Below are positions 1-64,000 of a stretch of 64,000 nt of DNA, piece after piece. Source of the stretch: Dehalococcoidia bacterium. GTDB lineage: Bacteria; Chloroflexota; Dehalococcoidia; UBA6926. The position numbers were made by a program, and so were the translations under genes. Below the pieces are notes generated by a model. It saw nothing but the letters and a program-made list of their open reading frames with translations, ran no database searches and had not been told where the DNA came from. Numbering within the stretch: the stretch's first letter is position 1; each line of letters opens with the position of its first letter. The stretch covers positions 1,107,168 to 1,171,167 of the forward strand of contig CBDCYO010000005.1 of assembly GCA_965224255.1 (NCBI GenBank). Reading direction: 5' to 3'.

Positions 1-64
1 CGACGGTTCAACGTTTGGCTCACCCCGCCCGATTGCGACGAATGCAACTGCAGCACTGTTTCTG

Positions 65-1600
65 GTGGCGGCATCCGGTCCGGGTGGATCAGCGCTGATC
101 CTATTCGCGGACGAGAGTGGCACAGTCCGCTCAGTGAGCAGGTCTGGTGGCTCCTGGTCTGCTCCCGCTGCGTGGGGACATGGGCTCTCCACCATAGACG
201 GCATCGCCTGCGCCCATATCGATGGTGATTGGGCTGTCGTCGTCTGCGGGACCCTCACGGATGGCTCACCTGGCGTTTGGAGTTGCGTCCGTGACGGAGG
301 CTCATCGGAGTCCGTGGGCACCTGGTCGACGCTGCATGAGGTCATCACATCAGCCGCCGGTGCCAACGTGACGTATCAACAGCCCAGCGTCTGTGCGGCA
401 GACGGTTCCCGCATCAGCTTCGTCGAGGTATACACGGGCGGGGATGGGTACGCGCAGACGTTCATGACGCACACACCCGCCGCTGCCCGCTTTCGCGATC
501 ATCGGTGGCGGGAACCCGCACCGTTCGGGCCAACGTCAGGCGCGGGAGCATCACTCACGGCCGATGCGTCACACGCATGGCTGACGACGCCCTCTGGTGT
601 GTGGCGCGCACGTATTGGCGCCAAGGGCATTGATATATCTGCGTCAGTCATCTATGCCAATGCAGGTGAAACGCAGCGGGGTGGATCTGTGACTCTCCAC
701 CTTGTGGAGGATGCTGCTCTCGCTGCGGCGATCGGTACGAGCTCCGGAATGCTGGGACATGAACTCCGCATCGGGTGGGGCTACGATACCAGCACGGGGC
801 GCGAAGCGGGGACACCACAGCGCTACTGGGTACGTGAGGTTCGAAGGGAAACCCGGCGTGGCAGCCCCATCACTGTGCTGGAAGCGGAAGATGCGTGGTG
901 GTTCATGGCCAACATGCGCGTCCGCAGACAGCTGACCTGGCCCGCCTACACAACATCGGCGTGGAACATCCTTGGCCAGCTGCTCACCATGGTCGGCCTC
1001 TCCGCCATCATCTCCCATTCGAGTCCGGCCATCGTTTCGACGTACCCCGCAATGACGATATCGCCGAACGAGAGTCTTTCCCTTGCGGTAAACAGGCTGA
1101 TGGCGCGTGTGCCGGATCTGCTGCGCTTCTCAGACGGGGCGCTTGAAATCGTACATGCCCAGGAGAACGACGCAGCAGTGTACACGTACGGCGGCACAGG
1201 CGAGCACGCGCTGATTGACACCGTACGCTCATCCACGCTCTCCCGTACGAATCACGTGCAGGTCTACGGTGACAATGCCTTCGGCCAGGCACTCAATGAA
1301 CACGAACTGGAGGCAGTGGGCAACCTGCTTGTTCAGGTGGTTGACCGCTCTCTCACCACGGCCGAAGTGGCAATGACCCGCGCCAAGGCTGAATTGCGGA
1401 CACGAGGTGTTCTGCAGCCCGTTGCCCGCATCGCCGCGCCGGTGAACGCCGGGCTACAACTCCATGATGTCGTGGCACTGACGGCACCATCCGTTGGCTG
1501 GCACAGGGCCCGTCTGCGCGTGGCCGGGCTACGGACACGGTACGATATCAGAGGTGCCCAGGCGGTCTATCGGCAAGACATCGAGCTTGGCGGAGTGTAG
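65..1600 (+). CDS. hypothetical protein, possibly phage-derived (structural/tail-like), no catalytic motif recognised
   Basis: Long uninterrupted ORF in 511-aa frame; followed by small ORF and an ASCH-domain gene as often seen in prophage modules; no motif-level identification. Confidence 0.4.
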   Translation: MAASGPGGSALILFADESGTVRSVSRSGGSWSAPAAWGHGLSTIDGIACAHIDGDWAVVVCGTLTDGSPGVWSCVRDGGSSESVGTWSTLHEVITSAAGANVTYQQPSVCAADGSRISFVEVYTGGDGYAQTFMTHTPAAARFRDHRWREPAPFGPTSGAGASLTADASHAWLTTPSGVWRARIGAKGIDISASVIYANAGETQRGGSVTLHLVEDAALAAAIGTSSGMLGHELRIGWGYDTSTGREAGTPQRYWVREVRRETRRGSPITVLEAEDAWWFMANMRVRRQLTWPAYTTSAWNILGQLLTMVGLSAIISHSSPAIVSTYPAMTISPNESLSLAVNRLMARVPDLLRFSDGALEIVHAQENDAAVYTYGGTGEHALIDTVRSSTLSRTNHVQVYGDNAFGQALNEHELEAVGNLLVQVVDRSLTTAEVAMTRAKAELRTRGVLQPVARIAAPVNAGLQLHDVVALTAPSVGWHRARLRVAGLRTRYDIRGAQAVYRQDIELGGV

Positions 1601-1602
1601 GA

Positions 1603-1818
1603 ATGGAACTGCGTCATGGAACAGTCAGGCGCCTCGATGCCGCATCATTTATCGCCGATGTACAGCTTGATGGCAGCATGCCAACGTGGCTGACGGGCGC
1701 GCGCATCAGCCGGAGCATCGCCGCGGAAGATATGCTGGTCGGCCGCTCATGTATCATCGCCTTTGCGGCGGATCCGTCCGACCCAACGGAGGCAGTCATC
1801 ATCGCGGTGTATACGTAG
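1603..1818 (+). CDS. hypothetical small protein
   Basis: Starts 3 nt after stop of upstream ORF with GGAG ~9 nt upstream of ATG; no recognisable motif. Confidence 0.3.
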   Translation: MELRHGTVRRLDAASFIADVQLDGSMPTWLTGARISRSIAAEDMLVGRSCIIAFAADPSDPTEAVIIAVYT

Positions 1819-1860
1819 GACGCGGAACGTCTCTTCAGTCGCTGACGATAGAGTGATGGC

Positions 1861-2214
1861 ATGATTCTGTTCAAGGAACCAAGCGTGCAATTGATCCTTC
1901 GGGGTGAAAAGTCGCAGGCGCGCAAACTGTGGGCACGGGCACGGGCCAGGGAGGGAGCGGAACACCTCCTCTATCGCCGCCCACCGATGACCGGCGAAAA
2001 GCCGTTTGCACGAATCCTCGTGACACGCGTCTGGAAGCAACGTCTTGGCGAAATGACTGAGGAGGAGGCGCGCGCGGAAGGCTGGCCGGACAAGGTTACG
2101 TGGATCGAGCAGTTCAGCGAAGGCCGTCGGTTCGACCAACCGGTTGATGACGTCGCAGTGTACGCACTGGAGTTTCAGGTTGTCGAGCGGTTCGAGGAGC
2201 CGGCGAGCGCTTAA
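1861..2214 (+). CDS. ASCH domain-containing protein
   Basis: 117-aa ORF MILFKEPSVQLILRGEKSQ... matches the ASC-1 homology (ASCH) beta-barrel pattern (ILFKE...ILxGxKxxE); family common in phage/mobile contexts. Confidence 0.6.
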   Translation: MILFKEPSVQLILRGEKSQARKLWARARAREGAEHLLYRRPPMTGEKPFARILVTRVWKQRLGEMTEEEARAEGWPDKVTWIEQFSEGRRFDQPVDDVAVYALEFQVVERFEEPASA

Positions 2215-2972
2215 TGCGCCTTACGACGCCTGCGCCTGCTGACAACATAGCCGGCGGCAACGCCGATGACGGGCGCTCCCGTCAAAAACATCAGTGAACC
2301 GACAACCAGCCAGTGAACATACTCATATCCGAAGATCATCATCGTCCCTGAGCCTCATCTCGACAGGCGCGCACCTCTCCGGTTCGATGGGGCATTTGCC
2401 TGCCGCTTTCCTTCCGATTGTCGTCCCGTGCCTTCGTTTTCCTTCAGACAGAGTAGCGTACCGGCGACGACTGTATCGAATATACGGCGGGCTACATGCT
2501 GCCCGGGTCCTCTGCGCCTGATCTGCCCGCGGATTTACAGCAAGCCGCTACCGTATTGGCGCGTGGCATATACCTACGGCGCCTCACGCTCTCCGGACGT
2601 GGCCAGTGAGTCGCTGGTAGGCGTGACGGACGTGTCCTATGACTTCACGGGCAGTGCGTCCGATGATACCGCCATGCCGCCCCGTGTGCGTTCGATGCGT
2701 GACCGCTACAGAGCAATAGGAGTGTGAGAGATGACGCATATTTTGACGACTAGGTTGGGTGCGACTCTGTGCGGACTGGCCAACACGCCAGAGCGCCAGG
2801 CAAACGGTGCGACGTACTTGAGTTTCAAGGGGTACGCGTCGTTGCTCACGGTACCCGACGGGATCCTGCTACTGAACGTCGTCGGGACCGTGAACACGCT
2901 TACAGCACTACGTCGAATGCTCACAGCATAGCGAGACGGCACCGTAGCGCGTCCGTCTCTCAACGTGTTTGA

Positions 2973-3188
2973 CTACTCGGAAGGTGCGTCAGCGTCCGCT
3001 GTGTCGTCCGCCCGCCTGACGATTGTGCGAATCGTCCACCCTATGCCACATCCGAACAGCACAAGGGCGAGAATCGCAAGGGGCTCAGGCTGTGTGAGCT
3101 GCGCAGCTGTCCATCCGATACCGCATCCGAGAAGTACTAGGGCGAGAATCGCAAGGGCGTAGCGGGCTCTAGCTGCAAGAGTGGACAT
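2973..3188 (-). CDS. small membrane protein with internal ~60-bp sequence duplication
   Basis: 71-aa ORF with duplicated hydrophobic segment ALAILALVLLGCGIGWTAAQ / LAILALVLFGCGIGWTIRT; DNA shows an imperfect tandem duplication 3040-3160. Confidence 0.35.
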   Translation of the reverse strand: MSTLAARARYALAILALVLLGCGIGWTAAQLTQPEPLAILALVLFGCGIGWTIRTIVRRADDTADADAPSE

Positions 3189-3189
3189 G

Positions 3190-3402
3190 CTATTCGGAAG
3201 GTGCGTTAGACGTGGGTGTGAGCGAAGCCCAGTAGTCCGCCCATTCAGCTACGGCTGTGGCATTTCCAGCTTCGATTGTGGCATTCGCCGTCGGTACGCT
3301 CACCACTTCAGTCACGTCCAGATTCATCAGTACACTCGCCACTATCAGCACCGTCATAGTCCAAAGCATCAAATCCGCAATAGACGGACGCGGTCGTTCC
3401 AA
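3190..3402 (-). CDS. hypothetical small protein
   Basis: 70-aa ORF, hydrophobic stretch TVLIVASVLM; weak. Confidence 0.25.
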   Translation of the reverse strand: MERPRPSIADLMLWTMTVLIVASVLMNLDVTEVVSVPTANATIEAGNATAVAEWADYWASLTPTSNAPSE

Positions 3403-3425
3403 AGAACAGTCTCCAGCTTGACATC

Positions 3426-3818
3426 CTACCTCTTGACGACTGTGAACCCTTTATGAAAGACGTGGTGAACTCCTAGCTCCTCTAGCTTAGCCTTCAGTCT
3501 AGCATTCGAGGCAATCGCACGCTCTGCCTGCATGGCCTCACGCTGAACGGTGAGCATGTTGGCCAACACGTCCATTGTGTGAAGCAAGCCGTCCATCTCG
3601 CGCTCTGTCTCTACGTCGTCTCCGAAGTCCATAGCGTGAAGCCCGATCCGAATCGCGTTCGTCCGGTGAGAAACCTCGACCATCGCTTCGTTCCGTAGGT
3701 AGTCGTCAAAGTCCACCACGACCGCCCGGAACCCCTTCGTTTTGGGCAGGCATGAACAAAGCGGAAACGCGCATGACATGACCATGAAGTAAATCGTCAT
3801 GGCAATTTTGGAACACAT
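3426..3818 (-). CDS. hypothetical protein
   Basis: 130-aa ORF divergent from comM-like gene on a locally AT-richer stretch; C-terminal half looks protein-like (helical, charged); no motif. Confidence 0.3.
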   Translation of the reverse strand: MCSKIAMTIYFMVMSCAFPLCSCLPKTKGFRAVVVDFDDYLRNEAMVEVSHRTNAIRIGLHAMDFGDDVETEREMDGLLHTMDVLANMLTVQREAMQAERAIASNARLKAKLEELGVHHVFHKGFTVVKR

Positions 3819-3901
3819 GTTGCAAACTCATTCACGTCATGGTAGGGTGCACAGAACGCGCGTTCTTTATCGTGTTGCAGCAACGCGCCGGAAGGAGAAG
3901 A

Positions 3902-5449
3902 ATGATGGCTCTTGCACACGTACGCAGTTGCGCAGTGGTCGGTCTTGAAGGCTCCATCGTGGAGGTGGAGGTGGACATCGCCCCCGGGCTACCGGCGTTC
4001 ACAATTGTCGGACTGCCTGACACAGCCGTTCAGGAGGCGCGGGAGCGTGTTCGTGCCGCGGTCAGGAACTCCGGCTTTGAGTTCCCGCAGCGGCGGATTA
4101 CCGTTTCCCTTGCACCGGCTGATCTCAAGAAGAACGGCACATCGTACGATTTGCCCATCGCAGCTGGCATTCTGATCGGATCCGGGCAGGCGGGCGCGGA
4201 ATTCTCGCTTGACGCTGCCGCCTTTTTCGGCGAGCTCTCACTGGAGGGGCAGGTGCGGCACACGCAGGGCGTGCTCCCGATGGCGGCGCTTGCCCGGGAA
4301 GGTGGATTAACGCAGATCATCGTTCCCGCCGTTGATGCGCCGGAGGCGGCGCTCGTTGACGGTATTGAGGTTCTGCCGGTGAGTAACCTCCGTGAGATGG
4401 TTGAGCACATCAGTGGGGAGCAGGCATGTCGGCCGTTCTACCAGACTGAGCCGCCACAGGAACCGCGTGGGGCAATTGCAGACGGGTTCGATATGTCGCT
4501 CGTACGGGGGCAAGAGAACGTGAAGCGCGCGATGGAGGTTGCGGCGGCAGGTGGCCATAACCTGGTGATGATGGGACCGCCAGGTAGCGGCAAAACCCTC
4601 CTGGCCCGGAGCTTACCCACCATCCTGCCAACCATGACGCGTGAGGAATCGCTGGACGTCACAAAGATCTACAGCGTCGCGGGGCTGCTCCCACCGGAAA
4701 GGCCGCTCATCTCCGCACGTCCCTTCCGCGCACCACATTACACGGTCTCCAACGCGGGCCTGGTTGGCGGCGGGCAGTGGCCGCGGCCCGGAGAAATCAC
4801 GCTCTCCCATCGGGGAGTTCTGTTCTTGGACGAGATGCCGGAGTTCGGCCATCACATCCTGGAGGTGCTCCGACAGCCACTGGAAGATAAGGCCGTGACC
4901 ATCAGCCGGGCGCAGGGTTCAATCACTTTCCCGGCCAATTTCATGCTCGTCGGCGCAATGAATCCCTGCCCGTGCGGTTTCTACGGTGACGTTATCAAGG
5001 CGTGCTCGTGTACCCCAACGACCATCGATCGATATCAGCGTCGTATCAGCGGACCGTTGCTTGACCGCATCGACATCTTCGTAGACGTGCCGCGCGTCGA
5101 GTACGAGAAGTTGACCGATGAGCACGCCGGGGAGACGTCCGCCGTCGTGAGAAATCGCGTGGGAGAGGCGCGAAGTCGCCAACGGGCGCGCTTCGGCGGC
5201 TCATCCGGTGTGATGACCAATGCAGACATGGGCCCAATCGAGATTCGGGAGTTCTGCGCACTCGATGACGCGTCACACGGGTTGCTCCGCGCAGCGATGC
5301 AGCAGTTGCACCTGAGCGCACGCGGCTTTCATCGTATTCTCAAGCTGGCGCGAACGATTGCAGACCTTGCAGAAGAGCCGACAATCACATCCCGGCACCT
5401 GAGCGAGGCGTTGCAATATCGCCCGCGAGAGCTTGGGGCGGCTGCCTAG
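3902..5449 (+). CDS. comM: YifB/ComM family Mg-chelatase-like AAA+ ATPase
   Basis: MMALAHVRSCAVVGLEGSIVEVEVDI...GLPDTAVQEARERVRAAV (N-terminal Lon-like/ChlI domain), Walker A GPPGSGKT, Walker B VLFLDEMPEF, C-terminal Zn-ribbon CPCGFYGD...CSC; start taken at second Met (ORF opens at 3839). Confidence 0.85.
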   Translation: MMALAHVRSCAVVGLEGSIVEVEVDIAPGLPAFTIVGLPDTAVQEARERVRAAVRNSGFEFPQRRITVSLAPADLKKNGTSYDLPIAAGILIGSGQAGAEFSLDAAAFFGELSLEGQVRHTQGVLPMAALAREGGLTQIIVPAVDAPEAALVDGIEVLPVSNLREMVEHISGEQACRPFYQTEPPQEPRGAIADGFDMSLVRGQENVKRAMEVAAAGGHNLVMMGPPGSGKTLLARSLPTILPTMTREESLDVTKIYSVAGLLPPERPLISARPFRAPHYTVSNAGLVGGGQWPRPGEITLSHRGVLFLDEMPEFGHHILEVLRQPLEDKAVTISRAQGSITFPANFMLVGAMNPCPCGFYGDVIKACSCTPTTIDRYQRRISGPLLDRIDIFVDVPRVEYEKLTDEHAGETSAVVRNRVGEARSRQRARFGGSSGVMTNADMGPIEIREFCALDDASHGLLRAAMQQLHLSARGFHRILKLARTIADLAEEPTITSRHLSEALQYRPRELGAAA

Positions 5450-5576
5450 AAACGTGAGCTTGACCGCACACCAGAGAAATTCGTAGGATAGCAGCATGGA
5501 AGTCCGTGCATTGTACCCATACGGTGCAGCCCATCCACTTCAGGCCGCGTACATGCCCGTGTAAGGCGAAGCACAC

Positions 5577-6236
5577 ATGACGAGCAGCAACGGAACGACT
5601 CTCACGCTTACGGGTGAACCCCGGGAGGCGTTGGGGCGCCACGTCAAGGCGCTCCGCCGGGAGGGGATCACGCCTGCCAATCTCTACGGACGCGGCGCGG
5701 AGTCAGTTAGTTTTCAGACATCGACGCGGGAACTCGCGAAGCTTGCTACGGACGGGGGGCGCGGGTCTCTCGTTGCACTGACCATCGGCGAGCAAACACA
5801 TCACGCCCTAATGCGCAAGCTGCAGCGCCATCCCGTGACCCGCGCCATCCTGCATGCCGATTTCTACATTGTTGAGATGAACCGCTCCGTGCAGACGACC
5901 GTGCCTGTACACGTCATCGGCAGCGCGCCCGCAGCGCGCCTGCCCGGAGCAGTCGTTACACACCTGACACACGAAGTCATGGTTGAGTGCCTGCCGACGC
6001 ATATCCCCACCGCCATCGAGGTGGACGTCTCTACCCTCGAAGAGTTGGAGACGTCAATCCATATCTCTGACATCGTGGCGCCAGAAGGCGTGGCTATTTT
6101 GACCGACGGCGAAACGATCGTCGTTCGTGCCACGCACTCCCGCGTCTCTGCTGCCATGGCGGCCGAGGACGAGGCGGATGAGGCGGCTGCAGCAGCGGCG
6201 GAGTCCCCAGCCACGGAGCCCGTAGACTCAGACTAA
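5577..6236 (+). CDS. rplY: 50S ribosomal protein L25 / general stress protein Ctc
   Basis: N-terminal LTGEPREALGRHVKALRREGITPANLYGRG and RAILHADFY...VPVHVIG pattern of L25/Ctc with acidic C-terminal extension. Confidence 0.8.
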   Translation: MTSSNGTTLTLTGEPREALGRHVKALRREGITPANLYGRGAESVSFQTSTRELAKLATDGGRGSLVALTIGEQTHHALMRKLQRHPVTRAILHADFYIVEMNRSVQTTVPVHVIGSAPAARLPGAVVTHLTHEVMVECLPTHIPTAIEVDVSTLEELETSIHISDIVAPEGVAILTDGETIVVRATHSRVSAAMAAEDEADEAAAAAAESPATEPVDSD

Positions 6237-6282
6237 GGGCCCTTGCACATACCCTGGCAAGTCGCGCTCTGTCATTCCGGTG

Positions 6283-6375
6283 CGCACCTCTGTCATTCTG
6301 AGCGCAGCGAAGAATCTACGTCCCCATTGCCGCAAACACCGAGGAGCGCAGACAGGCCTGGACTCTTCGCTCCCG
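6283..6375. repeat. MITE/REP-like element core (orientation B): tgtcattctgagcgcagcgaagaatctacgtccccattgccgcaa...
   Basis: Same hairpin core as the other eight MITE sites in this window (listed separately below); sits inside the 5' part of the annotated helicase ORF, so the helicase start is probably downstream. Confidence 0.7.
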
Positions 6376-6404
6376 TACTTGAACAAGTGTGTCACTATGT
6401 CCAC

Positions 6405-8891
6405 ATGAGTAACGAGATGATGGAAGATCGCACGCCGACCACCCAAACCGTCATCGACCGGTTGCAAGCTCGTGAGGGTTACGCGGAACAGATCGTTCAC
6501 ATTGAGCACATGCCTCATAGTTCCGCGGCCTTTGGCTCCACACGGACGCCGATAAACCGCCTTCTGCGACACGCACTGGAAATCCATGGAATCGACCGAT
6601 TGTACTCGCATCAGGCTGAGGCCATCGATGCCCTCACTGAGGGCCACAACATCGTCGTCGCCACCACAACCGCGTCCGGCAAGAGTCTCTGCTATAACGT
6701 GCCAATCCTGCATTCATACATGGAATCTGGCGCGTCGCCGCGTGGCGCAACCGCACTCTACCTCTTCCCCACCAAGGCTCTGGCGCAGGACCAACTTCGC
6801 GCACTGAAAGACCTGACACGCCCTCTCCCCAAACCACCCGTGACGGCCACGTACGACGGTGATACTCCGTATCAAAAGCGCGCCGCCATCCGCAAGTCTG
6901 TCCAGCTGCTACTCACGAATCCAGACATGGTGCACACGGGCATCCTCCCAAACCACAGGCTGTGGGCGCGATTCCTGCGCAATCTTCGTTTTATTGTCAT
7001 TGATGAAGGTCACGTCTATCGCGGCGTATTCGGCTCTCACGTGGCGCTGCTCATTCGGCGTCTCCTGCGTCTCTGTCGCAAATACGGCTCCGCACCGCAG
7101 CTCATTGTGACGACAGCGACCTTGGGCAATCCCAAGGAGCACGCAGAGGCGTTGACAGGCCTGGACGTGCTGGCGATCACGGAGGATGGCGCGCCAAGCG
7201 CGGGGCGGGAATTCGTCATCTGGAACCCGCCAGTCATCGAGGATGGCAGGAATCCCCCCACGACGAAGAATTCCGCGCGGCTACGGCGACGCGGAACCAT
7301 CGGGGAGGGAACGGAGCTCTTTGCACAGCTTGTTCACTGGGGAAAACGCACACTCGCATTCGTCCGCTCACGTTCCGCGGCTGAGTTGATGTATCGATAC
7401 GCGGAAGAGCGGATCGGCATTGCTCACGACGATCGAGCGGTCGCTGCGGGAAGTCATAGCGAGACGGATACGGTTGTGGCGGCAGGCGTGCCAGGGCGAG
7501 GACGCAGTCCGGTTAGTTCGTACCGAGCCGGCTACATGCCGGAAGAGCGCCGTGAAATTGAGGTGAAACTCGCAAGTGGCGAACTGACTGGCGTGGTCAC
7601 GACAAACGCCCTCGAGCTGGGCATCGACATCGGCCACCTGGATGTGACGCTGCTGAACGGCTACCCCGGGTCCCTGTCGGCCACATTTCAGCAGGCGGGC
7701 CGATCCGGTCGGCGTACGGATCGCGGGCTATCAATCATGGTGTTGAACGACAATCCGCTTGATCAGTACTTGGGCAAACACCCGGATATCCTGTTTCGGC
7801 GTGGAATGGAGCACGCCCGCATCTCCACCACCAATCCCCGCATTCTTGATCCTCACGTCATATGCGCAGCCTTTGAGGCTCCTCTCGGCTCAATCCCAGG
7901 GGACATCGACATGTTCGGCGGGGACGATGTGGCGTCCGAGGCCCTTGAACGTCTTGCAGAGGCAGGATTATTGACCAGGAGGCTGCACGGAGATTCAGTG
8001 TTGTGGCACCTGCACCCGAAGGCTGGTGGGCATCCCGCCGGGGACATCAACCTGCGCGCCACGTCCGGCGCACGCTATACCCTCGTCAATGAGGCAACGG
8101 GACTGATACTGGAGGAGGTTGATGAACCACATGCTTTCATGAATGCCCACCCTCATGCTGTGTACCTGCATCGTGGCGAAGAGTTTGAAGTCACGGCCAT
8201 GAATTCTGAAGAGCAGCGGATCATGCTGAAGCGTGTCCCCAGCCCCTTCTACACCGTCTCGACGGCGCACACTGAACTATCGATCACTGGAGAACGACAA
8301 CACACGGAAGGGCGTGGCGCCCGCATCGCGCTGGGCGAAGTGGAAATAACGCGGACGATGAATGAGATGACCCGTCTGCGTCACTATTCCAATGAGGAGT
8401 ATCGGAACCCAACAGACGCGAATCACCCACCACGCGAGCCCATTGACCTGCCTCCGCGCAGCTTCAACACCGTCGCCCTCTGGTGGACTGTGCAGAGCGA
8501 TATGATTGACGCGCTCACTTGCCAAGGAGTCAGTGTTGTCGGCGCGCTCCACGCCCTCGAACATGCCTGTATCAGCCTATTGCCGCTGTTCGCACTATGC
8601 GACCGCGCGGACATCGGCGGTATTTCGACAGACCATCACCCGGACACAGGTGAGGCAACAATCTTCATCTACGATGGCTCGCCGGGTGGCGTCGGAATCG
8701 CTGAGCGCGGGTATGAGGTCATCCGGGACCTCTGGGAGGCAACCCTCGCCATGCTCGGCGAATGCCCCTGCACGGAGGGCTGCCCATCATGCGTGCAGTC
8801 ACCCAAGTGCGGGAACAACAATGAACCACTGGACAAACGTGGAGCGCGCCTGCTGGTCCAAGGCATACTGGACGACAACCCGCGCCCGTGA
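6405..8891 (+). CDS. MrfA/SftH-like DEAD/DEAH-box helicase with C-terminal DUF1998 (Zn-binding) domain
   Basis: Helicase motif I VATTTASGKSL, motif II FIVIDEGHVY, motif VI QQAGRSGRR; C-terminal cysteine cluster CPCTEGCPSCVQSPKCGNNNE typical of DUF1998/MrfA_Zn; start trimmed to Met after the MITE core (ORF opens at 6243). Confidence 0.8.
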   Translation: MSNEMMEDRTPTTQTVIDRLQAREGYAEQIVHIEHMPHSSAAFGSTRTPINRLLRHALEIHGIDRLYSHQAEAIDALTEGHNIVVATTTASGKSLCYNVPILHSYMESGASPRGATALYLFPTKALAQDQLRALKDLTRPLPKPPVTATYDGDTPYQKRAAIRKSVQLLLTNPDMVHTGILPNHRLWARFLRNLRFIVIDEGHVYRGVFGSHVALLIRRLLRLCRKYGSAPQLIVTTATLGNPKEHAEALTGLDVLAITEDGAPSAGREFVIWNPPVIEDGRNPPTTKNSARLRRRGTIGEGTELFAQLVHWGKRTLAFVRSRSAAELMYRYAEERIGIAHDDRAVAAGSHSETDTVVAAGVPGRGRSPVSSYRAGYMPEERREIEVKLASGELTGVVTTNALELGIDIGHLDVTLLNGYPGSLSATFQQAGRSGRRTDRGLSIMVLNDNPLDQYLGKHPDILFRRGMEHARISTTNPRILDPHVICAAFEAPLGSIPGDIDMFGGDDVASEALERLAEAGLLTRRLHGDSVLWHLHPKAGGHPAGDINLRATSGARYTLVNEATGLILEEVDEPHAFMNAHPHAVYLHRGEEFEVTAMNSEEQRIMLKRVPSPFYTVSTAHTELSITGERQHTEGRGARIALGEVEITRTMNEMTRLRHYSNEEYRNPTDANHPPREPIDLPPRSFNTVALWWTVQSDMIDALTCQGVSVVGALHALEHACISLLPLFALCDRADIGGISTDHHPDTGEATIFIYDGSPGGVGIAERGYEVIRDLWEATLAMLGECPCTEGCPSCVQSPKCGNNNEPLDKRGARLLVQGILDDNPRP

Positions 8892-8899
8892 GGGGGCCG

Positions 8900-9140
8900 T
8901 ATCACTCTGAAACGCAGCGTTAGCGACCCCTATGTCATTCTGAACGAAGCGTGCCCTCGCATGTCATTCTGAACGGAACGTGACCCCACCATGTCATTCT
9001 GAACGGAACGGAGTGAAGTGAAGAATCTAACGCGCCTCTGCCGCAGTGGGGACATGGATTCTTCGTTGTGCTCAGAATGACAGGGAGCGCTCAGAATGAC
9101 GGGGAGCGCTCAGAATGACAGGGAGGGTGGCTCAGAATGG
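8900..9140. repeat. MITE/REP-like modular palindromic element (3 left arms catgtcattctgaacgNaacg, hairpin core gtgaagaatctaacgcgcctctgccgcagtggggacatggattcttcg, 4 right arms gcgctcagaatgacagggag)
   Basis: Direct reading of tandem arm repeats and the inverted repeat gaagaatc/gattcttc in the core. Confidence 0.8.
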
Positions 9141-9828
9141 CAGAGTGGCGGCTGGTGATGTGCACGGAGGGGTAATCATTCAAACGCGCCCGGTCCAGAT
9201 TAGTTCCTCGGACGGCATCGCCCTGGAAGGACAGCTTGACCTGCCTGATGGGTCCACACCACCAACCGCCGGCGTCGTCGTCTGTCATCCACATTCCCAG
9301 TACGGAGGTGAGATGACAAATAACGTTGTGACCGCAATAGCCTCCGCCATTGTCACGCACGACTTTGCGGCACTGCGGTTCAACTTCCGTGGCGTGGGCC
9401 GCAGCACCGGCACGTACGGAAACGGCATCGGTGAACAGGACGACGCGCTTGCGGCGCTGGGCGCGTTGAAGAACGCGGCGGGTGTTGGGCGTGTCGCACT
9501 AGCGGGCTATTCATTTGGCGGTGGTGTTGCCCTGAGGGCCGCAGGTCGAGTGGGTAGCCTTGCTGCGTTGGCGCTCATCTCACCCGCGATAAGTGATGAC
9601 CAGGAGCAGGACGCCTACGCCGCGCTAGTGATGCCCAAGCTCATCGCAACCGGCGAGGCAGACGACTATGCGAGTATCGAGCGTGTACGGGATCTAGCGG
9701 CCATCCTGCCGGGCGTGACGGAACTCTACATCTCGCCGCAGACCGATCATTTCTGGTGGGGTGAAGAGGACAACCTCGCCCGTCGTGTCGGAGAGTTCCT
9801 GGCCTCGGCGTTTCGTCGAGGTGCGTAG
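9115..9828 (+). CDS. alpha/beta hydrolase fold protein (start uncertain, N-terminus overlaps MITE arm)
   Basis: VVCHPHSQYGG...LAGYSFGGGVALRAA (GxSxG nucleophile elbow) ...PQTDHFW; alternative GTG starts at 9145/9160. Confidence 0.65.
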   Translation: MTGRVAQNGRVAAGDVHGGVIIQTRPVQISSSDGIALEGQLDLPDGSTPPTAGVVVCHPHSQYGGEMTNNVVTAIASAIVTHDFAALRFNFRGVGRSTGTYGNGIGEQDDALAALGALKNAAGVGRVALAGYSFGGGVALRAAGRVGSLAALALISPAISDDQEQDAYAALVMPKLIATGEADDYASIERVRDLAAILPGVTELYISPQTDHFWWGEEDNLARRVGEFLASAFRRGA

Positions 9829-9999
9829 CGATGACAGGAAACCCGAGCCCGAGCAGAAGCGCGCTGAACTCACGGAGGATGAGTGAATGCTGCAGGCACA
9901 TCCAGATGTTACGCGGCTTGATGAGGAACTTGGCAGCGCGCTGGCAGCGCGCCCCGTTCTGCGTCAAGGCTTGGCACCGCTTTTTTGGAACAGCCATCG

Positions 10000-10527
10000 C
10001 TACCCTGTCGGTTCAGCCCAGAAAGCCACGCATCCATCCTCTTCCTTTTCGATTAGCAGGACGTCGGCGGTACCTGCCACCCTGCCGCCGGATGCGTTCT
10101 TGGCGGTGAAGTCGACGGCCACGTAGTTATGGTAGCTGCTCCTACCACCCGCGCGCTTAATTGTGAACTCGAATACTGGTATCATCTCCTCCTCCTCCTC
10201 ATCCTCCACCGCTGCGCTGAGTTTCTCGAGGTAGGAAACATTCCAGATACGATCCGGATTCTGTATCTCATTGTTCAGGAAGAGTAGCGTATCCCGCTTG
10301 CTGGACTCGAATGTGGACTCGCTTTGTGGTGTCATGTCGAGGAACTCGTAGGATCCTGGGTCGGCCAGCAAATCCTGGATGGCACTTCTGGTCGACAAGC
10401 TCAAGTGGTGGCTAGTCCTGAACTTCTCCCCGACGGTAGGGCATGGCTGCGGCGGCGGGGTCTCACACTCCGTCTCCGCTGCGCCCATCATGACGATGAT
10501 GACCAGTACAAATAACAGGTACCTCAT
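10000..10527 (-). CDS. secreted acidic hypothetical protein on a low-GC patch
   Basis: N-terminal signal peptide MRYLLFVLVIIVMMGAAE, Glu-rich block EDEEEEEM; local GC clearly below window average, suggesting foreign origin. Confidence 0.5.
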   Translation of the reverse strand: MRYLLFVLVIIVMMGAAETECETPPPQPCPTVGEKFRTSHHLSLSTRSAIQDLLADPGSYEFLDMTPQSESTFESSKRDTLLFLNNEIQNPDRIWNVSYLEKLSAAVEDEEEEEMIPVFEFTIKRAGGRSSYHNYVAVDFTAKNASGGRVAGTADVLLIEKEEDGCVAFWAEPTG

Positions 10528-10559
10528 TATCTTCCTCCCTTGTCTTTCTGCCTCTACAC

Positions 10560-10740
10560 CAGTCCCGTCCGCTTACTTTGCGGAAGGGTTCCATGCCCTG
10601 CCTGTCCTTGCCAAGCCAAGCCAAGCCTGTCCCCGCCTGGCCACGCCACGCCATGTGGCGGTAGATATCCTTGCCGTGCCACGCCACGCACTGCCTCGCC
10701 CAGCCTCGCCTAGCCGTGCCTCGCCTAGCCTCGCCTTGCC
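10560..10740. repeat. simple-sequence/low-complexity tract (ccaagcc x3, gccacgcc, cctcgcc/tagcc units; G-rich GGCGAGG units on minus strand) in the promoter region of the secreted-protein gene
   Basis: Visible short-period repeats; overlaps only spurious ORFs. Confidence 0.6.
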
Positions 10741-10783
10741 ATAAGGAGAGGAGCTGCGCAAGGCTAAACGCAAGGTCGCTGAT

Positions 10784-10836
10784 ACAAAGAGAGGAGAAGG
10801 GGATCTGCACATGCGCGATTCCCTTCTCCTCTTTGT
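10784..10836. promoter_or_regulatory. 17-bp perfect inverted repeat stem-loop acaaagagaggagaagggg...cccttctcctctttgt, 140 nt downstream of the MaoC-like gene stop
   Basis: Perfect palindrome read directly; no U-tract after it on the minus transcript, so the stem-loop is certain but a terminator role is unproven; aagagaggag motif recurs at 10745 and 10930. Confidence 0.35.
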
Positions 10837-10974
10837 CACGCCCATTGTCCTCGCTCTTGCCTTATGGCGCGCCGAGGCAAAAGGGGCCATGCGCATGAGC
10901 GCAACACGCGCTACGTGTACGTCCGAATAAAGAGAGGAGTGTTAGCCGGACGGCGGCGGCTCTAAGCCCTTCGT

Positions 10975-12079
10975 CTAGCTCTTCGAAGGTAGCGTCGCGA
11001 TGACAGGGCCCGGACCAACGGAGACGTTTCCGTTGGTGGATAGGACGGATTGCAGTTCGATCTCGATGAGGTTCTCCCCGTTTTCCTGCCACGTACGCTT
11101 GACTGTGCCGCCAGTAACGACGGTGTCGCCGACGGTGCTGAAGACGCGCATGCGGAATGAACCGATCTGCTTGATCCGACCACCGAGGCCGATAAACTCG
11201 CGCGCCACACGCTCCCACATGCCATTGTGGAAGTAGTTCATGGCGTACATATCGGCCGCGCCGCCGGCCTGCGCAACAACGGTGTTGTGATGGATGGCGT
11301 TGAAATCACGATTTGCGCCCGCGGCCATGACCATCCGCTGTATCGTCAGCGGATAGTGCACGGCGGGAACCTCATCGCCCTCGTTCACATCCTCCCAGTA
11401 GCGTTGGGAATCCCAGTCAATGGACGGGTTCGACCGCGGCTCAATGGTGCGCGCCGGCTTCTCCTCACCCGTGGCGGATGCGGCAGCCGCCCCCGCAGAG
11501 GGGTTGGGGATGTAGGTGTAGCTGACCATCAGTTGGCGCCCAACAGTGACGCCGCTCTGATTTTCAAACAGTGACTCATACGTGAGGAACGCGCCGTCGC
11601 CGACTCGCGTCCTGCGGGGGTTCACGTCCAGCAGAGTCTGCGACACTTGCGTTACCCGCTCTCCAACGTAGAGTGGCTTCAAGAACTCAACCTCAAGATC
11701 CGTAACGAAGCCGGCGGTGCCAGGCGAGGGCACGTTCTCCGTCTTGCCGGCACGGCCCGTGCCGGAGTTTGTGAAGTGCGGATCGTCCGTCGGCCAGATG
11801 CTGCCCAAGCCGGGCTCCCACATGGACGCCGTCTGGAACGTCTGAATCATGTGGAGCGGCGCGAACACGCCATCGTAGCCGTTCCTTCGCGCGACGGCAT
11901 CGTCAAAGTGCAGCGGACAGTCCATTTCCAGGACCTCCATTTGGCGACGGATCGCGCTGTGCTCCACCGCATCGATGCCTGTCTTGGGATCGAGCATGAT
12001 GTCACGCCCGACGAATTCCATGGTTGCCGACCAATCAAGCTCTGATTCGTTTGATGACGTCATCGTCTTCTCCTTGCCC
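10975..12079 (-). CDS. MaoC-like (double hotdog) dehydratase
   Basis: Two hotdog-like halves (N-terminal MaoC_dehydrat_N-like, C-terminal ...AIHHNTVVAQAGG...GGTVKRTWQENGENLIEIE); start trimmed to MGKEKTMTSS because the upstream 150 codons of the ORF run through a MITE. Confidence 0.6.
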
Positions 12080-12187
12080 ATACTCCTTGGTTCGCCTTGG
12101 TGCGCGTACGCGCACGTGGGACACGGCAATAGTGTCGTATCCCACGCCAGCACGCAAGGGAGCAGGCACCGTGAGGCGGCGTGGCGT

Positions 12188-12380
12188 GTGTACATGTCAT
12201 TCTGAATGGAACGCAGTGGAGTGAAGAATCTAACGCGCCTTTGCGGCTGTGGGGGACGTAGATTCTTCGCTACGCTCAGAATGACAGCAGGGCGCTCACG
12301 AATAACAGCAGGGGCATGCGGGCTAGCGGCGCAGAAGGGCCCGCGGGCTAGCACGGAAGAGCGCTCAGAATGACAGGAAG
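12188..12380. repeat. MITE/REP-like element (core gtgaagaatctaacgcgcctttgcggctgtgggggacgtagattcttcgctacgctcagaatgacag plus flanking arms)
   Basis: Same core hairpin and gctcagaatgaca arms as other copies. Confidence 0.8.
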
Positions 12381-12452
12381 GGCGCCGGCAGAGGACGGAG
12401 GGACGCGTCCAGGCGACAGAGCGGGAACGAGAACTGTAGGGATGCCGTCGCC

Positions 12453-13295
12453 CTACACCCCCAGGAACTCCCGGGTTGCGGCGATGAACTCCCGCGGCTT
12501 GTCGACCGTGACAACGTGGCCTGCGTTCGGCACGTCGACCCATGAAAGGTCTTTCGCCGCCGCGATCATCTTCTGCTTGAGCGTCTCATCGAGCAGGGGG
12601 CTCTCCAGTCCGCGAACCTCCAAGATTGGCTGCTCAATCGTCCCCAACGCCTTCCAGTAGCGGTTGATCAGTGTCTCATCAGTGCCGTCGGCGAGCGGGA
12701 CGGTGAAGAGCGCGGTATCCGCCTTCCATGTCCATGAGCCATCCGACGCCTGCCTGAGCTTCTCTTCCATGTCCTTTCGGAGCCGATCGTCTGACGCCCA
12801 CGGGTTATTGGAGCGAGCCCACGCGATGCCCTCGTCGAAAGTACTGAAGGACATCGGCGTCGGTGGGCGATCGCCCCATTGTGCCTTGGCTGTCTCGCTT
12901 GATTCTGGCCCAATATCGACAATCACAATACGTTCCACCTTTTCCGGGTGCTTCTCACCTGTATAAAGCAGAGAATGCCAGCCGCCCATGGAGAGGCCGA
13001 CAAGCACGAATCGGTCAAAACCCAGCGCAACGACAAGCTCGTCAAGATCCTCGACAAATCGATCCCGCGCATAGCCCGTCGATGCGTGCCCGCTCTCACC
13101 GTGTCCGCGCTGATCAACGGTGATGACGTGGAAATGTGGCGCCATCGCCTCCGCGAACTCATCCCAGATATGAGCTTGCCCCGTGTGGCCGTGCAGGCAC
13201 ACCATGGGCATCTTGCCCTCTGTCCCATAGTCGAAATAGCGAAGCGTCACTCCGTTGACGGTGACGTGCTTTTCCTGCGCTTGCGTGATGGTCAT
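12453..13295 (-). CDS. alpha/beta fold hydrolase (MhpC-like)
   Basis: VCLHGHTGQAHIWDEF...VLVGLSMGG (GxSxG) ...PNAGHVVTVDKPREF. Confidence 0.8.
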   Translation of the reverse strand: MTITQAQEKHVTVNGVTLRYFDYGTEGKMPMVCLHGHTGQAHIWDEFAEAMAPHFHVITVDQRGHGESGHASTGYARDRFVEDLDELVVALGFDRFVLVGLSMGGWHSLLYTGEKHPEKVERIVIVDIGPESSETAKAQWGDRPPTPMSFSTFDEGIAWARSNNPWASDDRLRKDMEEKLRQASDGSWTWKADTALFTVPLADGTDETLINRYWKALGTIEQPILEVRGLESPLLDETLKQKMIAAAKDLSWVDVPNAGHVVTVDKPREFIAATREFLGV

Positions 13296-13505
13296 TTCAT
13301 CCTCCTCTGTCCGGCTGTTCGCACGACCCCAGCTGCCGGCCTCAGTATTGTAGCAAGGGCGGGGACTGAATGGCGGAGCGCACGCGCACCCATTTCCTAG
13401 TGCCGATGGGGCACAGCGTGGTCAGCGCCGGTATCGTGCGTTGACGCTGTGAACAAGCGCTCCTATCCTGAGCATGGCTGCGGCCGGGAATATAGTGAGG
13501 AAGCC

Positions 13506-15932
13506 ATGACGCGTTCGACTGGCCCAAGTGGAGCGGGCCCCCTGGATGGGCTGACCGTGCTGGATCTCTCCGGGCCGGAAGGGCAGCCGTGTGGACGCAT
13601 CCTTGCTGACCTCGGCGCAGATGTCATTCTGATCGAGCCGCCATCCGGTAGCCCCTCGCGTCGGATGGCTCCATTCGCCAATGGCGAGCCCGGCCAGGAT
13701 CGCAGCCTCTACTTCATTCACTTCAACACCAACAAGCGCGGCATCGTCCTTGATCTGGATGACGCGGCTGCGCGCACACGTTTCCTAGAACTGGTTCGTG
13801 AGGCCGACGTGGTGCTGGAGTCCGGCCGACCCGGAGAGATGGACGGGCGCGGTCTGGGCTATGAGGACCTCGCCGCAATCAACCCGGGCATCATTGTCAC
13901 ATCCATCACACCCTTTGGACAGACCGGGCCGTACCGCGACTTTGTGGGAGCGGACATTGCCGTTGCCGCTATGGGGGGTGTCGTTTATGCCGAGGGCGAA
14001 GCCGTGGGCCCGCCGACGACGATGCCTCGGTACCAGGGATTTCAGATGAGCTCCGTTCATGCGGCCTTCGGTACGCTCATTGCGCTGTGGTGGCGGCGCT
14101 CAGCCGGTCAGGGACAACATCTTGACGTCTCCATGACGGAGGTGGTGGCTCACATGCACATGAACCTGATGCGCTACGCCGCCATGAGCGAGGTGTCACC
14201 GCGCCGAGGCAGCCGTGGCGGCAATGGGCCTACACAATACTTTCAGACGTCAGACGGTGAATGGGTGCAGTTGGCGCTCACAACACCGCGCCAATGGCTG
14301 GAGTTCGCCGCGTGGGTGGATCACCCATTGTTGCTTGACCCGGCGATGCGAGAGTTGAGCGCTCGGGACGCGAAATCGGAGGAGATCAACGCCATTGCCG
14401 GTCCGTTCATCAAAGGCATGACGGCGGAACAGTACTTGCATGACGGCGTGGAGAAACACGTCACCATCGCGCCTGCAAACTCCCCCGCGGATTTTGCTCG
14501 CCATCCCCACGCGGAGGTCTATAACTTCCTCTCTCCCATGCAGCATCCGGTTCTCGGCGAATACATGATTCCCGCCGGATCGGTTCAGTTTGGAGTAAGT
14601 CCGCTGAGTGTGCGACGGCCCGCACCACTGCTGGGACAGCACCAAGACGAGGTTCTCGCTGGAATCGCTGGCAAACGAACTCCTGTGCCGACGAATGGTG
14701 CAAACAGCTCTGGCGGATCAGATCTGCCGCTGGAGGGCGTGCGCATTTTGGCGTTCGAGCGGGTCTGGGCTGCGCCATTCGGCACACGATTCCTCGCGGA
14801 TTATGGTGCCGACGTCATCAAGGTGGAGTCAACGCGATTTCCGGACGGGCGCGTCTTTGATCAGGACGCCAACCCAACAGCATGGCGCAGCACCAACGCG
14901 AGCTACGGGGAGATCAACCGCAACAAGCGTTCCATTGCCATTGATCTACACATGCCTGAGGGCCAGGAGCTGTTCAAACGCCTTGCGGCAGAATCGGACA
15001 TCGTCGTGGAGAACAACGCGCCCGGCGCTATGGACCGCTTCGGTATCAGTTGGGAGCATCTGCGCGAAGTCAACCCTCGTCTCATCATGGTGAGTTGCCC
15101 CGGCTACGGCGCGATGGGGCCAATGAAGGATTTTGTCGCCGTCGGGCAGTGTCTCACCTCATTTACCGGACTCGGCTATCTGTGGGCGCAGCCGGACGCG
15201 GCATGGCCCGCGCGCGGCCGGAATGCCTATCCTGATTTCATCACGGCGGGCAACTTGACGCTGTCCATCATGGCTGCACTCCATCATCGCGAGCGAACCG
15301 GAGAGGGTCAGTACATCGAGATTCCGCAGTTTCAGGCCGCCGCGAGCGTCATCGGACTCGCCTTCCTTGAGACACAGTTCGGGGCGACGTCGGCGGAGGC
15401 GTGGGGCAACCGAGCTCCAAATGCCGCACCACAGGGCATCTACCCATGCGGCGGCGAGGATCGCTGGTGCGCCATCTCCTGCGCCGATGATGACACCTCA
15501 TGGCGCGCCCTCACCGGATTGATGGGCCGGCCTGAGCTGGCCGAGGACGATCGGTTCGCAACGTTCGCGGCCAGGCAAAGTAACCACGATTTGCTTGATG
15601 CAGAGATTTCCGCCTGGACACGTACACGCTCCGCCCATCAGGTGATGTATGCGTGTCAACACGCAGGCATTGCCGCGGGCGTCGTGGCCACCGGCGAAGA
15701 TATGTATATCGACCCGCAATTCCGGGCGCGCGGATACATCGTTGAGGTGGACCACACAATGCCTGGGCGAATTGAACATCCGGGAATGACAGTCAAACTT
15801 GGCGCATCACCGGGACGCGTTCGCATGGGCGCGCCAACGCCCGGCCAACATAATCGGGAGGTCCTCACCCAGATCCTGGGACTCTCCGACGATGACTACG
15901 CACGGTATGAGGAATCCGGCGCGCTCAGCTAG
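13506..15932 (+). CDS. tandem-fused family III CoA-transferase (two CaiB/BaiF domains)
   Basis: Two repeats of the CaiB/BaiF N-terminal pattern: LDGLTVLDLSGPEGQPCGRILADLGADVILIEPP and LEGVRILAFERVWAAPFGTRFLADYGADVIKVES; RBS gaggaag before ATG 13506. Confidence 0.8.
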   Translation: MTRSTGPSGAGPLDGLTVLDLSGPEGQPCGRILADLGADVILIEPPSGSPSRRMAPFANGEPGQDRSLYFIHFNTNKRGIVLDLDDAAARTRFLELVREADVVLESGRPGEMDGRGLGYEDLAAINPGIIVTSITPFGQTGPYRDFVGADIAVAAMGGVVYAEGEAVGPPTTMPRYQGFQMSSVHAAFGTLIALWWRRSAGQGQHLDVSMTEVVAHMHMNLMRYAAMSEVSPRRGSRGGNGPTQYFQTSDGEWVQLALTTPRQWLEFAAWVDHPLLLDPAMRELSARDAKSEEINAIAGPFIKGMTAEQYLHDGVEKHVTIAPANSPADFARHPHAEVYNFLSPMQHPVLGEYMIPAGSVQFGVSPLSVRRPAPLLGQHQDEVLAGIAGKRTPVPTNGANSSGGSDLPLEGVRILAFERVWAAPFGTRFLADYGADVIKVESTRFPDGRVFDQDANPTAWRSTNASYGEINRNKRSIAIDLHMPEGQELFKRLAAESDIVVENNAPGAMDRFGISWEHLREVNPRLIMVSCPGYGAMGPMKDFVAVGQCLTSFTGLGYLWAQPDAAWPARGRNAYPDFITAGNLTLSIMAALHHRERTGEGQYIEIPQFQAAASVIGLAFLETQFGATSAEAWGNRAPNAAPQGIYPCGGEDRWCAISCADDDTSWRALTGLMGRPELAEDDRFATFAARQSNHDLLDAEISAWTRTRSAHQVMYACQHAGIAAGVVATGEDMYIDPQFRARGYIVEVDHTMPGRIEHPGMTVKLGASPGRVRMGAPTPGQHNREVLTQILGLSDDDYARYEESGALS

Positions 15933-15956
15933 CGTCGCCGAATCAGCACAGCCGCC

Positions 15957-16880
15957 ATGACAGGCCGGCGACTCCCCCGGCAAATGACGGTTGTTCCCGC
16001 CTATCGGCTTGAAGGTCACTTTGCGGAACAGGCACTCAACCAAGTCGAACAGCTGCCGGTGGAGTCGTTTCAACAGCGGTTGCGGCTGTACGTTCGCCGC
16101 CTCCTGGCGGGTGAACAGCCCGCGTTCATTGATATCGGCGAGCGCTGGGCGATGACACAGACGGGTGAGCCGGACCTGAACGCTTTCATTCGGGCCGTCA
16201 ACGCGACGGACGCCCTCTCGCCACGCAGCATCGTCGAGGACACACTGGTTAAGTGTTCCTACGCCTTGCCGCGGCCGGATCTCTCCGCCCGTGTCGTCAT
16301 TCTCATGGGTGACGGAGAAAACCGCGGCCTGACGCAGGCCATGCAGTACGCAACCGGCGTGAGCCTTGGTTCAGGCGTCACGCTGCTATTCATCTGGCCG
16401 GTGCACAACTGGGCGGAGACGCTGGCATACATCACGGCGCACGAATACGTGCACCTGGTGCGCAACCGACTCTTCCCACGGGGTCTGATCGATGGACGCA
16501 TGATTTATGTCAAAAATGACCAGCCGGACACGCTCCTAGACGCGATGGTGACCGAGGGTATTGCCGATATCTTTGCGGGGGGAATCGTGCCCGATCATCG
16601 GCCGCATTGGATGGGTGCGCTCCCCGCAGATGTTGAACGGGACATCTGGCCGCAGGTGGAAAGTCGTCTGTCCATCACCGATCCGTTGGAAATTCGGCAG
16701 TATCTCTTCGGGGACGGAGATCAGGTGCCGGTATGGACGGGGCACACAATCGGCCATCGCATCGTGCAGTCATATATGCGCGTGCATCCTGAAGGCCGCG
16801 TCGCCTCAATCATCGGCTTGCCCGTTCGTACTCTTTTTGAGGAGAGCGGCTTTCAGCCCGGCCAGATTGACACGCCGTAA
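15957..16880 (+). CDS. DUF2268-like predicted zinc metallopeptidase (HExxH)
   Basis: HEYVH (HExxH) in ITAHEYVHLVRN plus GIADIF motif. Confidence 0.45.
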   Translation: MTGRRLPRQMTVVPAYRLEGHFAEQALNQVEQLPVESFQQRLRLYVRRLLAGEQPAFIDIGERWAMTQTGEPDLNAFIRAVNATDALSPRSIVEDTLVKCSYALPRPDLSARVVILMGDGENRGLTQAMQYATGVSLGSGVTLLFIWPVHNWAETLAYITAHEYVHLVRNRLFPRGLIDGRMIYVKNDQPDTLLDAMVTEGIADIFAGGIVPDHRPHWMGALPADVERDIWPQVESRLSITDPLEIRQYLFGDGDQVPVWTGHTIGHRIVQSYMRVHPEGRVASIIGLPVRTLFEESGFQPGQIDTP

Positions 16881-17051
16881 CCTCCACGCCTGCGGATAGA
16901 GAATTGGCGGCGTGGCCTGCATGCGCTGCTGCCCTCAAATGGAGGCCAGATGCGAAGGGCGTGAGGTGTTTGACCAGTTTCACGGCAGGTTACTAGAATG
17001 AGGGTCAACAATGAATGCCATCATAACAAGGCAATCTGGGCGCGGGTGAGA

Positions 17052-17128
17052 GGGCGGTTAGCTCAGTTGGTTAGAGCGCAGCGTTGACATCGCTGAGGTC
17101 AGAGGTTCAAATCCTCTATCGCCCACCA
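17052..17128 (+). tRNA. tRNA-Val (anticodon GAC), CCA encoded
   Basis: Cloverleaf gggcggt/D-arm tagctcagttggttagagc/anticodon stem-loop cagcg-ttGACat-cgctg/T-arm gaggttcaaatcctc/acceptor atcgccc + a + cca. Confidence 0.85.
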
Positions 17129-17183
17129 CACCTTCTTTTGTGCAGTGCGCTTGTGTCGCACGCGCTGTGACGTGGAGGAAAAT

Positions 17184-18368
17184 GTGAAGAACGGAATTCT
17201 GGCGCCCACGATGCTTGCCGTGTCTTTCCTTGTGGTCATCGCTGCGCTGGCGGGTTGCGAGGAGCAGATAGAGGAGGGGCCGCCTGTCTACCGCATCGGT
17301 GTGATGGAGTCACTCACCGGACCAGGAGAGACGTATGGCACCGTCTCGTATCAGGCAAAAAGGCTGGCGCTTGAAGAGATCAACGCGGCCGGCGGTATCA
17401 ATGGCATGATGTTGGAGCTTGTCGTTGAGGATTCCAAGTGCAATGCACAGGACGCCATCACCGCCTACAACAAGCTGACGGACGTTGACAACATCAGGAT
17501 CATTCTCGGCACGTCCTGCAGTGGCGCAATGCTCGGTGTAGCGCCGCTCGCAGAGGAGGATGGCGTTGTTCTGTTCTCCTCATCTGCGACGAATCCTGAC
17601 ATCGCAGCGGCGGGAGACTACATCTTTCGCAACTCGATCAGTGACGCGAAGCTGGGTGTCGAGGGAGGAAACCTTCTCTGGGCGGACGGCGTTCGCAAAC
17701 TGGCAGCTATTTCTGAAGCGACGGACTACGCCGAGGGTGTTCGGCGGGCGATTTCAGGTCAGTTCGAGGCACGCGGCGGGCAGGTCATCGCCACGGAGCG
17801 CTACCTGACAGACACCTTGGATTTCAGAACGCAGTTGACCGGCCTCGCCGGCCTCAGGCCGGATGCTTTGCTCATCACCGCGCAGGCTGAGGCCAGCGCC
17901 GGTGCCCTCCTCAAACATGCCCGTGAAGTCGGCTACACCGGGCCCATCTACGGAGATATTGTCGCCGTCGGTACAACATCTCTGAACGTTGCGGGTGATG
18001 CTGCGACCGGCACCAAGGCCATCATCGCAGACCTCGATCCAGCGAATCAGACGGGGCAGCGCGTCCTTGCAGATTTCAAAGCGCGGTACGACTATGTCAC
18101 CCTGCCTTGGTTCTTGGGCTCCGCCTATGACAGCGTCCACATCGCCGCAGAATGCCTTGGGACGACTGAGGATGATCAGGACACGGCCGGCTTCCGTGAC
18201 TGCCTCTATACCCTCACCTGGAGCGGCGCAATCGGCGAGAATTACTCCTTTGACAGCCGTGGTGAGGTCGTTGGCCTATCCAACGTGGTCGTTGAAGTGT
18301 TGCCCCTCGCTGAGCGTACGGAAAACAATGGAGGCTATCGGGTCCTTGGCCCTGCGCCAACTGACTAG
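17184..18368 (+). CDS. ABC transporter substrate-binding lipoprotein (branched-chain amino acid / Leu-Ile-Val binding family)
   Basis: GTG after GGAGG; signal/lipobox VIAALAGC; periplasmic binding protein type I pattern YRIGV...GTSCSGA... Confidence 0.75.
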   Translation: MKNGILAPTMLAVSFLVVIAALAGCEEQIEEGPPVYRIGVMESLTGPGETYGTVSYQAKRLALEEINAAGGINGMMLELVVEDSKCNAQDAITAYNKLTDVDNIRIILGTSCSGAMLGVAPLAEEDGVVLFSSSATNPDIAAAGDYIFRNSISDAKLGVEGGNLLWADGVRKLAAISEATDYAEGVRRAISGQFEARGGQVIATERYLTDTLDFRTQLTGLAGLRPDALLITAQAEASAGALLKHAREVGYTGPIYGDIVAVGTTSLNVAGDAATGTKAIIADLDPANQTGQRVLADFKARYDYVTLPWFLGSAYDSVHIAAECLGTTEDDQDTAGFRDCLYTLTWSGAIGENYSFDSRGEVVGLSNVVVEVLPLAERTENNGGYRVLGPAPTD

Positions 18369-18442
18369 CTGACGATGAAACAGCGACGCCTCGTCCCTTC
18401 TCACGGTTCACGCGACATGATGACGCGCTGCAGGCCGTTCAA

Positions 18443-20659
18443 CTAGGCCGGTGACGTGTGCTTCTCCACGGGCTCAACACGCACGTCTGGTAGCCACCGC
18501 AGGAAGCCCGGGAGGTACCAGTTCCGCGCCCCCAGCATCTCCATTGATGCTGGCACAAGCACGGATCGCACCAGCGTCGCATCCAAGAGGATGGCAACGG
18601 AGAGCCCAAAGCCAACCTGCTGATTGATGATGGTCTTACCGGATGCAAATGCACCAAAAACGGCGACCATAATCAGCGCGGCGCCGGTGATTAGCCCCGC
18701 CGTCTCTCGAAGGCCAAAGGCGACGGCCTCTCTGTTGTTGCCGGTCTGATCAAACCGCTCACGGATACGACTCAGCAGAAACACGTGATAGTCCATTGAT
18801 AGGCCGAACAGGATAGAAAAGAGGAACAGCGGGATCCACACATCGATGACCACTGCCTCCTGAAATCCCAGCAGGTCTCTTCCATATCCCTTCTGGAAAA
18901 CAAGTACCAGCAACCCATAGGCCGTGCCAACGGACAGCAGGTTCATGAAGACGGCCTTGATGGGGATGACAATGGAGCGGAAGACCACCATGAGGATGAG
19001 AAAGCTGACCCCCAATACAAACGCAATGACTATGGGCGTATACCGATCAACAACGTCAAACACCTCAGCAGCAGCAGCCGTGTACCCGCCAACCAGCACC
19101 TCCGCATCCACACCCTCGAACGCAGCGGGGATATGCGTGCCCCGTATGGTCTCAATCGCGTCGACGGCAGATTGGCTGGCCGACTCACCGGGTATCACCA
19201 CCTGAATTAGTGCAAGATCATTGGCCGCATTGGCGATGTGCCGGGGCGGCAGCGGCAGCATCGGGTCCGCCACAATCGCATCGTGTAGCCGTTGCAATGC
19301 GCCCATCACTTCCGGGGAAGAAAGGTCGCCATCAACGACAATCTCCGCCGGATTGATCAGGCCAAAGGAAAACTGCTCCTCCATGACAAAGAAGGCCTCG
19401 CGGGTCTCAGATTCCTCGGGGAATGTATCCACGCCGCTGAGGCCAGTGCGAATGTCGAAATAGAACAGCGTGGCAATGACCATGGGCGCGCCGATGACGA
19501 TGACGCTCAACACCGGGTAACGCATCACAATATCTGTTGTTCGTTCCCAGAATCCGCGCCGATTTGCCGATTCAGACGTTGTGCTTCGCGCGCCGATCAC
19601 GGGGATCGATAGGGTGTTTATCCGACTTCCCAATAGGGCGATCATGGCCGGCAAGAGCGTCAGGGTGGCAGCCATCGCGATGGTGACCACCAGGATCGCC
19701 CCAATAGCCAGGGATTGGAAGAATCCGAACGGCACGATGAACATGCCGCACAGCGCGACAACGACCGTTGTTCCACTGAAGAGCACTGTCCGGCCCGCAG
19801 TTGCACCTGAGCGGGCTACTGCTTCAAATGGCGTCAATCCCTTCTCAAGCTCTTCCCGGAAGCGCGAGATGATGATCAACGAGTAGTCGATACCAACAGC
19901 CAGTCCGATCATCGTGATCATGAGCGTGACAAAGAAGACCAGCTCATAGATCTGTCCAATCAGCGCGGCCAGGCCAAGCGCCACAATGACGCAGATCAGG
20001 GAGAGCCCGATTGGTACCAGAGCCGCAATCACGGCTCCGAACAGCACGACGAGAATGATCAGCGCGACGGGAATGCCAATCCTCTCCCCCTGCTGAAGGT
20101 CCCGCTCCGACAGTTCATTGCGCTCAAGGGAGATACTTGCGTCACCGACTGTTAGTACGCGGAATCCGTCACGGCCATTTTCTTCCTTCACAAGGTCGAG
20201 GAGAGCATGGACGTTTTCCTCCGCAGTCTCAAGGTCACCCGCCAGGTTGATAGGAATCAACGTTGTGCGACGATCCTGCGAAACAAGCACAGCGGCGTCA
20301 TCGGGTTGGCCTTCGGCCAGAAGGTAGTAGTTCGCCGCCTGGGAGACGATGTCTGTCCCCAGGCGGTCAATCGTCTCCGTAAGCGACATCACACGGTCTC
20401 GAAAGGCCGCATCGTCCACTGTGAGCGTTTCTGACTGAACGATCACGGTTTCCGCGACCGGCTTCGGGCCCCGGAGCCGATCCTCGAGCAACTGCTCCGC
20501 CCGCTGCGATTCGAACCCGCTACCGATTCGTAGCTCTGTCGTCGTAGCACTGTCCAGCAGCTGGGTACTCAGGGCACCGCCAACGAAGGCAGCCAGGACC
20601 CACAACGCAATCGTTACAAGCGGCCTTCGAGCGCTGATGCGCGCAAGTCTTTCCGCCAC
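18443..20659 (-). CDS. MMPL family (RND superfamily) membrane transporter
   Basis: 738 aa, two 6-TM blocks separated by soluble domains, typical MMPL/YdfJ architecture. Confidence 0.75.
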   Translation of the reverse strand: MAERLARISARRPLVTIALWVLAAFVGGALSTQLLDSATTTELRIGSGFESQRAEQLLEDRLRGPKPVAETVIVQSETLTVDDAAFRDRVMSLTETIDRLGTDIVSQAANYYLLAEGQPDDAAVLVSQDRRTTLIPINLAGDLETAEENVHALLDLVKEENGRDGFRVLTVGDASISLERNELSERDLQQGERIGIPVALIILVVLFGAVIAALVPIGLSLICVIVALGLAALIGQIYELVFFVTLMITMIGLAVGIDYSLIIISRFREELEKGLTPFEAVARSGATAGRTVLFSGTTVVVALCGMFIVPFGFFQSLAIGAILVVTIAMAATLTLLPAMIALLGSRINTLSIPVIGARSTTSESANRRGFWERTTDIVMRYPVLSVIVIGAPMVIATLFYFDIRTGLSGVDTFPEESETREAFFVMEEQFSFGLINPAEIVVDGDLSSPEVMGALQRLHDAIVADPMLPLPPRHIANAANDLALIQVVIPGESASQSAVDAIETIRGTHIPAAFEGVDAEVLVGGYTAAAAEVFDVVDRYTPIVIAFVLGVSFLILMVVFRSIVIPIKAVFMNLLSVGTAYGLLVLVFQKGYGRDLLGFQEAVVIDVWIPLFLFSILFGLSMDYHVFLLSRIRERFDQTGNNREAVAFGLRETAGLITGAALIMVAVFGAFASGKTIINQQVGFGLSVAILLDATLVRSVLVPASMEMLGARNWYLPGFLRWLPDVRVEPVEKHTSPA

Positions 20660-20789
20660 GCTGGGTTCGCTTCTCCAAGAAAACGGTTACGGCACGTCGT
20701 AGCGTTTCTTAATGTGCATCTGTATCCAGATGAGCGCAAGCACGGAGGCAGCTCATTCGTCAACGGGGACGTGCGCTCCCCGTCATTCC

Positions 20790-21062
20790 CATTTGCCCCC
20801 GTCGTTCAGAATGACGTGGTGTGCGTGCCGCATCCGTCGAGGGCGCGCGCTGGCTGTCTTCTCCGCCCCTGCGGCCCTGGGGGCATAGATTCTTCGCTGC
20901 GCTCAGAATGACAAAAGGTAAACGCTCAGAATGACCGGGAGGCGTACGTAATGACAGGAAGGCGTACGTAATGACAGGAAGGACGCTCAGAATGACAGGA
21001 AAAGCGCTCAGAATGACAGGAAGGACGCTCAGAATGACAAAAGGAAAGGGAATGACGGCGTA
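20790..21062. repeat. MITE/REP-like element with expanded right arms (6 x gcgctcagaatgacagg / cgtacgtaatgacagg units)
   Basis: Direct reading of tandem ~22-bp arm units and core gcatagattcttcgctgcgctcagaatgaca. Confidence 0.8.
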
Positions 21063-21123
21063 TTCCGTGATGAGAGGGGTTCGAACCCGCGCTGATATGA
21101 TTCTGGAGTGGAGGTAGCGAACG

Positions 21124-22503
21124 ATTCTTGACCGACGGAGGATACGCGAGGCGCCGGATGAGACGCGGGCCGTGCTTGCCCGACGGGGCGATCCTGACGC
21201 GCTTGCTGTCCTTGACGAAATCGTGTTGCTCGATGCCGAATGGCGCGCTGCGCAAGCTCGCGCTGATGAACTCCGCGCTCAACTCAACACGCGCTCCCGT
21301 GCGTTTGGCGCGTTGCGTGGCCGTGCCGGGCGGGGCGAATTGACACCGGAGGTTGTTCTGGGCACTCCCGGTGTCTCGGAACTACTCGGTGATCGACCGG
21401 AGATGGGCGGCCGGTCCGTCGATGAACTCATCGAAGCTCTTCAGGGTGCGCTGCGCGGTTTCTCAGAGCAGGTTGATGAGGCGACCCGATTTGCGGACGA
21501 TACAGACGCGCGGATCACACAACGATTGAGCCATTTGGCCAATCTGCCCGAGGAGTCTGTTCCGGACGGAGCGTCGGATGCGGACAATGTCGTCACACGC
21601 CAATGGGAAGAGCCCCGCAGCTATGATTTCCCCCCGCAGGCGCACTGGGACCTGGGGCCGGCGCTCGGCATCATCGACTTTGAACGCGGGACACGCATCG
21701 CCGGCTCTCGCTTCTACGTGCTGACCGGGGCAGGATCGAAACTACAACGTTCGCTCATCCAATGGATGCTGGACGTGCACACGCGCGAGCACGGCTATCG
21801 TGAGATCTACCCCCCTTTCGTCTCCAACGAACAGACACTGTTTGCCAGCGGCCAACTGCCCAAGTTTCGAGAGAACGTGTACCGCGATATCGAGGATGAT
21901 GTCTGGCTCGTGCCGACGGCGGAGGTGCCCCTGACGTCCATGCATCGGGGGGAGATTCTGGAGCCGGGGATGTTGCCCATCAACTACGTTGCCTACACGC
22001 CGTCATTCCGCCGTGAAAAAATGTCCGCCGGCCGCGATATCCGCGGCATCAAGCGCGGCCACCAATTCGACAAAGTCGAAATCTACAAGTACACGGAGCC
22101 GGAGCGATCCATGGAGGAGCTTGAAGTACTCCTTGGCCACGCGGAATCGATCCTGCGCCGCCTTGAGCTGCCCTACCGCATTGTGGAATTGTGCGCGGGA
22201 GACCTTGGGCAGGCGGCGGCAAAGACATACGACATCGAAGTGTGGGCGCCCGGATGCGGAGAATGGCTGGAGGTGTCCAGCTGCTCGACAACGTCTGATT
22301 ACCAGGCTCGGCGGGCCAACATTCGTTATCGGCCGGAGGCAGGCGCGCGGCCGCGGTTCGTTCATACCCTCAATGGCTCCGCGCTGGCGTTACCGCGCGT
22401 CATGATCGCGGTTATGGAGACGTATCAACAGGCGGACGGCAGTATCGCCATTCCTGACGCTCTGCGCCCGTACACAGGTTTCACACACATTACGCGCGAA
22501 TAG
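21124..22503 (+). CDS. serS: seryl-tRNA synthetase
   Basis: N-terminal coiled coil, class II motifs FRREKMSAGRDIRGIKRGHQFDKVE and GSALALPRVMIAVMET; conserved N-terminus ILDRRRIREAPDETRAVLARRGD extends upstream of the first GTG/ATG to a frame that opens right after a TAG at 21115-17, so start codon is non-canonical (ATT 21124?) or there is a sequence error. Confidence 0.85.
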   Translation: MLDRRRIREAPDETRAVLARRGDPDALAVLDEIVLLDAEWRAAQARADELRAQLNTRSRAFGALRGRAGRGELTPEVVLGTPGVSELLGDRPEMGGRSVDELIEALQGALRGFSEQVDEATRFADDTDARITQRLSHLANLPEESVPDGASDADNVVTRQWEEPRSYDFPPQAHWDLGPALGIIDFERGTRIAGSRFYVLTGAGSKLQRSLIQWMLDVHTREHGYREIYPPFVSNEQTLFASGQLPKFRENVYRDIEDDVWLVPTAEVPLTSMHRGEILEPGMLPINYVAYTPSFRREKMSAGRDIRGIKRGHQFDKVEIYKYTEPERSMEELEVLLGHAESILRRLELPYRIVELCAGDLGQAAAKTYDIEVWAPGCGEWLEVSSCSTTSDYQARRANIRYRPEAGARPRFVHTLNGSALALPRVMIAVMETYQQADGSIAIPDALRPYTGFTHITRE

Positions 22504-22652
22504 CCCTTCGGACCTCGTGGCGTGCCGCCGCGGCCGTCTTGGTGGAGAGCCCGCGCTGGCTGCTCGCCAGATGGCATGTGGAGCCTCATTCTCGATTCGG
22601 CATCGGAACGACCGGGCTCTAGGTAGTACCATATCCCGTAGAGAAGGAAGGA

Positions 22653-23807
22653 GTGGAATTGATACGCATTGGCGTGACAAAGGAGACGGCGCCACGCGAG
22701 GCTCGCGTCGCACTTGCTCCTGTTTCCGTTGCCCGATTCACTCGCGACGGAATTGGTGTCACCGTCGAGACCGGTGCAGGAGAGCGGGCGTTCTTTAGCG
22801 ATGAGGTGTACCGCGAGGCCGGTGCGGAGATTGCGCCGGACGCCTCATCCGTCCTCGCCGCTGCAGACGTCATTCTCAAGGTCGCCCCGCCGTCCAACGA
22901 GGAGACGGAATCGCTTCGTGCGGGGCACATACTGGTCACCGTCCTTCAGCCGCTGACGAACCATGACTGTGTCCGTGCACTGGCCGTGCGTGGTGTCTCG
23001 GCCTTCAGTCTCGATGCCATTCCACGGATTGCCCGCGCGCAGCCAATGGACGTCCTATCCTCGCAGGCATCGATCGCGGGCTACAAGGCGGCCATTATCG
23101 CTGCTGATACCCTCGGCAAGCATCTGCCAATGATGACCACGGCTGCTGGGACGATGCCTCCTGCCCGCGGCCTTGTCCTGGGCGCCGGCGTTGCCGGTCT
23201 TCAGGCCATTGCAACCGGTCGCCGGCTTGGCGCGGTGATGTCCGCGTTTGACGTCCGCCCTGCTGTGAAGGAACAAGTGCAGAGCCTGGGCGCGACGTTT
23301 ATTGAAGATGAGGAACTGCAGCGCGCACAGGCGGAGACGGCGGGCGGCTATGCTCAGGAGCAGACGTCGGAGGAACGCGACCGCTCTCAAGCGCTGGTCA
23401 GGCGCCACGTCGGCGCGTCAGATTTTGTCATTACAACAGCCTTGGTGCCTGGCCGCCCAGCACCCCGCCTTATCACACGGGAGATGACTGAGGACATGCA
23501 GCCCGGCTCCGTCATCATCGACCTTGCCGCTGAGACGGGCGGCAACTGTGAGTTAACGATTCCCGGAGAAATCATCATCCACAAGGGCGTCATCATCAAC
23601 GGGCCGATCAATGTGCCCTCATCCATGCCCGTTCATGCGAGCCTCATGTTCTCTCGCAACGCGCAGAGCTTTGTGGATCTGCTCATCACAGAGGGTGACA
23701 TTGTCATCAACATGGATGATGTGATCGTCCGTGATTCGCTCATCACGCAGGACGGTGAAGTGGTTCATGCCGCCACACGGCAGGCTATGGAGAGCGCGGC
23801 GGCGTAG
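22653..23807 (+). CDS. pntAA: NAD(P) transhydrogenase subunit alpha part 1
   Basis: Alanine-dehydrogenase/PNT N- and C-domains, Rossmann GAGVAGLQAI. Confidence 0.85.
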   Translation: MELIRIGVTKETAPREARVALAPVSVARFTRDGIGVTVETGAGERAFFSDEVYREAGAEIAPDASSVLAAADVILKVAPPSNEETESLRAGHILVTVLQPLTNHDCVRALAVRGVSAFSLDAIPRIARAQPMDVLSSQASIAGYKAAIIAADTLGKHLPMMTTAAGTMPPARGLVLGAGVAGLQAIATGRRLGAVMSAFDVRPAVKEQVQSLGATFIEDEELQRAQAETAGGYAQEQTSEERDRSQALVRRHVGASDFVITTALVPGRPAPRLITREMTEDMQPGSVIIDLAAETGGNCELTIPGEIIIHKGVIINGPINVPSSMPVHASLMFSRNAQSFVDLLITEGDIVINMDDVIVRDSLITQDGEVVHAATRQAMESAAA

Positions 23808-23837
23808 AATGCGCCCACGAGAAGGAGGAACGCAGCG

Positions 23838-24143
23838 GTGCTAGACGGTGGACTCCTGATTGCAATCTACGTCTTTGTGCTCGCCGGATTCGTTGGCTTT
23901 GAAGTGATCACAAAGGTACCGCCAACGCTGCACACACCCCTGATGTCCGGCGCGAACGCCATCTCTGGCATCACGATCATTGGCGCGCTGATCATCGCGG
24001 GGTCCGGTGAAGGGACGTTGACGACGGCGCTTGGAGTCGCTGCCGTTATCCTGGCGACCATCAATGTCGTGGGTGGGTTCATGGTGACGGACCGTATGCT
24101 GCGGATGTTCCGCCACGGTCGAGAGAGAGAACGCTCCTCGTGA
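23838..24143 (+). CDS. pntAB: NAD(P) transhydrogenase subunit alpha part 2 (membrane)
   Basis: ~100-aa 3-4 TM protein between pntAA and pntB, RBS gaaggagg. Confidence 0.8.
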   Translation: MLDGGLLIAIYVFVLAGFVGFEVITKVPPTLHTPLMSGANAISGITIIGALIIAGSGEGTLTTALGVAAVILATINVVGGFMVTDRMLRMFRHGRERERSS

Positions 24144-25540
24144 CTCTCGACCGTGATCTCATCATTGCATCCGCGTATCTAATTTCAGCAGCCCTTTTCA
24201 TCTTTGGCCTGCGCTCCTTGGGCTCGCCCGCGACGGCGAGGCGCGGCAACACCTTGGCCGCCACGGGCATGCTGCTGGCGATCATCGTGACGCTTATCAG
24301 CGAGAAGATCGTGAGCTATCCGCTCATCGTGGCCGGTGTGCTGATCGGCGGTATCATTGGCGCAGTATTCGCGCGACAGGTAAAAATGACGGCGATGCCG
24401 CAGATGGTTGCGGTCTTCAACGGCTTCGGCGGCGCCGCCTCCGGCCTGATTGCCATCTCCGAGTACTTCCGCCTGCGGGACGCCGGCGAAGAGATGGGGA
24501 TCGATCTATCGGTCACAATCATGCTCGGGGTCCTCATTGGCGCGATCACATTTTCCGGCAGCGCCATTGCGACGGGCAAACTACAAGAGGTCATTGCCTC
24601 CCGTGCCATCCGCCTGCCCCTGCAAAACATCGTCAGCGTTATCCTCTTCGCGATCATCCTTGCCGTTGCAGTCGGCCAGATCGCCTTCACCGCCGATCCG
24701 ATCCTGTTCCTCATCATGATCGCGTTGTGCCTGGTACTTGGTGTGATACTCGTTCTGCCCATCGGTGGCGCGGATATGCCAGTGGTTATTTCCCTGCTGA
24801 ACTCCTACTCCGGTCTGGCGGCCGCTGCTGCCGGCTTCGTGATTGGCAACCCCATTCTGATTATCGCCGGCGCGCTTGTGGGGGCGGCAGGATTCATCCT
24901 GACGCAGATCATGACGCGCGCGATGCACCGCTCCCTCGCCAACGTGATGTTTGGCGCGTTCGGCACCGGTGGGGGCGGCGCAGCAGTCAGCGGAGTGACG
25001 GCGGGCGGGACGGTCCGCGAGGCCTCAACGGAGGACCTTGGCGTTCTGCTCGCCTATGCCGAGAGCGTCATTGTGGTTCCTGGCTATGGCCTTGCCGTCG
25101 CGCAAGCTCAGCGGCAAGTGCGTGACCTCGCTGACCTTCTGGAAGAGCGTGGCGTTGACGTGCGTTACGCCATTCACCCCGTCGCAGGCCGGATGCCGGG
25201 CCACATGAACGTTCTCCTGGCTGAAGCGGACGTGCCGTATGACCGTCTCTTTGACCTTGAGCAGATCAATGACCAGTTTGAACGAGCAGACGTCGCTATC
25301 GTCATTGGCGCCAACGATGTGACGAATCCGTCCGCGCGTGAGGTTCCGGAGAGTCCCATCTACGGCATGCCCATTCTCAACGTGGATCATGCGCGGAACA
25401 TCATCGTCCTCAAGCGCTCCATGAGCCCTGGATTTGCAGGCATTGATAACCCGCTCTTCTACAATGAGAAGACATCGATGCTCTTCGCTGATGCCAAGGA
25501 CGGCCTCAATCGCCTCATCGAGGCCGTTCAGGAGAACTGA
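24140..25540 (+). CDS. pntB: NAD(P) transhydrogenase subunit beta
   Basis: N-terminal TM block plus C-terminal NADP(H)-binding domain VVPGYGLAVAQAQ...IGANDVTNP. Confidence 0.85.
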   Translation: MTLDRDLIIASAYLISAALFIFGLRSLGSPATARRGNTLAATGMLLAIIVTLISEKIVSYPLIVAGVLIGGIIGAVFARQVKMTAMPQMVAVFNGFGGAASGLIAISEYFRLRDAGEEMGIDLSVTIMLGVLIGAITFSGSAIATGKLQEVIASRAIRLPLQNIVSVILFAIILAVAVGQIAFTADPILFLIMIALCLVLGVILVLPIGGADMPVVISLLNSYSGLAAAAAGFVIGNPILIIAGALVGAAGFILTQIMTRAMHRSLANVMFGAFGTGGGGAAVSGVTAGGTVREASTEDLGVLLAYAESVIVVPGYGLAVAQAQRQVRDLADLLEERGVDVRYAIHPVAGRMPGHMNVLLAEADVPYDRLFDLEQINDQFERADVAIVIGANDVTNPSAREVPESPIYGMPILNVDHARNIIVLKRSMSPGFAGIDNPLFYNEKTSMLFADAKDGLNRLIEAVQEN

Positions 25541-25594
25541 CGCGATCGCGCCTCGCCGCGCGCGCATCGTCTCAGGGGAACTCCAAGAAGAATC

Positions 25595-26932
25595 ATGGTC
25601 GAAACGAGCACACCGTCCCAGCAGCGTATGAAAACGCCGCTCCTGGTGCGGCGCACCCCGTTCTTCTATGGCTGGGTCATCGTTGGGCTGACGTTCACCA
25701 CCAGCATGATCACGGCGGGCATCAGCGGCTATGGCCTCTCCTTCTTCGTCGTGCCCATGAGCGAGGCGTTGGGCGTCTCCCGCGCCGAGTTCTCATCCAT
25801 TACCCTGTTCCGACTTGCTGCCATACCGCTCGTTCCTCTCCTTGGCATGATGGTTGATCGAAGGGAGGGGCCGCGGCTGATCATCATGATCGGCAGCTTC
25901 TCCGCCGGCCTCTCGCTCATCGCATCCTCGTATGTGCAAAACATGATGCAGTTCTACCTGACGTTCGGCATCTTCTTTGGCATTGCCATGATGGCGATGG
26001 GTGGACAGCTTGTCGGGCCTGCCGTTCTCGCCAAGTGGTTCGTCAAGCAGCGTGCGCGCGTCATGGCGATCAGTGCCATCGGTATCTCCGGCGGTGGCTT
26101 CGTCATTGCGCCGATAGCCGGCCAACTTGTGACCGCGCTTGGGTGGCGCGATGCCTGGGTCCTCCTCGGCGTTGGAATGATTCTCATCGTCGTGCCCGCA
26201 GCGGCCCTGTTCATGCGCAGGCAACCCAGCGACGTTGGCCTGACGCCTGACGGCATCATTCAACCTCTCCCGGCAGATGTGCGCACCGCCCCCGACGATG
26301 GAATCGCCACAGTGCTCCCAGACGAGCCCTATGAGTATCCGTGGACGGTGCGCGAGGCGGCGAAAACGGTGGCCTTCTGGGCACTGCTGGCGGCACAGGT
26401 TCTCGCCCTCTCCTCCCTGATGCCCATCCTCTTCCACCAGGTTGCCTACATGCAAGACAAGGGGTTGGGAACGGACGATGCGACACTCGTCGCAACTGCA
26501 CTCGCAGGATTCGCCATCCTGGGGAAGATCGTCTACGGATACATCGTTGAGCGTGTGCACGTTCGTTGGGTGTTGGCACTCTCTATGATGCCGGCAGGAG
26601 TATCCGTCCTCCTGCTGGTTATGGGATCGAGTCGTGAGATTCTGCTGGCCTATGCCGTCGCCCACGGGCTCACCATGGGCGGGTTCATGCCCCTCATGAA
26701 CGTGGCCCTTGCCCAGTATTTTGGTCGCCAGCACATGGGCGCTATCCGGGGGGCCGTGACGCCACTGGCCAATGTGATGGCCGCCGTCACCCCGTTCGCC
26801 GCGGGCTGGGTGTGGGAACTCTCCGGCACGTACGACCTCGCCTTCACCCTGGCCGGGGCAGGCTGGTTCCTTGGCGGCGTGATCGTGCTGATTGCGGCAG
26901 AGCCGCGAGAGCCAGTGCCGCGCGCAGTGTGA
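25595..26932 (+). CDS. MFS transporter
   Basis: 12-TM profile, ~445 aa, two 6-TM halves separated by a cytoplasmic loop. Confidence 0.75.
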   Translation: MVETSTPSQQRMKTPLLVRRTPFFYGWVIVGLTFTTSMITAGISGYGLSFFVVPMSEALGVSRAEFSSITLFRLAAIPLVPLLGMMVDRREGPRLIIMIGSFSAGLSLIASSYVQNMMQFYLTFGIFFGIAMMAMGGQLVGPAVLAKWFVKQRARVMAISAIGISGGGFVIAPIAGQLVTALGWRDAWVLLGVGMILIVVPAAALFMRRQPSDVGLTPDGIIQPLPADVRTAPDDGIATVLPDEPYEYPWTVREAAKTVAFWALLAAQVLALSSLMPILFHQVAYMQDKGLGTDDATLVATALAGFAILGKIVYGYIVERVHVRWVLALSMMPAGVSVLLLVMGSSREILLAYAVAHGLTMGGFMPLMNVALAQYFGRQHMGAIRGAVTPLANVMAAVTPFAAGWVWELSGTYDLAFTLAGAGWFLGGVIVLIAAEPREPVPRAV

Positions 26933-26934
26933 GC

Positions 26935-27275
26935 GCCCGCATGTCATCCTGACCGATGTGCGGCTGTCCTCACGCCACCCTGACCGGAGCACCAGCGCCC
27001 CACCATGCCGTTCTGAACAGAGCACGCTAGCCGCCGTGTTGCTCTGAACGAAACGTGCCTACCCCATGTCATTCTGAACGGCGCGTCGGCCTCCCCCATG
27101 CCATCGTGAACGGAACGTAGTGGAGTGAAGAATCTAACACGCCTTTGCTGCAGCGGGGACGTAGATTCTTCGCTACGCTCAGAATGACATGGGGGTCGCT
27201 CAGAATGACAGAGGGGATATGCCTCAGAACGACAGAGGGCGTCGGCGGCGGGGAGTGGATTCTTCGCTACGCTCC
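26935..27275. repeat. MITE/REP-like element cluster (6 degenerate left arms, core gtgaagaatctaacacgcctttgctgcagcggggacgtagattcttcgctacgctcagaatgaca, right arms, second partial core)
   Basis: Direct reading. Confidence 0.8.
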
Positions 27276-28363
27276 GTCACTTGCAGGAACGGCACGGCCC
27301 CCTCTGCGTCGTCTGTCCGCTGCGGCGGCTCCATGACGTAGTGAATCTGGGGGGCGGGATCAGCCAGCAGCTGGCGGTTGTCCTCCATGCGCTGCATGGC
27401 GACCGTATACGCCCCCTCCCAGATGTCCATGGCGACCCACAGACGACCGAGGCGTTCGGCGGCGATGGGCGTCGTGGCGCACCCGGCGAACGGGTCCAAC
27501 ACGATGTCTCCCGGGTTGCTGCTTGCGCTGATGATGCGCTCATAGAGAGCCAGCGGTTTCTGCGTAGGGTAGCCAGTCCGTTCACTGTCAGTTTGCGACA
27601 AGGTGCAGTCGATGAGCTCGTCGTTATCCCACACTGAATCTATTGGCTTGCCGCCCTTGAGATAGTATCGGGTTCCATCCTGGACAAAATAGCGGCCTTT
27701 TTCGTCTACCTGCGAATACTTGGCATCCATCCACTTACTGACGGCTCCCCTGATCTTGTTGTGGTGGCTTTGAGGCGATTTTGCGTAATAGAAGATGGTG
27801 TCATGCTTCCGCGGGAACCAATTCCTGACATTGAAACCACCAAGCCCGTAGTGCCAAATAATTTCGTTCCTCAAGTTGTCCTTACCAAACACGACGTCCA
27901 TCAACTGCTTGAGGTAGTGGCTCGCCGTGGGATCGCAGTGGAGGTAGATACTCCCGTCTGAGCGGAGGACGCGGCGCATCTCGATGAGTCGCACCGCCAT
28001 GAAGCAGAGGAACGCGCCCATATCATCGCCGTAACTCTCTCGGGAGCCGTTGATGACAGTCATGACGCGCGGCCAGCCGTCCGTGATCTGATCGACCCAC
28101 TCGCCCTCGACGTCGTCTTCCCAGCTCCAACGATCCTGAAACTTTGCGCCCGCGGCGAGGCTGTCCGGCGTGGCGTGGAAGTCGCGCCCCTTATTGAAGG
28201 GCGGATCTGTGGCGATGAGGTGGACGGATTCGCTGTTCAACGCTCGCAGAAACGGGAGATTATCACCGTGAAACAGCGTGCGATTTACGAAGTTGGGCTC
28301 GGCCATACCTGATTCCTCGTCCGTCGGTGTCGGTCCGTAGTAGTGTACAGGCGCGATCATCAA
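27224..28363 (-). CDS. N6-adenine/N4-cytosine DNA methyltransferase (beta-class, orphan in this window)
   Basis: DPPF motif (IATDPPFNKG), later AdoMet-binding region (DPFAGCATTPIAAERLGR); no adjacent endonuclease ORF. Confidence 0.8.
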   Translation of the reverse strand: MMIAPVHYYGPTPTDEESGMAEPNFVNRTLFHGDNLPFLRALNSESVHLIATDPPFNKGRDFHATPDSLAAGAKFQDRWSWEDDVEGEWVDQITDGWPRVMTVINGSRESYGDDMGAFLCFMAVRLIEMRRVLRSDGSIYLHCDPTASHYLKQLMDVVFGKDNLRNEIIWHYGLGGFNVRNWFPRKHDTIFYYAKSPQSHHNKIRGAVSKWMDAKYSQVDEKGRYFVQDGTRYYLKGGKPIDSVWDNDELIDCTLSQTDSERTGYPTQKPLALYERIISASSNPGDIVLDPFAGCATTPIAAERLGRLWVAMDIWEGAYTVAMQRMEDNRQLLADPAPQIHYVMEPPQRTDDAEGAVPFLQVTERSEESTPRRRRPLSF

Positions 28364-28384
28364 TGCGAATGTACGGCCTTTCCG

Positions 28385-28612
28385 AGAGCGTCACACACTC
28401 ACATATCATTCTGAACGGCACGCCACTTCACCATGTCATTCCGAACGAAACGTCGGCCTACCCCATGTCACTCCGAACGGTGCGGAGCGACCCCTATGTC
28501 ATTCTGAACGAAACGAAGTGGAGTGAAGAATCTAACGTGCCTGTGCCGCAGTGGGGACGTAGATTCTTCGCTGCGCTCAGAATGACACACAGGGCCGCTC
28601 AGGAATTGTAGA
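28385..28612. repeat. MITE/REP-like element (left arms catgtcattccgaacgaaacg etc., core gtgaagaatctaacgtgcctgtgccgcagtggggacgtagattcttcgctgcgctcagaatgacac)
   Basis: Direct reading; together with 26935-27275 it brackets the methyltransferase gene. Confidence 0.8.
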
Positions 28613-28756
28613 TGTTAGGTAATTCGTTGACAGAATTGGCTAGAGAACGAGCCAGTCTGGAGGCGAAGATGGGCGAGGATGCTCATTCCGCTTGACCCTC
28701 TAACAGGGCACTCCAATACTTGACGTGGTGGTGCGGCTTTCCTTCCGCACCCATTT

Positions 28757-28844
28757 GGAGGGGTGGCCGAGCGGACGAAGGCGGCTGTCTTGAAAACAGC
28801 TTTCCGGTGACCCCGGAACGCGGGTTCGAATCCCGCCCCCTCCG
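28757..28844 (+). tRNA. tRNA-Ser (anticodon TGA), long variable arm, no encoded CCA
   Basis: ggaggggtggccgagcgg...gctgt-ctTGAaa-acagc...long extra arm...gcgggttcgaatcccgc-cccctcc-g. Confidence 0.8.
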
Positions 28845-28997
28845 CGGGTTTTCCCGGCGTGCGCTTCGGAAGCGCAATGAGAAGAGATCTGCGTGCCACG
28901 TTCTCACTTGATGGAGGGCCGGGCTTCGCTTGCACCGTTTCCTTGTCCTGTATGACACTGCTTGTGAGACCATTGGCAATGTGAGGAGTCGCCGTCG

Positions 28998-30164
28998 ATG
29001 AAGATCCATGAATATCAGGCCAAGGAAATCCTGGCCGCGTTTGGCGTGGCAGTACCAAAGGGGCGCGTCGCGACAACCGCCGATGAGGCTCGCGCCATTG
29101 CGCAGGAACTCGGTGGCCGCGCCGTCGTCAAGGCGCAGGTTCATGCCGGTGGGCGTGGTAAGGCCGGTGGGGTCCGTGTTGTATCGAGCCCCGCTGAGGC
29201 CGCTGAATTCGCAGGTGACCTACTCGGCTCCAATCTCGTGACCGCACAGACCGGCCCGCGGGGCGTGCCGGTGAACGCCGTCCTAGTTGAAGAACCCGTG
29301 GACATCACCAATGAGCTGTACCTGAGCATCACTGTGGATGGCTCCGCGAAATCATCCGTCATCATCGCCTCCGCTGCGGGCGGCATGGAGATTGAGGAGA
29401 TTGCCGAACACTCCCCGGAAAAGATCACCCAGGTACATATCGATCCCCTCATTGGGTATCAGCCCTTCATCGGGCGACGCGTGGCCGCCGCGCTTGGCCT
29501 GGATGCGACTCAGGCGAGGGCCTTCGGCACGCTTCTGGGCGGCATGGTGCGTGCCTTCAATGAGAAGGATCTGGCTCTGATTGAAATCAACCCGCTGGTC
29601 GTCACTGGCGAGGGGAACCTGCTCGCCGCAGATGGCAAGATCAACACAGACGACAACGCCCATTTCCGCCATCCTGATCTCCTCTCACTTCGCGATGCTG
29701 AGCAGGAGGACCCCCTCGAACGCGTCGCCAACGAAAAGGGCGTCCAGTACGTGAAGCTGGATGGTGACGTGGGGTGCATGGTGAATGGTGCCGGACTCGC
29801 GATGGCAACCATGGATGTCATTTCCCAGGTGGGACACGCGCCGGCCAATTTTCTGGACGTTGGCGGCGGCGGCAGCGCGGAGCAAGTTGCTGAGGCATTC
29901 AAGCTCATCGTATCTGATCCAGACGTCAAGAAGGTTCTGATCAACGTCTTTGGCGGCATCCTCCGTTGTGACATTGTTGCGAACGGCATCGTTGCCGCCT
30001 ACAGAGAAGTGGACGTCAATGTGCCAATTATTGTGCGAATGACTGGCACAAATGCAGAAGAAGGCGCGGAAATCCTGCGCACTTCTGACATCACCGTGGC
30101 CGTCGCAAATGACCTGAACGAGGCGGCCGCGAAGGTCGCGGAGGTCAGCGAGGCCACCACTTAA
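28998..30164 (+). CDS. sucC: succinyl-CoA synthetase beta subunit (ADP-forming)
   Basis: MKIHEYQAKEILAAFGV... ATP-grasp N-terminus; CoA-ligase C-domain GDVGCMVNGAGLAMATMD. Confidence 0.9.
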   Translation: MKIHEYQAKEILAAFGVAVPKGRVATTADEARAIAQELGGRAVVKAQVHAGGRGKAGGVRVVSSPAEAAEFAGDLLGSNLVTAQTGPRGVPVNAVLVEEPVDITNELYLSITVDGSAKSSVIIASAAGGMEIEEIAEHSPEKITQVHIDPLIGYQPFIGRRVAAALGLDATQARAFGTLLGGMVRAFNEKDLALIEINPLVVTGEGNLLAADGKINTDDNAHFRHPDLLSLRDAEQEDPLERVANEKGVQYVKLDGDVGCMVNGAGLAMATMDVISQVGHAPANFLDVGGGGSAEQVAEAFKLIVSDPDVKKVLINVFGGILRCDIVANGIVAAYREVDVNVPIIVRMTGTNAEEGAEILRTSDITVAVANDLNEAAAKVAEVSEATT

Positions 30165-30217
30165 CCACAGCCAAACCGGACAACCCCCAAGTGGACAGTT
30201 GAGGAGAACACCCGCAG

Positions 30218-31108
30218 ATGAGCATTCTTGTAGGAGAGGATACCCGCGTCTTGGTTCAGGGAATGAGCGGCCGCGAAGGGACGTTTCAGACCGAACGCTG
30301 CATTGCCTATGGCACCAATATCGTTGCCGGTGTCACCCCTGGACGCGGTGGAACGACACATCTCGACCGCCCCATGTATGACTCCGTCCATGATGCAGTG
30401 GAGCAACAGGGAGCCAACGCCTCACTCATCTTCGTGCCCGCCGCATTCGCGACGGACGCACTGTTGGAGGCGGCGGAGGGCGGCGTGGACCTCATCGCCT
30501 GCATTACGGATGGCCTCCCCACGTTGGACATGGCGCAAGTTGCCCAATATCTCACAAAGAAGGGCGTTCGCCTCATCGGCCCAAACTGCCCGGGGCTCAC
30601 CTCCGTCAAGGAGCGTCAAAAGGTGGGGATCATCCCCGGCAACATTCACATGGAGGGCCGCATCGGCGTCGTGTCCCGTTCAGGCACGCTCACTTATGAG
30701 GCTGTCTCCCAGCTGACTGCTCTTGGTATTGGGCAATCGACATGCGTCGGTGTCGGCGGTGATCCCATCATCGGCCTGCGCCATCGTGATGTCCTTGAAC
30801 TGTTTGAGAATGATGCGGAGACCGACGCCATCGTCCTCATTGGTGAGATTGGCGGCACCGCGGAACAGGAAGCAGCAGAGTACATTGAGGAACACATGAC
30901 CAAGCCGGTGACGGGGTTCATTGCCGGTGCCACCGCGCCGCCCGGACGCCGCATGGGCCACGCGGGGGCGATCATCACGGGAACGGCGGCGACGGCGGAG
31001 GCCAAGAAAGAAGCTCTACGCGCCGCCGGCTGCTACGTCGCTGATAGCCCCGGCCAGATTGGCATCACTGTGCAACGCATGTTGGCAGAGCGGAGGATCT
31101 CTGCCTAA
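30218..31108 (+). CDS. sucD: succinyl-CoA synthetase alpha subunit
   Basis: [13 protein letters not shown]...; phospho-His region GHAGAIITG. Confidence 0.9.
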
Positions 31109-31204
31109 CTTGCCACCTGCGCCAGTGTGCGTATACTAGTATTAGTGATGGAATTCACAGTCTAGCCTGCCTTTCCCAAGGGGCCACGCCAGGGGCCACG
31201 TCGA

Positions 31205-33784
31205 ATGCTACTCACACGCCTTGCTCTGCGCGCGCGTATCCTCACGCTCATCGTTCTTGCGATCGCCATCGCGGCCGGGATCTGGTCATTCACGCGACTT
31301 CAGGTTGAACTGTTTCCGGACGTCGATTTCCCACTGGTCACCGTCGTCACCTTCTATGCGGAAACGGACCCGCAAATCGTTCTTGAAGAAGTGACCCTCC
31401 CTGTTGAGCGAGTACTGCAGGAGCAGGATTCCGTCGCAACGGTCGGTTCCCGCTCCTCCCCGAACCTGTCGGTTGCGTATGCCGAGTTTGCCTTCGGGAC
31501 TGATATGCGTGCCGTTGAAGAGAGTGTGCAAGCAGACATTGAGCGTCTCCGTTTGCCCCCCAACGTGAACCCGCCCCGTGTGAGCCGTCTGAGCTTTGAA
31601 CAATTTCCCGTCCTGCAGGTGAGCGCTCGAGGAGACCGCCCACCGGCTGAGCTACAGAAACTCGTCGAGAACACGGTGCTGCCGCCGCTGCGAGAAATTC
31701 CGGGCGTCGAGAGCGTCGAGATTCCCGTCGATGCGAGCGCGGTCGGCGTGATTAGCCGCACAAATGGCTTCCCCAGCCTAACCATCGATGTTGTCAAGAG
31801 CGCGGATTCCAACACTGTTGACGTTGTTGATGCCTTCTTGGAGAAACTGGAGGATCTCAAGACACAACTGCCGGCTGATATCCAATTCACAGAGATATCC
31901 AACCAGGCGCCGGAGATCGAAAATTCCATCAGCAAACTCGGTCGAGAGGTCGCCCTCGGCGCTGCCCTCGCCGTTCTGGTGATTTTGGCCTTTCTGCTGA
32001 GCGTCCGTCCGACGTTCGTCACAGGCATTTCCATTCCCGCAAGCCTCCTCATCGGCATCATTGTCATGATGATTCAGGACATGAGCCTGAACCTGGTTAC
32101 GCTTGGTGGGCTCGCCATCGCGGCGGGGCGAGTCGTGGATGATTCCATCGTCGTGATGGAGAACATCTACCGACATATCCAGGATGGGCAGAACCGCGTG
32201 GAGGCCGCATATGAAGGCACGCGTGAAGTCGCCCTGCCCATCACAATCTCCACGCTGACGACGATTGCAGTCTTTGCGCCTTTGGGATTCATCGGCGGCA
32301 TCGTTAGCGCGTTCTTCCTGCCATTTGCCCTCACCGTTACGTATGCCCTGCTCGCTTCCCTCATCGTGGCGTTGACCGCCGTTCCGGTATTGGCGAGCCT
32401 GCTCATCACGCGTCATATGACGGACACCGCCGAAGAACTCCTTTCTCGCCGTATCATCCGGGTGTATACGCCATTCATCCACTGGGCGCTTGGGCACCGA
32501 ACCATCACCATTCTCGGCGCGTTTGTGCTCTTCATGGGCAGTCTGGGACTCTTGAACGGGATCCCAATCGGCTTTCTGCCGGGCAGCACGCAGAACGTAT
32601 TGAATATCGAAATCGCAACACCGCCAACACGCCCTCCTGACGCGCTAACCCCATATGTCACTGAGGCGGAGGGTCGACTCGAAGAGCTTCGACTGGCAGG
32701 GGATGTAGCGGCGTACTCCGCGCAGGTTGGGGGCGGCGCGGGGAACTTCGGCGCTGGCTCAGGAAGGCTGACGACGGCTTTCCTCACCGCCCGCCTGAGT
32801 GAGGAGGTTGACGTAGAGGCGATGGCGGATGTGCTCCGTGATGATCTCCGCGGTGAAGGCCGCACCGTGTTCATCTCCCAGGCCTCCGGCGGGGGGCCAG
32901 CCGGCAATGTCCTTGAGGTACGGCTGATCAGCGAAGATTACGCGCTCATGAAGCAGGCAGCTGACGGCCTAACGGGACCCCTGAGTGAGATCGATGGTGT
33001 TATCAACGTTCGTTCAGACGCCGTGGACATCGCGGCAGAGGGACAGTTCGGTCCTGCGGCAATACCCATTTTCCGCACTGATGGCCGGCGGACTATCACT
33101 ATCTCTGGCACCATCACCGCCCAGGATACGCGTGTCATCAGCTCTGAGATCGACCGCATCGTGGCGGAGGTCGGGCTACCCCCGGGCGTGGAGCGGGAGT
33201 CCGGCGGCGTCTTCAGCGATATTCAGGAGGTTTTCAGGGACATGGCCATCGCGATGCTGATTGGCCTCGTGCTGGTCTACGTCGTGATGTTCGTGGCGCA
33301 GCGTTCTCTTATTACGCCGCTCATTATCCTGTTTGCTGTGCCGTTGGCCAGCATTGGCGCACTTGGCGGGCTGTTCATCACACAGCGCACGCTTGGGCTG
33401 CCAGCGCTGATGGGTATTCTCATGCTCATTGGGTTGGTTGTCACCAACGCCGTCGTTCTCATCGCCTTCGTCGATCAGCTCCGCGCGCAGGGGCTGCGCG
33501 TTCGGGATGCGCTCATCCAGGGCGGCCGTGCCCGCCTGCGCCCCATCCTGATGACTGCCCTGACGACCAGCTTCGTCCTCCTGCCCCTGGGGCTGGAGGA
33601 GGCCGGCGCTGGTGGAATTATCGGTGCGGAATTGGCAACGGTGATCGTTGGCGGCCTGATGACATCAACCCTACTGACCCTTGTCGTAGTCCCCGTCATC
33701 TACAGCATCATGCGGAGGGATCGCCGCACAGACGCCGATGCGTCGAATGGCCCCACGCCCGCGCCGGCTGGCGGCGCAGAGTGA
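31205..33784 (+). CDS. RND-family efflux transporter permease (AcrB-like, short form)
   Basis: N-terminal TM1 followed by large periplasmic loop, FPDVDFPLVTVVTFY motif, 12-TM/two-loop topology. Confidence 0.65.
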   Translation: MLLTRLALRARILTLIVLAIAIAAGIWSFTRLQVELFPDVDFPLVTVVTFYAETDPQIVLEEVTLPVERVLQEQDSVATVGSRSSPNLSVAYAEFAFGTDMRAVEESVQADIERLRLPPNVNPPRVSRLSFEQFPVLQVSARGDRPPAELQKLVENTVLPPLREIPGVESVEIPVDASAVGVISRTNGFPSLTIDVVKSADSNTVDVVDAFLEKLEDLKTQLPADIQFTEISNQAPEIENSISKLGREVALGAALAVLVILAFLLSVRPTFVTGISIPASLLIGIIVMMIQDMSLNLVTLGGLAIAAGRVVDDSIVVMENIYRHIQDGQNRVEAAYEGTREVALPITISTLTTIAVFAPLGFIGGIVSAFFLPFALTVTYALLASLIVALTAVPVLASLLITRHMTDTAEELLSRRIIRVYTPFIHWALGHRTITILGAFVLFMGSLGLLNGIPIGFLPGSTQNVLNIEIATPPTRPPDALTPYVTEAEGRLEELRLAGDVAAYSAQVGGGAGNFGAGSGRLTTAFLTARLSEEVDVEAMADVLRDDLRGEGRTVFISQASGGGPAGNVLEVRLISEDYALMKQAADGLTGPLSEIDGVINVRSDAVDIAAEGQFGPAAIPIFRTDGRRTITISGTITAQDTRVISSEIDRIVAEVGLPPGVERESGGVFSDIQEVFRDMAIAMLIGLVLVYVVMFVAQRSLITPLIILFAVPLASIGALGGLFITQRTLGLPALMGILMLIGLVVTNAVVLIAFVDQLRAQGLRVRDALIQGGRARLRPILMTALTTSFVLLPLGLEEAGAGGIIGAELATVIVGGLMTSTLLTLVVVPVIYSIMRRDRRTDADASNGPTPAPAGGAE

Positions 33785-33802
33785 AGCAGTTGGGGATTCA
33801 TA

Positions 33803-34624
33803 CTAATCTCCGCTGCTGAAGAGATCCGTCTCCGGCGGCAAGCCCGGAGGTGCCGGAGGGATGAGGCGGGCGTAGACCTCACGCGGAGCGAGGAGTCTGC
33901 GAAGGCGAGGCGATAGTAGCTCCCAACGTCGCATCCACCATGCGCCCTCGCGCAGCGCGCTTGGGTAGCACCGTGCCGCCGCTCTCCTTTGCGCCAATAC
34001 GCCACGCACGTCTATGTAGGTGGTCGGGCGCTGTTCTTCCGCCACGCGCATGGCGGTTCTCATCGATTCAGATGTGCCGCGTCTGAAAAGCGAAGTGACC
34101 CTCGATCGTGCGGCGAGCTGTCGGCGCGCGAACACGGCGGCATAGAGCCGCGTCTGAGGGGCAGCAGAACCTGCCTCATCGTTCAGCACGAGAGCGGCTT
34201 CATCTGTCGCCGCGCCTATGGCGATGTGTTCTGGATGTCCGGTCGCGCCAGTCGCGTCAAACGTAATGACAACGTCTGGGCGCAGTCGACGGAGCTCCGT
34301 GAGAACTGCTCCAGACAGCGTGGGGGCGCCGTCATCGCTGCCCGCGCCGTCCGTATCGATGTGCGGTAGGCAACGCCATTCCGTGAGACCGAGGACGCGC
34401 ACGGCCGCCTCAAGCTCTGCGATGCGCTCCCGTGTTGGCATTCCACCCGCGTCCGGACCAAACGGGCCATAGACAACCCGCACGTCATATCCGCCTGCTG
34501 CGTACAGCGCCAGCGTCCCGCCAATAATGAACGTCTCATCATCGGGATGGGCGAGGACGGCAACGATGCGGCGCCGGGTCTGGTCGTCCTCGGCGGCGTG
34601 TGGGGCGGAGGCTGAAATGGACAT
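33803..34624 (-). CDS. PIG-L/LmbE family N-acetylglucosaminyl deacetylase
   Basis: VAVLAHPDDETFIIGGTLA (xHPDDE zinc motif) ...HPEH. Confidence 0.75.
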   Translation of the reverse strand: MSISASAPHAAEDDQTRRRIVAVLAHPDDETFIIGGTLALYAAGGYDVRVVYGPFGPDAGGMPTRERIAELEAAVRVLGLTEWRCLPHIDTDGAGSDDGAPTLSGAVLTELRRLRPDVVITFDATGATGHPEHIAIGAATDEAALVLNDEAGSAAPQTRLYAAVFARRQLAARSRVTSLFRRGTSESMRTAMRVAEEQRPTTYIDVRGVLAQRRAAARCYPSALREGAWWMRRWELLSPRLRRLLAPREVYARLIPPAPPGLPPETDLFSSGD

Positions 34625-34740
34625 ATCAGAGGCTGTTCACAATCGTGCGCGCATTCGATCGGCAGTGCACCTATAATAGGGACAATTCTGTCCGATCTGG
34701 AGCGGGGAGCAGATTCGGAGAGACGCGAAGAGGAGGAGCC

Positions 34741-35646
34741 ATGCGGATCGGCGCGTTTGAAGTACAAGAACCCCTGCCTGAACTACGTGATCCGCATATA
34801 TTCGCCATCCTCCAGCCATGGATCGATGTGGGTTCCGTGGGAACGCTGGCTCTCGGAACGCTCGAAGCGCAGTTTAACGCGACGGAGTTGGGCCGCCTCG
34901 CCCGTCCCAGTCAGTTCTATGACCTCACTCGCTACCGCCCCATGCTGTATCGCCGCCGTGGCGAGCGCGTCGTTGAGATCCCCAACACCATCGTACGGTA
35001 TGCGGTGAGCGATGGCGGGAATGACTTTATCTTCATGCACATCCTGGAGCCACATGCCAACGGAGAGGATTTTGTGGAGGGACTGCTGGAGTTGGCTGAT
35101 CGGTTGAACGTGCGACGCTATTGCCAGGTGGGCGCGATGTACGGGTCTGCCCCCCACACCCGGCCACTATTGGCGAGTGGCCAGGCATCGAATCCTGAGG
35201 TGCAATCACTGCTTGTGCGCGCCGGTGTTCGCACATCCAACTACGAAGGCCCGACGAGCATGATGGCCATCGCCACGCAAGAACTCATCAAACGGGGCGT
35301 CGATACACTCTCGGCGCTGATCCAGCTCCCACCCTACGCCCGGCTCGAGGAGGATCATCGCGGGCAGGAGAAGCTCCTCAAGCTGCTGTCACCCATCTAC
35401 AGCTTTCAGATCGAAAACCTGACAAAGATCGAGCAGGATGGGGATAGGCAGTATGCGGAGATCGACCGCATGGCGCAGCGGGAGCCGCGTGTCCGTTCCC
35501 TAGTCAAGCAACTTGAAGAGGCCTACGATAGCGAAGTTGGCGCCGAGCAGGGCGAAATTGGCGAGATGACCGAGCAGGAGCCGCCACGCCTCGCCCCGGA
35601 CGTGGAGGACTTCCTGCGGGAACTTGAGGAGCGACGGGACGAGTAA
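34741..35646 (+). CDS. PAC2 (proteasome assembly chaperone 2)-family protein
   Basis: N-terminal pattern LRDPHIFAILQPWIDVGSVGTLA resembling bacterial PAC2 proteins, acidic C-terminus; start trimmed to MRIGAFEV. Confidence 0.5.
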   Translation: MRIGAFEVQEPLPELRDPHIFAILQPWIDVGSVGTLALGTLEAQFNATELGRLARPSQFYDLTRYRPMLYRRRGERVVEIPNTIVRYAVSDGGNDFIFMHILEPHANGEDFVEGLLELADRLNVRRYCQVGAMYGSAPHTRPLLASGQASNPEVQSLLVRAGVRTSNYEGPTSMMAIATQELIKRGVDTLSALIQLPPYARLEEDHRGQEKLLKLLSPIYSFQIENLTKIEQDGDRQYAEIDRMAQREPRVRSLVKQLEEAYDSEVGAEQGEIGEMTEQEPPRLAPDVEDFLRELEERRDE

Positions 35647-35702
35647 CGGATGCTGTTCGAACTTTTCTCGACTCTCGCAGAAGCCGGATCAAGGAGATGT
35701 AG

Positions 35703-36404
35703 ATGAGACGCTGGGCTCCAATAATTCCCGCTGCGATTCTCATCGCCGTGGGTTCCCTTTTCCTTGCGGACAATCTGTGGTCCCTCGCCGTGTGGGGAGT
35801 GATGTGGTCGGGGCTGCTCATCGTGCTCGGCCTATTGTGGATCGTCCGTGGACCGTTGTGGTTGGGTGTCGTCGTCGTCGTTGCGGGCGGCATATTCCTT
35901 GCTGATGCCCTTGATACGGGCATGGAGATTGGTACGTGGTGGCCACTCCTCATCGTCGCGCTTGGCGTCGGCGTTCTGCTCGAACGGTTGCGCATCAAGC
36001 AACGGCTGGGAATCCAACCACCACGCCCGGCCGTTAGCGCCCGGCCCCCCAGCGCTGAAGTCCACACCCTTTCTCTAGACACAATTGACATCTCCGCCAC
36101 CGGTGCAAGCACGCATCATGCGGTCGTATCGCAGGCCTTCCTCCGGGGCGCCGCATCCGCAACGTTCGGTCAGATAGACTTGGACTTGCGACAGGCACGC
36201 CTGCATGAGGATGGCGCCGAGATGCAGCTTGCGGCAACGTTTGGTCAGGTGATTTTGCGCGTGCCGGATACGTGGGTCATCCTTCAAGAAGCATCCAATC
36301 GCTTTGGGCGGGCGGAGATTGCGCGTAGCGACAATCCGACTGAGGGGCCGGAGCTCCGCCTGCACATCACCACGACGTTCGGCCACGTCGCGATATCGGA
36401 TTAG
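35703..36404 (+). CDS. LiaF-like / DUF2154 (toast-rack) domain membrane protein
   Basis: N-terminal 4-TM block; C-terminal repeated beta pattern FGQVILRVPDTWVILQ...HITTTFGHVAISD. Confidence 0.45.
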   Translation: MRRWAPIIPAAILIAVGSLFLADNLWSLAVWGVMWSGLLIVLGLLWIVRGPLWLGVVVVVAGGIFLADALDTGMEIGTWWPLLIVALGVGVLLERLRIKQRLGIQPPRPAVSARPPSAEVHTLSLDTIDISATGASTHHAVVSQAFLRGAASATFGQIDLDLRQARLHEDGAEMQLAATFGQVILRVPDTWVILQEASNRFGRAEIARSDNPTEGPELRLHITTTFGHVAISD

Positions 36405-36434
36405 CCCCCGACAGCCCGCCGTCGGTACGGACGG

Positions 36435-37856
36435 CTAGCCCAGATCAGGTGTGCGGCGGTGCCACGCGGTTGCCTGTTGGTATGCGTGGCCAACGTTGAA
36501 GGTCGTCTGTTCATCCCAGACATTCGCGACGATCTGCATTCCGGCCGGTAGTCCCTGGGAATCAAAGCCGCAGGGGACACTGAGAGCGGGCATCCCCGTT
36601 AGATTGAACGGAAAGAGATTGCGCGTGCGGAGGAACGACGCCTCCTCCTCCCTGTCGCCGATCTGCACCATGACCTGTCCGAGGCGAGCTGCGGTGTAGG
36701 GTACGGTCGGCAGAACGAGCACATCGTAGCGGCTCAATGCTCGCTGGACCCCCTCTGCGAACATGGCGCGGGCGCGCTGAGCGTTCACATAATCCATTGC
36801 GGGGATCGTGTAGCCGGGGATCAGGCGGTCAAGAATCGCGGCCCCGTACTCACTGCCTTGTCCTTGCTGTATCCAGCGCTGGTGATAGGCGGCGGCTTCC
36901 GCCGGCAGAAGTGTAGCGAACAGGGCAGGCAGCGTATGTGTGTGGTCAAGCATGATGTCCTCGAGCTCCATGCCGAGCCCGCGCAGCACATCAAATGCCT
37001 GCTCGTTGAGCTGCGCCACTTCAGGGACGATTGGATCCCAAAAGTACCCCCGCACGATACCGGCGCGGAGCCGGGTCACCTGTACATCGAGGTTCGCAGC
37101 AAAATCTGGCACAGTGCGCCGCGCCGTCGTCTCATCCCTCGCGTCGTGTCCTGCGATGGCGCTCAATACCAGGGCGGCGTCCTCTGCACTACGTGCCAGT
37201 GGCCCGGCGTGATCAAGCGTCCACGCGAGGGGCACAACGCCGGATCTGCTCACGCGGCCGAACGACGGCTTAATGCCGGTTACGCCATTGAAGTGGGACG
37301 GATTGCGGATGGAGGCGGCTGTATCTGTGCCAAGAGCCGCGTAGGCCAAGCGGGCGGCGACCACCGCGCCAGAACCCCCGGATGATCCCCCCGAACTCCG
37401 CCCCCTGTCCCATGGGTTGTGCGTAACACCGTAATGGGTGTTCTCAGTCGTACCGCCAAAGGCAAATTCGTCCATGTTTGCCCGGCCGATAATGATAGCT
37501 CCTGCCTGTCGCAGGCGGTGAACTGCCGTGGCGTCCTCATCCGGCCGCCAGTCAGCTAGGATGCTTGATCCCGCCGATGACGGAATGCCCCGCTCCGCAA
37601 AGAGATCCTTGATGGCGATGGGGACGCCATGCAGCGGGCCGTGATCGATGCCGGCGGCAAGCAGGGCGTCCGCTGCCCGTGCCTGCGCCATCGCTTGTTC
37701 GGTGTGGACGGCGACGTAGCCGTTAATCTGCGGCTCAATCCGCTCAATCCGTTCCAACTGAGCCCGCGTCACGTCCTCACAGGAGATATCGCGAGCTTGG
37801 ATGCGCGCGGAGACCTCAGCGAGTGAGAGGGCAGTGATGTCCGCGCTGCTTGTCAT
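36435..37856 (-). CDS. amidase signature (AS) family enzyme
   Basis: GGSSGGSGAVVAARL (Ser-cis-Ser-Lys triad region), K at IAIKDLF. Confidence 0.85.
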   Translation of the reverse strand: MTSSADITALSLAEVSARIQARDISCEDVTRAQLERIERIEPQINGYVAVHTEQAMAQARAADALLAAGIDHGPLHGVPIAIKDLFAERGIPSSAGSSILADWRPDEDATAVHRLRQAGAIIIGRANMDEFAFGGTTENTHYGVTHNPWDRGRSSGGSSGGSGAVVAARLAYAALGTDTAASIRNPSHFNGVTGIKPSFGRVSRSGVVPLAWTLDHAGPLARSAEDAALVLSAIAGHDARDETTARRTVPDFAANLDVQVTRLRAGIVRGYFWDPIVPEVAQLNEQAFDVLRGLGMELEDIMLDHTHTLPALFATLLPAEAAAYHQRWIQQGQGSEYGAAILDRLIPGYTIPAMDYVNAQRARAMFAEGVQRALSRYDVLVLPTVPYTAARLGQVMVQIGDREEEASFLRTRNLFPFNLTGMPALSVPCGFDSQGLPAGMQIVANVWDEQTTFNVGHAYQQATAWHRRTPDLG

Positions 37857-37889
37857 GGAGGGTTTGTCCCACTCACTGTTAAGGGTAGC

Positions 37890-39317
37890 TCAGGGAGTGG
37901 TGTCAGCGGGCGGCCGCCACGTGTGCCAATCGGTTTCCTTCTGATACGCATGCCCGGTGCGCAGTACAGTCGCCTCATCGAACGGCCGTCCCGCGATCTG
38001 GAGACCGATTGGTAGCTCATCACTACTGAAACCGCACGGGACAGTCATGGCGGGGACGCCCAGGAGATTGAACGGCGACATGTTGCGCGTCAGTGCACGC
38101 GTGAGTTGCATCTGCCCGGTCCCCAAATCGACGGTCTCATACGCGTGGCCAATTTTCGGCGCAGTGACCGGCGTGGTTGGGAGGGCCAGAATGTCCACTC
38201 GGCGGTAGATCTCCCTCATCTTGTCGCGCAGGACGGCACGAAGGCGCTGGGCATTGACATAGTCGACTGCGGGGATCGTCGCGCCCTGTTGGAGTCCGGC
38301 CAGGACGCGGGGATCGTAGTCTTGGGGCCGCTCACGCATCCAGCGGTGATGATAGGCGGCGGCATCGGCAAAGAGGATGGATGTCTGCATGGTGACGAGA
38401 TCATCCGCGAGGGGGAATTCGATTTCTACGATGCGTGCGCCCAGCCCCTCCAACACCGTGATGCCCGCGCGAACAGCATCCGCCACTTCTGGGTCAATCG
38501 GCTCCCAAAAGGGATCCCCGGGGATGCCGATCGTGAGACCCTCGATGGGATCGTCGAGGTTTGCCAGATAGTCCGGAACCGGGCGATTGGCGGACGTGGG
38601 ATCGCGCGGATCATGGCCGGCGATGACCTGCAATGTGCGCGCGCAGTCCTCCGCCGTTCGCGCCAGTGGCCCCACGTGGTCGAGCGACCAGGAAAGAGGG
38701 AGGCATCCATCGCGGCTAACGAGGCCGTAGGTTGACTTGATACCACTGACGCCGCATAGCGATGCCGGAATACGAATGGAGCCGCCGGTGTCTGTTCCGA
38801 TGGCCATGTACCCCATGCCCATAGCGACGGCCGCGGCAGAACCCCCACTGGAGCCGCCCGGCACGTGCTCCCGATTCCACGGATTATGCGTGTTGCCGTA
38901 ATGTGGATTCTCCGTCGTGACGCCAAACGCGAACTCATGGAGGTTCGTCTTGCCGACGATGACCGCGCCAGCCTGCCGAAGCTTGCGAATGACCGTCGCG
39001 TCCCGGTCCGGCTTCCAGTCCGCGAGGATTCTGGACCCCGCAGTGGTTGTGATGCCGGCTGTCGTCAGAATGTCCTTAACGGCCACGGGAACCCCGTGGA
39101 GCGGGCCAAGCACGTGTCCCGCGCGTAGCATGTGATCCGCCGCCTCCGCCTCATGGAGGGCCTGATCCCGCAGGACGGTCACAAAGGCGTTAATCGTATC
39201 GTCCGCATGGGCGATGTGCTCAAGCACGTCCTCCAACGCGTGGGTCGCAGAGACCTCCTGCGAGTGGATGCGGCGTGCGATCTCTGTTAAAGAGAGGCCG
39301 ACACGCTCCTCATTCAT
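37890..39317 (-). CDS. amidase signature (AS) family enzyme (second, tandem paralog)
   Basis: GGSSGGSAAAVAMG, VAVKDIL; start trimmed to MNEERVGL; stop-start overlap with downstream-upstream neighbours. Confidence 0.85.
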   Translation of the reverse strand: MNEERVGLSLTEIARRIHSQEVSATHALEDVLEHIAHADDTINAFVTVLRDQALHEAEAADHMLRAGHVLGPLHGVPVAVKDILTTAGITTTAGSRILADWKPDRDATVIRKLRQAGAVIVGKTNLHEFAFGVTTENPHYGNTHNPWNREHVPGGSSGGSAAAVAMGMGYMAIGTDTGGSIRIPASLCGVSGIKSTYGLVSRDGCLPLSWSLDHVGPLARTAEDCARTLQVIAGHDPRDPTSANRPVPDYLANLDDPIEGLTIGIPGDPFWEPIDPEVADAVRAGITVLEGLGARIVEIEFPLADDLVTMQTSILFADAAAYHHRWMRERPQDYDPRVLAGLQQGATIPAVDYVNAQRLRAVLRDKMREIYRRVDILALPTTPVTAPKIGHAYETVDLGTGQMQLTRALTRNMSPFNLLGVPAMTVPCGFSSDELPIGLQIAGRPFDEATVLRTGHAYQKETDWHTWRPPADTTP

Positions 39318-39318
39318 G

Positions 39319-39519
39319 CTAGCCCCCGACGGACCCGGCATCAGGGTCATACGTGACGGACGGCTCCGTGAGACCCAGATCCATATCATCGAGACGCGTC
39401 ATCGCCTCCTGATAGAATGCGACGCGCCTCTGCAACCCTGGCAATGCTTCCTCATCGATGTGCAGGCCCAGCATCGCCAACTGCGCACGTAGCTCCCCCG
39501 TCGTTGGTACTGGTCTCAT
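39319..39519 (-). CDS. GatC-like small subunit (AtzG-type partner of amidase)
   Basis: ~67 aa MRPVPTTGELRAQLAMLGLHIDEEALPGLQRRVAFYQEAMTRLDDMDLGLTEP matches GatC pattern (LA.L..L.l.eee...l......i..yv..L..vD...vEP); ends 2 nt before amidase start. Confidence 0.45.
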   Translation of the reverse strand: MRPVPTTGELRAQLAMLGLHIDEEALPGLQRRVAFYQEAMTRLDDMDLGLTEPSVTYDPDAGSVGG

Positions 39520-39693
39520 CCGTCTGCCCCCCAACGTTGCCCCCGGCGCATGCTTTCCCCAGATTTCACCGCCAACCGTCATCATACGGCATCGACATGT
39601 GAGGGAGGGCGGCGAAGCGGAGCGAGGACGGCCGTCCATAATGGACCGTGTCAACCCCGCCCGTCGCTCCCCGTAGGGGAGAGCGCATTGGGC

Positions 39694-40464
39694 CTACGAT
39701 AAGCCGGCGTTCTTCCACTGAGATTCTAGTTGAGGCAGCCGTTCGCTCGCGAATTGTGTGAAACCAAGGACGCGCGGGTGATCTGAGTACCGTTGCTTAA
39801 CGTCGTCCCACACAACCAGATGCAGAGAGTTATCATCGCATATGCCTTTGACGTGCCCAGGTGAAACCTTGTCGTCAGCGGTGACGAGGTAGACGTTCGG
39901 CGCACGCAGTTGCGTTAGCTCGCCTACGACCTCCTGCCAGCGCTCTCGAAGCGTCCGCTTAAGGGAGGCGACGACGCAAACAACATGATTCTTTTCGAAG
40001 GCGGTCTCGCCAGGCAATATAAAGTCGGTGCGGCGCTGCTGGGATTGTCGCACGAATGAGTAACCAGCGTGCTCCAATAGCAACGCGAACTGATCTTCAA
40101 AACTCTTGCCGCCTCGGGACATGCGTCCCTGAGCTACGGACAGGAACGCGCGTCGCAAATCAGGATAAAGAGACTCCAACAGGGCGAAGGCGCCTGCTCT
40201 GAACCCCTCCGTTTCACTGACGTCTGCAGCGTGCGAAACTTGGGCCTGGTTCTCGTTGCTGTTGACGACTTGACTGGCAATTGAACGAGAATAGAATCGT
40301 TCTTCGTACTGCTCGTAGATTGCGAGGGTCTTCTCGCTCAGAGCCCGCAACTGCGCGTCGAAACTTGCGCGGATGGCCTCGGTCCCCTGCGACCCAATGT
40401 TCAACTCTTGCGCAGCTTCACGAACCAGGGCCGTGGACGTTGGGATTTGGGAACGGCTCGTCAT
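39694..40464 (-). CDS. Type II restriction endonuclease (family not assigned)
   Basis: 256-aa ORF overlapping by 4 bp with an upstream co-directional DNA methyltransferase; no match to common metabolic families; GKSFEDQFALLLEHAGY segment; local AT-skew indicates foreign origin. Confidence 0.55.
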   Translation of the reverse strand: MTSRSQIPTSTALVREAAQELNIGSQGTEAIRASFDAQLRALSEKTLAIYEQYEERFYSRSIASQVVNSNENQAQVSHAADVSETEGFRAGAFALLESLYPDLRRAFLSVAQGRMSRGGKSFEDQFALLLEHAGYSFVRQSQQRRTDFILPGETAFEKNHVVCVVASLKRTLRERWQEVVGELTQLRAPNVYLVTADDKVSPGHVKGICDDNSLHLVVWDDVKQRYSDHPRVLGFTQFASERLPQLESQWKNAGLS

Positions 40465-41363
40465 TCACTGGGACTCCGGAAATGTAGAATGTACTCAAAA
40501 GTCGTACCCATCGTTATATAGTTGCTCGGCCATCCGAAAATACCAATACGGTTTACGATATTGGTACGATCCCAAATAATGATGTTCTTGAAGAGGTAGC
40601 CTGCCTCTTGCATGGCCGTTATGACCATGCTGTGCAAGGGAATACGCTCCTCTTTGGCCCACAGGTCATTCACGTTTATGATTGCGTGCCCTCCCGGCTG
40701 GAGAGCAGGTAGAAGGCGTTCAAAGATATCGCCTATCGACCGACTGTAGCTAACGGGGTCAAGAGTTCCGAGGTCACGTTCATCTTGCGAGTACTGCTCT
40801 ACTTTCCCAAACTGGCTATTGCGCCGGTCGCTACTACGCCGGCTCTTATTCGCGCGACGCCGGTTGAGCATATTGGCGTAGGGCGGCGATGTAAAAACGA
40901 GTTTGACCGACTCCGGTTCTAGAAGATGCGAGACGTTTCGGGCGTCCTCGACAAGAGCAACTTGTCGGGTGCTACCTGTGGAAGGCAAGCCGATTCTGCT
41001 GCGGCTCAACTCGACGTACTCCTCGGATAAGTCAACCCCGAGAGCGTTGCGGCCAAGATCGTGGGCGGCAACCAATGTTGTTCCGCTCCCAACAAACGGA
41101 TCGACGACAAGCTCGCCTGCGTGGGTGAACAGTTTGATAACGTGGGTGGCCAGCGCTACAGGGAATGTCGCAGGGTGCAGAGACTTGTCTCGGACATCTT
41201 TGCCGTTGTAGGTGAACCGCCAAACGCCGACTTGGCTCTTCATCCACTCCTTGGCAGTGAGGCAGTTGATGTGATTCGGAGGGCAATCACACAGTCGATC
41301 CGACCCAACACCGATGCCCTCTGCCTGCAGCGCAGGTTGCGCGAACTGTTCCGCTAGTGCCAC
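40461..41363 (-). CDS. N6-adenine/N4-cytosine DNA methyltransferase (beta-class) of a Type II R-M pair
   Basis: SPPY motif (LVFTSPPYANM) and AdoMet motif VVDPFVGSGTTLVAAHDLGRNALGVD; translationally coupled to downstream ORF. Confidence 0.8.
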   Translation of the reverse strand: MALAEQFAQPALQAEGIGVGSDRLCDCPPNHINCLTAKEWMKSQVGVWRFTYNGKDVRDKSLHPATFPVALATHVIKLFTHAGELVVDPFVGSGTTLVAAHDLGRNALGVDLSEEYVELSRSRIGLPSTGSTRQVALVEDARNVSHLLEPESVKLVFTSPPYANMLNRRRANKSRRSSDRRNSQFGKVEQYSQDERDLGTLDPVSYSRSIGDIFERLLPALQPGGHAIINVNDLWAKEERIPLHSMVITAMQEAGYLFKNIIIWDRTNIVNRIGIFGWPSNYITMGTTFEYILHFRSPSE

Positions 41364-41555
41364 GGTGCCACCCCCTATTTAGAACAACTATACCAGTCTT
41401 GAGGGGGGAGTTTCTACACCGGGTGATTGAGCCAAGGCGGAGATTGGTATCGCATGGTCGCCTGGCGTCCCAATGCGGCTCAACAGCAAAGGCTCCCCGA
41501 TGCCGTCTGACGGCATCGGGGAGCCTCACATGTTCAGCTCTGTGCTGTGGCGTGC

Positions 41556-42380
41556 CTAGCTGCCGACCCACTGGGGCTTACGCTTCTCGGTGAAGGCGCG
41601 CGGGCCCTCCGCGGTGTCCTTCGGGGACAGCATGCGCAGTCGGTTGCTGTTCAACGACTGGATCTGCAGCGCCTCTCGCGTGGGCAGATGCAGAGTGCGC
41701 ATGACGTGCTCCTTGGCGACGCGCGTCGCCATTGGCGAGCATTCGGTGACGATCTCGGTCGCCATGGCGACGGCGGTGTCCATAAGCTCCGCCTGTGGGA
41801 CGACCTGACTGACCAATCCCATGCGGTAGCAATCAGGGGCCTTGTAGCGCCGGCCCGTGATGATCAACTCCATGGCGAGGCCGATGGGGATGGCGCGGGA
41901 CATGCGCGTCGTGCCGCTAATGGAGAGTAGCCCACGACGGGGCTCAAGGAGGCCCATCTCTGCGTTTTCAGACATGATGCGGATGTCTGCCCACAACGCC
42001 ATCTCTGAGCCGCCGCCGAAGGCGTAGCCGTTGATGGCGGCGATGACAGGCTTGAACACCTCAATGCTCGGATAGGAATGGAGGCCCTCATTCGGCACCT
42101 GCGGCGGGGGAGGCGGCTCCTGGCCTGCGCCCGCGGCTGCGTCCTGCTGCGCCTGTCGTCGAAGGTCCAGGCCGGTGGAGAACGATCTCTCGCCGGCGCC
42201 TGTCAGGATGAGCACCCACGCATCAGAGTCATCGCGGAACTCGCGTACGTAGCCCAGCATGGCTGCGTTGCCGTCCATTGTCAGAGAGTTCAGCGTCTCT
42301 GGCCGGTTCATGGTGATCAGCCGGACGTGGTCCGCCGGCGTCGAATACATAATCTCAGGCTGCGTGTTTTCCTGGGTCAT
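41556..42380 (-). CDS. enoyl-CoA hydratase/isomerase (crotonase fold)
   Basis: ITMNRPETLNSL...LTGAGERSFSTGLDL...AAINGYAFGGGSEMAL. Confidence 0.85.
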   Translation of the reverse strand: MTQENTQPEIMYSTPADHVRLITMNRPETLNSLTMDGNAAMLGYVREFRDDSDAWVLILTGAGERSFSTGLDLRRQAQQDAAAGAGQEPPPPPQVPNEGLHSYPSIEVFKPVIAAINGYAFGGGSEMALWADIRIMSENAEMGLLEPRRGLLSISGTTRMSRAIPIGLAMELIITGRRYKAPDCYRMGLVSQVVPQAELMDTAVAMATEIVTECSPMATRVAKEHVMRTLHLPTREALQIQSLNSNRLRMLSPKDTAEGPRAFTEKRKPQWVGS

Positions 42381-42673
42381 CTCCTACCTCCCGGTCTGAT
42401 TTGTGCGTCGATACCGCACCGGCGGACGCCGAGCGCAGGGGCGCTGTTCGTTTGAGCCTCAAAGAAGGCGCGCGCCGATATGTCCCCCCACCACGGCGAC
42501 CGTCAGGAAACGGCGCTGAAACTATAGCACGCGCAGGGTGGATTCGTCAGTGGGGGTGGATAGAGGATGGTTCAGTATCGGCATCGACAAAGCTCATTAT
42601 GTTAAGTAGTGCTATATTAGTACAGGTGCGTTCCTTAGTGAGAGGCACCGTCTGGACAAGGGGAGGTGCCAGG

Positions 42674-43273
42674 ATGCGCGCATTGTTTACCATTGCACTG
42701 TGCCTAATGGTCGCTGTTGCGGTGATTGCTTGTGAGAGCAATGAAGAAGAGCCAAATGCCGAACATGAGATGACTGAAGAAGAGTCATCCGACGAACATG
42801 AGGAAGATGACGAGCACGAGGGCATGGAAGGTATGTCTGACATGTCTTCCTCTTCCATGGAGGACGCGGAACACGTCGTCGTGGTTCTGACAGATGTGGG
42901 TGAGATGTACACCATGGCCCCCGAAGTGGAATCTGTTCATGCCGGTCCGGTCACATATGTTGCTAGCAACGAAGGCCTGATTGAGCACGAACTCATTGTG
43001 GTCAAGCTCCTGGATATGAGCCTGGATCTCACGAGCCTACATGTCGTTGAAGGCCAGCTTGTTGAAGTTGAGCAAGGCGACACGGTCTATCTTGCTGACG
43101 CTTCCGGCAACCATTATGGACAGGTCATCGCCTCAACCGGTCACGGCCTGCACCTTGATGCCGGCCATACCGTTGAACTGAATGCCAATATGGAAACAGG
43201 CCACTACATGCTGCTCTGTAACATTGCGACGCACTACCAGCTTGGCATGTGGACTGAGTTTGAGGCTTCGTAG
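42674..43273 (+). CDS. cupredoxin-like (type-1 copper) lipoprotein with acidic His/Met/Glu-rich linker
   Basis: Lipobox IALCLMVAVAVIAC; C-terminal C-x4-H-x4-M (LLCNIATHYQLGM) plus upstream H (GHGLHLD) as in plastocyanin/azurin sites; linker EHEMTEEESSDEHEEDDEHEGMEGMSDMSSSSMED; RBS gggaggtg. Confidence 0.6.
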   Translation: MRALFTIALCLMVAVAVIACESNEEEPNAEHEMTEEESSDEHEEDDEHEGMEGMSDMSSSSMEDAEHVVVVLTDVGEMYTMAPEVESVHAGPVTYVASNEGLIEHELIVVKLLDMSLDLTSLHVVEGQLVEVEQGDTVYLADASGNHYGQVIASTGHGLHLDAGHTVELNANMETGHYMLLCNIATHYQLGMWTEFEAS

Positions 43274-43489
43274 GTCTCACGCCCTTCCGTAGCTCATCGT
43301 TTGCCCTACCACGGCCCTTTCATCCGGGGGGGCCGTGGTAGCTCTTAAGACCAGATCGCTCATCACGAGCACATCCGCCTACAGGTCAGCGCAGTCCGCT
43401 AAGGGGATCCGCGCAACGCCGCTATAATGGCGCAACGGGACAGCACGTTCGGGCGCTATTGACGGCAGCCTGAGCGAGTCCCCGAGGGA

Positions 43490-43777
43490 GTGGTCGGCAT
43501 GGCAACGATTCGGGCGAGATACGAGAAGGGCGTCCTGACGCCACTGGAGCCCCTTGACCTCGAGGAGGGCAAGGGGGTCGTGGTATCAGTGCAGGACGAG
43601 CCCAAGTCTGGCGGCGAGGGTCGCGCCAAGGAGCCCGAGGATACGGGAGAGTCCCTCCTTGAGATGTTTGACAGGCTGCGCAAGTCTGTTCCCCCGGAAG
43701 CATGGGATGGTCTCCCTACGGATCTTGTCAAGAACAAGAAACACTATCTCTACGGCCATCCCAAAGAAGAGGACTGA
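43490..43777 (+). CDS. antitoxin (AF2212/DUF104-like) of a VapBC-type pair
   Basis: MATIRARYEKGVLTPLEPLDLEEGKGVVVSV pattern typical of DUF104 antitoxins; stop overlaps ATG of PIN gene (ATGA). Confidence 0.55.
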   Translation: MVGMATIRARYEKGVLTPLEPLDLEEGKGVVVSVQDEPKSGGEGRAKEPEDTGESLLEMFDRLRKSVPPEAWDGLPTDLVKNKKHYLYGHPKEED

Positions 43778-44196
43778 TGCCAACGCTGTTCGCAGACTCC
43801 GGCTACTGGATTGCGCTCATGTATCCCGGTGATGAGTTGCATGTTCGGGCGAGAACGTTTGCTGCAAGCCTGGGTTCCACACCAATTGTGACCACACAGA
43901 TGTTGTTAGTGGAGGCGCTTAACTTCATGGCGGGCTTGGGCGAATCCCGTCGCAGATTCGCCGCTGAGATGGTTCAAGGCTTACAGGACGATTCCAACGT
44001 TGAGATTATTGAGCAGACAGATTCCCAATTTCGGACCGCGCTCGAACGGTACGCATCTCGTGAGGACCAGACGTGGAGCCTCACAGACTGCGCGAGTTTC
44101 ATCGTCATGGAAGAGCGAGGGCCGTCCGAGGCGCTGGCATACGACCGTGACTTTGAGCAGGCGGGGTTTGTCGCGCTACGACGATCTGTCACCTAA
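43777..44196 (+). CDS. PIN-domain toxin (VapC-like)
   Basis: N-terminal LFADSGYWIAL (D5 acidic residue), ...EQTD..., ...LTDCASF (PIN acidic quartet positions). Confidence 0.65.
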   Translation: MPTLFADSGYWIALMYPGDELHVRARTFAASLGSTPIVTTQMLLVEALNFMAGLGESRRRFAAEMVQGLQDDSNVEIIEQTDSQFRTALERYASREDQTWSLTDCASFIVMEERGPSEALAYDRDFEQAGFVALRRSVT

Positions 44197-44291
44197 ATAT
44201 CGGCGACCATCGCAACCGCGTCCTCTGGCAGACGCTCGGGGTAATCAATGGCCGGCCGCGCGCTTGACAACCCGGCGGGTATCGGTTGGGG

Positions 44292-44654
44292 TCACTCACC
44301 GTTGATGAGCGCGTCAACCTTTTCAATGAATCGTGAGACCTGGGCAAGGCTCTGGCGCACGTCTCTGCTTGCGAATCGACCTTCGTAGAAGTTGGTGTGT
44401 AGACCTCCGGCCTCGTTGAAGAGGGTGCGGAGCGTATCGTCATCCGTCTCTTCTACCAAGCGGCTTACCGCCCCATAAAGCAGACCATGACTGTTGTGAT
44501 CCAGCCCGCGCAGCACCGCGTAAGCCTTGACCAACTGGGCGGCCGCGCCCCAGCCCTTTTCGGAGGCTTGGCGGAGGTCATCGTTAGAGAGTTCAACAAA
44601 GGCCTGATCCAGGAACTTGCGGCCCTGTTCCACGTAGCCGTTGGCGTTCGTCAT
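44292..44654 (-). CDS. HEPN-like four-helix protein (PaREP1/HEPN-like), tentative
   Basis: 120-aa all-helical ORF with motifs SEKGWGAAAQLVKAYAVLRG and HTNFYEGRF; convergent with VapBC; the 60-bp tandem array begins 28 nt upstream of its start. Confidence 0.35.
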   Translation of the reverse strand: MTNANGYVEQGRKFLDQAFVELSNDDLRQASEKGWGAAAQLVKAYAVLRGLDHNSHGLLYGAVSRLVEETDDDTLRTLFNEAGGLHTNFYEGRFASRDVRQSLAQVSRFIEKVDALINGE

Positions 44655-44681
44655 GGCGACAGTATACGCCGGGGTGTTTAG

Positions 44682-45220
44682 CCGGAACGCGGCGCGCGAA
44701 CGACATGGGCACGATACGGCGAGTCGCGACGTTCAGAAAAGCCGGAACGCGGCAAGCGAACGACACGGGCACGGCACGGCGAGTCGCGACGTTCAGAAAA
44801 GCCGGAACGCGGCGCGCGAACGACATGGGCACGATACGGTGAGTCGCGACGTTCAGAAAAGCCGGAACGCGGCAAGCGAACGACATGGGCACGATACGGC
44901 GAGTCGCGACGTTCAGAAAAGCCGGAACGCGGCGCGCGAACGACATGGGCACGGTACGGCGAGTCGCGACGTTCAGAAAAGCCGGAACGCGGCAAGCGAA
45001 CGACATGGGCACGATACGGCGAGTCGCGACGTTCAGAAAAGCCGGAACGCGGCGCGCGAACGACACGGGCACGATACGGCGAGTCGCGACGTTCAGAAAA
45101 GCCGGAACGCGGCAAGCGAACGACATGGGCACGGTACGGCGAGTCGCGACGTTCAGAAAAGCCGGAACGCGGCGCGCGAACGACATGGGCACGATACGGT
45201 GAGTCGCGACGTTTAAAAAG
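44682..45220. repeat. tandem array: 9 x 60 bp (alternating two variants, so 120-bp higher-order period)
   Basis: gccggaacgcggc[gc/aa]gcgaacgaca[t/c]gggcacg[at/gc/gt]acgg[c/t]gagtcgcgacgttcagaaaa repeated head to tail; no unique spacers. Confidence 0.95.
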
Positions 45221-45242
45221 ACCTTAGCAGTTGGATAGTGGG
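45221..45242. other. 3' half of putative pre-16S processing (RNase III) stem; pairs with 46995-47015
   Basis: accttagcagttggatagtggg is the reverse complement of ccactatccaactgttaaggt (one G-U), bracketing the 16S gene. Confidence 0.6.
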
Positions 45243-45452
45243 AGGAAGAGTTCGGTACTTCAGTCCAATGTTGTTTCGTCTTTGTGCGCCGAAGCGCGCA
45301 GCGATCTATGGTGTCCTGTCTCTCATCCGACCGGGGTTCCACCGCCCCGTGAGGGACGGTTCATGCCACGCAGTCACCGAATTTCGAGTCAGGAGAATCG
45401 CTGACCGACCTGGGTGCAATGCGCGCCACATAAAGCGACGCGATTGACTCCC

Positions 45453-46970
<1,518 letters not shown>

Positions 46971-46994
46971 GAACGGAAGACCTCTGTCTTCCTA

Positions 46995-47015
46995 CCACTA
47001 TCCAACTGTTAAGGT
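46995..47015. other. 5' half of putative pre-16S processing stem
   Basis: see 45221-45242. Confidence 0.6.
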
Positions 47016-47122
47016 GCATGCACCCTCCCCTGAGGAAGGACGCACCGCTCAGACTATGCCCCGCGCAGTACGTTGTCAACCCTGAGGACGCGCTCATTAC
47101 GCCGTCAATGGGGCGCGGGACA

Positions 47123-47309
47123 ATGGGTATCGCCCCACAATGTGAGACCCTCACGGCGCATTCAGAGAGATGGTGTCGTGTCGGTCCATTTGACAGTGGG
47201 GACAGGGCGTGTATCATTCGCGGTCAGAACGGGCGCTGGTACATCCGAGGCGCGCCCCCTCACGTAAGGTGAATGGAGGGGTGTCATGAACCGGTCAGCT
47301 ATCCGAATC
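47123..47309. repeat. 187-bp leader copy 1 (direct repeat of 48998-49178): promoter + structured 5'UTR + first 8 codons
   Basis: Near-identical to second copy (about ten mismatches on reading). Confidence 0.9.
47179..47207 (+). promoter_or_regulatory. sigma70-like promoter TTGACA-17-TATCAT inside leader copy 1
   Basis: Consensus -35 and near-consensus -10 hexamers with 17-nt spacer; followed by GC stem gggcgc...gcgccc and a hairpin cccctc...gagggg that would sequester the GGAGG RBS. Confidence 0.5.
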
Positions 47310-48041
47310 TTCATCATCGCCAGCATTCTTGCTGTTCTCGCTATCCTGCCGGGGTCGGCGTCCGCGGCTGAACTGGAGGCCACTGCCCCCACCGCGCCAC
47401 CTGTCATTGATGCTCCGACTTACATGATCACAACGCCGGCCGGCAGCATGTCGAAATTGCGAGCAGGGGCGGTCATCAGCCATGGCGTAAGGCTTTCTGA
47501 TGGGAGTTGTAGTAATGGCGAGATAGCCGTTGAAATTTCAAACCGAGGGGCACATGAAGGAGTTGTGTCCATGAGTGTAGACGCGCACTGCAACGTGCGT
47601 CTTGATGATCTCTCGTGGAGGCGTGTTCAGGTGCCAGCTGCTCCGTCTGTGGCTGCGGCTAGTCAGAACAAGAGGTCCGCGTCCACTAAGTCAGAACTCA
47701 ACGACGAAGTAGGGATGGACTTATTGGTCGCATTGGCCGAGATAGAGTATTCCGACGATGGGTTCGAGTTGGACGATGGTGAATTCGATTACGACTGTCG
47801 CGTCCATTGTCCATGGTGGCAATTGGCTGACTGTGATGACGGTAGTACCGTGCATGGCTCAGACCGGATGTGGGGATGGACTCGCGTAGACGGCAAGGCT
47901 TTTCCTGAATCGCGTTGGACTGGCACGACGCATGGCAAAGCAAAGGTCTGGGTCTGGCCTGATGAACATACGAACCACAGGTGCTACAACGGACGGACAC
48001 GTGTCGCCACGCACTGGCGGTGCCGATACGGTAGCTCCTGA
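47286..48041 (+). CDS. secreted Cys/Trp-rich protein (toxin/bacteriocin-like candidate), no family assigned
   Basis: Signal peptide MNRSAIRIFIIASILAVLAILPGSASA; C-terminal region rich in C, W, H (CRVHCPWWQLADCDDGS...WVWPDEHTNHRCYNG...WRCRYG). Confidence 0.55.
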   Translation: MNRSAIRIFIIASILAVLAILPGSASAAELEATAPTAPPVIDAPTYMITTPAGSMSKLRAGAVISHGVRLSDGSCSNGEIAVEISNRGAHEGVVSMSVDAHCNVRLDDLSWRRVQVPAAPSVAAASQNKRSASTKSELNDEVGMDLLVALAEIEYSDDGFELDDGEFDYDCRVHCPWWQLADCDDGSTVHGSDRMWGWTRVDGKAFPESRWTGTTHGKAKVWVWPDEHTNHRCYNGRTRVATHWRCRYGSS

Positions 48042-48077
48042 CTGGTCGCTCTGGCGGTACGCGGGAGGACTAAGGCG

Positions 48078-48986
48078 ATGGGCGGCTACAGACTCGGGCC
48101 CCTAGGCCTGGTGGGCTGCGTGGGCGCAGCCGTGATTGTCGCCAGCGGGGTGACGTGGCTCTTTGTGGAGGGGCTGCAGCTCTTCTGGGAGGATCTGGGA
48201 TTCTTCGCATTCCTGCTCATCGCCGTGCGGATCGTGGCGCTATGTATGATGCCCATTGGGCTTGTCATTGGCATCCGCGCGGTGGTTCGGGCTATGACAT
48301 CACGACTCCATGCCAGCGCATTGAACAATGCCATTACGTTCTATGCCATCGCTGTCGCATATGCGACGTTTGGGATGATGCTGCCGATGGTTGGCGTGGC
48401 GTACCTTGAGCCCGCCGTCTATCTTTCTATCGCCCTGCTCTTACTCATCGCGGTGCGTGTCGGGACGTTGTCGGGTCGCGACAAGAGCATGGCCGGTTCG
48501 CAAATCAACCTGTCACTACCCGATACTCGCCGCGCAGGTGGGCTGACGCTGCTGACCGCCGCCGCACTTCTTGGCGTCGCCATGATGTATGGGTGGTTCG
48601 CGCTCAGGGGCGATTTGGTGGAGTGCTTTGGCGCCGGGAATTGCTCGACTGACGTGACCTTTGGGGTGCTGGCGGCAATGACCACGGCCGGAATCTTGAC
48701 GGCGGGTGTTGTTCTGTGGAGTCTACACGCACCTGCCCGGGTGACACGGCTCGGCGTCATCGCCACGACAATGTATGCCTGTCTTGCCCTCATCGGGTTT
48801 GGGGCGCCGCTCTCGACTCTGGTGCCATATGACTTCGTCGCAGTGGCAGTCTGGCATGCCATCGCCAGCCTTGCACTCCTGGTCTGCCAGTCCAGTTTTG
48901 AAGACGATCCGTGGCCCCTTCCAACTCACCTGGTGATGGAACCGTGGAGCCCGCCAACGTTCGCGCCACGTCAAGAAACGGCCTAG
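48078..48986 (+). CDS. polytopic membrane protein (partner/immunity-like candidate)
   Basis: ~8 predicted TM segments; paralog of 49262-50111. Confidence 0.55.
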   Translation: MGGYRLGPLGLVGCVGAAVIVASGVTWLFVEGLQLFWEDLGFFAFLLIAVRIVALCMMPIGLVIGIRAVVRAMTSRLHASALNNAITFYAIAVAYATFGMMLPMVGVAYLEPAVYLSIALLLLIAVRVGTLSGRDKSMAGSQINLSLPDTRRAGGLTLLTAAALLGVAMMYGWFALRGDLVECFGAGNCSTDVTFGVLAAMTTAGILTAGVVLWSLHAPARVTRLGVIATTMYACLALIGFGAPLSTLVPYDFVAVAVWHAIASLALLVCQSSFEDDPWPLPTHLVMEPWSPPTFAPRQETA

Positions 48987-48997
48987 CTCTCCGGCCG

Positions 48998-49178
48998 GGT
49001 ATCGCCGCACAACGTGAACCCCACGGCGCATTCAGAGAAATGGTGTGGTGTCGGTCGATTTGACAGTGGGACAGGGCGTGTACCATTCGCGGTCAGAACG
49101 GGCGCTGGTACATCCGAGGCGCGCCCCCTCACGTAAGGTGAATGGAGGGGTGTCATGAACCGGTCAGCCATCCGAATC
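48998..49178. repeat. 187-bp leader copy 2 (promoter TTGACA-16-TACCAT at 49059-49086); its downstream secreted-protein ORF is reduced to 24 codons
   Basis: atgaaccggtcagccatccgaatc then divergence and stop. Confidence 0.9.
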
Positions 49179-49261
49179 AGTTTCCACCGTGGCACTCATT
49201 GGAAGTGCAGAACCGGCGGCAACTGACCGCTGTGAGATTTGCCTGGTGACGCGGTGATGCC

Positions 49262-50111
49262 GTGACTGCCGGGCGCTATGCTGCAGCGTTCGCGGCAGTC
49301 ACGGCCGCCAGCTTGCTCGTGGCGGCAGCCACAGCGGCGCTGATGTTGTCCGGCCACAAGTGGATGGATGATAACAGTGCCTTTGGGTATGGCACTGGAT
49401 GGATCCTATTCCTCCTTCTCGGCAGAGTGCTCGTGTTTCCGATCATGCTCTTCGTGGCAATACGGAACGGGTGCAGAGCCATCAAGATCATGATTGGGCG
49501 GCGTGATAGCTCTGTACGTCCCGCTGAGTATGGCGTTACCGTCTGTCATCGTTTTCTTGTTCTTTGAGGCCTTCCTCTATCCATTGCCGTTGCTTCTCTT
49601 GTTGGTGGCGACCGTTCGTGCGATCAGTAAGGAGGGGCGGTTGCCGGGACCTCCGGTCGTGGCGCCACGCGTGGCAGTCATCATTGTGGCGGCGGCCTGG
49701 ATGACTGTAATCGGGGCAGGCGTGGCCTATGCGCGGTTTGTTTTGGCGGGAGACGTGATGGACTGCTTTGTCTGGGAATGCCCGCCCGAAACCACAGTCG
49801 GCGCGCTGGGCTTTATGGTCATTGCAGCAACGGTGGCAGCTGTAACAGTCGCGTGGAGCCTGCGTTCCCCCATGGGGGTACGCAGGCCGGGCATCATTGC
49901 TGCTGTTGCGTTCGCGGGCATTGCCCTGCTTTTTCAGGTCACACCCATCGCATTTGTCATGCCGTATGACGCCTTTGTGCCGGGTCTCTTCTATGGGATC
50001 GCCGCAGTTGCCCTCCTGATTGTGGCTGTTGCTCGGAAGGACGAGGACGAGGTTCAGGTGGCGCCTTCCTTAAAAAGAAAGCCATCACTAGCAAAAGGAA
50101 GCCATCGCTAG
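49262..50111 (+). pseudogene. frameshifted paralog of the 48078-48986 membrane protein (two overlapping ORFs 49262-49567 and 49494-50111)
   Basis: N-terminal ORF matches FFAFLLIAVRIVALCMMPIGLVIGIRAVVRAM region, C-terminal ORF matches ALRGDLVECFGAGNCSTDVTFGVLAAMTTAG...; reading frame changes between them. Confidence 0.4.
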
Positions 50112-50528
50112 CCCGCCCATCGTGACCGCAACAAAACCCATGAGAAATCCCCCGACGTCCCGATAACACCAGTCCCGGATGCGCCACCCCTCGGTGATCT
50201 CGTAGGCCAGGAAGAGGATAGTGATGAGCGCCTGGGCGGTGAGTAGCTGTGCCAGATCAACGCCCGCCAGCGCGTCGAGAAAGGGCAGCGCTGCCACAAC
50301 CGCGCCAAGGAGTGCATGAATTCCCTCACGCATCAAGCTGGGCTTGCGGACTGGGTCGAGTCGCCATTGGCCACCGTCGCCCCGATACCAGCCTGGATTG
50401 TCGTCAGGCGGCCCCCCTAGCGTGTCATAGTCGGGGTGCGTCATCGCTCTCCGCCATTGCCGTGGGTCCGCTGCCATGGCAGAAAGCGCTCGTGGTGTGT
50501 CGTTCCAAGGTGAACTGCTCCTGGCCAA
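50088..50528 (-). CDS. hypothetical membrane protein
   Basis: C-terminal half hydrophobic (3 TM); adjacent to portal gene. Confidence 0.3.
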   Translation of the reverse strand: MARSSSPWNDTPRALSAMAADPRQWRRAMTHPDYDTLGGPPDDNPGWYRGDGGQWRLDPVRKPSLMREGIHALLGAVVAALPFLDALAGVDLAQLLTAQALITILFLAYEITEGWRIRDWCYRDVGGFLMGFVAVTMGGLAMASFC

Positions 50529-50532
50529 TACA

Positions 50533-51903
50533 TCAAGATGACATCAGGGGAACGCCCGATTCCGGTGTCGTTCCCTCCGCATCTATCCGCGCCATTTCCC
50601 CGTCCGGGTCATCCGTTCCCAGGCGTGACATTGCCGTCCTCCTTGCGCGCAGTCCGCCCCGCACCAACTCGATCTCTTGTCGGACAACCTGCGCCTGATC
50701 CTGTGGAAGAACAGCGCCCCACTCGATGGCCGTTCGATAGGGAGCGAGGCGCTCCCCTGTCCGCTGTTCATGAATTCTCAGGGTGATCTCGTTCCGTTTG
50801 CGGTACGCCGCTGCCCGGATGAGGCGCTTCCGCCGCAGCTTGTGTAGCAGCGGGTGCAGCTCCATTTCAAGCGCGACGCCGGATAACCCCTGTCGATTGT
50901 CCCCAAAGGCGATGCGGGGCGTCTCCGAGAGATCATGGAGCGTGCGATAAATAGCGTTGACGTAATCCATGTGAAGCTGGACGCCGCCTCCCTGCAAGAG
51001 GTCCAGCAGATATGCCCGCGCTCGGTCGGGCAGTTCCCAGACGGCGCCGGGCTGGATAGCGATGTCCTGTGACTGGTCAACGTTCTCCAAGACGGCGATG
51101 GGATTACCGGAGAGCTCAAGGATGGTGGAAAGCTGTGAAAGGGCGCGGTTGAGTTCACGGATCGGTTCCACAATGGCGGGGATATCGGACACGCCCCAGA
51201 ACTGCTTCGGCGCGCGGATGTTGGGGTAGACGACAAAGGGGATGAGTCCGTACGGGTTGGCCTCATCGCGCGCCAGTGAGTCCCCTACCCAGAGTTGAAA
51301 CCGCTTCTCGCTCCACACCTCCGTCATAGTGACACCGCGCTGAGAGTCTCCCCGCGCAGGCGATCGAATGCCGTGCAACTCACGTGCCTCATCGGCATCC
51401 AACGTGTACCGAGAGGCCACGCGGCGTATGCGATTGACGTCATCGCCCACCCACCAACAGTGGAGCCCCTGCACATCCGGCGCGGTGATACGGACACCGC
51501 CTCTCTCCTCGTCCCATGTGATCTTGTACGCGCCATCGCCCAGGACGGCTGTATCGATCTCCGTATCGAAATCGAGCTGATCGAGTGAATTTGTCTCGGC
51601 AATGTCCGCGAGCAGACGCTCCGTGTGCCGCGCCCGCTCCTGTGCCTCCGGTGACGCATCCTCCGGCGGAACCGTGGAGCGAATATCCGCCACCAGATAG
51701 GACGTCACCTTTTCCACTGCGGCGCGGGCGTAGTTAAAGGTAAGACGACGCTCCCGACCCCGTGCGCGGCCGGGCCAGTGGTCGCCGTTGTAGAAGGCCA
51801 GATTGCGTCGATACCGATCGCGCCTTTCCGAGTCCCGCCGATCCAATGAAGACGGAACGAACGCTCCCCTGCTCTGCGCGTGTCCATTCTGAGATATCGC
51901 CAT
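50533..51903 (-). CDS. phage portal protein (family not assigned)
   Basis: 456 aa, position immediately downstream of large terminase, NYARAAVEKVTSYL-type portal wing region, acidic C-terminal tail. Confidence 0.6.
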   Translation of the reverse strand: MAISQNGHAQSRGAFVPSSLDRRDSERRDRYRRNLAFYNGDHWPGRARGRERRLTFNYARAAVEKVTSYLVADIRSTVPPEDASPEAQERARHTERLLADIAETNSLDQLDFDTEIDTAVLGDGAYKITWDEERGGVRITAPDVQGLHCWWVGDDVNRIRRVASRYTLDADEARELHGIRSPARGDSQRGVTMTEVWSEKRFQLWVGDSLARDEANPYGLIPFVVYPNIRAPKQFWGVSDIPAIVEPIRELNRALSQLSTILELSGNPIAVLENVDQSQDIAIQPGAVWELPDRARAYLLDLLQGGGVQLHMDYVNAIYRTLHDLSETPRIAFGDNRQGLSGVALEMELHPLLHKLRRKRLIRAAAYRKRNEITLRIHEQRTGERLAPYRTAIEWGAVLPQDQAQVVRQEIELVRGGLRARRTAMSRLGTDDPDGEMARIDAEGTTPESGVPLMSS

Positions 51904-51908
51904 CGTGC

Positions 51909-52310
51909 CTACCTCTCCCGCTTCCTCGTATCTGGTACCATTTCCGCCTCTACTCGGGCAGACTGTAGCGCACGGTAAATCGTCCGTGTGCCAACGTTGA
52001 AACGCTCTGAAATGGTCGCAATCGGCAGCCCTTCCTCGACGCGCGCCCTGACGATGGCCCCGTCACGACTCAGGAGATTCTGGCGCCGTGAGACAAGCGG
52101 CTCATCGTAGCGGCAACGGGGGAAAGGGCACTCCAGGGATCGCTGACACCCATCGCCGCAGCCGCGGTCTATGTAGAGCGTGTCCTCAGGCAGGTCGTCC
52201 GCGAGGCCTGAACTCCGTCGTCGCATGAGCGGGATTTCGAGCCGATCAACACTATTCGGCTTTCGTGGTGCGGCGGGTTGGGCGATGTGTTGTCCTGAAT
52301 CCACAGTCAT
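51909..52310 (-). CDS. small HTH protein (terminase small subunit-like or sigma-70 region-4-like)
   Basis: C-terminal helix-turn-helix IATISERFNVGTRTIYRAL; Cys cluster CGDGC...CPFPRC. Confidence 0.4.
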   Translation of the reverse strand: MTVDSGQHIAQPAAPRKPNSVDRLEIPLMRRRSSGLADDLPEDTLYIDRGCGDGCQRSLECPFPRCRYDEPLVSRRQNLLSRDGAIVRARVEEGLPIATISERFNVGTRTIYRALQSARVEAEMVPDTRKRER

Positions 52311-52349
52311 GCCGCGACCTCCTGAATGAACTTGACATATAGGTACTGG

Positions 52350-53813
52350 TCATATTGAGGTACGTTCCTCCATACTCGGCCGGCCGACGGCCCTTCGTGG
52401 GCCACTCTCGTCCGCGCTCGCGTGTGCAAGTAGTGCGAGAGAGACCACAAAATCGTCATGACCCTCACGCTCAGGCACGTAGAAATTCATTGTCCGGTTG
52501 GCGTTGTGCTGCGCCTGTGCATGGCGCAGTTGATGGCGAACAGCCGTCGACTCAGAGGAATGATCATGCGCATAGAGGCGCAGGCGACCCGCGTTGACAA
52601 GCGCCAGGAGTTCAAAGCCGAGTCGAGATTTCACCTGCTGCGTGAAGACGACGGGCTGCACGGCCTGTCCCATGCGTCTGCGGAGCGCGGCCGCTGTCGG
52701 CTCTCCGATGCCGGTGGCGTCGACGGCTACGCGGCGCACACGCCAAACATTCTTGAGCAGATCAGTCAACTGTTCAGTCAGGGCTCCATGCGGCGCGCCC
52801 CGCCACTGGTAGTGCTGGACAACGCGGAGATGTGGCTCACTGCCATGCTCTCCGGCAACCACCTCGCCGATTGTGAGGACGGTCTCGTCCCGAGCCACGG
52901 TGCCAGCCGCGCCCCACTCCATCTCGGAAATCGTCACGGGTGCACCAGCAAGGTCAAGCCCAGCGACATAGACCCCGCCGGGGCGCGGCGTGTCCTGCCG
53001 CGCATGCACGCCCTGCAGTTGAGTGAGTTGCCCCGCGTTGAAGAGTCGTGTCGTCTCATCAAGCGGAAGCAGAGCATACTGCGTTCGAAATAGCGGGTGT
53101 TCCTCGCCCAACCGCTGACGCTCAGACTCGACGAATGCTCCGTACGATGGGTTGTACTGCGCAACGTCCTGCCACGTATAACGGAAGTGGCGCTTCTCAG
53201 CGCGTGGATCGTCCACGCGCCCGGTGGCATGAGGCATGGCAGAAACCTTGGTCTGTTCCAGCAAGGAGTCGCTCCGCCACGCAGTCCCATAGAGAACAGT
53301 CGTCGCGTTGTGCGCGGCAGCCATTGGCCGAAAATCCCGATTGAATTTCTCCGGGGAGACATCCTGCGCCTCGTCTACTTCCAGGAGAATGCTCGCCGTC
53401 TGTCCGACGACATTGGCCGAGGGGTGTGCGCTGAGATACGTGGCGCGTGATCGACCGACGTGGAGGATGTGCCCTTTTTCTATGTGAGAGATGCGACTGA
53501 GGCCATTCTCATCGAGTCGGCGCACAATGCGCTCGATAGAGATCAGGGACTGGGGTTGGAACGTGGGCGCGGCCTTGACGATCGAACCGCCGCGGGCGAC
53601 ATTGCGGAGCAACAGGACCATTTGCAGGTACGCGGAGAGCTCGTTCTTGCCCGCCTGCCGCGCCATCTCCACGGTGAACGTCAAGCCGCGCCGATTGAAG
53701 ACCGAATCCAGCACAGCCTGTGCCACCTCCGCCTGATACGGACGCAGACGGATGACGGATACCGGCGCGCTACGGCGCGCCGGTATCGTTCGCGCCTCCA
53801 CGGCGGGCGTCAT
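52350..53813 (-). CDS. phage terminase large subunit
   Basis: Walker A-like ARQAGKN, Walker B/coupling LLEVDEAQDV, C-terminal RNaseH-like nuclease acidic residues (GLDLAG..., VAVDATGIGE). Confidence 0.7.
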   Translation of the reverse strand: MTPAVEARTIPARRSAPVSVIRLRPYQAEVAQAVLDSVFNRRGLTFTVEMARQAGKNELSAYLQMVLLLRNVARGGSIVKAAPTFQPQSLISIERIVRRLDENGLSRISHIEKGHILHVGRSRATYLSAHPSANVVGQTASILLEVDEAQDVSPEKFNRDFRPMAAAHNATTVLYGTAWRSDSLLEQTKVSAMPHATGRVDDPRAEKRHFRYTWQDVAQYNPSYGAFVESERQRLGEEHPLFRTQYALLPLDETTRLFNAGQLTQLQGVHARQDTPRPGGVYVAGLDLAGAPVTISEMEWGAAGTVARDETVLTIGEVVAGEHGSEPHLRVVQHYQWRGAPHGALTEQLTDLLKNVWRVRRVAVDATGIGEPTAAALRRRMGQAVQPVVFTQQVKSRLGFELLALVNAGRLRLYAHDHSSESTAVRHQLRHAQAQHNANRTMNFYVPEREGHDDFVVSLALLAHASADESGPRRAVGRPSMEERTSI

Positions 53814-53815
53814 CT

Positions 53816-54136
53816 CTAGAGCCCCGCCACGCGCAGGATAGCCTGCAGTGCCACGGTTCCCGCGATCAGTAAGAAGAGGCTGTTGATTCGGCCCTTCACG
53901 TCACGCATTTGCTGTTCAAGCGCCTGCATTTGCTGGCGCAACAGCGCCTCAAATGTCGTGCTGGGCTCCATGTCCAGCGTGGTGCGTGAGACAGGTATGT
54001 GAGCCGCCCGCCCGCCGTGATGACGCATGAGGCGGACCACAAGACCACGCAGGACGTCACGCAATTCTTCCGATCGATGATGCGCCATCGCTCGCAACCT
54101 CCTCAGCGTGTGTTGAGTGACGTCCCTTTCCGTCAT
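53816..54136 (-). CDS. hypothetical protein with C-terminal TM helix (holin-like?)
   Basis: 106 aa, C-terminal INSLFLLIAGTVALQAILRVAGL. Confidence 0.3.
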   Translation of the reverse strand: MTERDVTQHTLRRLRAMAHHRSEELRDVLRGLVVRLMRHHGGRAAHIPVSRTTLDMEPSTTFEALLRQQMQALEQQMRDVKGRINSLFLLIAGTVALQAILRVAGL

Positions 54137-54507
54137 GATTCGCTTCCCTCCGTTAAATCAGGCATCAACTGTTCCCCAAGGCCGCGCAGCGTGCCGACAA
54201 GGTTGTCGAAGAGATCCTTCTCGGCCTTGTCTGCCAGCCGATGCCGCGTGGCAAGAGTGCGAGAGAGCGTGGCGATCCCCTTCATCAGAAGACTGACATC
54301 ATCAGGGCGTTCCTCTAGGCTGGAGCGGATCTTAGTCCGGAGAACAGCTATTTCTTGATCCAGCCCCTCGACACCGCCGGCGCGCTTCAGATACTCCGCC
54401 TCCGCCTCAGACAACGCCCGTTCATAGAAATTGCGCGTCGCTGTCCGGCGAGACGAGGTACTCCGCCTGACCGTTGGGCTGACGTCCCCAATCCTCTTCG
54501 CACTCAT
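54133..54507 (-). CDS. hypothetical helical protein (phage-associated)
   Basis: 124 aa, overlaps neighbours by 4 bp (translational coupling) in the terminase operon. Confidence 0.3.
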   Translation of the reverse strand: MSAKRIGDVSPTVRRSTSSRRTATRNFYERALSEAEAEYLKRAGGVEGLDQEIAVLRTKIRSSLEERPDDVSLLMKGIATLSRTLATRHRLADKAEKDLFDNLVGTLRGLGEQLMPDLTEGSES

Positions 54508-54742
54508 TGAGATAAGAGGCCCGTGTCGCCAATCGACGTCCCATCGGCCATGTCGTGCAGGAACAGATCCAAAGTGTCCGGCGACGTTTCACGAAGTGCG
54601 CGCGCCACTCCCCAGATAAGGGCGAGCGTGGAGAGCTCTGATTGCCCGGCCGCCTGCGGGCCGTGAATCGCCGTGAGAATCAACGGGTGCACCACCAATG
54701 CGGCCTCCTCCCAGTTCGCCATTCCGCCGCCTGCCAGAGCCA

Positions 54743-55057
54743 TCACGGCCGTCTTCGCCGAATCCGTGAGAGAATCAACGCCGTGAGAAACGCCGAACTG
54801 GCCAGAGCCAGAACGCCCGCCAGCAGCCACCCGCGAGCCTCCTGCCACTGCGTCGGATGAGTGCGCGGCAGCAGAATCAGACCGATGAAGGCGCTCTGCG
54901 CCGCCACGCCAATACAGAGCACCGCGAGTGTCCACGCCCCCACCGTGGCGCGGCGACTGTTCCATGACGCGGTGAGCAGGTACCCTGCGTTGATGAGGGA
55001 CACGAAGACCGTCAGCGAATGCTCGACGGTGATGAGCATGGACCACGGCAGCGTCAT
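54743..55057 (-). CDS. hypothetical 3-TM membrane protein
   Basis: Hydrophobic profile; preferred over the overlapping 180-aa Arg/Gly/Ala-rich ORF 54504-55046. Confidence 0.35.
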   Translation of the reverse strand: MTLPWSMLITVEHSLTVFVSLINAGYLLTASWNSRRATVGAWTLAVLCIGVAAQSAFIGLILLPRTHPTQWQEARGWLLAGVLALASSAFLTALILSRIRRRRP

Positions 55058-55249
55058 GCCTCCTGTGCGTGTTTCTGTGGGTAAAGGCGAGGTATCAGAA
55101 GGCGAGAATAGAATAAATGTTCTTTTTCGTCAATCCTGCATGACACACCGCCTGCTCCCGCAAGACGCCGCCCTTTCCATCACGACGGATACACTGGTAA
55201 ATGAGACGCGCGCTGCGCGCCTCGACTTTCAGATGGAGGCGGAGGTGGA

Positions 55250-55852
55250 GTGAATAAGCGGTTCTCACACGCGGCGTTAAGGGCAATGGTGCTCATCGTC
55301 ATCGTGGTAGCGGTGACGATGGCCGGTGCCTGCTCCGTCGCCGAAAGCTTCCTGCGTCAGCCTCTCCCGCCATCGGAGACGTTGATGCTTGAGGCCCTGC
55401 TGCTGGAGGGCGGTGGCATGATGCCCGGCACACAGGTTGTCCGCCTTGGCTGGGACCCTCCGGAGGAGGATCTGAGCGTTGATTTGGTTGTTATCGAGCA
55501 GTCCATCACCGCCGCTGGCCCGTGGGAGGAAATTGCCGCCGAGCTGGCCGCAACGGGACACCACGAAGAGACATCCATCTTTCGCCCCGGCAACTTCTAC
55601 TACTTCCGTGCCTTCATGACACGTGACCGGGAGGAGACGGACCCGGCCGAGCCGGTCGTGGTGTGGATACCAGATGTCGGCGCGTATGACCGCACGGCGC
55701 CTGGCGTCGTCGCCCCTCCGAACCGTACGCCGACACCCGTACCCGGATCCGGCGTCGCGCCCACGCCTCTCCCAACGATCACCGGAGACCCCTCTGTGCC
55801 GTTCCTCGTCGTTCCGCCAACTCACAGCCCAACGCCAACCCCAACCCCCTAG
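55250..55852 (+). CDS. secreted lipoprotein with FN3-like domain and Pro/Thr-rich tail
   Basis: Signal/lipobox VAVTMAGAC; C-terminal PTPVPGSGVAPTPLPT...HSPTPTPTP. Confidence 0.5.
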   Translation: MNKRFSHAALRAMVLIVIVVAVTMAGACSVAESFLRQPLPPSETLMLEALLLEGGGMMPGTQVVRLGWDPPEEDLSVDLVVIEQSITAAGPWEEIAAELAATGHHEETSIFRPGNFYYFRAFMTRDREETDPAEPVVVWIPDVGAYDRTAPGVVAPPNRTPTPVPGSGVAPTPLPTITGDPSVPFLVVPPTHSPTPTPTP

Positions 55853-55976
55853 CGCTTTCCAGACGCGCCGGTGGCACTTGACGATGAACGCGGCCAATTC
55901 CTAGAATTCGGGTATCTTTACGCCCCGCTTTCCGCGTGTTGGCACCTGACGCGGTCGGGGTGCAGGTGGGGACTGT

Positions 55977-56660
55977 ATGCCGTCGGATATCCCGGCTGTT
56001 GTCGTGGACAGACTGCCGCATTATTTGCGTGCGCTCCGTCTTATGCTCGACGATGGGATAGAGGTTGTCAGTTCGCGTGAGCTTGGTGAGGCGCTCATCG
56101 TCACACCCGCCCAAATTCGCAAGGACCTGAGCTACTTCGGGCGCTTTGGCAAACAGGGCCGCGGTTATGACGTATCGGCCCTGCTCAGTGATCTAACACG
56201 CATCCTGGGACTGGAGCGCTCCTGGCCGGTCATCCTTGTGGGCTTGGGCCGCCTCGGCCGCGCCATCATCACCTATCCCGGCCTCACCCCGGAGGGCTTT
56301 CATGTCCGCGCCGCCTTCGATGCCGATCCGCGCATTATCGGCAGCACTGTTGAAAACGTGCCTGTCTACTCCACAAATGAGATGGAGGGCTATATCCGCA
56401 GCCAGGGAATCGCCATCGCAATTCTCGCGACGCCTGGTGATGTGGCGCAGGGCGTCATTGACAAGCTCGTTTCATGTGGTATTCGCGGCATCCTGAACTA
56501 CGCGCCCATGACCCCGCACGTGCCCCAGGGCGTCACGGTACGCACCATCGACCCCGTGCAGGCGCTGCAGACCATGACGTTCTATTTGCGGGAGGCGGAT
56601 GGGCAGGACGATGTGCCGTCCAAGAAGAGGCGTGGCCGCCGCGCCAACTCCCGCCGTTAG
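55977..56660 (+). CDS. rex: redox-sensing transcriptional repressor Rex
   Basis: RLPHYLRALRLMLDDGIEVVSSRELGEALIVTPAQIRKDLSYFGRFGKQGRGYDV (winged helix) and Rossmann LVGLGRLGRAI. Confidence 0.85.
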   Translation: MPSDIPAVVVDRLPHYLRALRLMLDDGIEVVSSRELGEALIVTPAQIRKDLSYFGRFGKQGRGYDVSALLSDLTRILGLERSWPVILVGLGRLGRAIITYPGLTPEGFHVRAAFDADPRIIGSTVENVPVYSTNEMEGYIRSQGIAIAILATPGDVAQGVIDKLVSCGIRGILNYAPMTPHVPQGVTVRTIDPVQALQTMTFYLREADGQDDVPSKKRRGRRANSRR

Positions 56661-56689
56661 CCCGCCCGCCCTTCCGTCATTCCGAGCGT

Positions 56690-56975
56690 CTCTTGTCAGT
56701 GGTGCCCGCCGCCGTGTGATTCCGGGTGCTGTCACCCCTGAGCGCCCTTCTGGCATTCTGAGCGCAGCGAAGAATCTATGTCCCCACTGCCGCATACGCG
56801 CAAGAGCACGCACGGGTTTAGATTCTTCACTTCACTACGTTTCGTTCAGAATGACATGGGCGGGGTGGCCCGCCGTTCAGAATGACAAGGTGGTGGCCGT
56901 GTTCCGTTCGGAATGACAGAGTGCTGCTGCGCATCCGTTCAGAATGACATGGTTGTGCTACGCATCCGTTCGGAA
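56690..56975. repeat. MITE/REP-like element (orientation B core cattctgagcgcagcgaagaatctatgtccccactgccgcata...gtttagattcttcacttcactacgtttcgttcagaatgaca plus 4 degenerate arms)
   Basis: Direct reading. Confidence 0.8.
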
Positions 56976-56984
56976 TGGCAGGTA

Positions 56985-57130
56985 GAGAGTGCCCGCGCAT
57001 GTTGGCGCGCAGGCCGCGCTCAGCGGCAGTGCACTGTGTCAGGTGGAGAGTGCCCGCGCACGTTGGCGCGCAGGCCGCGCTCAGCGGCAGTGCAATGTGT
57101 CAGGTGGACCCGCGCACGTTGGCGCGCAGC
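56985..57130. repeat. tandem array ~2.3 x 63 bp (gtgcccgcgcaYgttggcgcgcaggccgcgctcagcggcagtgcaMtgtgtcaggtggaga)
   Basis: Shares the core AGCGGCAGTG..GTCAGGT with the fabI-leader arrays; directly abuts a MITE. Confidence 0.85.
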
Positions 57131-57131
57131 C

Positions 57132-57488
57132 TTACACAGCGCGACGGCTGAACGCGTCTTCCGTATCGAGCCTGGCGTACGTCTCCACGCCCAATTCGGT
57201 GGGTCGGTAGCGACGCATGAAGCCCCGCTCCTCCCCCTCCACTTCCTCGATGAAGCCCCCCTCAATCAACGCGCGGGCGATCATCTCGCCCATGTAGCCG
57301 CCCGCCGGCAGCAGGTGACCGCCCATCGGCGCGCCCGTCGAGGCGAACGTTCGGCAAATATCACGCAGCGCCTGCGCCGCTTCAATCATCATGCTTTCCA
57401 TGACGCGCGTCACCACGGGCGTCCCGCGGACGACTCCGACGAAGTCATCAAATGCTGGCACGTATCCCTCCGTCAGGGTTCTTCTCAC
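57132..57488 (-). CDS. hypothetical protein
   Basis: 118-aa ORF, no motif recognised. Confidence 0.35.
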   Translation of the reverse strand: MRRTLTEGYVPAFDDFVGVVRGTPVVTRVMESMMIEAAQALRDICRTFASTGAPMGGHLLPAGGYMGEMIARALIEGGFIEEVEGEERGFMRRYRPTELGVETYARLDTEDAFSRRAV

Positions 57489-57655
57489 CGGCGTCTTGGC
57501 GTTAATGTCGCCTTCTCAGGCCGGTCATTTGGGGGGCCATGGTCGCCGGGTCACACAGGGCGGCCATGCTGCTCAGTGTATTATAGGCGCTTTCACGGGG
57601 TGAACGTGGACGCAGACGACAGCGTCGCCGCCGCCCACGATTCGAGGTCCGGTGA

Positions 57656-58942
57656 ATGTCCTCAGTGCAACCCGAGGAGACGCAGCACGAAGTCCGTTCA
57701 GATGCGCGGAGTGCGCCCACGTCCTTCCTGGGAGCGCTCGCCGTCGCCAACTTCCGTACCTACTGGTTCAGCGCCATTTCCTTTGTCCTGGGGTGGCAGA
57801 TCCTCCGCATCGTCCTCGCCTGGGAGGGCTATGAGCTGACCAAATCGGAGTTCTACCTCGGCCTGCTCGGCCTCGCCATGGGGCTCGGCACGGTCAGCGT
57901 TAACCTCATCGGAGGCGTCGCGGCCGACCGTGTCAGCAGGCTCGCCCTCCTCATCGTCACCCAGATCAGCATGACGATCGCCGTGACCATCCTCATGGTG
58001 TTGACCTTTGGCCACATCCTCGCCCCCTGGCATCTCCTGGCGGCCTCGGCCGCCATCGGCATCATTCAGGGCATCGATCAGCCCACGCGTACCGCCGTGA
58101 TCCCCGCGCTCATTCCGGACCGGCGACTCCTCATGAACGCGCTCGCGCTGGGCTCCTCCGTGTGGCAGGGGACGCGAGTGTTCGGGCCGGGACTGGGCGG
58201 CGTCCTGATCGAGCTTGTCGGCTCCGCCATCACCCTCGGGACGGTCACCATCGGATTCGGACTGGGCACGCTCATGCTCTTCTTCGTCCGCATACCGCGG
58301 GCGGTACGACAGCCCGGCAACGTCATCAGAGAACTTGTGGACGGCCTGATGTTCATCGCGAGGCGCAATCTCTTCGCCAGCCTGATCGCGCTGACGTTTG
58401 TGGACAGCTTCTTCGGTGTGGCCTACATCCAGCTCATGCCCGTCTTCGCCACAGACATCCTGAAGATTGGCGCGAACGGCATGGGACTGCTGATGGGCGC
58501 ATCGGCTGCCGGCGCCCTGGTGGGCACATCACTGGCCGCATTCTGGGTGAAGGGGAGATGGCCGTTGATTCTGCTGCTGGGCGGCGCGGGGCTGTTTGGC
58601 GTGATGGTCGTCATCTTCGCCCTCAGTCAAATCCTCTGGCTCTCCCTCGCCGCGCTCTTCCTCTCCGGAACCTTCAACTCGCTGTCGCAGATCACCAACC
58701 TGACCCTGCTCCAGAGCGCCGTGCCGGAAGAACTGCGTGGCCGCGTCATGGGGGTCTTCAGCCTGACCTACAGCCTCATCCCATTGGGCGGTTTACAGGT
58801 CGGCGCGCTGGCCGAGTGGACGAACACCCCGACGGCCGTCGCCATCGGAGGCACCATCGCGGCCCTCTTTGCCGTTCTCCTTGCGCTCAGAACCGGCTTC
58901 GCCCGCGCTGTCCGACAGGCCGCCCGCACCGCCGCGGGCTAA
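57656..58942 (+). CDS. MFS transporter
   Basis: 12-TM profile, 428 aa. Confidence 0.75.
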   Translation: MSSVQPEETQHEVRSDARSAPTSFLGALAVANFRTYWFSAISFVLGWQILRIVLAWEGYELTKSEFYLGLLGLAMGLGTVSVNLIGGVAADRVSRLALLIVTQISMTIAVTILMVLTFGHILAPWHLLAASAAIGIIQGIDQPTRTAVIPALIPDRRLLMNALALGSSVWQGTRVFGPGLGGVLIELVGSAITLGTVTIGFGLGTLMLFFVRIPRAVRQPGNVIRELVDGLMFIARRNLFASLIALTFVDSFFGVAYIQLMPVFATDILKIGANGMGLLMGASAAGALVGTSLAAFWVKGRWPLILLLGGAGLFGVMVVIFALSQILWLSLAALFLSGTFNSLSQITNLTLLQSAVPEELRGRVMGVFSLTYSLIPLGGLQVGALAEWTNTPTAVAIGGTIAALFAVLLALRTGFARAVRQAARTAAG

Positions 58943-58974
58943 CCCCGGCTGGCGTGCGTGCCGCCAAGCGGCAG

Positions 58975-59240
58975 TGGCCCCATGCCATTCCGAACCCCTT
59001 GTCATTCCGGAGCACCCTTCTATCATTGCGCCCGTGTCCATGCCATTCCGTGGCCCCCCCGGCATTCCTGAGGTCCCCCTCCTGTCATCCCTGAGCGTAG
59101 CGAAGAATCTACGTCCCCATTGCCGCAGGGGCACAACACCACACGCACGGCCTGACACACGCGTTTAGATTCTTCACTCCGCTGCGCTCCGCTCAGAATG
59201 ACAGGGCGAAGTAACGTTCCGTTCAGAATGGCATGGTGGT
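58975..59240. repeat. MITE/REP-like element, left copy of the composite flanking the R-M fusion gene
   Basis: tgtcatccctgagcgtagcgaagaatctacgtccccattgccgcaggggcacaacaccacacgcacggcctgacacacgcgtttagattcttcactccgctgcgctccgctcagaatgacagggcgaagtaacgttccgttcagaatg; nearly identical to 62560-62720. Confidence 0.85.
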
Positions 59241-59261
59241 CGTGTGCCGATCGCAGCACTG

Positions 59262-59447
59262 ATGGTAGGACGCGGCGTGCCTATAAAGCCAAGCGGCAGT
59301 GTCAGGTTTAAAAAGCCGCACTGGTGGTAGGACACGATGTGCCGATAAAGCCAAGCGGCAGTGTCAGGTTTAAAAAGCCGCGGTGGTGGTAGGACGCGAT
59401 GTGCCCAAAGGAGCCAAGCGGCAGTGTCAGGTTTAAAAAAGGGCGCG
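59262..59447. repeat. tandem array 3 x 62 bp (fabI-leader unit tggtggtaggacRcgatgtgccgataaagccaagcggcagtgtcaggtttaaaaaRccgc)
   Basis: Each unit ends with GTGTCAGGTTTAAAA = GTG-S-G-L-K, the start of fabI; third copy carries aaggag like the functional fabI RBS; last copy overlaps the 3' end of the R-M gene. Confidence 0.9.
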
Positions 59448-62414
59448 GGCATCACGAGGGCGCGGTTTGCCCCCATGCACGGACGGCTCCGCGCACCACT
59501 TCTGCGCCAACCGACGCACTCCCCGATACACCTCCTCATCGAAGCCGAGGAGGTCCATCACCACACGCCTGTCCAGCTCATCACGACTCGGATCCGCGTC
59601 CGCCAGATACGCCGGCAAAAATTCCTTATCCCGGAAATCCTCGAAGATCATCTGCGCCATCAGCAACTGGTCATCACTCAATAACCGCAAGTCCAGAACG
59701 GGAAGACTTTCGGCGGATAGGTGAGAAATACTCCCGCGTCCGCTCTGCTGGCGGGTGGAGTGCCACCAATATGACACCAGACCCAGAGTCGAGTTGCCCC
59801 ACAGGGTGAAGGCGTAATCGAATCGCCTATCTGCAAATATGGCGTTAGGCCACGCTCTGCCGCCAATGGACTCGACTTCTGTGAATGCGGCTGCCAAAGG
59901 CTGCGAGTTGAATCGGAAGTCACAATTTACGTGAGCACGGCTAGCGGTAGCCCAAACAGTCGCGGCCTTCGCTTCCATGCCCTGCCTGACAAGCAGCTGG
60001 GAATCGGGCTCCACGACCATGCGCGTTTCCTTCGTGGCGTCATGGTTCCAGAGGGAAGGATAGGTCGCAGTGGGGCTAGAGTGTGCTCTGTCGAAGGGGC
60101 CCGAAGAACCAGCGATGTTCAGGTGATACCATCCACGCCTACCGATGTCGCTGAAGGCTGCTACCTGTAGCTCTACAGAGGAGCCTACGCCTGGGAGCCA
60201 CAGCCGTGAGCGCGCCAGCGCATAGGCGGTCTGAGCCAGAGAGGAGTCGGCCAGCCGCACCGCGCTCCAGCTTTCCCCATCCAGACCGACCGGGGCAGTA
60301 ATTGTCTCGCCTACCAACGCCTCCCCGACTGTGAGGGGCGTGCCGCCGTAGGGTCCGTCCTCGATCTGTCTGACCTGGCTGCCGTCCAACAGCCTGCCCG
60401 CCAGTGCACGTGCGTGCGCCAGCCCCTGAGGTCTGTTGCCAAAGGAGGCAAAAAGCGAACGCTCGTGAGGGGGAGGGGGCGTTTTAAGCTTTTGCGCAAT
60501 GACCAAGCATTCCGCCATTCCGGTATCGGACGAGAAGGACATGTCCCGACCGTTGGCCGCGATACTCAGGACGGTCATGTCCTCATAGTCACGGGCGAGC
60601 ATCGTCCTAAGCTTTTCCCATGACATACCGTTGGCAGCTGTAAGGGGAATCACCAGCGCTAGGACGCCGCCGGGCTTGATTTTCCGATGTGCTAGCGCCG
60701 CAAATGCGGAGGGGATCCCCGCGTTGCCGTGGTAGCTGGAAGCCCTTCCAAGACGATTAATGCGGTCCCCCATCTCCGTCTGGTCGGCACGTGTGCTGTT
60801 AAAGGCAGCGAAGGCAGGATTCGTGATGTCGAAGTGGGCGCCCTCATGGTTAGTTGCTCTCGTAAAGGGCGGGTTCATGATGACAAGGTCGAGGCTCTCA
60901 TCGGGGATGTCGGCGTACACGTTCTCCGATACTTCTTCCGTCGCTCCGCCAACGCGCATCGCCGGGCCGCCGCCCGCGTGCGTCAGCGTTACGGCCCTGC
61001 TCCCCGCCAGAAACTCCAGAGAACCCAGCTTGACGCTGCCATCGGGCTGGCGGCCATAGGGCATCGTATAGAGTCGGGATGTCGAATACGGAACGGTTGG
61101 CTCCATACCCGCAAGTGTCGCGGCGGTGATGTGGACGGCGGAGGGCATGACGTCAAAGCCCATAAGGACGTTCTCCATCATCGCACCGTGAAGGTCCTGC
61201 GGGTCGCCCCCCGTCCGCGCGTTTTGCCGGGCAATCTCCGCGTACACCGCGGAGAGGAGCGCCCCAGTGCCGCACGCGAAGTCAGCGATGCGCAGCGCGC
61301 CGATGGCCTCGGCATCGGACCAGTCCACGCCCTCCAATTTCGCGACGGCAAGCTGCGCAAGCAGCGCAGCGGACGCTGGCCGCGTGTAGAAGGTGGCGAG
61401 GTACTTGCGATCCGCGATCAGGCGCTGAAAGACGCGGCCCGTCAGGTCGTGCGCATTATCGATGCCGGCGGCGTGGACGTAGTTACCGGTCTCGCTGAGG
61501 ATGCGGATCACGCGCGCGGCGGGCTCGGCGGGAAGGCATTCGATGATGCGTCGCGCGATGTCGAAAATGGGAAAGTAATTGATCTCCAGGATGCGATTCC
61601 ACATCGCAATCAGCTGAGCGTTGGGCGTTCCGGAGCGCTCGATTGCAGACAGGGTCATGATGTCTGCGTCCGGATGCATGCCGACGATCCGCTCATGGAA
61701 GACCATGGCGTTGGCGACAATCGCCGCGGCCATGCGTCGCGTCTGCTCCACGTTCTCCATGCCGAGAACGCGGGCAATTTCGATGTTGATGGCGGGACGC
61801 GTCCCGTTCAACTCCGTGAGCACGGCCGCGGCGTTATCGATGCCACGCTCAAGGTTCTCGGCGGCCTCGTCCACGGCCCGTTGCGGCACGGACACCAGAT
61901 GCGCCATGTCAGCGAGGTCCTCGATGGCGCCGTCCAACCAACCCGCCTCGGGGAAGCGCACTTGCCGTTGGTTATTTCTGGCGCCTTCATGCGTCCAGAT
62001 GACATACGACAATTTGGCCTTACGCAGCTCCTGCGCGACATCGCCGGCGGCATCACGCAACTCTGCCGGGTAGCGCACGGCGATGACGACCTCGATCTCA
62101 CGTGCGCCTTCCGTCGTGCGGAGTCCGAGTCGAGCGCGCGCGTCGTCCTCAACGGTGCGGGCGGGCATGAATTCCGCCTCGATGGCGACCGGCGACCTGC
62201 CGTTCATAGTGACGAGAATGTCCGGGCGACGCCGTGGCTGCCCGCTGACGACGTCCGTTTCTTCTGCGGCGACGTTTGATCGCGGCAACATGGGGCGCAG
62301 GGCATCCGCGAGCGTGGTATTCAGAGTGGGCTCAGTGTGGGCCATGGCGGGATTAGTGTAGCGCACAGCCGCGCCCCCGCAGCATCCCTGGCCGCCCTTC
62401 CTGTCAGTACTCAC
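59433..62414 (-). CDS. single-chain Type IIG/IIL-like restriction-modification fusion protein (gamma-class N6-adenine MTase with N-terminal nuclease-like domain and C-terminal TRD)
   Basis: Motif I IADFACGTGALLSAV, motif IV VIMNPPFTRATN (NPPF); N-terminal RRPDILVTMNGRSPVAIEAEF resembles PD-x(n)-E-x-(K) nuclease core but lacks the Lys; 993 aa, size/architecture like MmeI-family enzymes. Confidence 0.65.
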   Translation of the reverse strand: MSTDRKGGQGCCGGAAVRYTNPAMAHTEPTLNTTLADALRPMLPRSNVAAEETDVVSGQPRRRPDILVTMNGRSPVAIEAEFMPARTVEDDARARLGLRTTEGAREIEVVIAVRYPAELRDAAGDVAQELRKAKLSYVIWTHEGARNNQRQVRFPEAGWLDGAIEDLADMAHLVSVPQRAVDEAAENLERGIDNAAAVLTELNGTRPAINIEIARVLGMENVEQTRRMAAAIVANAMVFHERIVGMHPDADIMTLSAIERSGTPNAQLIAMWNRILEINYFPIFDIARRIIECLPAEPAARVIRILSETGNYVHAAGIDNAHDLTGRVFQRLIADRKYLATFYTRPASAALLAQLAVAKLEGVDWSDAEAIGALRIADFACGTGALLSAVYAEIARQNARTGGDPQDLHGAMMENVLMGFDVMPSAVHITAATLAGMEPTVPYSTSRLYTMPYGRQPDGSVKLGSLEFLAGSRAVTLTHAGGGPAMRVGGATEEVSENVYADIPDESLDLVIMNPPFTRATNHEGAHFDITNPAFAAFNSTRADQTEMGDRINRLGRASSYHGNAGIPSAFAALAHRKIKPGGVLALVIPLTAANGMSWEKLRTMLARDYEDMTVLSIAANGRDMSFSSDTGMAECLVIAQKLKTPPPPHERSLFASFGNRPQGLAHARALAGRLLDGSQVRQIEDGPYGGTPLTVGEALVGETITAPVGLDGESWSAVRLADSSLAQTAYALARSRLWLPGVGSSVELQVAAFSDIGRRGWYHLNIAGSSGPFDRAHSSPTATYPSLWNHDATKETRMVVEPDSQLLVRQGMEAKAATVWATASRAHVNCDFRFNSQPLAAAFTEVESIGGRAWPNAIFADRRFDYAFTLWGNSTLGLVSYWWHSTRQQSGRGSISHLSAESLPVLDLRLLSDDQLLMAQMIFEDFRDKEFLPAYLADADPSRDELDRRVVMDLLGFDEEVYRGVRRLAQKWCAEPSVHGGKPRPRDARALF

Positions 62415-62765
62415 GCCCCCCGTGTCACTCCGGGTGCTGCATCGCCATTGCGCATGCCCCCGTCATTCCTGAGCGTCCCCTCTGTCATTCGTGAGCGCCC
62501 GTGTCCATGCCATTGTGGGTGCTTCAGTGTCATCCGTGAGCGCCCCTCTGTCATTCCTGAATGCCGTCGTCTGTCATTCTGAGCGCAGCGAAGAATCTAC
62601 GTCCCCATTGCGGCAGAGGCGAACCACCACACGCACGGTCTGACACACGCGTTTAGATTCTTCACTCCACTACGTTCCGCTCAGAATGACAGGGCGAAGT
62701 AACGTTCCGCTCAGAATGACAAAATGGGGAACGCGCCGTTTACAACGACATGGTGAAGTGGCGTG
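62400..62765. repeat. MITE/REP-like element cluster (6 left arms + orientation-B core + arms), right copy of the composite
   Basis: Direct reading; core 62575-62700 near-identical to 59085-59215. Confidence 0.85.
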
Positions 62766-62794
62766 TCGTTTAGAATGGAAGGGTGGTCGTGTGC

Positions 62795-63150
62795 CGATCG
62801 CAGCACTGGTGGCAGGACGCGATGTGCCCATAAAGCCAAGCGGCAGTGTCGGGTTTAAAAAACCGCGGTGGTGGTAGGACACGATGTGCCGATAAAGCCA
62901 AGCGGCAGTGTCAGGTTTAAAAAACCGCGGTGGTGGTAGGACACGCTGTGCCGATAAAGCCAAGCGGCAGTGGCAGGTTTAAAAAACCGCGATGGTGGTA
63001 GGACACGATGTGCCGATAAAGCCAAGCGGCAGTGTCAGGTTTAAAAAACCGCGATGGTGGTAGGACGCGATGTGCCGATAAAGCCAAGCGGCAGTGTCAG
63101 GTTTAAAAAAGGAGCTAAGCGGCAGTGTCAGGTTTAAAAATAGATCTCTC
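62795..63150. repeat. tandem array ~5.7 x 62 bp (fabI-leader unit) ending in the genuine fabI RBS/start
   Basis: Same unit as 59262-59447; final partial unit gives aaggagctaagcggcagGTGtcaggtttaaaaatagat = RBS + GTG start of fabI. Confidence 0.9.
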
Positions 63151-63907
63151 TGGCAAGAACGCCGTCGTTCTCGGCGTGGCGAATCACCGCAGCATCGCTT
63201 GGCACATCGCCCTGGCGCTCCGCGATGCCGGCGCGCGACTCTACCTCACCTATCAGAACGAGCGACTCGGTGACGGCATCCGCAAGCTGACTGAGGGCAT
63301 GGACGCTATCACCCTCATCGAGTGCGACGTGTCCGAGGACGCGAACATCGAGGCAGCGTTCGATCAGATAGCCGCGGACGGCGGGAAGACAGTGGACATC
63401 CTGACGCACAGCATCGCCTTTGCGAATCGCGACGATCTCGGTGGCGATTTCTCGCAGACCGGGCGTGAGGGCTTCCGCATCGCCCTGGAGGTCAGCGCCT
63501 ATTCACTCATCCCCGTCGCCCGCTACGCCGCGCCACTCATGTCCCCGGGCAGCGCCATCGTCACGCTTACCTTCCAGGCCTCAGACCGCGTCTTCCCCGG
63601 CTACAACATCATGGGTACGGCCAAGGCGGCTCTGGAGAACGAGGTTCGCCAACTGGCCTATGAGCTTGGGCCCCGCGGTATCCGCGTCAACGCCCTCTCT
63701 CCGGGCCCACTGGATACGCTCTCATCACGCGCGATCCACGGCTATGTGGACATGAAGCGCATCCAGGCGGAGCGCTCGCCGTTGCAGCGCAACATCACGC
63801 ATGATGAGGTGGCCAAGGCGGCGCTCTTCCTGCTGAGCGACCTCTCGAGCGGCATCACGGGCCACGTCCTGCCCATCGACGGCGGCTACCAGATCGCCGG
63901 CGTCTAG
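63125..63907 (+). CDS. fabI: enoyl-[acyl-carrier-protein] reductase (NADH), FabI
   Basis: LSGKNAVVLGVANHRSIAWHIA (FabI N-terminal Rossmann), catalytic Y...K (YNIMGTAKAALE), SPGPLDT; GTG start 11 nt after aaggag. Confidence 0.85.
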   Translation: MSGLKIDLSGKNAVVLGVANHRSIAWHIALALRDAGARLYLTYQNERLGDGIRKLTEGMDAITLIECDVSEDANIEAAFDQIAADGGKTVDILTHSIAFANRDDLGGDFSQTGREGFRIALEVSAYSLIPVARYAAPLMSPGSAIVTLTFQASDRVFPGYNIMGTAKAALENEVRQLAYELGPRGIRVNALSPGPLDTLSSRAIHGYVDMKRIQAERSPLQRNITHDEVAKAALFLLSDLSSGITGHVLPIDGGYQIAGV

Positions 63908-64000
63908 TGGCGCCCATGTCGTCAGACGCCCACGCCGCCACGCGCCGTTTCCAGACCGTTCGCGGCACGACTGACGCCTTGCCGGACGACCAGCCGTATT

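Follow-up and report, generated by a model that had tools for sequence, protein, structure and literature searches.

Short palindromic repeats carrying a CGTC tag were defined by Di Nocera, De Gregorio, and Rocco (2013, BMC Genomics 14:522; PMC3733652). In that description, the tag is often TGTC, the stems are 8 to 9 bp long and open with an A-T pair, the loops are short (4 to 5 nt, with exceptions in length), and the tail is CCA. Most of the units form inverted dimers; five phyla are listed, and Neisseria dRS3 and Rickettsia RPE-4 and RPE-6 are included among the families. The authors found no dedicated transposase and no RAYT flanked by CGTC units, and they argued that many REPs are transcribed.

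A function for the Neisseria meningitidis form, NTS (CGTCATTCCCGCGMAVGCGGGAATCYRG), has been described by Chenal et al. (2025, Nat Commun 16:2388; PMC11893778). SsnA, a 94-aa single-domain GIY-YIG nuclease, binds NTS only as single-stranded DNA and on one strand only, does not bind RNA, and makes its cut slightly upstream of the NTS tag, at a distance of a few nucleotides. Cutting depends on the three bases that precede the palindrome, and SsnA binding depends on the C that follows it. Transformation by NTS-bearing DNA is lowered by SsnA, and motifs of this kind lie nearby in 71% of ssnA homologues.

The 64-kb stretch of DNA analyzed here (the window; G+C content 60.7%, 16S rRNA gene present) carries a repeat that, in our preferred reading, is a lineage-specific expansion of Ssn-related motifs (SRM), catalogued earlier as CGTC/TGTC-tagged REPs; we give this reading a probability of roughly 0.78. 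The family is already known, and what is new is the variant with G·A mismatches described below and the host lineage. A first-pass annotation of this DNA had been unable to name a described family, but relatives are to be found among the tagged REPs of PMC3733652 and the NTS and Ssn-related motifs of PMC11893778. In Rfam, no family was detected at the gathering thresholds for the whole window or at E values up to 10 for positions 8850 to 9200, and matching the literature by sequence string returned primers and chance matches only.

The word GTCATTCTGA occurs 29 times exactly in the 64-kb window, against 0.10 expected, and GAAGAATCTAC, with at most one mismatch, occurs 16 times against 0.38 expected, a count reached in none of 100 shuffles. 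The annotation had described an abundant, modular, REP-like palindromic family at nine sites, and the repeat is indeed present at all nine; outside them we found a single match to GTCATTCTGA, in a CoA-transferase gene (13623 to 13632), and none to GAAGAATCTAC. With a covariance model trained on module copies from other phyla, cmsearch recovered nine X (short) and six Y (long) modules in the window, 15 in total, all of them complete (E < 0.001) and within these sites, together with a seventh, degenerate Y module at 27097 (E 8.7). The location is mostly intergenic, as reported earlier, and the repeat artificially lengthens neighboring open reading frame (ORF) calls, e.g., 9115 to 9828 and 10975 to 12543.

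The repeat unit is a directional hairpin module of 28 to 42 nt, in which an unpaired YGTC tag is followed by a 5-bp stem that opens with A-T, an internal loop of tandem G·A/A·G mismatches, an inner mini-hairpin with a GNA loop (GC-GNA-GC in most cases), the closing stem, an invariant C, and a short tail; the formula is (Y)GTC-A-NNN-Y-GA-[inner hairpin]-GA-R-N'N'N'-T-C-tail. The stem has nine positions (A-T, T-A, T-A, C-G, T-A, G·A, A·G, G-C, and C-G), two of which are non-Watson-Crick. The short module X is TGTCATTCTGAGCGYAGCGAAGAATCTAYG, with the conserved extension TCCCCAYTGCSGCA, and the long module Y is CATGTCATTCTGAACGNAACGNAGTGRAGTGAAGAATCTAA. YGTCAT...AATC is found in 14 of the 15 window modules, the tag being (T/C)GTCAT, and the remaining module has the tag TGGC (TGGCAT); the tag is also kept in copies from other phyla. 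A C directly follows the stem (...AAT-C) in all 15 window modules, and the commonest tails across other genomes are CTA, CTC, CTG, and CCA. The features of the window sites are as follows.

6289 to 6320, plus strand: solitary X module, 53 nt past the stop of the L25 gene (cmsearch 42.5 bits, E 1.9e-7)
Ending at about 6336, plus strand: conserved 3' extension of the X module at 6289 (sequence)
8932 to 9010, plus strand: Y-type half-unit array, tag plus 5' hairpin half (TRF period 30, 2.7 copies)
8990 to 9031, plus strand: Y module (cmsearch 29.6 bits, E 1.8e-4)
9053 to 9084, minus strand: X module whose tail faces that of the Y module at 8990 (cmsearch 35.4 bits)
9070 to 9125, minus strand: X-type half-unit array (TRF period 19, 2.9 copies)
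12193 to 12234, plus strand: Y module (cmsearch 26.7 bits)
12257 to 12288, minus strand: X module (cmsearch 41 bits)
12273 to 12313 (period 21, 2 copies) and 12359 to 12381, minus strand: X half-units after the X module at 12257 (TRF; repeat family D5)
20884 to 20915, minus strand: X module without partner, in the divergent MMPL/SerRS gap (cmsearch 42.6 bits)
20900 to 21039, minus strand: X-type half-unit array, one-sided (TRF period 21, 6.7 copies)
27043 to 27138, plus strand: Y-type half-unit array ending in the degenerate Y module 27097 to 27138 (TRF period 32, 2.5 copies; cmsearch E 8.7)
27160 to 27244, minus strand: X module 27160 to 27191 and X half-units (cmsearch 41.9 bits; TRF period 21, 3.1 copies)
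28398 to 28536, plus strand: Y-type half-units, then Y module 28495 to 28536 (repeat families D16 and D18; cmsearch 30.6 bits)
28558 to 28589, minus strand: X module (cmsearch 41.5 bits)
56749 to 56780, plus strand: X module with the tag TGGC (cmsearch 32.3 bits)
56817 to 56977, minus strand: Y module 56817 to 56858 and Y half-unit array (cmsearch 32.2 bits; TRF period 31, 3.4 copies)
58975 to 59113, plus strand: degenerate X half-units, then X module 59081 to 59113 with a 1-nt insertion (sequence; cmsearch 27.6 bits)
59164 to 59238, minus strand: Y module 59164 to 59205 and one half-unit (cmsearch 28.4 bits; repeat family D13)
62400 to 62601, plus strand: about eight decaying X half-units, then X module 62570 to 62601 (sequence; cmsearch 42.5 bits)
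62652 to 62790, minus strand: Y module 62652 to 62693 and Y half-units (cmsearch 28.4 bits; sequence)

What the annotation had taken for a single symmetric hairpin core consists of two distinct though related modules, X and Y, paired tail to tail with the tags pointing outward. Four pairs run Y then X and three run X then Y, while two X modules have no Y partner, one standing alone (6289) and one carrying a one-sided half-unit array (20884). Likewise, the presumed ccgcagtggggac loop belongs to X, as its conserved 3' extension. The arms are stacks of half-units, each combining a short spacer with the tag and the hairpin's 5' half, repeated in tandem on the tag side; TRF detected these arrays with periods of 19 to 21 nt on one side and 30 to 32 nt on the other, in 2 to 6.7 copies. 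X-type half-units adjoin X and Y-type half-units adjoin Y. The arms had been read as reverse complements of each other, but as Y and X half-units they differ in period and are complementary only over about 12 nt. The description of each copy as a long palindrome does not fit 6289 to 6320, a single module, or 20884 to 21039, where one X module carries half-units on one side only. Half-units are best conserved beside the complete module and decay outward. The number of arms is variable, in agreement with the annotation, which had likened this to slipped-strand expansion, and the array-specific spacers indicate local tandem amplification of half-units.

The folding of the module was assessed in 47 distinct cross-phylum sequences, collected with anchors that did not demand pairing. 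In this set, 89.4% of cells were paired, compared to 73.5% in shuffles, and 55 cells had changed on both sides, compared to 13.2 in shuffles; a value of 55 was reached in none of 500. Compensatory changes were present at six of the seven base pairs, and the covariation score was 0.484, with slid-partner controls at or below 0.14. Both stems covary. The outer stem variants in by-catch copies of other genomes (TTC/GAA, TCC/GGA, TGC/GCA, CCC/GGG, and TAC/GTA) are all self-complementary, and the inner stem varies as GC..GC, AC..GT, GCC..GGC, and GGGC..GCCC, the corresponding inner hairpins being GC-GNA-GC, AC-GNA-GT, GCC-GAA-GGC, GGGC-TTCA-GCCC, and others of greater length. Only the tag strand has the tandem G·A/A·G loop, the complement showing C·T, which points indirectly to a strand-specific single-stranded form.

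By nearest-neighbor energies, an isolated module is a weak hairpin that does not stand out from shuffles (-1.9 kcal/mol as DNA and -4.6 kcal/mol as RNA, z of about 0), and the case for a hairpin structure therefore rests on covariation. GCGNAGC is reportedly, from work by Hirao and colleagues, a very stable DNA mini-hairpin whose stability is not captured by nearest-neighbor models. Folding is favorable for whole X/Y pairs (z of -3.5 to -4.4). In the window genome, both partners of an X/Y pair have an identical stem, so that the pair could fold as one long hairpin in which the tags would be buried; this possible fold and the weak hairpin of the isolated module count against the reading of the repeats as Ssn-related motifs.

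The 22-mer TCTGAGCGYAGCGAAGAATCTA is present in at least 118 species genomes from about 20 phyla (one genome was scanned per species, and phyla were tallied from record titles), including Chloroflexota, Bacteroidota, Bacillota, Cyanobacteriota, Acidobacteriota, and Planctomycetota, as well as Verrucomicrobiota, Desulfobacterota, Campylobacterota, Patescibacteria, and Nitrospirota. The flanks vary among the loci, some of which come from isolate genomes. An adaptor or assembly artifact was considered and rejected on account of the differing flanks, the covarying variants, and the isolates, Calothrix, Pedobacter, and Flagellimonas. Exact matches in viral contigs numbered only 6 among 2.9 million. 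In other genomes, dimers have their tags outward in 55 cases, inward in 6, and in direct orientation in 5, and half-units lie on the tag side in 89 cases versus 30, with spacing peaks at 19 to 24 nt and near 30 nt (32 of the 201 sources). Of 147 clusters in other genomes, only 11 are located within long ORFs. The partners in a pair are often unlike variants in these genomes, e.g., TTC with CCC, indicating that each module is self-consistent rather than matched to its partner.

Abundance of the repeat is lineage specific. The SucC protein of the window (28998 to 30164) is 84 to 88% identical to the next-best proteins, and the closest relatives compared, loci L119 and L120 (SucC 85 to 86% identical), are syntenic with the window. 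L120 has the gene order SerRS-Pnt-MFS...tRNA-Ser-sucCD, as in the window, yet it contains no module over 21 kb that are mostly syntenic with the window, which shows that the abundance is lineage specific; L119 has a TTCC variant of the module. In an empty-site comparison with L119 and L120, the intergenic DNA was too diverged to align, and this comparison has no bearing on precise insertion.

The annotation had suggested looking for a cognate transposase, e.g., an IS200/IS605 TnpA or a RAYT, but the enzyme bracketed by the motif in other genomes is a small single-domain GIY-YIG nuclease. The first lead came from tblastn with a GIY-YIG consensus, which led to ORFs in loci L082, L066, and L065. 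The ORFs of 91 to 96 aa match PF01541 (GIY-YIG) only in Pfam, and in L082 and L066, the gene sits between modules of the same variant as in the window. A metagenome scan with GIY-YIG proteins of the L082/L066 type yielded 80 loci, at 51 to 71% identity. A strict G·A-type module was located within 300 nt of the GIY-YIG gene in 17 of these 80 loci, on both sides in 12, with a density of 1.54 per kb near the gene versus 0.165 per kb far from it. For the general tag-hairpin, the corresponding figures were 76 of 80 loci, with both sides occupied in 63 and the tags pointing outward, and the densities were 7.4 per kb near the gene, 0.9 far from it, and 0.3 in shuffles. With relaxed typing, 40 of the 80 loci were of the G·A type and 36 of other types, and motif type followed the protein cluster of the nuclease (36:8 versus 1:21, Fisher P = 9e-10). 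By size, single domain, and flanking motifs, we assign the module-flanked GIY-YIG proteins to a putative Ssn type.

Several searches were negative. No GIY-YIG gene was found in the 64-kb window (best E value of 0.1 by tblastn and 8.5 with the profile), no known Dehalococcoidia contigs were among the best 120 homologues of an Ssn-like protein, and the GIY-YIG protein of L082 had no sequence match in the PDB. All-against-all BLASTP of 170 module-adjacent ORFs of at least 90 aa revealed no recurrent neighbor family, but this screen was too coarse, since it missed the GIY-YIG genes found later. We nevertheless infer that the window genome encodes such a nuclease and that this nuclease would cut the modules.

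The SRM tag HGTCWY stands directly before the palindrome in 14 of the 15 window modules, and the hairpin palindrome of 20 to 50 nt expected of an SRM is present as judged by covariation, the energy of the lone module being no better than that of shuffles. The published SRM pattern, HGTCWYN(0-2)YYVSBRHN(0-5)WNVSBRGN(0-2)RNCYNB, matches NTS and matches neither X nor Y, with no hit in the window; it is the G·A mismatch position that makes X and Y miss it. This pattern is a search heuristic rather than a functional definition. A motif of the published pattern was found beside the GIY-YIG gene in 18 of the 80 loci, some being the NTS consensus except for the first position, which ties the G·A-type variant to the SRM/Ssn system; exact NTS-type motifs are also present in loci from Dehalococcoidia metagenome-assembled genomes. 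Taken together, the motif-flanked GIY-YIG genes, the match between motif type and nuclease clade, and the NTS-type motifs suggest, on sequence grounds, that the window family is an SRM variant with its own nuclease subclade.

Among the rival readings, the one that survives best places the role of the repeats at the RNA level, with transcribed hairpins at gene ends terminating transcription or protecting mRNA 3' ends, a role reported for some E. coli REPs. We consider this improbable. The sites are mostly intergenic, many REPs have been argued to be transcribed (as described above), and X/Y pairs make long RNA hairpins (-39.9 kcal/mol, z of -3.85), but no hairpin followed by a T tract was found at the four clusters in positions 5500 to 22000, and G·U-type mismatches are not in excess over A·C-type mismatches (5 versus 5, the mismatches being few). 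Gene context in other genomes (54 tandem and 23 convergent versus 16 divergent) would favor such a role, yet in the window, 3 of the 9 sites (20790 to 21062, 28385 to 28612, and 62400 to 62765) lie in gaps between divergent genes, and the orientation of solitary modules elsewhere, in other genomes, does not follow that of the flanking genes (14 versus 11, P = 0.69). RNA, moreover, is not bound by SsnA (PMC11893778). The terminator- or insulator-like role proposed in the first-pass annotation is not borne out by these results, and its placement of the repeat after convergent or tandem gene ends holds for part of the sites and not for the three divergent gaps. A side effect of the repeat clusters on transcripts may still occur.

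It is very unlikely that the repeats are classical REPs or REPINs mobilized by a RAYT of the IS200/IS605 Y1 HUH type. The outline is the same, in that hairpins with a tag form inverted doublets and mosaic clusters, and a similar ...CATGAGCGGAGCGTAATG... center is found in a Marinomonas REP associated with a RAYT. The tag, however, is YGTC rather than GTAG/GTRG, the gene found between modules is a GIY-YIG gene and not a Y1 gene, the coarse screen of 170 module-adjacent ORFs disclosed no recurrent neighbor family, and no RAYT flanked by CGTC units was found by Di Nocera et al. (PMC3733652).

Remoter still is the reading of the repeats as MITEs, i.e., deletion derivatives of an insertion sequence with a DDE transposase, whose terminal inverted repeats would be the GTCATTCTGA arms: the inverted ends TGTCA...TGACA, and the several end-proximal repeats, which we take to resemble Tn7 or Mu ends, are outweighed by modules that also occur singly, by covariation within the module and not with the partner, by the unlike variants often paired elsewhere, by free variation in length (32 to >350 nt) and arm number, by the lack of an evident target-site duplication in the flanks inspected, and by a window that holds no fixed-size element. 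The module is a self-contained hairpin with covarying stems, and the MITE label of the annotation does not fit. The hammerhead core, K-turn, box C/D, integron attC, dif/Xer sites, Tn7- or Mu-type multi-site ends, and LexA boxes were set aside, as none of them fits the conserved positions.

Returning to the reading of the repeats as Ssn-related motifs, a mechanism can be proposed by analogy with NTS and SsnA of N. meningitidis. The module would fold once the DNA becomes single stranded, during replication, repair, or DNA uptake; a single-domain GIY-YIG nuclease of about 95 aa would bind the folded module on one strand only and would cut slightly 5' of the tag, within a few nucleotides. With its own motifs on either side, the nuclease gene resembles a domesticated insertion sequence, and multiplication or maintenance of the repeats is probably due to the nuclease. 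Where motif clusters surround accessory genes, they would be expected to lower the rate of single-stranded DNA recombination. Two such genes are bracketed by repeat sites in the window, as the annotation had pointed out: a DNA methyltransferase gene (type II/III-like, 27224 to 28363) and the gene for a 993-aa methyltransferase-like protein (59433 to 62414). This arrangement resembles the NTS-gene-NTS layout that in Neisseria lowers recombination with incoming single-stranded DNA; a similar role here, with its consequences for the cell, is conceivable on that analogy.

The half-unit arrays lie outside what the known Ssn/SRM system explains, and neither of the two papers accounts for them. They could be footprints of motif copying by the nuclease, with the G·A-bulged modules forming a separate large Ssn specificity class that the published pattern misses; we regard this extension as speculative and rather unlikely. 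In our reading of the oligonucleotide data in PMC11893778, SsnA cuts about 6 nt before the tag, and on that reading the cut would approximately coincide with the unit junction in the 19-nt arrays. If the extension is true, the arrays would be the first handle on the multiplication of CGTC REPs and SRMs, a question open in 2013 and in 2025; the half-unit arrays may, in any case, bear on how the repeats spread.

A repeat that occupies much of the intergenic space of the window now has a name and a likely partner enzyme, and the Ssn/SRM system would extend to Dehalococcoidia-like Chloroflexota. Because the G·A-bulged motif lies beside 40 of the 80 sampled nuclease relatives and is invisible to the published pattern, censuses based on that pattern would undercount. 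The tracking of nuclease clade by motif type is the kind of pairing needed to choose Ssn enzymes with new single-stranded DNA specificities.

Compared to E. coli BIMEs and the REPIN/RAYT system, the window family likewise has two unit subtypes (Y and Z in BIMEs) that are always opposite, clusters that vary in copy number, an enzyme gene that is single copy and, in other genomes, flanked by the repeats, and a probable hairpin substrate in single-stranded DNA. The differences concern the tag, which is GTAG there, and the fold and chemistry of the enzyme, which is an HUH tyrosine transposase; the repeated element is the whole unit in BIME arrays and the half-unit in the window arrays.

The likeness to CGTC REPs (PMC3733652) extends to the CGTC/TGTC tag, the stem of 8 to 9 positions starting A-T, T-A, the short unpaired tail beginning with C, the predominance of inverted dimers, including heterodimers, the mostly intergenic location with some in-frame intragenic copies, the lack of a dedicated tyrosine transposase, and the tags-outward geometry, which is that of intragenic CGTC REP dimers in the supplement. 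In the window modules, by contrast, G·A mismatches occupy two of nine stem positions, X has a GNA triloop and Y, like many relatives, a nested hairpin in place of a loop of 4 to 5 nt, and the tail is CTA or CTC rather than CCA; Chloroflexi are absent from the five phyla listed for CGTC repeats. A family listed in that paper may nonetheless have the same consensus.

The resemblance to NTS and SRM includes a directional unpaired (C/T)GTCAT tag with the hairpin directly after it, the A-T start of the stem shared by the window modules and NTS, and a conserved C past the stem. The two also share hundreds of copies, clustering at particular genes, and a spread over many phyla, and in other genomes the variant brackets a gene for a single-domain GIY-YIG protein of about 95 aa. 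The window variant differs in a stem broken by tandem G·A, with a nested inner hairpin of variable length, in its short/long heteropairs and tandem half-unit arrays, in the lack of a nuclease gene within the 64-kb window, and in its host, a Dehalococcoidia-like member of the Chloroflexota.

The segment running from the MFS transporter gene to tRNA-Ser/sucC is a variable island, as seen when the window is compared with two syntenic contigs from relatives, L119 and L120, whose SucC proteins are 85-86% identical to that of the window. Its extent and content are as follows.

Window 26932-28757: methyltransferase flanked by two motif clusters
L119 2471-9657: Fic, PIN, CoiA-like and MTase-HNH genes
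L120 8801-9844: one unannotated ORF, without motifs

Tandem arrays with units of 61 or 62 nt lie beside motif clusters in the window.

56979-57129: 61-nt unit, 2.5 copies, following the motif cluster at 56690-56975
59256-59439: 62-nt unit, 3.0 copies
62807-63140: 62-nt unit, 4.9 copies

The 993-aa methyltransferase-like gene is flanked on each side by a motif cluster with a 62-nt-unit array immediately outside it, and cluster and array together form a direct repeat across the gene (59091-59233 matches 62579-62721 at 92%, and 59185-59405 matches 62732-62952 at 88%). The sequence GCGGCAGTG is common to the array units and the 3' extension of the short module, X.

Further repeats adjoin the 16S rRNA gene.

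45456-46966, minus strand: 16S rRNA gene
44680-45220: 60-nt tandem array, 9 copies, 93% matches
47199-47309 and 49068-49178: 111-nt direct repeat, 98% identity, 1.9 kb apart

A 249-aa ORF overlapping the 60-nt array had no Pfam match.

Two mechanically called ORFs in the window, 9115-9828 and 10975-12543, extend into repeat clusters, and the first-pass annotation had proposed that the repeats lengthen them artificially. This is probably so: their Pfam domains start only at residues 33 and 191, respectively, and the N-terminal parts are therefore probably artifacts of open frames across the repeats. The TTG start of the helicase ORF, at 6243, may be a similar artifact. A module at about 7170-7260 of L005, a Fibrobacter MAG locus, is in frame within an apparent lipoprotein signal peptide (MKNSFPSVILSVAKNLAMLSIAAVMFVACGG) and is an example of a tolerated intragenic copy.

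In a Zixibacteria contig (L066, 3870-4139), a module-bracketed GIY-YIG gene contains an in-frame stop codon and may be a pseudogene or reflect an assembly error. The Neisseria meningitidis consensus for NTS, the target of the GIY-YIG nuclease SsnA, is CGTCATTCCCGCGAAAGCGGGAATCCAG; exact matches to it occur in two Dehalococcoidia MAG contigs (L099 and L111), where they share loci with modules of the G·A type, the variant with tandem G·A mismatches.

Follow-up and report, generated by a model that had tools for sequence, protein, structure and literature searches.

Between the 16S rRNA gene and a PaREP1-family gene of an uncultured Dehalococcoidia lineage lie nine head-to-tail units of 60 bp, and we consider it probable that they make up a lineage-private minisatellite of the VNTR type and not a dedicated RNA gene or a regulatory device. 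The array was studied within a 64-kb window, the whole stretch of DNA that was analysed, and its strand is given as (-), the one that would be read by transcripts leaving the 16S gene or heading for PaREP1. The features of the locus are the following.

44292 to 44654, (-) strand: PaREP1-family gene (Pfam PF05942, E = 1.7e-19), which in most relatives also follows the 16S gene.
44655 to 44680, (-) strand: 26 nt without repeats that separate the array from the PaREP1 ATG, with TATACT at 44661-44666.
44681 to 45220, (-) strand: probable minisatellite, nine 60-bp units or 4.5 dimers of 120 bp, delimited by TRF, the unit table, lag analysis and the 33-mer at the unit junctions.
45161 to 45220, (-) strand: edge unit u1 of the array, adjoining the stem and set apart from the rest by columns 1, 5 and 7.
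45221 to 45249, (-) strand: 3' half of the 16S processing stem (UCUUCCUCCCACUAUCCAACUGCUAAGGU), recognised by its duplex and compensatory changes.
45250 to 45455, (-) strand: pre-16S trailer of about 206 nt, from the mature 3' end to the stem, conserved in relatives.
45456 to 46966, (-) strand: complete 16S rRNA gene (Rfam SSU_rRNA_bacteria, 1536 bits).
46987 to 47015, (-) strand: 5' half of the 16S processing stem, recognised by the same duplex and compensatory changes.
47051 to 47079, (-) strand: probable 16S promoter TTGACA-N17-TAGTCT, kept in all relatives that include the leader.

TRF reports the dominant array of the window here (44680-45220, period 60, 9.0 copies, 93% matches, no indels, score 956), and the unit on the (-) strand is TTTTCTGAACGTCGCGACTCGCCGTATCGTGCCCATGTCGTTCGC(GC/TT)GCCGCGTTCCGGC. 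A 33-mer spanning the unit junctions occurs eight times, against 0.00 expected in shuffles, and is invariant in all eight. The GCGC and AAGC variants of the unit, as they read on the (+) strand (GC and TT on the transcribed strand), alternate strictly and give the array a 120-bp higher-order period; units differ on average at 2.0 positions at lag 2 and at 4.25 positions at lag 1. Both the nine 60-bp copies and the 120-bp period had been described in a first-pass annotation of this DNA, and TRF and the lag analysis confirm them. Any two units are separated by 0-9 differences, and beyond the GC/TT alternation the variation consists of single bases at five central columns. The most divergent unit is the edge copy on the 16S side, u1, which retains an ancestral-looking CTTTTTAAAC start. 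Because units two apart are more alike than neighbours, and because the edge unit is the most divergent, the dynamics of the array fit those of a minisatellite, as do the 60-bp unit, the head-to-tail order, the high identity, the non-coding character and the single-copy or absent state of the unit in relatives.

It is extremely unlikely that the repeat number, or the entire array, is a product of metagenome mis-assembly. There is no counterpart in the searched collections against which the array could be cross-checked, and the relatives' short-read contigs tend to break near the locus, but irregular single-base variants are superimposed on the alternation, as expected of real reads and not of an assembler loop, both flanks run seamlessly into conserved sequence, and several other arrays of similar quality are present in the window. 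Assemblers usually collapse arrays and rarely expand them. Nor is this a CRISPR array: both consist of regular non-coding repeats, but here the full 60-bp period repeats, the variable columns are single bases and unique spacers are absent, as the first-pass annotation had also concluded. Read in six frames, the array is open or nearly so throughout in five. A 300-aa query joining these five frames found nothing at E <= 0.001 among 5.8 billion protein clusters, and the relatives are without the ORFs; a repeat protein was rejected on these grounds, and the earlier view of the ORFs as spurious holds. With so many frames open or nearly so, gene callers will invent proteins in the array, and annotators should be warned of it.

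The 16S gene itself is unlinked from 23S and 5S, as had been noticed at the outset, and an Rfam scan finds no LSU or 5S rRNA anywhere in the 64-kb window. Unlinked rRNA genes are a known trait typical of the class Dehalococcoidia (10.1101/705046). The array is therefore not the internal spacer of an rRNA operon, since the window holds no LSU or 5S gene and the relatives run from 16S directly to protein genes; the suggestion that it sits by design in the place where ITS and 23S would be finds no support in the comparison, as relatives with an unlinked 16S gene have no array there. On either side of the gene, 45221-45249 and 46987-47015 pair over 29 positions, two of them mismatched, at -44 kcal/mol. 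In the five genomes that hold both halves, the window and four related genomes, compensatory changes occur at three stem positions, exchanging U-A and C-G, G-C and A-U, and A-U and G-C. The processing stem is thus a real leader-trailer duplex of the RNase III type, in which cleavage is predicted. A stem at this place had been proposed, with co-varying halves in relatives as its test; the halves do co-vary and the array does begin one base past the stem foot, but the stem is 29 bp long and not 21 bp. An A.C mismatch at stem position 7 is kept in all five genomes although neighbouring pairs co-vary, and could be a recognition or cleavage determinant. The trailer and stem half together are 76-87% identical to those of relatives, and the TTGACA-N17-TAGTCT element upstream of the leader would, from its sequence and conservation, be the promoter. 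A scan from the 16S gene to PaREP1, covering trailer and array, found no terminator-like site in the window, including the interval 45243-45456, where the first-pass annotation had allowed that a strong terminator might lie.

Related loci were gathered in two ways, the contigs of L001-L008 via PaREP1 protein homologues and L009-L014 by a GTDB genome scan for the 3' stem half with its T-run. They come from MAGs of uncultured Dehalococcoidia or Chloroflexota, three of which are complete chromosomes, and the four loci with a full 16S gene show 96.6-97.2% 16S identity to the window. Ten loci (L001-L004 and L009-L014) were compared for the array. All ten share one layout of 16S, trailer (~210-230 nt), stem half, T-run and next gene, and TRF, run on all loci, finds a tandem array after the stem in none of them. 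The T-run straight after the stem is kept in all relatives. The gene after the stem is PaREP1 in most loci, an enoyl-CoA hydratase in L012 and L013, and neither of these directly in L010. One of the loci, L011 (JAKZSW010000036.1), is deposited as 'Candidatus Tectimicrobiota' and is probably mis-binned, because its 16S, trailer, stem and PaREP1 match the Dehalococcoidia loci; its 16S identity to the window equals that of L002, and its synteny resembles that of L014.

Although the relatives have no array, they do have its single-copy counterpart. The 60 nt that directly follow the stem in the closest relatives can be aligned over their full length, gap-free, with the edge unit u1, and the score is reached by 0/1000 dinucleotide shuffles for L001, 3/1000 for L002 and 6/1000 for L011. 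In the MAFFT alignment the two ends of the segment agree closely (TTTTTTATACCTCGCGA against TTTTTAAACGTCGCGA, GTGTGCCGCGTTCCCGC against GCGCGCCGCGTTCCGGC), the best-conserved part of the spacer is GCCGCGTTCCsGC, and the middle has diverged between the window unit and the relatives. In the relatives this middle is a textbook intrinsic terminator, which in L011 has a hairpin of 8 pairs, 6 of them G-C, with a 4-nt loop and a T-rich tail (-11.8 kcal/mol). This canonical hairpin terminator has been lost in the window. An idea formed by eye, that the unit was derived from the PaREP1 -10/ATG region (CGTATCGTGCCCATG against CGTATACTGTCGCCATG), was dropped, as homology to the L001 spacer and similarity to a REP-like repeat explain the unit better. 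The stretch of L013 (OY762213.1, ~4570-4700) that separates the stem from the enoyl-CoA hydratase gene contains, at spacings of ~40-110 nt, three or four loose copies of CGCGTTCCGGCTTGG, which is also the final motif of the array unit in the window; this spacer motif may duplicate readily in more than a single lineage.

A REP-like repeat with the core CGyTCAGAATGAC is dense in the window, with 26 copies against 0 expected. It occupies about ten intergenic loci (6292, 8934-9119, 12273-12374, 20803-21038, 27068-27209, 28498-28586, 56843-56948, 59190 and 62573-62720 among them), and its copies often form 19-32-bp tandem runs, often with TAGATTCTTCGCT before them. It matches no Rfam family at the gathering threshold. 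There are 0 copies in 80 kb of the relatives' loci, so the repeat looks like a lineage-specific invasion. Of five REP arrays tested, two, at 8932 and 27043, are significantly similar to the array unit (0/300 shuffles each); the comparison was noticed post hoc. The modules GAAyGACATGGG, GGCACG and CGTTCAGAA are colinear between the unit and the REP-like arrays. With ancestral spacer at both ends and a REP-like middle, the array unit looks composite. The earlier failure to recognise it from any described element is explained by this, the unit being private to the lineage and put together from local spacer and a genome-specific REP-like repeat.

Tandem amplification in this genome is not confined to the rRNA locus. 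TRF finds nine arrays with a period of at least 25 bp in the window and one in the relatives' loci, which makes such amplification look like a genome-wide habit and not a peculiarity of the 16S gene. Three other arrays of the window have periods of 61-62 bp, but the 60-bp unit has no kinship with the 61-bp and 62-bp units, their alignment scores falling within the shuffle range. A 62-bp minisatellite family, with a unit ending GGTTTAAAAA, is found at 59256-59439 (3 copies) and 62807-63140 (5 copies), with REP-like clusters ahead of each. In the second of these arrays the last partial unit includes the GTG (63125) predicted as the start of a FabI-like enoyl-ACP reductase gene, and that array therefore reiterates the gene's 5' end. 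An unrelated array of 61 bp x 2.5 copies (56979-57129) adjoins the REP-like cluster at 56843-56977. That 64 kb should contain four arrays from three unrelated unit families, of 60, 61 and 62 bp, is a striking coincidence of period.

These comparisons allow a history of the array to be proposed. The ancestral state, as preserved in the closest relatives, would have been stem, T-run, hairpin terminator, GCCGCGTTCCsGC, promoter and PaREP1 gene. In the lineage of the window the middle of the 60-nt segment, terminator hairpin included, would have been replaced by REP-like sequence, and the remodelled 60-bp segment would then have been duplicated, its two copies diverging at two adjacent positions (GC/TT). 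The resulting 120-bp dimer may have been amplified to 4.5 copies through replication slippage or unequal recombination, processes that would keep the inner copies alike and leave the edge copy nearest to the ancestor. The mechanism, the order of these events and the lack of a selected function are what we infer from the comparison of loci.

Could the array nevertheless have a function through its position? It ends 26 nt before the PaREP1 ATG (44654); the first-pass annotation had correctly placed it directly upstream of this gene, with a gap of 28 nt where the gap is 26 nt. That annotation's label of HEPN-like for the gene at 44292-44654 is acceptable, because the PaREP1 family was placed in the HEPN-T clade by Anantharaman et al. 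(PMC3710099). A hexamer TATACT (44661-44666) lies 6 nt before the ATG, and a Shine-Dalgarno sequence is absent. A promoter element so close to the start codon, with no Shine-Dalgarno sequence, means that the PaREP1 mRNA is probably leaderless, with TATACT as its putative promoter. In L001-L004 a TAnnCT hexamer is found 6-7 nt upstream of the PaREP1 ATG, also with no Shine-Dalgarno sequence, and this suggests leaderless PaREP1 mRNAs across the clade. Since the array ends so near the ATG, the -35 region of the putative TATACT promoter falls within its last unit. As a likely side effect of the amplification, the promoter would have lost the GTCACA -35 element seen in L001, with array sequence at -35 instead, and would now lie 566 nt from the stem foot.

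Beyond PaREP1, on the opposite strand, lies an AF2212-like/PIN toxin-antitoxin pair with overlapping genes (43490-44196), and at 39694-41363 there is a pair of an EcoRII-C-like endonuclease and an N4/N6 DNA methylase. The restriction-modification pair and the AF2212-like/PIN pair are both less than 5 kb from the 16S gene, and such conflict-type genes (restriction-modification, toxin-antitoxin, PaREP1) form a small cluster beside the rRNA locus. PaREP1 as a defence gene was considered and rejected, having no PADLOC match and no PDB sequence match.

The position of the last unit has a bearing on the proposal that the array is a protein-binding or promoter-upstream element, in which nine phased copies of GTCGCGAC or GCCGCGTTCCGGC recruit a regulator or a nucleoid protein at the leaderless PaREP1 promoter. 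Every unit does contain the perfect 8-bp palindrome GTCGCGAC, the last unit does fill the -35 region 26 nt before the ATG, and GCCGCGTTCCsGC, besides being the best-conserved part of the spacer, recurs loosely in L013. However, the palindrome is found twice outside the array in the window against 2.7 expected, which led us to reject it as an operator, GCCGCGTTCCGGC shows no enrichment in the rest of the window, in relatives the gene is expressed with a single copy, and no regulator gene is adjacent, the neighbours being the PIN/AF2212-like pair that runs in the opposite direction. We regard the proposal as very unlikely. The promoter or operator alternative raised in the first-pass annotation was thus right in that the array abuts the -35 region of the PaREP1 promoter, but the palindrome is not reused elsewhere.

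A different function was the first to be suggested, that of an abundant RNA made by read-through from the 16S promoter, which could for instance act as a sponge, be processed into a small RNA, or engage the neighbouring HEPN-type protein as its substrate or decoy. In its favour, a canonical terminator is missing from the stretch leading from the 16S gene to the array, the array starts one base past the stem, and the PaREP1 gene downstream belongs to a predicted RNase superfamily. Against this, the 60- and 120-nt units, folded in several registers on both strands, do no better than shuffles (z of +0.2 to +1.3 in most registers and -1.0 in the best, junction-centred one), and a permissive Rfam scan of 44600-45460 gives 0 matches at E <= 1; a structured non-coding RNA was rejected on both counts. 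The array is also missing wherever a relative shares the locus architecture, transcription may already end at the conserved U5 that adjoins the 29-bp stem, and cleavage in the RNase III-type stem would separate the array RNA from the 16S precursor. RNA released 3' of an RNase III cut has a 5' monophosphate and as a rule is quickly degraded. A functional read-through RNA is therefore highly improbable, and the idea of the array as a designed part of the rRNA locus that makes such an RNA finds no support, given the lack of an array in relatives, their single-copy homologue with its terminator and the null results of folding and Rfam.

Termination deserves separate consideration. Each unit forms, on the transcribed strand, a GCCG/CGGC hairpin of 4 pairs (-5.3 kcal/mol) that runs into UUUUCU. 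As a likely side effect of the amplification, 16S transcripts would meet the stem and U5 and then nine weak GCCG/CGGC hairpins with UUUUCU, and it is plausible, from the sequence, that 16S termination would depend on the conserved U5 together with the nine weak hairpin and U-tract units. It is a further step, and an unlikely one, to suppose a reiterated terminator or insulator in which the nine GCCG-cguuc-CGGC hairpins with UUUUCU act with the stem and U5 to stop 16S transcription before PaREP1 and are kept by selection. The relatives carry their strong terminator at exactly the position of the array, where the window has none, the small G-C hairpin and UUUUCU recur in every unit, the T-run follows the stem in all relatives, and the hairpin-bearing junction region is invariant between units. 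Yet the hairpin is of 4 bp only and fails the terminator scan, and the unit was rejected as an intrinsic terminator, which calls for a G+C-rich hairpin of at least 5 pairs with a U-tract immediately behind it. Moreover, the best junction fold puts the U-tract inside an internal loop and not after the hairpin, the junction-centred register is only marginally better than shuffles, and other arrays of the same genome have expanded without any such context.

Selection could also be joined to the history proposed above. The REP-like burst would then have destroyed the 16S terminator, and the spacer would have been amplified under selection as a replacement terminator or insulator that shields the leaderless PaREP1 from a promoter among the strongest in the cell, acting by weak hairpins or by protein-bound palindromes and possibly tunable by copy number. 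We find this rather improbable. Some features of the array count against the minisatellite reading. The invariant 33-nt junctions and the restriction of variation to central columns could reflect constraint, though nine young copies offer little statistical power; the 8-bp palindrome and the small hairpin and U-tract of each unit could have been co-opted; and, as the array stands exactly where a very strong transcription unit has to terminate and the next gene has to be initiated, a selected insulating role is possible. The minisatellite remains our preferred explanation, and its best reading is that any effect of the array on 16S termination or on PaREP1 expression is incidental.

How does the array compare with known repeats? 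Bacterial minisatellites or VNTRs, such as those used for MLVA in Xanthomonas (PMC12654951) and the minisatellite of P. gingivalis (PMC4596501), are the nearest kind. Like VNTR loci, the array is intergenic, its head-to-tail units are near-identical with the edge copy most divergent, it is single-copy or absent in relatives, and there is no signal of a product; the defining behaviour of VNTRs is a copy number that varies between strains, and the window's array is known from one genome, exact look-ups of the PaREP1 and enoyl-CoA hydratase proteins having yielded no second genome of the species. Unlike bacterial VNTRs, it has a strict two-unit higher-order period, which is more typical of eukaryotic satellites, and it lies flush against an rRNA processing stem, an unusual position. 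MIRUs resemble it in having units of 40-100 bp, in tandem, between the genes of a transcription unit and in variable arrays, but they are one family at dozens of loci. A 23-mer from the array junction has 0 matches in each of the GTDB species genomes, the JGI metagenomes and IMG/VR, and within the 64-kb window neither the junction 33-mer (with up to 3 mismatches) nor GCCGCGTTCCGGC is found outside the array. The whole unit therefore resides at a single locus of the window, on which grounds a dispersed or mobile element of the REP/BIME, MIRU or MITE kind was rejected, and the unit is as locus-specific as first thought. The CGyTCAGAATGAC repeat of the window is itself REP/BIME-like, being intergenic and dense, and the array unit contains three colinear modules of it, but unlike a REP or BIME the whole 60-bp unit is not dispersed, and its ends are homologous to the single-copy local spacer of relatives. 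With the intrinsic terminator of the relatives' 16S genes the array shares its place after the stem and T-run and its homologous flanks, but the 8-pair hairpin and T-rich tail have gone, and each unit has instead a 4-bp hairpin with UUUUCU.

The array looks like an ordinary minisatellite, and in this sense it is a tidy case study and not a surprise. It documents the birth of a minisatellite, in which the single-copy progenitor, the repeat-driven remodelling and the dimer-wise amplification can be read from relatives, and it does so at a delicate site, where an unlinked 16S transcription unit has its 3' boundary. It explains the breaks of short-read contigs at the locus, and would suit strain typing of this uncultured Dehalococcoidia lineage. 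The array would be of greater importance if its copy number were to tune 16S termination or the expression of the downstream HEPN-type gene.

Follow-up and report, generated by a model that had tools for sequence, protein, structure and literature searches.

The island at 47123-50575 of the window (the window being the whole stretch of 64,000 nucleotides of Dehalococcoidia DNA that was analysed) is a variable region between a 16S rRNA gene and an old prophage remnant, and it holds copies, arranged in tandem, of a two-gene operon specific to one clade (Table 1). Each unit of such arrays, which a small group of uncultured Dehalococcoidia carries, consists of genes A and B behind a common promoter/leader. 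The two cassettes of the window are ancient paralogs, each type having orthologs in other Dehalococcoidia genomes; type 1 is intact, and type 2 is dead in this genome as a result of a 708-bp deletion in its A gene (A2) and a 47-bp deletion in its B gene (B2). The near-identity of the two leaders is the product of intragenomic gene conversion, with copy 1 as the donor and copy 2 as the recipient. The explanation that best accounts for the whole joins this architecture and conversion history with a leader acting as an expression and recombination module and with A as an effector accompanied by a protective membrane partner; taken together, it is a reasonable but tentative account, falling somewhat short of probable.

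Table 1. Features of the cassette island and its flanks, in positions of the window.
Feature	Position	Strand	Basis or remark
16S rRNA gene	45456..46966	-	Rfam SSU_rRNA_bacteria, 1536 bits; left conserved flank of the island
Leader copy 1	47125..47309	+	Repeat comparison, pairwise alignment, promoter scan
A1, 251-aa Sec-type signal-peptide protein	47286..48041	+	ORF, homologs, AlphaFold2 model
B1, 302-aa type-1 membrane protein, 8 TM	48078..48986	+	ORF, hydropathy, 5 homologs, alignment of all B types
Leader copy 2	48997..49178	+	Repeat comparison, pairwise alignment
A2 stub, 23 codons and stop	49155..49226	+	Type-2 A gene with internal deletion
B2 pseudogene, type-2 membrane paralog	49262..50111	+	Comparison with intact orthologs
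Prophage remnant, right conserved flank	50533..53813	-	Pfam matches and synteny
Portal gene	50533-51903	-	Pfam SPP1_portal, 3e-12
HTH small-terminase-like gene	51909-52310	-	Within the right-flank prophage remnant
Large terminase gene	52350-53813	-	Pfam Terminase_6C, 5e-6

The island and its leader repeat

On the left side of the island, window positions 45278-47122 correspond to positions 3084-4932 of the related locus L002 at 94%, and the match stops precisely where leader copy 1 begins; on the right side, the prophage remnant is syntenic with L002 7808-11620 (73.5%). The placement of the cassette between the 16S gene and a phage remnant, described earlier in a reading of the letters alone (the sequence-only reading), is borne out by the Rfam 16S match and the Pfam portal and terminase matches. 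Tandem arrays of divergent A-B pairs occupy variable islands adjoining a prophage remnant, GmrSD, PIN, HigB, Fic and resolvase genes.

The leader copies lie in direct orientation 1.87 kb apart, are about 185 bp long and about 95% identical. Identity rises along the repeat through three in-register blocks: 47125-47150 versus 48997-49022 (85%), 47146-47200 versus 49016-49070 (91%), and 47199-47309 versus 49068-49178 (98%). An exact 46-nt core of the leader occurs twice in the window, with zero occurrences expected; the repeat is real and chance is excluded. Both copies carry a sigma-70-like promoter. In copy 1 the promoter scan places the -35 box TTGACA at 47190-47195 and the -10 box TATCAT at 47212-47217, matching 11 of 12 consensus positions across a spacer of 16 nt, and in copy 2 TTGACA (49060-49065) is followed after 15 nt by TACCAT (49081-49086). 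The promoter proposed in the sequence-only reading, TTGACA-17-TATCAT, was therefore right in its motifs and one nucleotide too long in its spacer. Downstream, copy 1 carries GGGCGC (47231-47236) and GCGCCC (47252-47257), CCCCTC (47256-47261) and GAGGGG (47277-47282) in a 5' UTR of about 60 nt, along with the GGAGG RBS (47275-47279), and the reading frame opens at the ATG of position 47286 with the eight codons MNRSAIRI. All these elements are present in both copies, and the UTR, RBS and first eight codons of copy 2 are identical to those of copy 1. The two direct copies with promoter, GC segments, RBS and MNRSAIRI noted earlier are confirmed by repeat search and alignment.

The leader stands upstream of all A genes in the known cassettes (11/11) and nowhere else in the loci examined; its core, 47176-47320, is kept in 11/11 cassettes. 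The first 24 coding nucleotides of the A genes are 79-100% identical, and the remainder of the A coding sequence is 45-68% identical in non-orthologous pairs and 81% in the single orthologous pair. At conserved A residues the third-position identity is 35-63%, or 75% for the single orthologous pair. The leader is better conserved than the coding sequence. It may be a shared expression module held by purifying selection, made up of the promoter, the translation-initiation region and probable binding sites of a regulator acting in trans; its homology would also feed recombination, by which the cassette array expands, contracts and reshuffles. A LexA box was considered and rejected, since no GTTC half-site stands at the spacing that such a box requires from the conserved AGAAC downstream of the start site; a uORF in the UTR of the window (ATGGAGGGG...) is not conserved among the other leaders. 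A pattern scan of the JGI metagenome set for the leader and a profile scan of the same set for A gave no matches.

SD-sequestering elements of 5' UTRs include the ROSE and fourU RNA thermometers and translational riboswitches. The leader shares with them a C-rich upstream stretch able to pair with GGAGG and a length of about 60 nt; it differs in having no family match, no covariation and no excess stability, and in that occlusion is not conserved across homologs. A cis-acting RNA switch, whether a thermometer or an element responsive to a ligand or protein, in which the CCCCUC...GAGGGG helix hides the SD until a signal opens it, is improbable. It would suit the pairing probability of 0.80 for the SD of the window leader, the nucleotide-level constraint on the 5' UTR and first codons, and the SD-containing helix that RNAalifold can draw, pairable in about 96% of cells. 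However, across 10 leaders RNAalifold and pair counting gave 0/22 compensatory pairs, a covariation term of +0.74, and a covariation score of 0.077, below the shuffled mean of 0.094. The fold z-scores of -0.93 and -1.16, with both strands tested, are non-significant. When the native leaders were compared with controls bearing dinucleotide-shuffled upstream sequence, SD pairing probabilities ranged from 0.15 to 0.89 over ten leaders and none was significantly above the controls, of which 6% to 100%, depending on the leader, equalled the native occlusion; at 0.15 and 0.32, the leaders of L006 and L001_a leave the SD mostly unpaired. In an Rfam scan of the whole window no family reached its gathering score over the leader, and at E<=10 the segment 46960-47340 gave only sub-threshold archaeal C/D-box matches on the minus strand, attributable to chance. 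An apparent compensation in the GC clamp (GGGCGC/GCGCCC versus GGGGGC/GCCCCC) is a register shift within a G/C run with no column-wise covariation. The leader is not demonstrably an RNA switch, and the RBS-sequestering hairpin of the sequence-only reading is unsupported as a conserved riboregulator on all four of these counts: covariation, stability, SD pairing at the shuffled level and Rfam.

Two ancient cassettes with converted leaders

The A2 stub, the product of an in-frame internal deletion of about 708 bp, retains 8 codons from the start and ~11 from the end of a type-2 A gene, and 49179-49190 stand in place of the missing body: window 49105-49178 corresponds to 8139-8211 of locus L001, and window 49191-49230 to L001 8920-8959 (93%). 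Its C-terminus, THWKCRTGGN, is matched by ...THWRCRTGGN in P0005. B2 is split over two frames (49262-49567 and 49494-50111) by a 47-bp deletion between 49498 and 49499, seen as a 47-column gap against three orthologs; a homopolymer error was considered as the cause of the frameshift and rejected in favour of this deletion. The aberrant 3' end of B2 is made of a 20-bp tandem repeat in two copies (50073-50112). The two fragments are 58% and 77% identical to an intact 285-aa ortholog, which is in a single frame in L001 and L004. A truncated A gene and a frameshifted B gene had both been recognised from the letters, and these stand; the stub counts 23 codons and a stop, and was shortened by internal deletion.

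The leaders, about 95% identical, in direct orientation and only 1.87 kb apart, could suggest a recent tandem duplication of the whole cassette with subsequent decay of copy 2, and the sequence-only reading spoke of a duplicated cassette. This explanation, to which we give almost no credence, is refuted by ortholog comparison. B1 and B2 are only about 30% identical (29-34%), while B2 is 77% and the 3' remnant of A2 93% identical to type-2 orthologs in other genomes, and at either end of the 185-bp tract identity drops off sharply; recent sharing, by gene conversion, is confined to the leader. Leader identity is 95% inside the window and 99% inside L004, whose attached A proteins are 41% identical, and it is 52-90% between genomes. 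The two leaders of the window have states in common that type-2 leaders in other genomes lack, and their likeness is to L001_a, a type-1a leader.

Proteins A and B

The first cassette matches its earlier description: the ORF and hydropathy agree on a secreted protein of 251 aa with a signal peptide and a Cys/Trp-rich C-terminal region, and the 302-aa membrane gene shows 8 hydropathy peaks. At its N-terminus A1 has a single hydrophobic segment, after which comes ASA|AE; the protein contains 7 Cys in total and 8 Trp within its last 124 residues. The family alignment identifies six conserved Cys (C75, C102, C171, C183, C233 and C246 in A1), the number needed for three disulfides. The C-terminal domain, with the conserved motifs SELND, DDGS, GW..C and HW.C.G, is the most conserved part of the family, and variation is spread along the protein. 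The relatives of A comprise 6 close homologs and 54 remote cluster representatives, and a further search added one named protein, a "Chloroflexi bacterium" hypothetical. The family is uncharacterised and belongs at least partly to Chloroflexota. Sequence-profile searches with A (Pfam, NCBIfam, PADLOC, PHROGs and the PDB sequence profile) gave no significant match; A has no housekeeping homolog, which would have counted against the sequence-only reading. DUF6286 was rejected for A (17.7 bits against a cut-off of 35, in 1/25 members). In hmmsearch, profile positions 32-84, in the N-terminal module of A, match 22 repeats of a protein with the bacterial Ig-like domain He_PIG, but hhalign gives a probability of 1%. 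In the AlphaFold check suggested for the 251-aa protein, the model is confident and all-beta (pLDDT 87.5, pTM 0.78), and Foldseek found no significant match to it in the PDB or the BFVD viral set (best E 9e-3 and 1.5e-3, respectively; TM <= 0.22). A run on a 6-sequence alignment only was unusable (pLDDT 36).

B1 begins 36 nt after the A1 stop and has an SD of its own (GGGAGGA). Invariant in B are C183 and C189 (C-x5-C, in a predicted outward loop between TM5 and TM6) and the transmembrane C235; the alignment of all B types revealed no catalytic motif conserved across types. B1 belongs to no Pfam, NCBIfam, PADLOC or PHROG family. Candidates rejected for B proteins were TgpA_N for B2 (E 0.004, below cut-off), YidC for a type-2 B (18 bits against a cut-off of 425), and a thiol oxidoreductase of the DsbB/VKOR type (no CxxC, no Pfam match).

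Lack of a fixed partnership of A with its membrane gene would have counted against the sequence-only reading, but the partnership holds: in 17/18 contexts (10/10 in the close clade and 7/8 around remote homologs) the gene immediately downstream of A encodes a polytopic membrane protein. The partners of the remote homologs are small, with 2-4 TM and mostly without Cys, and have no detectable similarity to B; in size and topology they resemble bacteriocin immunity proteins (compare PMC8538875). Beside remote A homologs are also found DsbA with MauE/DoxX, or a DCC1-like thiol oxidoreductase. The A and B trees are incongruent, the A protein of L005 grouping with that of L001_a (62%) and its B protein being of type 2 (57-64% versus 39%), which argues against strict cognate co-evolution.

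Possible functions of the pair

As a plausible analogy, toxin plus immunity is the leading guess. A would be Sec-exported, folded oxidatively outside the cell and active there as an extracellular effector; B would be its cell-autonomous partner, most probably protecting the producer or blocking a receptor, so that the pair would act like Sec-dependent protein bacteriocins with membrane immunity proteins. The more specific proposal, a new family of Sec-exported triple-disulfide toxins with polytopic-membrane immunity, whose leader block serves both as a co-regulation module and as homology for duplication, deletion and reassortment, is rather unlikely. An immunity-like partner fits the tandem arrays of divergent pairs in variable islands, a B without a catalytic motif common to all types, the immunity-protein-like size and topology of the small remote partners, the orphan B-like gene in L002, and the breakage of A in 4/12 cassettes versus B in 1/12, a difference that is not statistically significant and in which the frameshifts of relatives could be long-read assembly errors. 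Against a toxin and immunity pair stand the conserved C-terminal domain of A, with no swappable polymorphic tip, the incongruent trees, and remote membrane partners that show no detectable homology to B. Neither sequence nor fold matched the cassette proteins to a toxin, bacteriocin, immunity or defence family.

Among known systems, arrays of polymorphic toxins and orphan immunity genes are represented by CDI cdiA-CT/cdiI, Rhs and MafB. The cassettes share with them tandem divergent effector-partner pairs, partner genes retained without an intact effector, and, bordering each cassette on its 5' side, a conserved stretch able to mediate recombination. In contrast to them, each A is complete, with its own promoter and signal peptide, and is not a tip displaced from a large delivery protein; its conserved domain is C-terminal, in place of a conserved N-terminal delivery region with variable C-terminal toxins, and where those systems have a small binder in the cytosol, B is integral to the membrane. 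A has a Sec-type signal only, and no T5SS, T6SS, T7SS or other secretion-system genes were found in any locus examined. With Sec-dependent protein bacteriocins (class III two-domain enterolysin A, lactococcin 972; PMC8538875) the cassettes have in common an N-terminal Sec signal on a secreted folded protein, a small or polytopic membrane-protein gene directly downstream in the operon, and an accessory-genome location with patchy distribution and pseudogenised copies. However, neither in sequence nor in fold do A and B resemble any bacteriocin or immunity family; mature A has about 225 aa with six conserved Cys, unlike Lcn972, described as lacking cysteines able to form bridges (PMC8538875); and the 8-TM B is much larger than typical bacteriocin immunity proteins.

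Two other functions must be weighed against an effector with a protective partner. The more serious, though doubtful, is a non-antagonistic envelope module, in which A is an exported surface or envelope protein (binding, adhesion or structural) and B serves to dock, anchor or mature it, for example by aiding its oxidative folding; on this view the arrays would stem from a surface component diversifying antigenically or functionally, like the tandem lipoprotein or variable-surface-protein clusters of Firmicutes and Mollicutes that share conserved 5' regions. Such a module agrees with the conserved, non-polymorphic core of A, the tolerated reassortment of A and B, the thiol-disulfide oxidoreductase genes adjoining remote A homologs, and the invariant outward Cys pair and transmembrane Cys of B. 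Tandem paralog clusters of this kind include the vsp/vlp families of Mycoplasma and the lpl cluster of S. aureus. [quoted passage not shown] Like these clusters, the cassettes have a conserved non-coding region and signal-peptide start before divergent tandem exported paralogs, evidence of recombination and concerted evolution among the repeats, and shuffling of the adjacent variable parts; unlike them, A is not a lipoprotein, each unit is a two-gene operon with a membrane protein, and the array in the window has no phase-variation switch (poly-A tract, invertase or site-specific recombinase). Moreover, the signal of A is cleavable (ASA|A), with no lipobox, anchor or wall-binding motif; a DsbB/VKOR-like role of B is unlikely because the small partners of remote homologs are mostly without Cys and B has no CxxC; and the trend to lose A yet keep B is unexpected for an anchor without cargo. 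Far less probable is that the cassette is cargo of the adjacent prophage, as a moron or a superinfection-exclusion pair. It abuts the portal/terminase remnant in the window and in the syntenic L002, but in L001 and L004 the arrays are flanked by an MFS transporter gene and pdxA, and phage genes are absent; 2.9 million viral contigs yielded no relative of either A or the leader, and there were no significant PHROG or BFVD structural matches.

Dehalococcoidia are slow-growing, largely uncultured bacteria of subsurface and wastewater communities, and to our knowledge almost nothing is known of their interactions with neighbours. Should A and B prove to be an ordinary envelope component, they would constitute a routine lineage-specific gene family. 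If they are an effector with its immunity protein, they would represent a new family of protein toxins, for whose fold Foldseek finds no significant match in the PDB, would offer a handle on competition within Dehalococcoidia, and would give this class of Chloroflexota its first described system of bacteriocin-like antagonism. Whatever their function, the cassettes are a clean natural example of a regulatory module (promoter, 5' UTR and eight codons) that undergoes concerted evolution as the genes under its control diverge to about 30-40% identity, and that mediates the turnover of a cassette array.

An island of A-B cassettes next to the 16S rRNA gene

Both cassettes, each composed of a leader (promoter, 5' UTR and first eight codons), gene A for an exported protein and gene B for a membrane protein, lie between two conserved flanks. 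The window and L002, a syntenic locus in a related genome, have in common a block of 94% identity (window 45278-47122), which stops at most three bases away from the left boundary of leader copy 1, and their similarity starts again at 50575, in the portal/terminase remnant. Across the 3.45 kb between the flanks the two genomes carry different genes; this places the 16S promoter in 46967-47122 and excludes the leader from it. All 64 kb of the window lack 23S and 5S genes and spacer tRNAs; the rRNA genes are accordingly unlinked in the source genome. Nine 60-bp units in tandem (44680-45220, 93% matches) begin about 235 bp past the 3' end of the 16S gene; they are too uniform to be a CRISPR array. 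The PaREP1 gene is also found in L002, at the syntenic place. Since no head or tail genes come after the portal gene, the phage remnant is an old prophage fragment, kept vertically. Accessory islands with A-B cassettes also hold PIN, PaREP1/HEPN, GmrSD, HigB, Fic, resolvase and prophage genes.

Features of the cassette island and its surroundings (window positions)
Feature	Position	Strand	Remarks
PIN-domain gene	43702-44196	+	adjoins 60-bp tandem repeat
PaREP1/HEPN-like gene	44292-44654	-	adjoins 60-bp tandem repeat
16S rRNA gene	45456-46966	-	bacterial
Leader repeat block 1	47125-47150 vs 48997-49022		85% identical
Leader repeat block 2	47146-47200 vs 49016-49070		91% identical
Leader repeat block 3	47199-47309 vs 49068-49178		98% identical
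Promoter-like site, copy 1	TTGACA 47190-47195; TATCAT 47212-47217	+	16-nt spacer; 11/12 positions match
GGAGG RBS	47275-47279	+	same in both leader copies
Gene A (A1)	47286-48041	+	251 aa; single N-terminal hydrophobic segment, then ASA|AE
Gene B (B1)	48078-48986	+	302 aa; eight hydropathy peaks
A2 stub	49155-49226	+	23 codons; C-terminal end ...THWKCRTGGN
Portal, HTH small-terminase-like and large-terminase genes	50533-53813		remnant; 73.5% nucleotide identity with L002 7808-11620

The leader repeat described in the sequence-only reading is real: a repeat search returned three direct-repeat blocks in register, spaced 1869-1872 nt apart, and a 46-nt core, absent from all of 100 shuffles, is found at exactly two places in the 64 kb. 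The RBS and the MNRSAIRI start reported with it are likewise present, the ATG (47286 in copy 1) and the eight codons showing no difference between the copies. The promoter hexamers were also correctly recognised, with a spacer one nucleotide shorter than the 17 nt then given, and a promoter scan found no other strong plus-strand site in the region. In copy 2 one G of the spacer is lost, leaving 15 nt, and the -10 element reads TACCAT; with this spacer, copy 2 would be expected to give little or no product. An inverted repeat, TGTC(A/G)-N7/8-TGACA, overlaps the -35 element in the window (47180-47218) and in the aligned homologous leaders, and the promoter is flanked by GCGTGT direct repeats, around -45 and -14; all of these repeats are possible operator sites.

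The second copy

The claim that the second copy is decayed is confirmed, and the details can be read from relatives. The C-terminus of the A2 stub corresponds to that of P0005, a type-2 A protein (...THWRCRTGGN). Window 49105-49178 aligns with 8139-8211 of the related locus L001 (leader and eight codons), and 49191-49230 aligns with L001 8920-8959 at 93%; about 708 bp of the A2 body have therefore been swapped for 12 nt, in frame. B2 is split into two reading frames, with 47 bp missing between 49498 and 49499. Three intact orthologs (L001, L004, L005) retain this segment; its absence from B2 is a true deletion, and a homopolymer sequencing error was rejected as the cause. The 3' end of the B2 pseudogene is aberrant, being made of two tandem copies of a 20-bp unit (50073-50112). 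This end is overlapped by a 146-aa ORF (50088-50528, minus strand) that has a hydrophobic C-terminus, matches no family and abuts the portal gene.

A recent duplication, as the term duplicated cassette had implied, does not agree with the protein identities. B2 shares only 29-34% identity with B1, as against 77% with the type-2 B proteins (285 aa) of other genomes; these genomes carry type-1 cassettes too, and the two cassettes of the window are therefore ancient paralogs. Although dead, copy 2 is no decayed duplicate of copy 1.

Conservation and conversion of the leader

A leader core of about 145 nt (window 47176-47320) is alignable in 11 of 11 cassettes, and a leader HMM found exactly those 11 sites and nowhere else in the window and 17 loci searched. 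Its conserved elements are TTGACA, 16 nt and TAnnnT, with GCGTG before them, a AGAACGGG box close to the inferred start site, a C-rich run, AGGTG, GGAGG and ATGA-CGG-CAG-ATC-AATC. In the window, transcription is predicted to start near 47223-47226 and to cover A and B together. Pairwise identity is 52-90% between genomes in the leader (-110 to -1), 79-100% in the first 24 coding nucleotides, and 45-68% in the remaining A coding sequence of non-orthologous pairs (81% in the sole orthologous pair); third positions at identical residues of A agree in 35-63% (orthologous pair 75%). The start region is thus constrained at the nucleotide level.

The sequence-only reading had placed in the leader a hairpin sequestering the RBS, which the RNA analyses do not support. 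The fold energy is unremarkable, with z-scores of -0.93 (UTR), -1.16 (entire repeat) and +1.36 (opposite strand), and none of the 22 pairs in the RNAalifold consensus carries a compensatory change, with an unfavourable covariation term of +0.74. By pair counting, the covariation score is 0.077 versus 0.094 in shuffles, and Rfam contains no family for the leader. Across ten leaders GGAGG is paired with a probability of 0.15-0.89, and dinucleotide-shuffled upstream sequences equal or exceed the native value in 6% to 100%, depending on the leader. As all these tests are negative, recognition by proteins or the ribosome explains leader conservation better than a conserved fold does; the parts recognised would be the promoter, the operator-like repeats and the initiation region. 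Matches to archaeal C/D-box sRNAs opposite the A start codon (47275-47321, minus strand) reach at best 23.6 bits versus a gathering score of 50 and were put down to chance occurrences of GATGATGA...CTGA motifs.

Within a genome the leaders can be far more alike than the genes they precede. Those of the window are 95% identical while their B proteins are about 30% identical, and in L004 the two leaders are 99% identical and the A proteins 41%; the three leaders of L001 (59-79%) are not homogenised. States common to both window leaders and the type-1a leader of cassette L001_a, such as GGT(A/T)CATCCGAGGCGCG, are absent from type-2 leaders elsewhere, which makes copy 1 the donor and copy 2 the recipient. 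Identity climbs from 85% to 98% toward the ATG, and the end of the conversion tract coincides exactly with the start of the A2 deletion. Together, the gradient and the tract end hint at repeated conversion, which may have been coupled to the A2 deletion. Recombination between the leaders would yield molecules short of exactly 1.87 kb, the length of cassette 1, or molecules with additional cassettes.

The A and B families and their possible function

In the family alignment of A (25 sequences) there are, besides the signal peptide, two modules: the N-terminal one bears C75 and C102, and the C-terminal one bears C171/C183, C233/C246 and the motifs SELND, DDGS, GW..C and HW.C.G. From this alignment AlphaFold2 gave a confident all-beta model (mean pLDDT 87.5, pTM 0.78), with eight strands of 8-13 residues each in residues 128-250; a 6-sequence alignment gave no usable model. 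The modelled fold may be new. No significant match to A was obtained in Pfam, NCBIfam, PADLOC, PHROG or PDB sequences; DUF6286, matched by one of 25 members, was rejected, and the resemblance to He_PIG is 1% in hhalign. Across its types B conserves, besides some structural residues, only R51, E111, C235 and the pair C183/C189; it has neither a CxxC motif nor a catalytic constellation. The positive-inside rule places both B termini inside, so the loop with C183 and C189 is predicted to face outward.

Close homologs form six clusters for A and five for B among 5.8 billion proteins, all on contigs of 0.04-2.0 Mb. Searching 1.84 billion cluster representatives with a profile yielded 54 A-family proteins at E<=1e-3, 14 of them at E<=1e-10; the sole entry with a source name is a hypothetical protein of 'Chloroflexi bacterium'. 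The leader pattern, scanned in one genome per species, matched three chromosomes, all 'MAG: Dehalococcoidia bacterium', including OZ241912 (L002/L007), which has the 94%-identical 16S block in common with the window. Neither JGI metagenome contigs nor viral contigs contained relatives of A or the leader.

In every close relative a polytopic membrane gene follows A after 33-75 nt, and cassettes are arranged in arrays: three in L001 (A247-B304, A255-B285, A199-B302), two in L004, and one each shown in L005, L006 and L008. L002 carries, in order, an orphan B-like gene, a leader, A241 and a 123-aa protein with four TM segments. Seven of eight remote A homologs are directly followed by a gene for a 78-149-aa protein with 2-4 TM segments; the eighth has DsbA and MauE/DoxX directly upstream, and another has a DCC1-like thiol oxidoreductase gene nearby. 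These thiol-disulfide genes (L009 227-1455, L016 1641-2174) fit oxidative folding of a six-Cys protein. The unit of exported protein and membrane partner proposed earlier thus holds in all close relatives and in seven of eight remote contexts. The small partners have no detectable relationship to B, so the adjacent membrane protein is a family trait while the partner family is not fixed. The loci show a predicted exported protein with six family-conserved Cys residues that is linked genetically to a membrane protein, in a pair that is reiterated and reshuffled.

In the proposed mechanism A would act outside the cell and its membrane partner would protect or serve the producer. Antagonism with immunity, a tentative reading with somewhat less than an even chance, agrees with several observations, none statistically firm. 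A is broken in four of 12 cassettes (window A2, L001_c, L006, L008) versus one of 12 for B; the orphan B-like gene of L002 is consistent with immunity-like partners, as are the remote small partners, which resemble immunity proteins in size and topology. In L001 (10085-10812), L006 (6749-6025) and L008 (6831-7567) A is split by frameshifts next to intact B partners; the cause is either genuine pseudogene formation, in which the effector was lost but its partner retained, or an error in long-read assembly. The conserved C-terminal domain of A, the incongruent A and B phylogenies and the absence of any known-toxin match count against a strict toxin/immunity pair. A benign envelope module of A and its membrane partner is a somewhat less likely alternative.

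By analogy, the closest architectures are Sec-dependent protein bacteriocin operons (PMC8538875) and orphan effector/immunity arrays, while the leader evolves in a manner similar to the conserved recombination unit found in the lpl tandem paralog cluster of S. aureus (PMC2568036). Membership tests place the locus in no named family, and it is therefore filed under the theme of exported effector plus membrane partner. The A-B system is well delineated, lineage-restricted and uncharacterised, and its locus is a clear case of a regulatory module under concerted evolution.

Follow-up and report, generated by a model that had tools for sequence, protein, structure and literature searches.

A predicted single-gene restriction-modification system between two copies of a repeat block that now provides the fabI start codon in a Dehalococcoidia bacterium

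Introduction

How does a defense gene of almost three kilobases come to lie directly upstream of an essential gene, bracketed on both sides by the same repeats, with the essential gene left intact? The locus studied here raises this question within a window of 64 kb, by which we mean the whole stretch of DNA that was analyzed, taken from a 1.72-Mb contig of a Dehalococcoidia bacterium. Between a gene for a major facilitator superfamily (MFS) transporter and fabI, a 970-aa gene is bracketed by two homologous blocks in direct orientation, each consisting of a hairpin MITE followed by a tandem array of 62-bp units. As the databases searched contain no genome of the same species, we infer the history of the locus, both the order of events and their mechanism. 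The elements, in order along the window, are as follows.

57656..58942, forward strand: MFS transporter gene, conserved left anchor of the locus (Pfam MFS_3/MFS_1, E 4e-27)
58963..58978, forward strand: fragment of the array unit core, GCCAAGCGGCAGTGGC, just left of the left MITE and outside the duplicated block
58984..59233, forward strand: left MITE, with arm sub-repeats (58984-59090) and a hairpin core (59077-59233; hairpin fold z -2.4)
59235..59440, forward strand: left junction and array of 3 x 62 bp (Tandem Repeats Finder, unit table and alignment)
59433..62345, reverse strand: predicted single-polypeptide restriction-modification gene, 970 aa
62354..62359, reverse strand: -10-like TACACT, 8 nt upstream of the ATG of the enzyme gene
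62444..62781, forward strand: right MITE cluster, with expanded arm sub-repeats, a hairpin core (62565-62721) and a 59-bp arm insertion (62722-62780)
62782..63140, forward strand: right junction and array of ~5.4 x 62 bp (Tandem Repeats Finder, sequence and comparison with the fabI starts of 22 relatives)
63125..63907, forward strand: fabI, enoyl-ACP reductase, conserved right anchor (Pfam adh_short_C2, E 3e-79; NCBIfam FabI models)

Results

The initial annotation had placed a composite of MITE and 62-bp array on both sides of the enzyme gene, and tandem-repeat detection, direct repeats and BLAST all bear this out, at a level far above chance. Tandem Repeats Finder delimits arrays of period 62 at 59256-59439 (3.0 copies) and 62807-63110 (4.9 copies, followed by a half unit extending to 63140). 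The 28-nt unit core, AGCCAAGCGGCAGTGTCAGGTTTAAAAA, occurs nine times in the window, each time inside one of the two arrays, with none expected from shuffled sequences; as this search covered 64 kb of the contig, the source genome may hold more copies of the composite beyond the window. Direct repeats link 59091-59233 with 62579-62721 (143 nt, 92%) and 59185-59405 with 62732-62952 (221 nt, 88%), and BLAST joins the blocks into a colinear span of 58984-59440 versus 62444-62986 (E 1e-106), the array segment alone giving a match of 183 nt at 91.8% (E 5e-73). Exact matches between the blocks reach 55 nt. In full, the blocks extend over 58984-59440 and 62444-63139, well beyond the 30 bp that Furuta et al. 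(2010) ask of flanking direct repeats. The junction sequence common to both sites begins at 59235 and 62782, the latter about 10 nt away from where it had originally been placed, and both copies finish in the same phase with the initiation region AGGAGC(C/T)AAGCGGCAGTGTCAGGTTTAAAAA.

The hairpin elements have the features expected of MITEs: they are short, have inverted-repeat arms forming a hairpin, lack a transposase and are multicopy, the arm motif CGCTCAGAATGACA occurring 38 times in the window against an expectation of 0.64; their ends are blurred by the arm sub-repeats. The two cores flanking the enzyme gene are, as first noticed, each other's closest relatives, with 90.8% identity over 152 nt (left core versus 62571-62721), whereas their best match among the other copies of the window, at 56745-56894, reaches 74-77%. 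A third MITE-plus-array composite, with 61-bp units sharing AGCGGCAGTG, lies at a neighboring hotspot (56670-57129), and a 60-bp array at 44680-45220 terminates in GTTTAAAAA; with z scores of 2.1 for the 61-bp and 1.3 for the 60-bp unit, neither is significantly similar to the 62-bp unit, and no target-site duplications are visible.

The evidence supports reading the two flanking blocks as paralogous copies of one block: within the window, each is the other's best match and the unit core occurs in their arrays alone, their ends are in phase, and a fragment of the core lies outside the duplication. The fragment, at 58963-58978, is an exact 16-mer match to the unit at 62959-62974 (z 8.3 versus shuffles). 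Repeat homology and core identity thus speak for a single duplicated block and against independent MITE insertions beside unrelated arrays, in agreement with the initial annotation. The copies have nonetheless diverged by 8-12%. The right one has the 59-bp insertion, additional arm sub-repeats and ~2.4 more units; the arrays carry their own variants, AAAAAG in the left and AAAAAA in the right; and the left boundary of the homology, ~58984 versus 62444, is ragged. The only -10-like hexamer, TAGAAT at 62771-62776, lies inside the 59-bp insertion specific to that copy.

The right array had been described as running into fabI, and the relation is closer than adjacency: the Shine–Dalgarno sequence AGGAG (63110-63114), the start codon GTG (63125) and codons 2-5 all lie within the last half unit. 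Homology of fabI to its relatives begins at codon 6 (ATA GAT CTC), and tblastn matches start at residue 5-6. In all 22 relatives compared, the gene starts with ATGTA(T/C)-NNN (Met-Tyr-Ser/Pro), and in ~17 of them a CTACAATAG-like -10 box lies within 150 nt upstream; fabI of the window has neither this start nor this box. The native 5' end of fabI has been replaced, a feature unnoticed at first reading, and the comparison indicates that the 62-bp array took over from its promoter, ribosome-binding site and start codon. The terminal unit of the left array keeps a fossil of the same initiation region, with AGGAG at 59409-59413 and GTG at 59424-59426.

The enzyme gene reads into this fossil from the other side, its stop codon and last two codons falling in the end of the left array. 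Its ORF is indeed 993 aa long when counted from a GTG, as originally reported, but the N-termini of homologs put the real start at ATG 62345, giving 970 aa; compared with homologs, the gene is complete at both ends. The product is predicted to combine an N-terminal domain of PD-(D/E)XK fold, a gamma-class m6A methyltransferase and a variable region at about residues 500-700. The motifs DFACGTG (355-361) and NPPF (491-494), invariant in 39 homologs, follow one another in the order I (FxGxG) then IV (NPPY/F) typical of gamma-class N6-adenine methyltransferases, and Pfam finds MTS in the window protein and Eco57I in 33 of the 39 family members. The putative catalytic triad of the N-terminal domain reads D42...E56-x-E58, not ExK, and the structure model has low confidence in the methyltransferase and C-terminal parts. 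Together, the methyltransferase motifs and the predicted nuclease fold support the earlier assignment of a Type IIG-like enzyme. Residues 500-700 are mosaic: their identities are 76% and 68% with the P0002 group and 45% and 42% with the protein's own group. The protein has its own predicted target-recognition domain, and its gene stands alone in the window as in L085, L086, L083 and L087, with neither a specificity nor a restriction partner gene beside it. When the flanks of these five loci are compared, conservation with homologs at other sites reaches only ~20 nt upstream of the gene in four different genomic contexts; the cassette is a self-contained single gene. The insert between the repeats is ~3 kb long with a single ORF and no mobility genes, well within the limit of 20 kb without such genes set by Furuta et al. 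(2010).

The MFS–fabI spacer is a hotspot for defense genes in this clade of Dehalococcoidia, a second finding beyond the initial annotation. The MFS gene is syntenic with fabI in relatives, at 73-82% identity, and the spacer between the two ranges from 134 bp to 4.9 kb with differing restriction or toxin-antitoxin cargo: a Bpu10I-type endonuclease with a methyltransferase, a NotI-type endonuclease with a D12-class methyltransferase, PLDc_2-Mrr_N, a GHKL ATPase or a DUF433/DUF5615 toxin-antitoxin pair. Several of the nearest relatives are metagenome-assembled genomes from sponge- or coral-associated bacteria. In two of the relatives, the cargo is itself flanked by clean duplications: in L084, 99 bp covering the fabI promoter and 24 codons are repeated at 99% identity on either side of a toxin-antitoxin cassette, and in L002 the duplication of the fabI 5' end around the insert measures 230 bp (92% identity). 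Host groups with the closest affinity to the window, at 76-82% MFS identity, have other cargo in place of the enzyme gene; where relatives lack this gene, their spacer sequence is unrelated and contains no 62-bp core. A second hotspot, 2 kb upstream, adjoins a 118-aa gene; in L083 and L015, the enzyme homolog is found in the neighboring hotspot instead of the MFS–fabI spacer.

In two more distant relatives, L085 and L086, a homolog with 63% identity occupies this site in matching orientation, its stop 31-36 bp from that of the MFS gene, with no flanking repeats. Relatives having the same gene without repeats had been named at the outset as evidence against a duplicated block, alongside flanks with unrelated arrays; the former is thus seen in part, in a 63% homolog, and the latter is not what the flanks show. 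The unit core was not found in 80 related loci or in the JGI metagenomes, nor did we find an empty-site genome with a single composite block, the nearest MFS homolog being only 80-82% identical and the next-best enzyme homolog 64%. With homologs so distant and the core absent from these loci and metagenomes, the insertion target has never been seen in an unduplicated state.

Discussion

Our analyses suggest that the gene came to this locus by a type of insertion already known, the unusual detail being that the repeat block now gives fabI its start codon. The best reading, which we hold to be somewhat better than an even chance, is that the enzyme gene was inserted with a long target duplication into a spacer already holding the MITE and the array. 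Insertion of restriction-modification genes in this manner was reportedly described by Nobusato et al. in 2000. The spacer would first have acquired the 62-bp array, overwriting the promoter, leader and first three codons of fabI and providing a Shine–Dalgarno sequence and GTG in their place, and a hairpin MITE would then have inserted into the array. The Type IIG-like cassette, a -10 box and ORF of ~3 kb, would have entered at fabI codon 5/6 and duplicated ~460 bp of the spacer, comprising the MITE, the array and the fabI initiation region. Through this duplication fabI would have retained an intact copy; the left copy, now abutting the enzyme gene at its 3' end, would have turned into a fossil that provides that gene with its last two codons and stop codon. 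Subsequently, the copies may have diverged as the array expanded, 59 bp were inserted in an arm and the last right unit lost 31 nt. Candidate mechanisms are homology-facilitated illegitimate recombination or single-crossover integration, the incoming DNA being that of a related strain; such an origin would account for the divergence of 8-12%, which may then be that between donor and recipient alleles. Of the two histories that the initial annotation had offered, this one, insertion into a pre-existing array upstream of fabI, fits best with the shared end phase, the core fragment left of the left MITE and the events in L084 and L002.

The homologs without repeats in L085 and L086 make it possible that the enzyme gene is ancestral at this site and the left block a later addition: the composite would have arisen between an old resident and fabI and been copied to the other side of the gene, either by tandem duplication of gene and block followed by loss of one gene copy or by ectopic copying of the block. 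The GC3 of the gene, 0.735 within a host range of 0.70-0.85, and the grouping of its backbone outside residues 500-700 with Dehalococcoidia homologs agree with long residence. Such a history, however, requires at least two rearrangements, leaves the core fragment at 58963-58978 unexplained and has to accommodate the nearest host groups without the gene in their spacer as well as the homologs of L083 and L015 in the neighboring hotspot; we consider it unlikely, if worth keeping in sight. A lesser chance still falls to the composite itself being mobile or prone to copying, with a defined right end, GGTTTAAAAA, and having inserted on separate occasions, once downstream of the enzyme gene and once upstream of fabI. 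The third composite, the 60-bp array and the MITE copies near the enzyme homolog in L087 would suit a mobile element, and a gene between repeats by chance is the third class in the scheme of Furuta et al. (PMC2853133). Against this stand the confinement of the 62-bp core to two arrays in the window, the dissimilar 61-bp and 60-bp units and the lack of visible target-site duplications, and the derived AGGAG of fabI in the left terminal unit is expected of a copied initiation region, not of an independent insertion.

The second of the original proposals, that recombination between the flanking repeats serves to shut down the restriction-modification system, and perhaps to restore it, within a population, finds no support here. 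Exact matches of up to 55 nt in direct orientation could recombine, and any crossover leaves fabI with a complete initiation region; the geometry nevertheless permits deletion only, which is irreversible without reacquisition, relatives retain the homolog without repeats, and both the array-specific variants and the 8-12% difference argue that the copies are not homogenized by frequent exchange. We regard a switch as quite improbable: recombination could delete the enzyme gene with fabI left intact, and this would be loss, not switching. Equally doubtful, in our judgment, is the idea that the block forms a functional portable 5' module driving fabI and initiating its translation, whose duplicate, facing the 3' end of the enzyme gene, fires antisense transcription tuning the enzyme level, with the pair serving as homology handles that make the hotspot exchangeable; the ~60-bp arrays at the neighboring hotspot and next to the 16S gene would then be further members of a single class of array-based elements for expression or recombination. 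Finally, the contig is metagenome assembled and repeats are classic sites of misassembly, but an artifact is very hard to credit when the copies differ in length and at many positions, both junctions are unique sequence that keep two ORFs intact, and the independent assemblies of L084 and L002 contain comparable structures.

The locus points to no new kind of system. It documents a compact defense hotspot anchored on an essential gene, and shows that repeat DNA can take the place of the promoter and start codon of such a gene and leave it intact. Modular intergenic repeats that alter the expression of neighboring genes are familiar from the BOX elements of pneumococci, with their tandem boxB units, and the Correia elements of Neisseria. 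The block resembles them in being a small hairpin repeat with tandem subunits, intergenic and beside gene starts; it differs in that the array lies outside the hairpin, provides the actual start codon of the downstream gene and is not known to occur in multiple copies across the genome. Like Type IIG/IIL enzymes such as BpuSI, MmeI, Eco57I and DrdV, the predicted enzyme is encoded by a solitary gene and runs from a PD-(D/E)XK fold through a gamma-class m6A methyltransferase (FxGxG, NPPF) to a variable C-terminal region, whereas its similarity to characterized enzymes is marginal and its putative triad departs from ExK. As in defense hotspots with allelic substitution of restriction-modification genes, the same core pair flanks unrelated cargo, the difference being that here the substitution is across species of uncultured Dehalococcoidia, not among strains of one species, and with no integrase associated.

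The closest parallel is with the restriction-modification genes that, in the account of long target duplication given by Furuta, Abe and Kobayashi (2010, PMC2853133), were inserted without other mobile elements, Type IIG examples and variation in target-recognition domains (TRDs) being among those reported there. Common to both are the absence of integrase and transposase, an insert far below 20 kb and direct repeats of local chromosomal sequence much longer than the target duplications of transposons. Compared with the examples in their Table 2, with nearly identical repeats of 46-47 bp, the repeat here is ~460-700 bp long and 8-12% diverged, and consists of a MITE and a tandem array including the start codon of an essential gene. 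An empty-site genome was the key criterion in that account; for the present locus no such genome was found, and the analogous events in L084 and L002 give only indirect support. On this comparison, a mode of gene mobility described chiefly in proteobacteria, and in a few further phyla, would reach into the uncultured Dehalococcoidia (Chloroflexota). Taken with the fresher events of L084 and L002, the window is also a natural test case for the origin of long target duplications.

Anatomy of the Bracketed Locus

The spacer between an MFS transporter gene and fabI contains a long ORF encoding a restriction-modification enzyme, flanked on each side by a composite block of a hairpin MITE and a 62-bp tandem array. 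The features of the locus, in window positions, are as follows.

57656-58942, plus strand: MFS transporter gene (Pfam)
58984-59233: left hairpin MITE
Ending at 59440: left junction and three 62-bp units
59433-62345, minus strand: long ORF, the enzyme
62444-62781: right MITE cluster, larger than the left MITE
62782-63140: right junction (same as the left) and ~5.4 units
63125-63907: fabI (Pfam adh_short_C2, E 3e-79; NCBIfam FabI models)

This anatomy, with two direct copies of one composite around the enzyme gene, had been proposed in the initial annotation, and sequence reading combined with mechanical scans of 58.7-64 kb bore it out with small corrections to the coordinates. A 28-nt core of the unit occurs nine times in the 64-kb window, in the two arrays only, where chance would produce none. 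Repeat pairs of 143 nt at 92% and of 221 nt at 88% identity stand in direct orientation, and the flanks are colinear by BLAST (58984-59440 versus 62444-62986, with an array HSP of 183 nt at 91.8%). Between the left and right MITE cores, identity is 90.8% over 152 nt, against 74-77% for the next best copy in the window. Three additions set the right copy apart: it has further arm sub-repeats, a greater number of units and, at 62722-62780, an insertion of 59 bp. The right-hand end of the composite reads GGTTTAAAAA.

The same annotation had suggested that the cassette might be excised by recombination between its flanks and so behave as an on/off switch. As the longest exact match between the copies is 55 nt, such recombination is feasible and would leave fabI intact, and it is fair to say that the enzyme gene "can be lost." Deletion is a one-way event, however, the copies are well diverged, and an on/off switch is not supported. 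The arrays match no Rfam family and the folds of the unit are unremarkable (z -0.8 to -1.1), and a known RNA element was thus rejected; nor did a consensus scan find a sigma-70 promoter or terminator in the arrays. By manual scan, each composite contains one -10-like hexamer, TATCAT at 59021 in the left copy and TAGAAT at 62771-62776 in the right, the latter falling in the right-specific 59-bp insertion.

Other arrays are present in the window. At 56670-57129, a MITE cluster is followed by 2.5 units of 61 bp, which have AGCGGCAGTG in common with the 62-bp unit. This third composite abuts the stop codon of a 118-aa minus-strand gene (57132-57488; 76-83% identity in relatives) in a neighboring hotspot ~2 kb upstream; a 308-aa plus-strand ORF at 56913-57839 is spurious, the 118-aa ORF being the conserved gene there. 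Downstream of a solitary 16S rRNA gene (45456-46966, minus strand), at a distance of ~235 bp, is a very regular array of nine 60-bp units (44680-45220; 93% matches). Its final unit ends GTTTAAAAA, as in the 62-bp units, with an overall similarity to the 62-bp unit that is not significant. We rejected the 61-bp and 60-bp arrays as kin of the 62-bp unit, the similarity being marginal or absent (z 2.1, 1.3 and -0.7).

Replacement of the fabI 5' End

In all 22 relatives compared, fabI starts with ATGTA(T/C)-NNN (Met-Tyr-Ser/Pro) followed by (I/V/L)DL, and ~17 of the 22 have a CTACAATAG-like -10 box within 150 nt upstream. Both the native start and the -10 box are missing from the window, where homology to the relatives begins at codon 6 (ATA GAT CTC) and everything upstream is array sequence. 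The sole usable start is GTG at 63125, with an in-frame TAA three codons upstream and AGGAG 10 nt ahead; the AGGAG and the GTG both lie within the last half unit. In the left array, the terminal unit has the same derived initiation sequence, AAAGGAGCCAAGCGGCAGTGTCAGGTTTAAAAA; by the time of the duplication, then, the fabI initiation region already consisted of array sequence and was copied as such. A full-length terminal unit is kept in the left copy, and we infer that the right copy later lost ~31 nt between runs of A. The left array retains a fossil fabI ribosome-binding site and GTG, which open a frame of 86 codons (59424-59684, plus strand) antisense to the enzyme gene at its 3' end. Antisense RNA or translation would result from this frame should the block have promoter activity.

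The 62-bp unit as an amplified ancestral fabI leader was rejected, local alignments to the leaders of 12 relatives being not significant (z <=1.8). In one relative (L086; reverse strand, ~9757-9950), the leader contains a short tandem array of ~23-bp units, GGACGCGGGGGAGACAGGTCTA, and in many relatives the stretch from the -10 box to the fabI ATG contains small hairpin MITEs, GGATTCCCGC...GCGGGAATGAC; repeats generally collect in the 5' UTR of fabI.

The Enzyme between the Repeats

Judged by the N-termini of homologs, the enzyme starts at ATG 62345 and has 970 aa, and both ends are native in comparison with homologs. The end of the array supplies its TAA stop and the two codons before it, and the tail is shorter than those of the homologs in L085 and L086, two loci of more distant relatives. 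The family (~967 aa) is well conserved and has thousands of members, the best match excluding the window's own sequence having only 64% identity. No descriptive name for it was found in the source annotations, and plasmid homologs are annotated merely as "N-6 DNA methylase" or hypothetical. Motif I, DFACGTG (355-361), and motif IV, NPPF (491-494), show no variation among 39 members; Pfam Eco57I is matched by 33 of the 39, and the window protein matches the MTS model only. PADLOC and NCBIfam gave weak matches to Type II, Type IIG, PglX and MAD2 methyltransferases, and Hjc resolvases, BsaWI and NgoMIV are named beside the putative PD-(D/E)XK nuclease domain. Since the invariant D42, E56 and E58 occupy the expected site of the PD...ExK motif, the label "Type IIG-like" is reasonable, with a putative nuclease function.

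The enzyme is a mosaic. Over residues 1-500 and 800-970 it groups with Dehalococcoidia homologs, whereas residues ~500-700 (60245-60845) are 68-76% identical to another group (homologs P0002 and P0010) versus 42-45% to the Dehalococcoidia group, which suggests an exchange of the target-recognition domain. GC3 is 0.735, inside the range of host genes. Upstream, only ~20 nt 5' of the ATG, including a -10-like TACACT, are conserved with homologs at other sites, and the mobile unit is thus essentially a promoter plus the ORF. On a TARA scaffold (L087), a homolog is solitary at an unrelated site, where its 5' flank is likewise TACACTAGTTCTGCCATG, and two small hairpin MITEs directly upstream (6037-6260) are translated into a false N-terminal extension of the called protein.

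The MFS-fabI Spacer as a Defense Hotspot

A fabI protein scan identified about two dozen species-level relatives at 86-91% FabI identity, several of them from sponge or coral metagenomes. No same-species relative was present in the collections searched (MFS <=82% and enzyme <=64% in the protein collection), and a 22-nt unit core had no match in JGI metagenomes. The order MFS to fabI is conserved, and the spacer ranges from 134-137 bp (loci L023, L021 and L003) up to 4.4-4.9 kb. It is a defense hotspot whose cargo varies by species.

Cargo of the MFS-fabI spacer at the loci of relatives
L005: methyltransferase and Bpu10I-type endonuclease
L015: NotI-type endonuclease and D12-class methyltransferase (L024 ORFs equal in size, not scanned)
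L017: PLDc_2-Mrr_N
L007: GHKL ATPase and radical-SAM protein
L004: DUF6884 (L010 ORFs equal in size, not scanned)
L084: DUF1828/DUF6978 and DUF433/DUF5615 toxin-antitoxin pair
L083: NotI fragment and PLDc_2

The second hotspot, just upstream and adjoining the 118-aa gene, contains enzyme homologs in L083 and L015 and a Type ISP enzyme in L082. In L085 (16045-17653) and L086 (16146-17754), it has a BglII-type endonuclease and an N6_N4 methyltransferase, and nearby in L086 are an Eco57I-domain giant protein, a PIN protein and an SNF2/PLD protein; defense genes are dense around this locus.

Origin of the Bracket

Two relatives have duplications at the same site. [quoted passage not shown] In L002, 230 bp covering the leader of fabI and the start of its coding region (9031-9260 versus 9923-10152; 92%) flank ~660 bp with a 135-aa retropepsin-like ORF (Asp_protease_2). 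Since the cell presumably cannot do without fabI, an insertion at the 5' end of this gene can survive only when accompanied by a target duplication. Small retropepsin-like ORFs recur near the locus in L083, L085 and L086. In an unrelated genome (L001), the final 214 bp of a homologous enzyme gene are duplicated ~1 kb downstream (8685-8898 versus 9737-9950), enclosing a 230-aa ORF without a Pfam match; here the enzyme gene has itself been struck by the same style of insertion.

The complication comes from L085 and L086, which are somewhat more distant than the other relatives (MFS 75%, FabI 88.6% and the 118-aa gene 60-63% identity). Both have a 63%-identical homolog of the enzyme in the same spacer and orientation, 31-36 bp from the MFS stop codon, with the native fabI promoter and start kept and no flanking direct repeats around the homolog; the cassette thus does not include the repeats. 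The enzyme gene could even be an ancestral resident of the spacer, next to which the left block was a later addition, but we rank this history lower than insertion with duplication as it needs more steps, and the window's nearest host groups have other cargo in the spacer. It also leaves unexplained an exact 16-mer of the array core that precedes the left MITE and lies beyond the duplicated block. The position of this fragment indicates that the array is older than the MITE inserted into it and puts the left edge of the duplication near 58980.

Under insertion with duplication, a candidate mechanism for the geometry is that a related strain's DNA integrated by a single crossover or by homology-facilitated illegitimate recombination, an established process; the 8-12% divergence of the copies would then be an allelic difference, not a measure of age. 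Array-specific variants (AAAAAG-CCGC in the left units versus AAAAAA-CCGCG in the right) indicate expansion or homogenization inside each array after the copies split.

Overall, the structure is real and its best explanation mostly conventional: the insertion of a restriction-modification gene with a long target duplication at a defense hotspot, as an example new for its phylum. The unusual detail is the duplicated target, a MITE plus a tandem array that took over the promoter region and start codon of an essential gene. Insertion with long target duplication, which the events in the window, L084 and L002 match, has been described for restriction-modification genes without other mobility functions; the same work (PMC2853133) lists site-specific integration and a chance position between repeats as two other classes.
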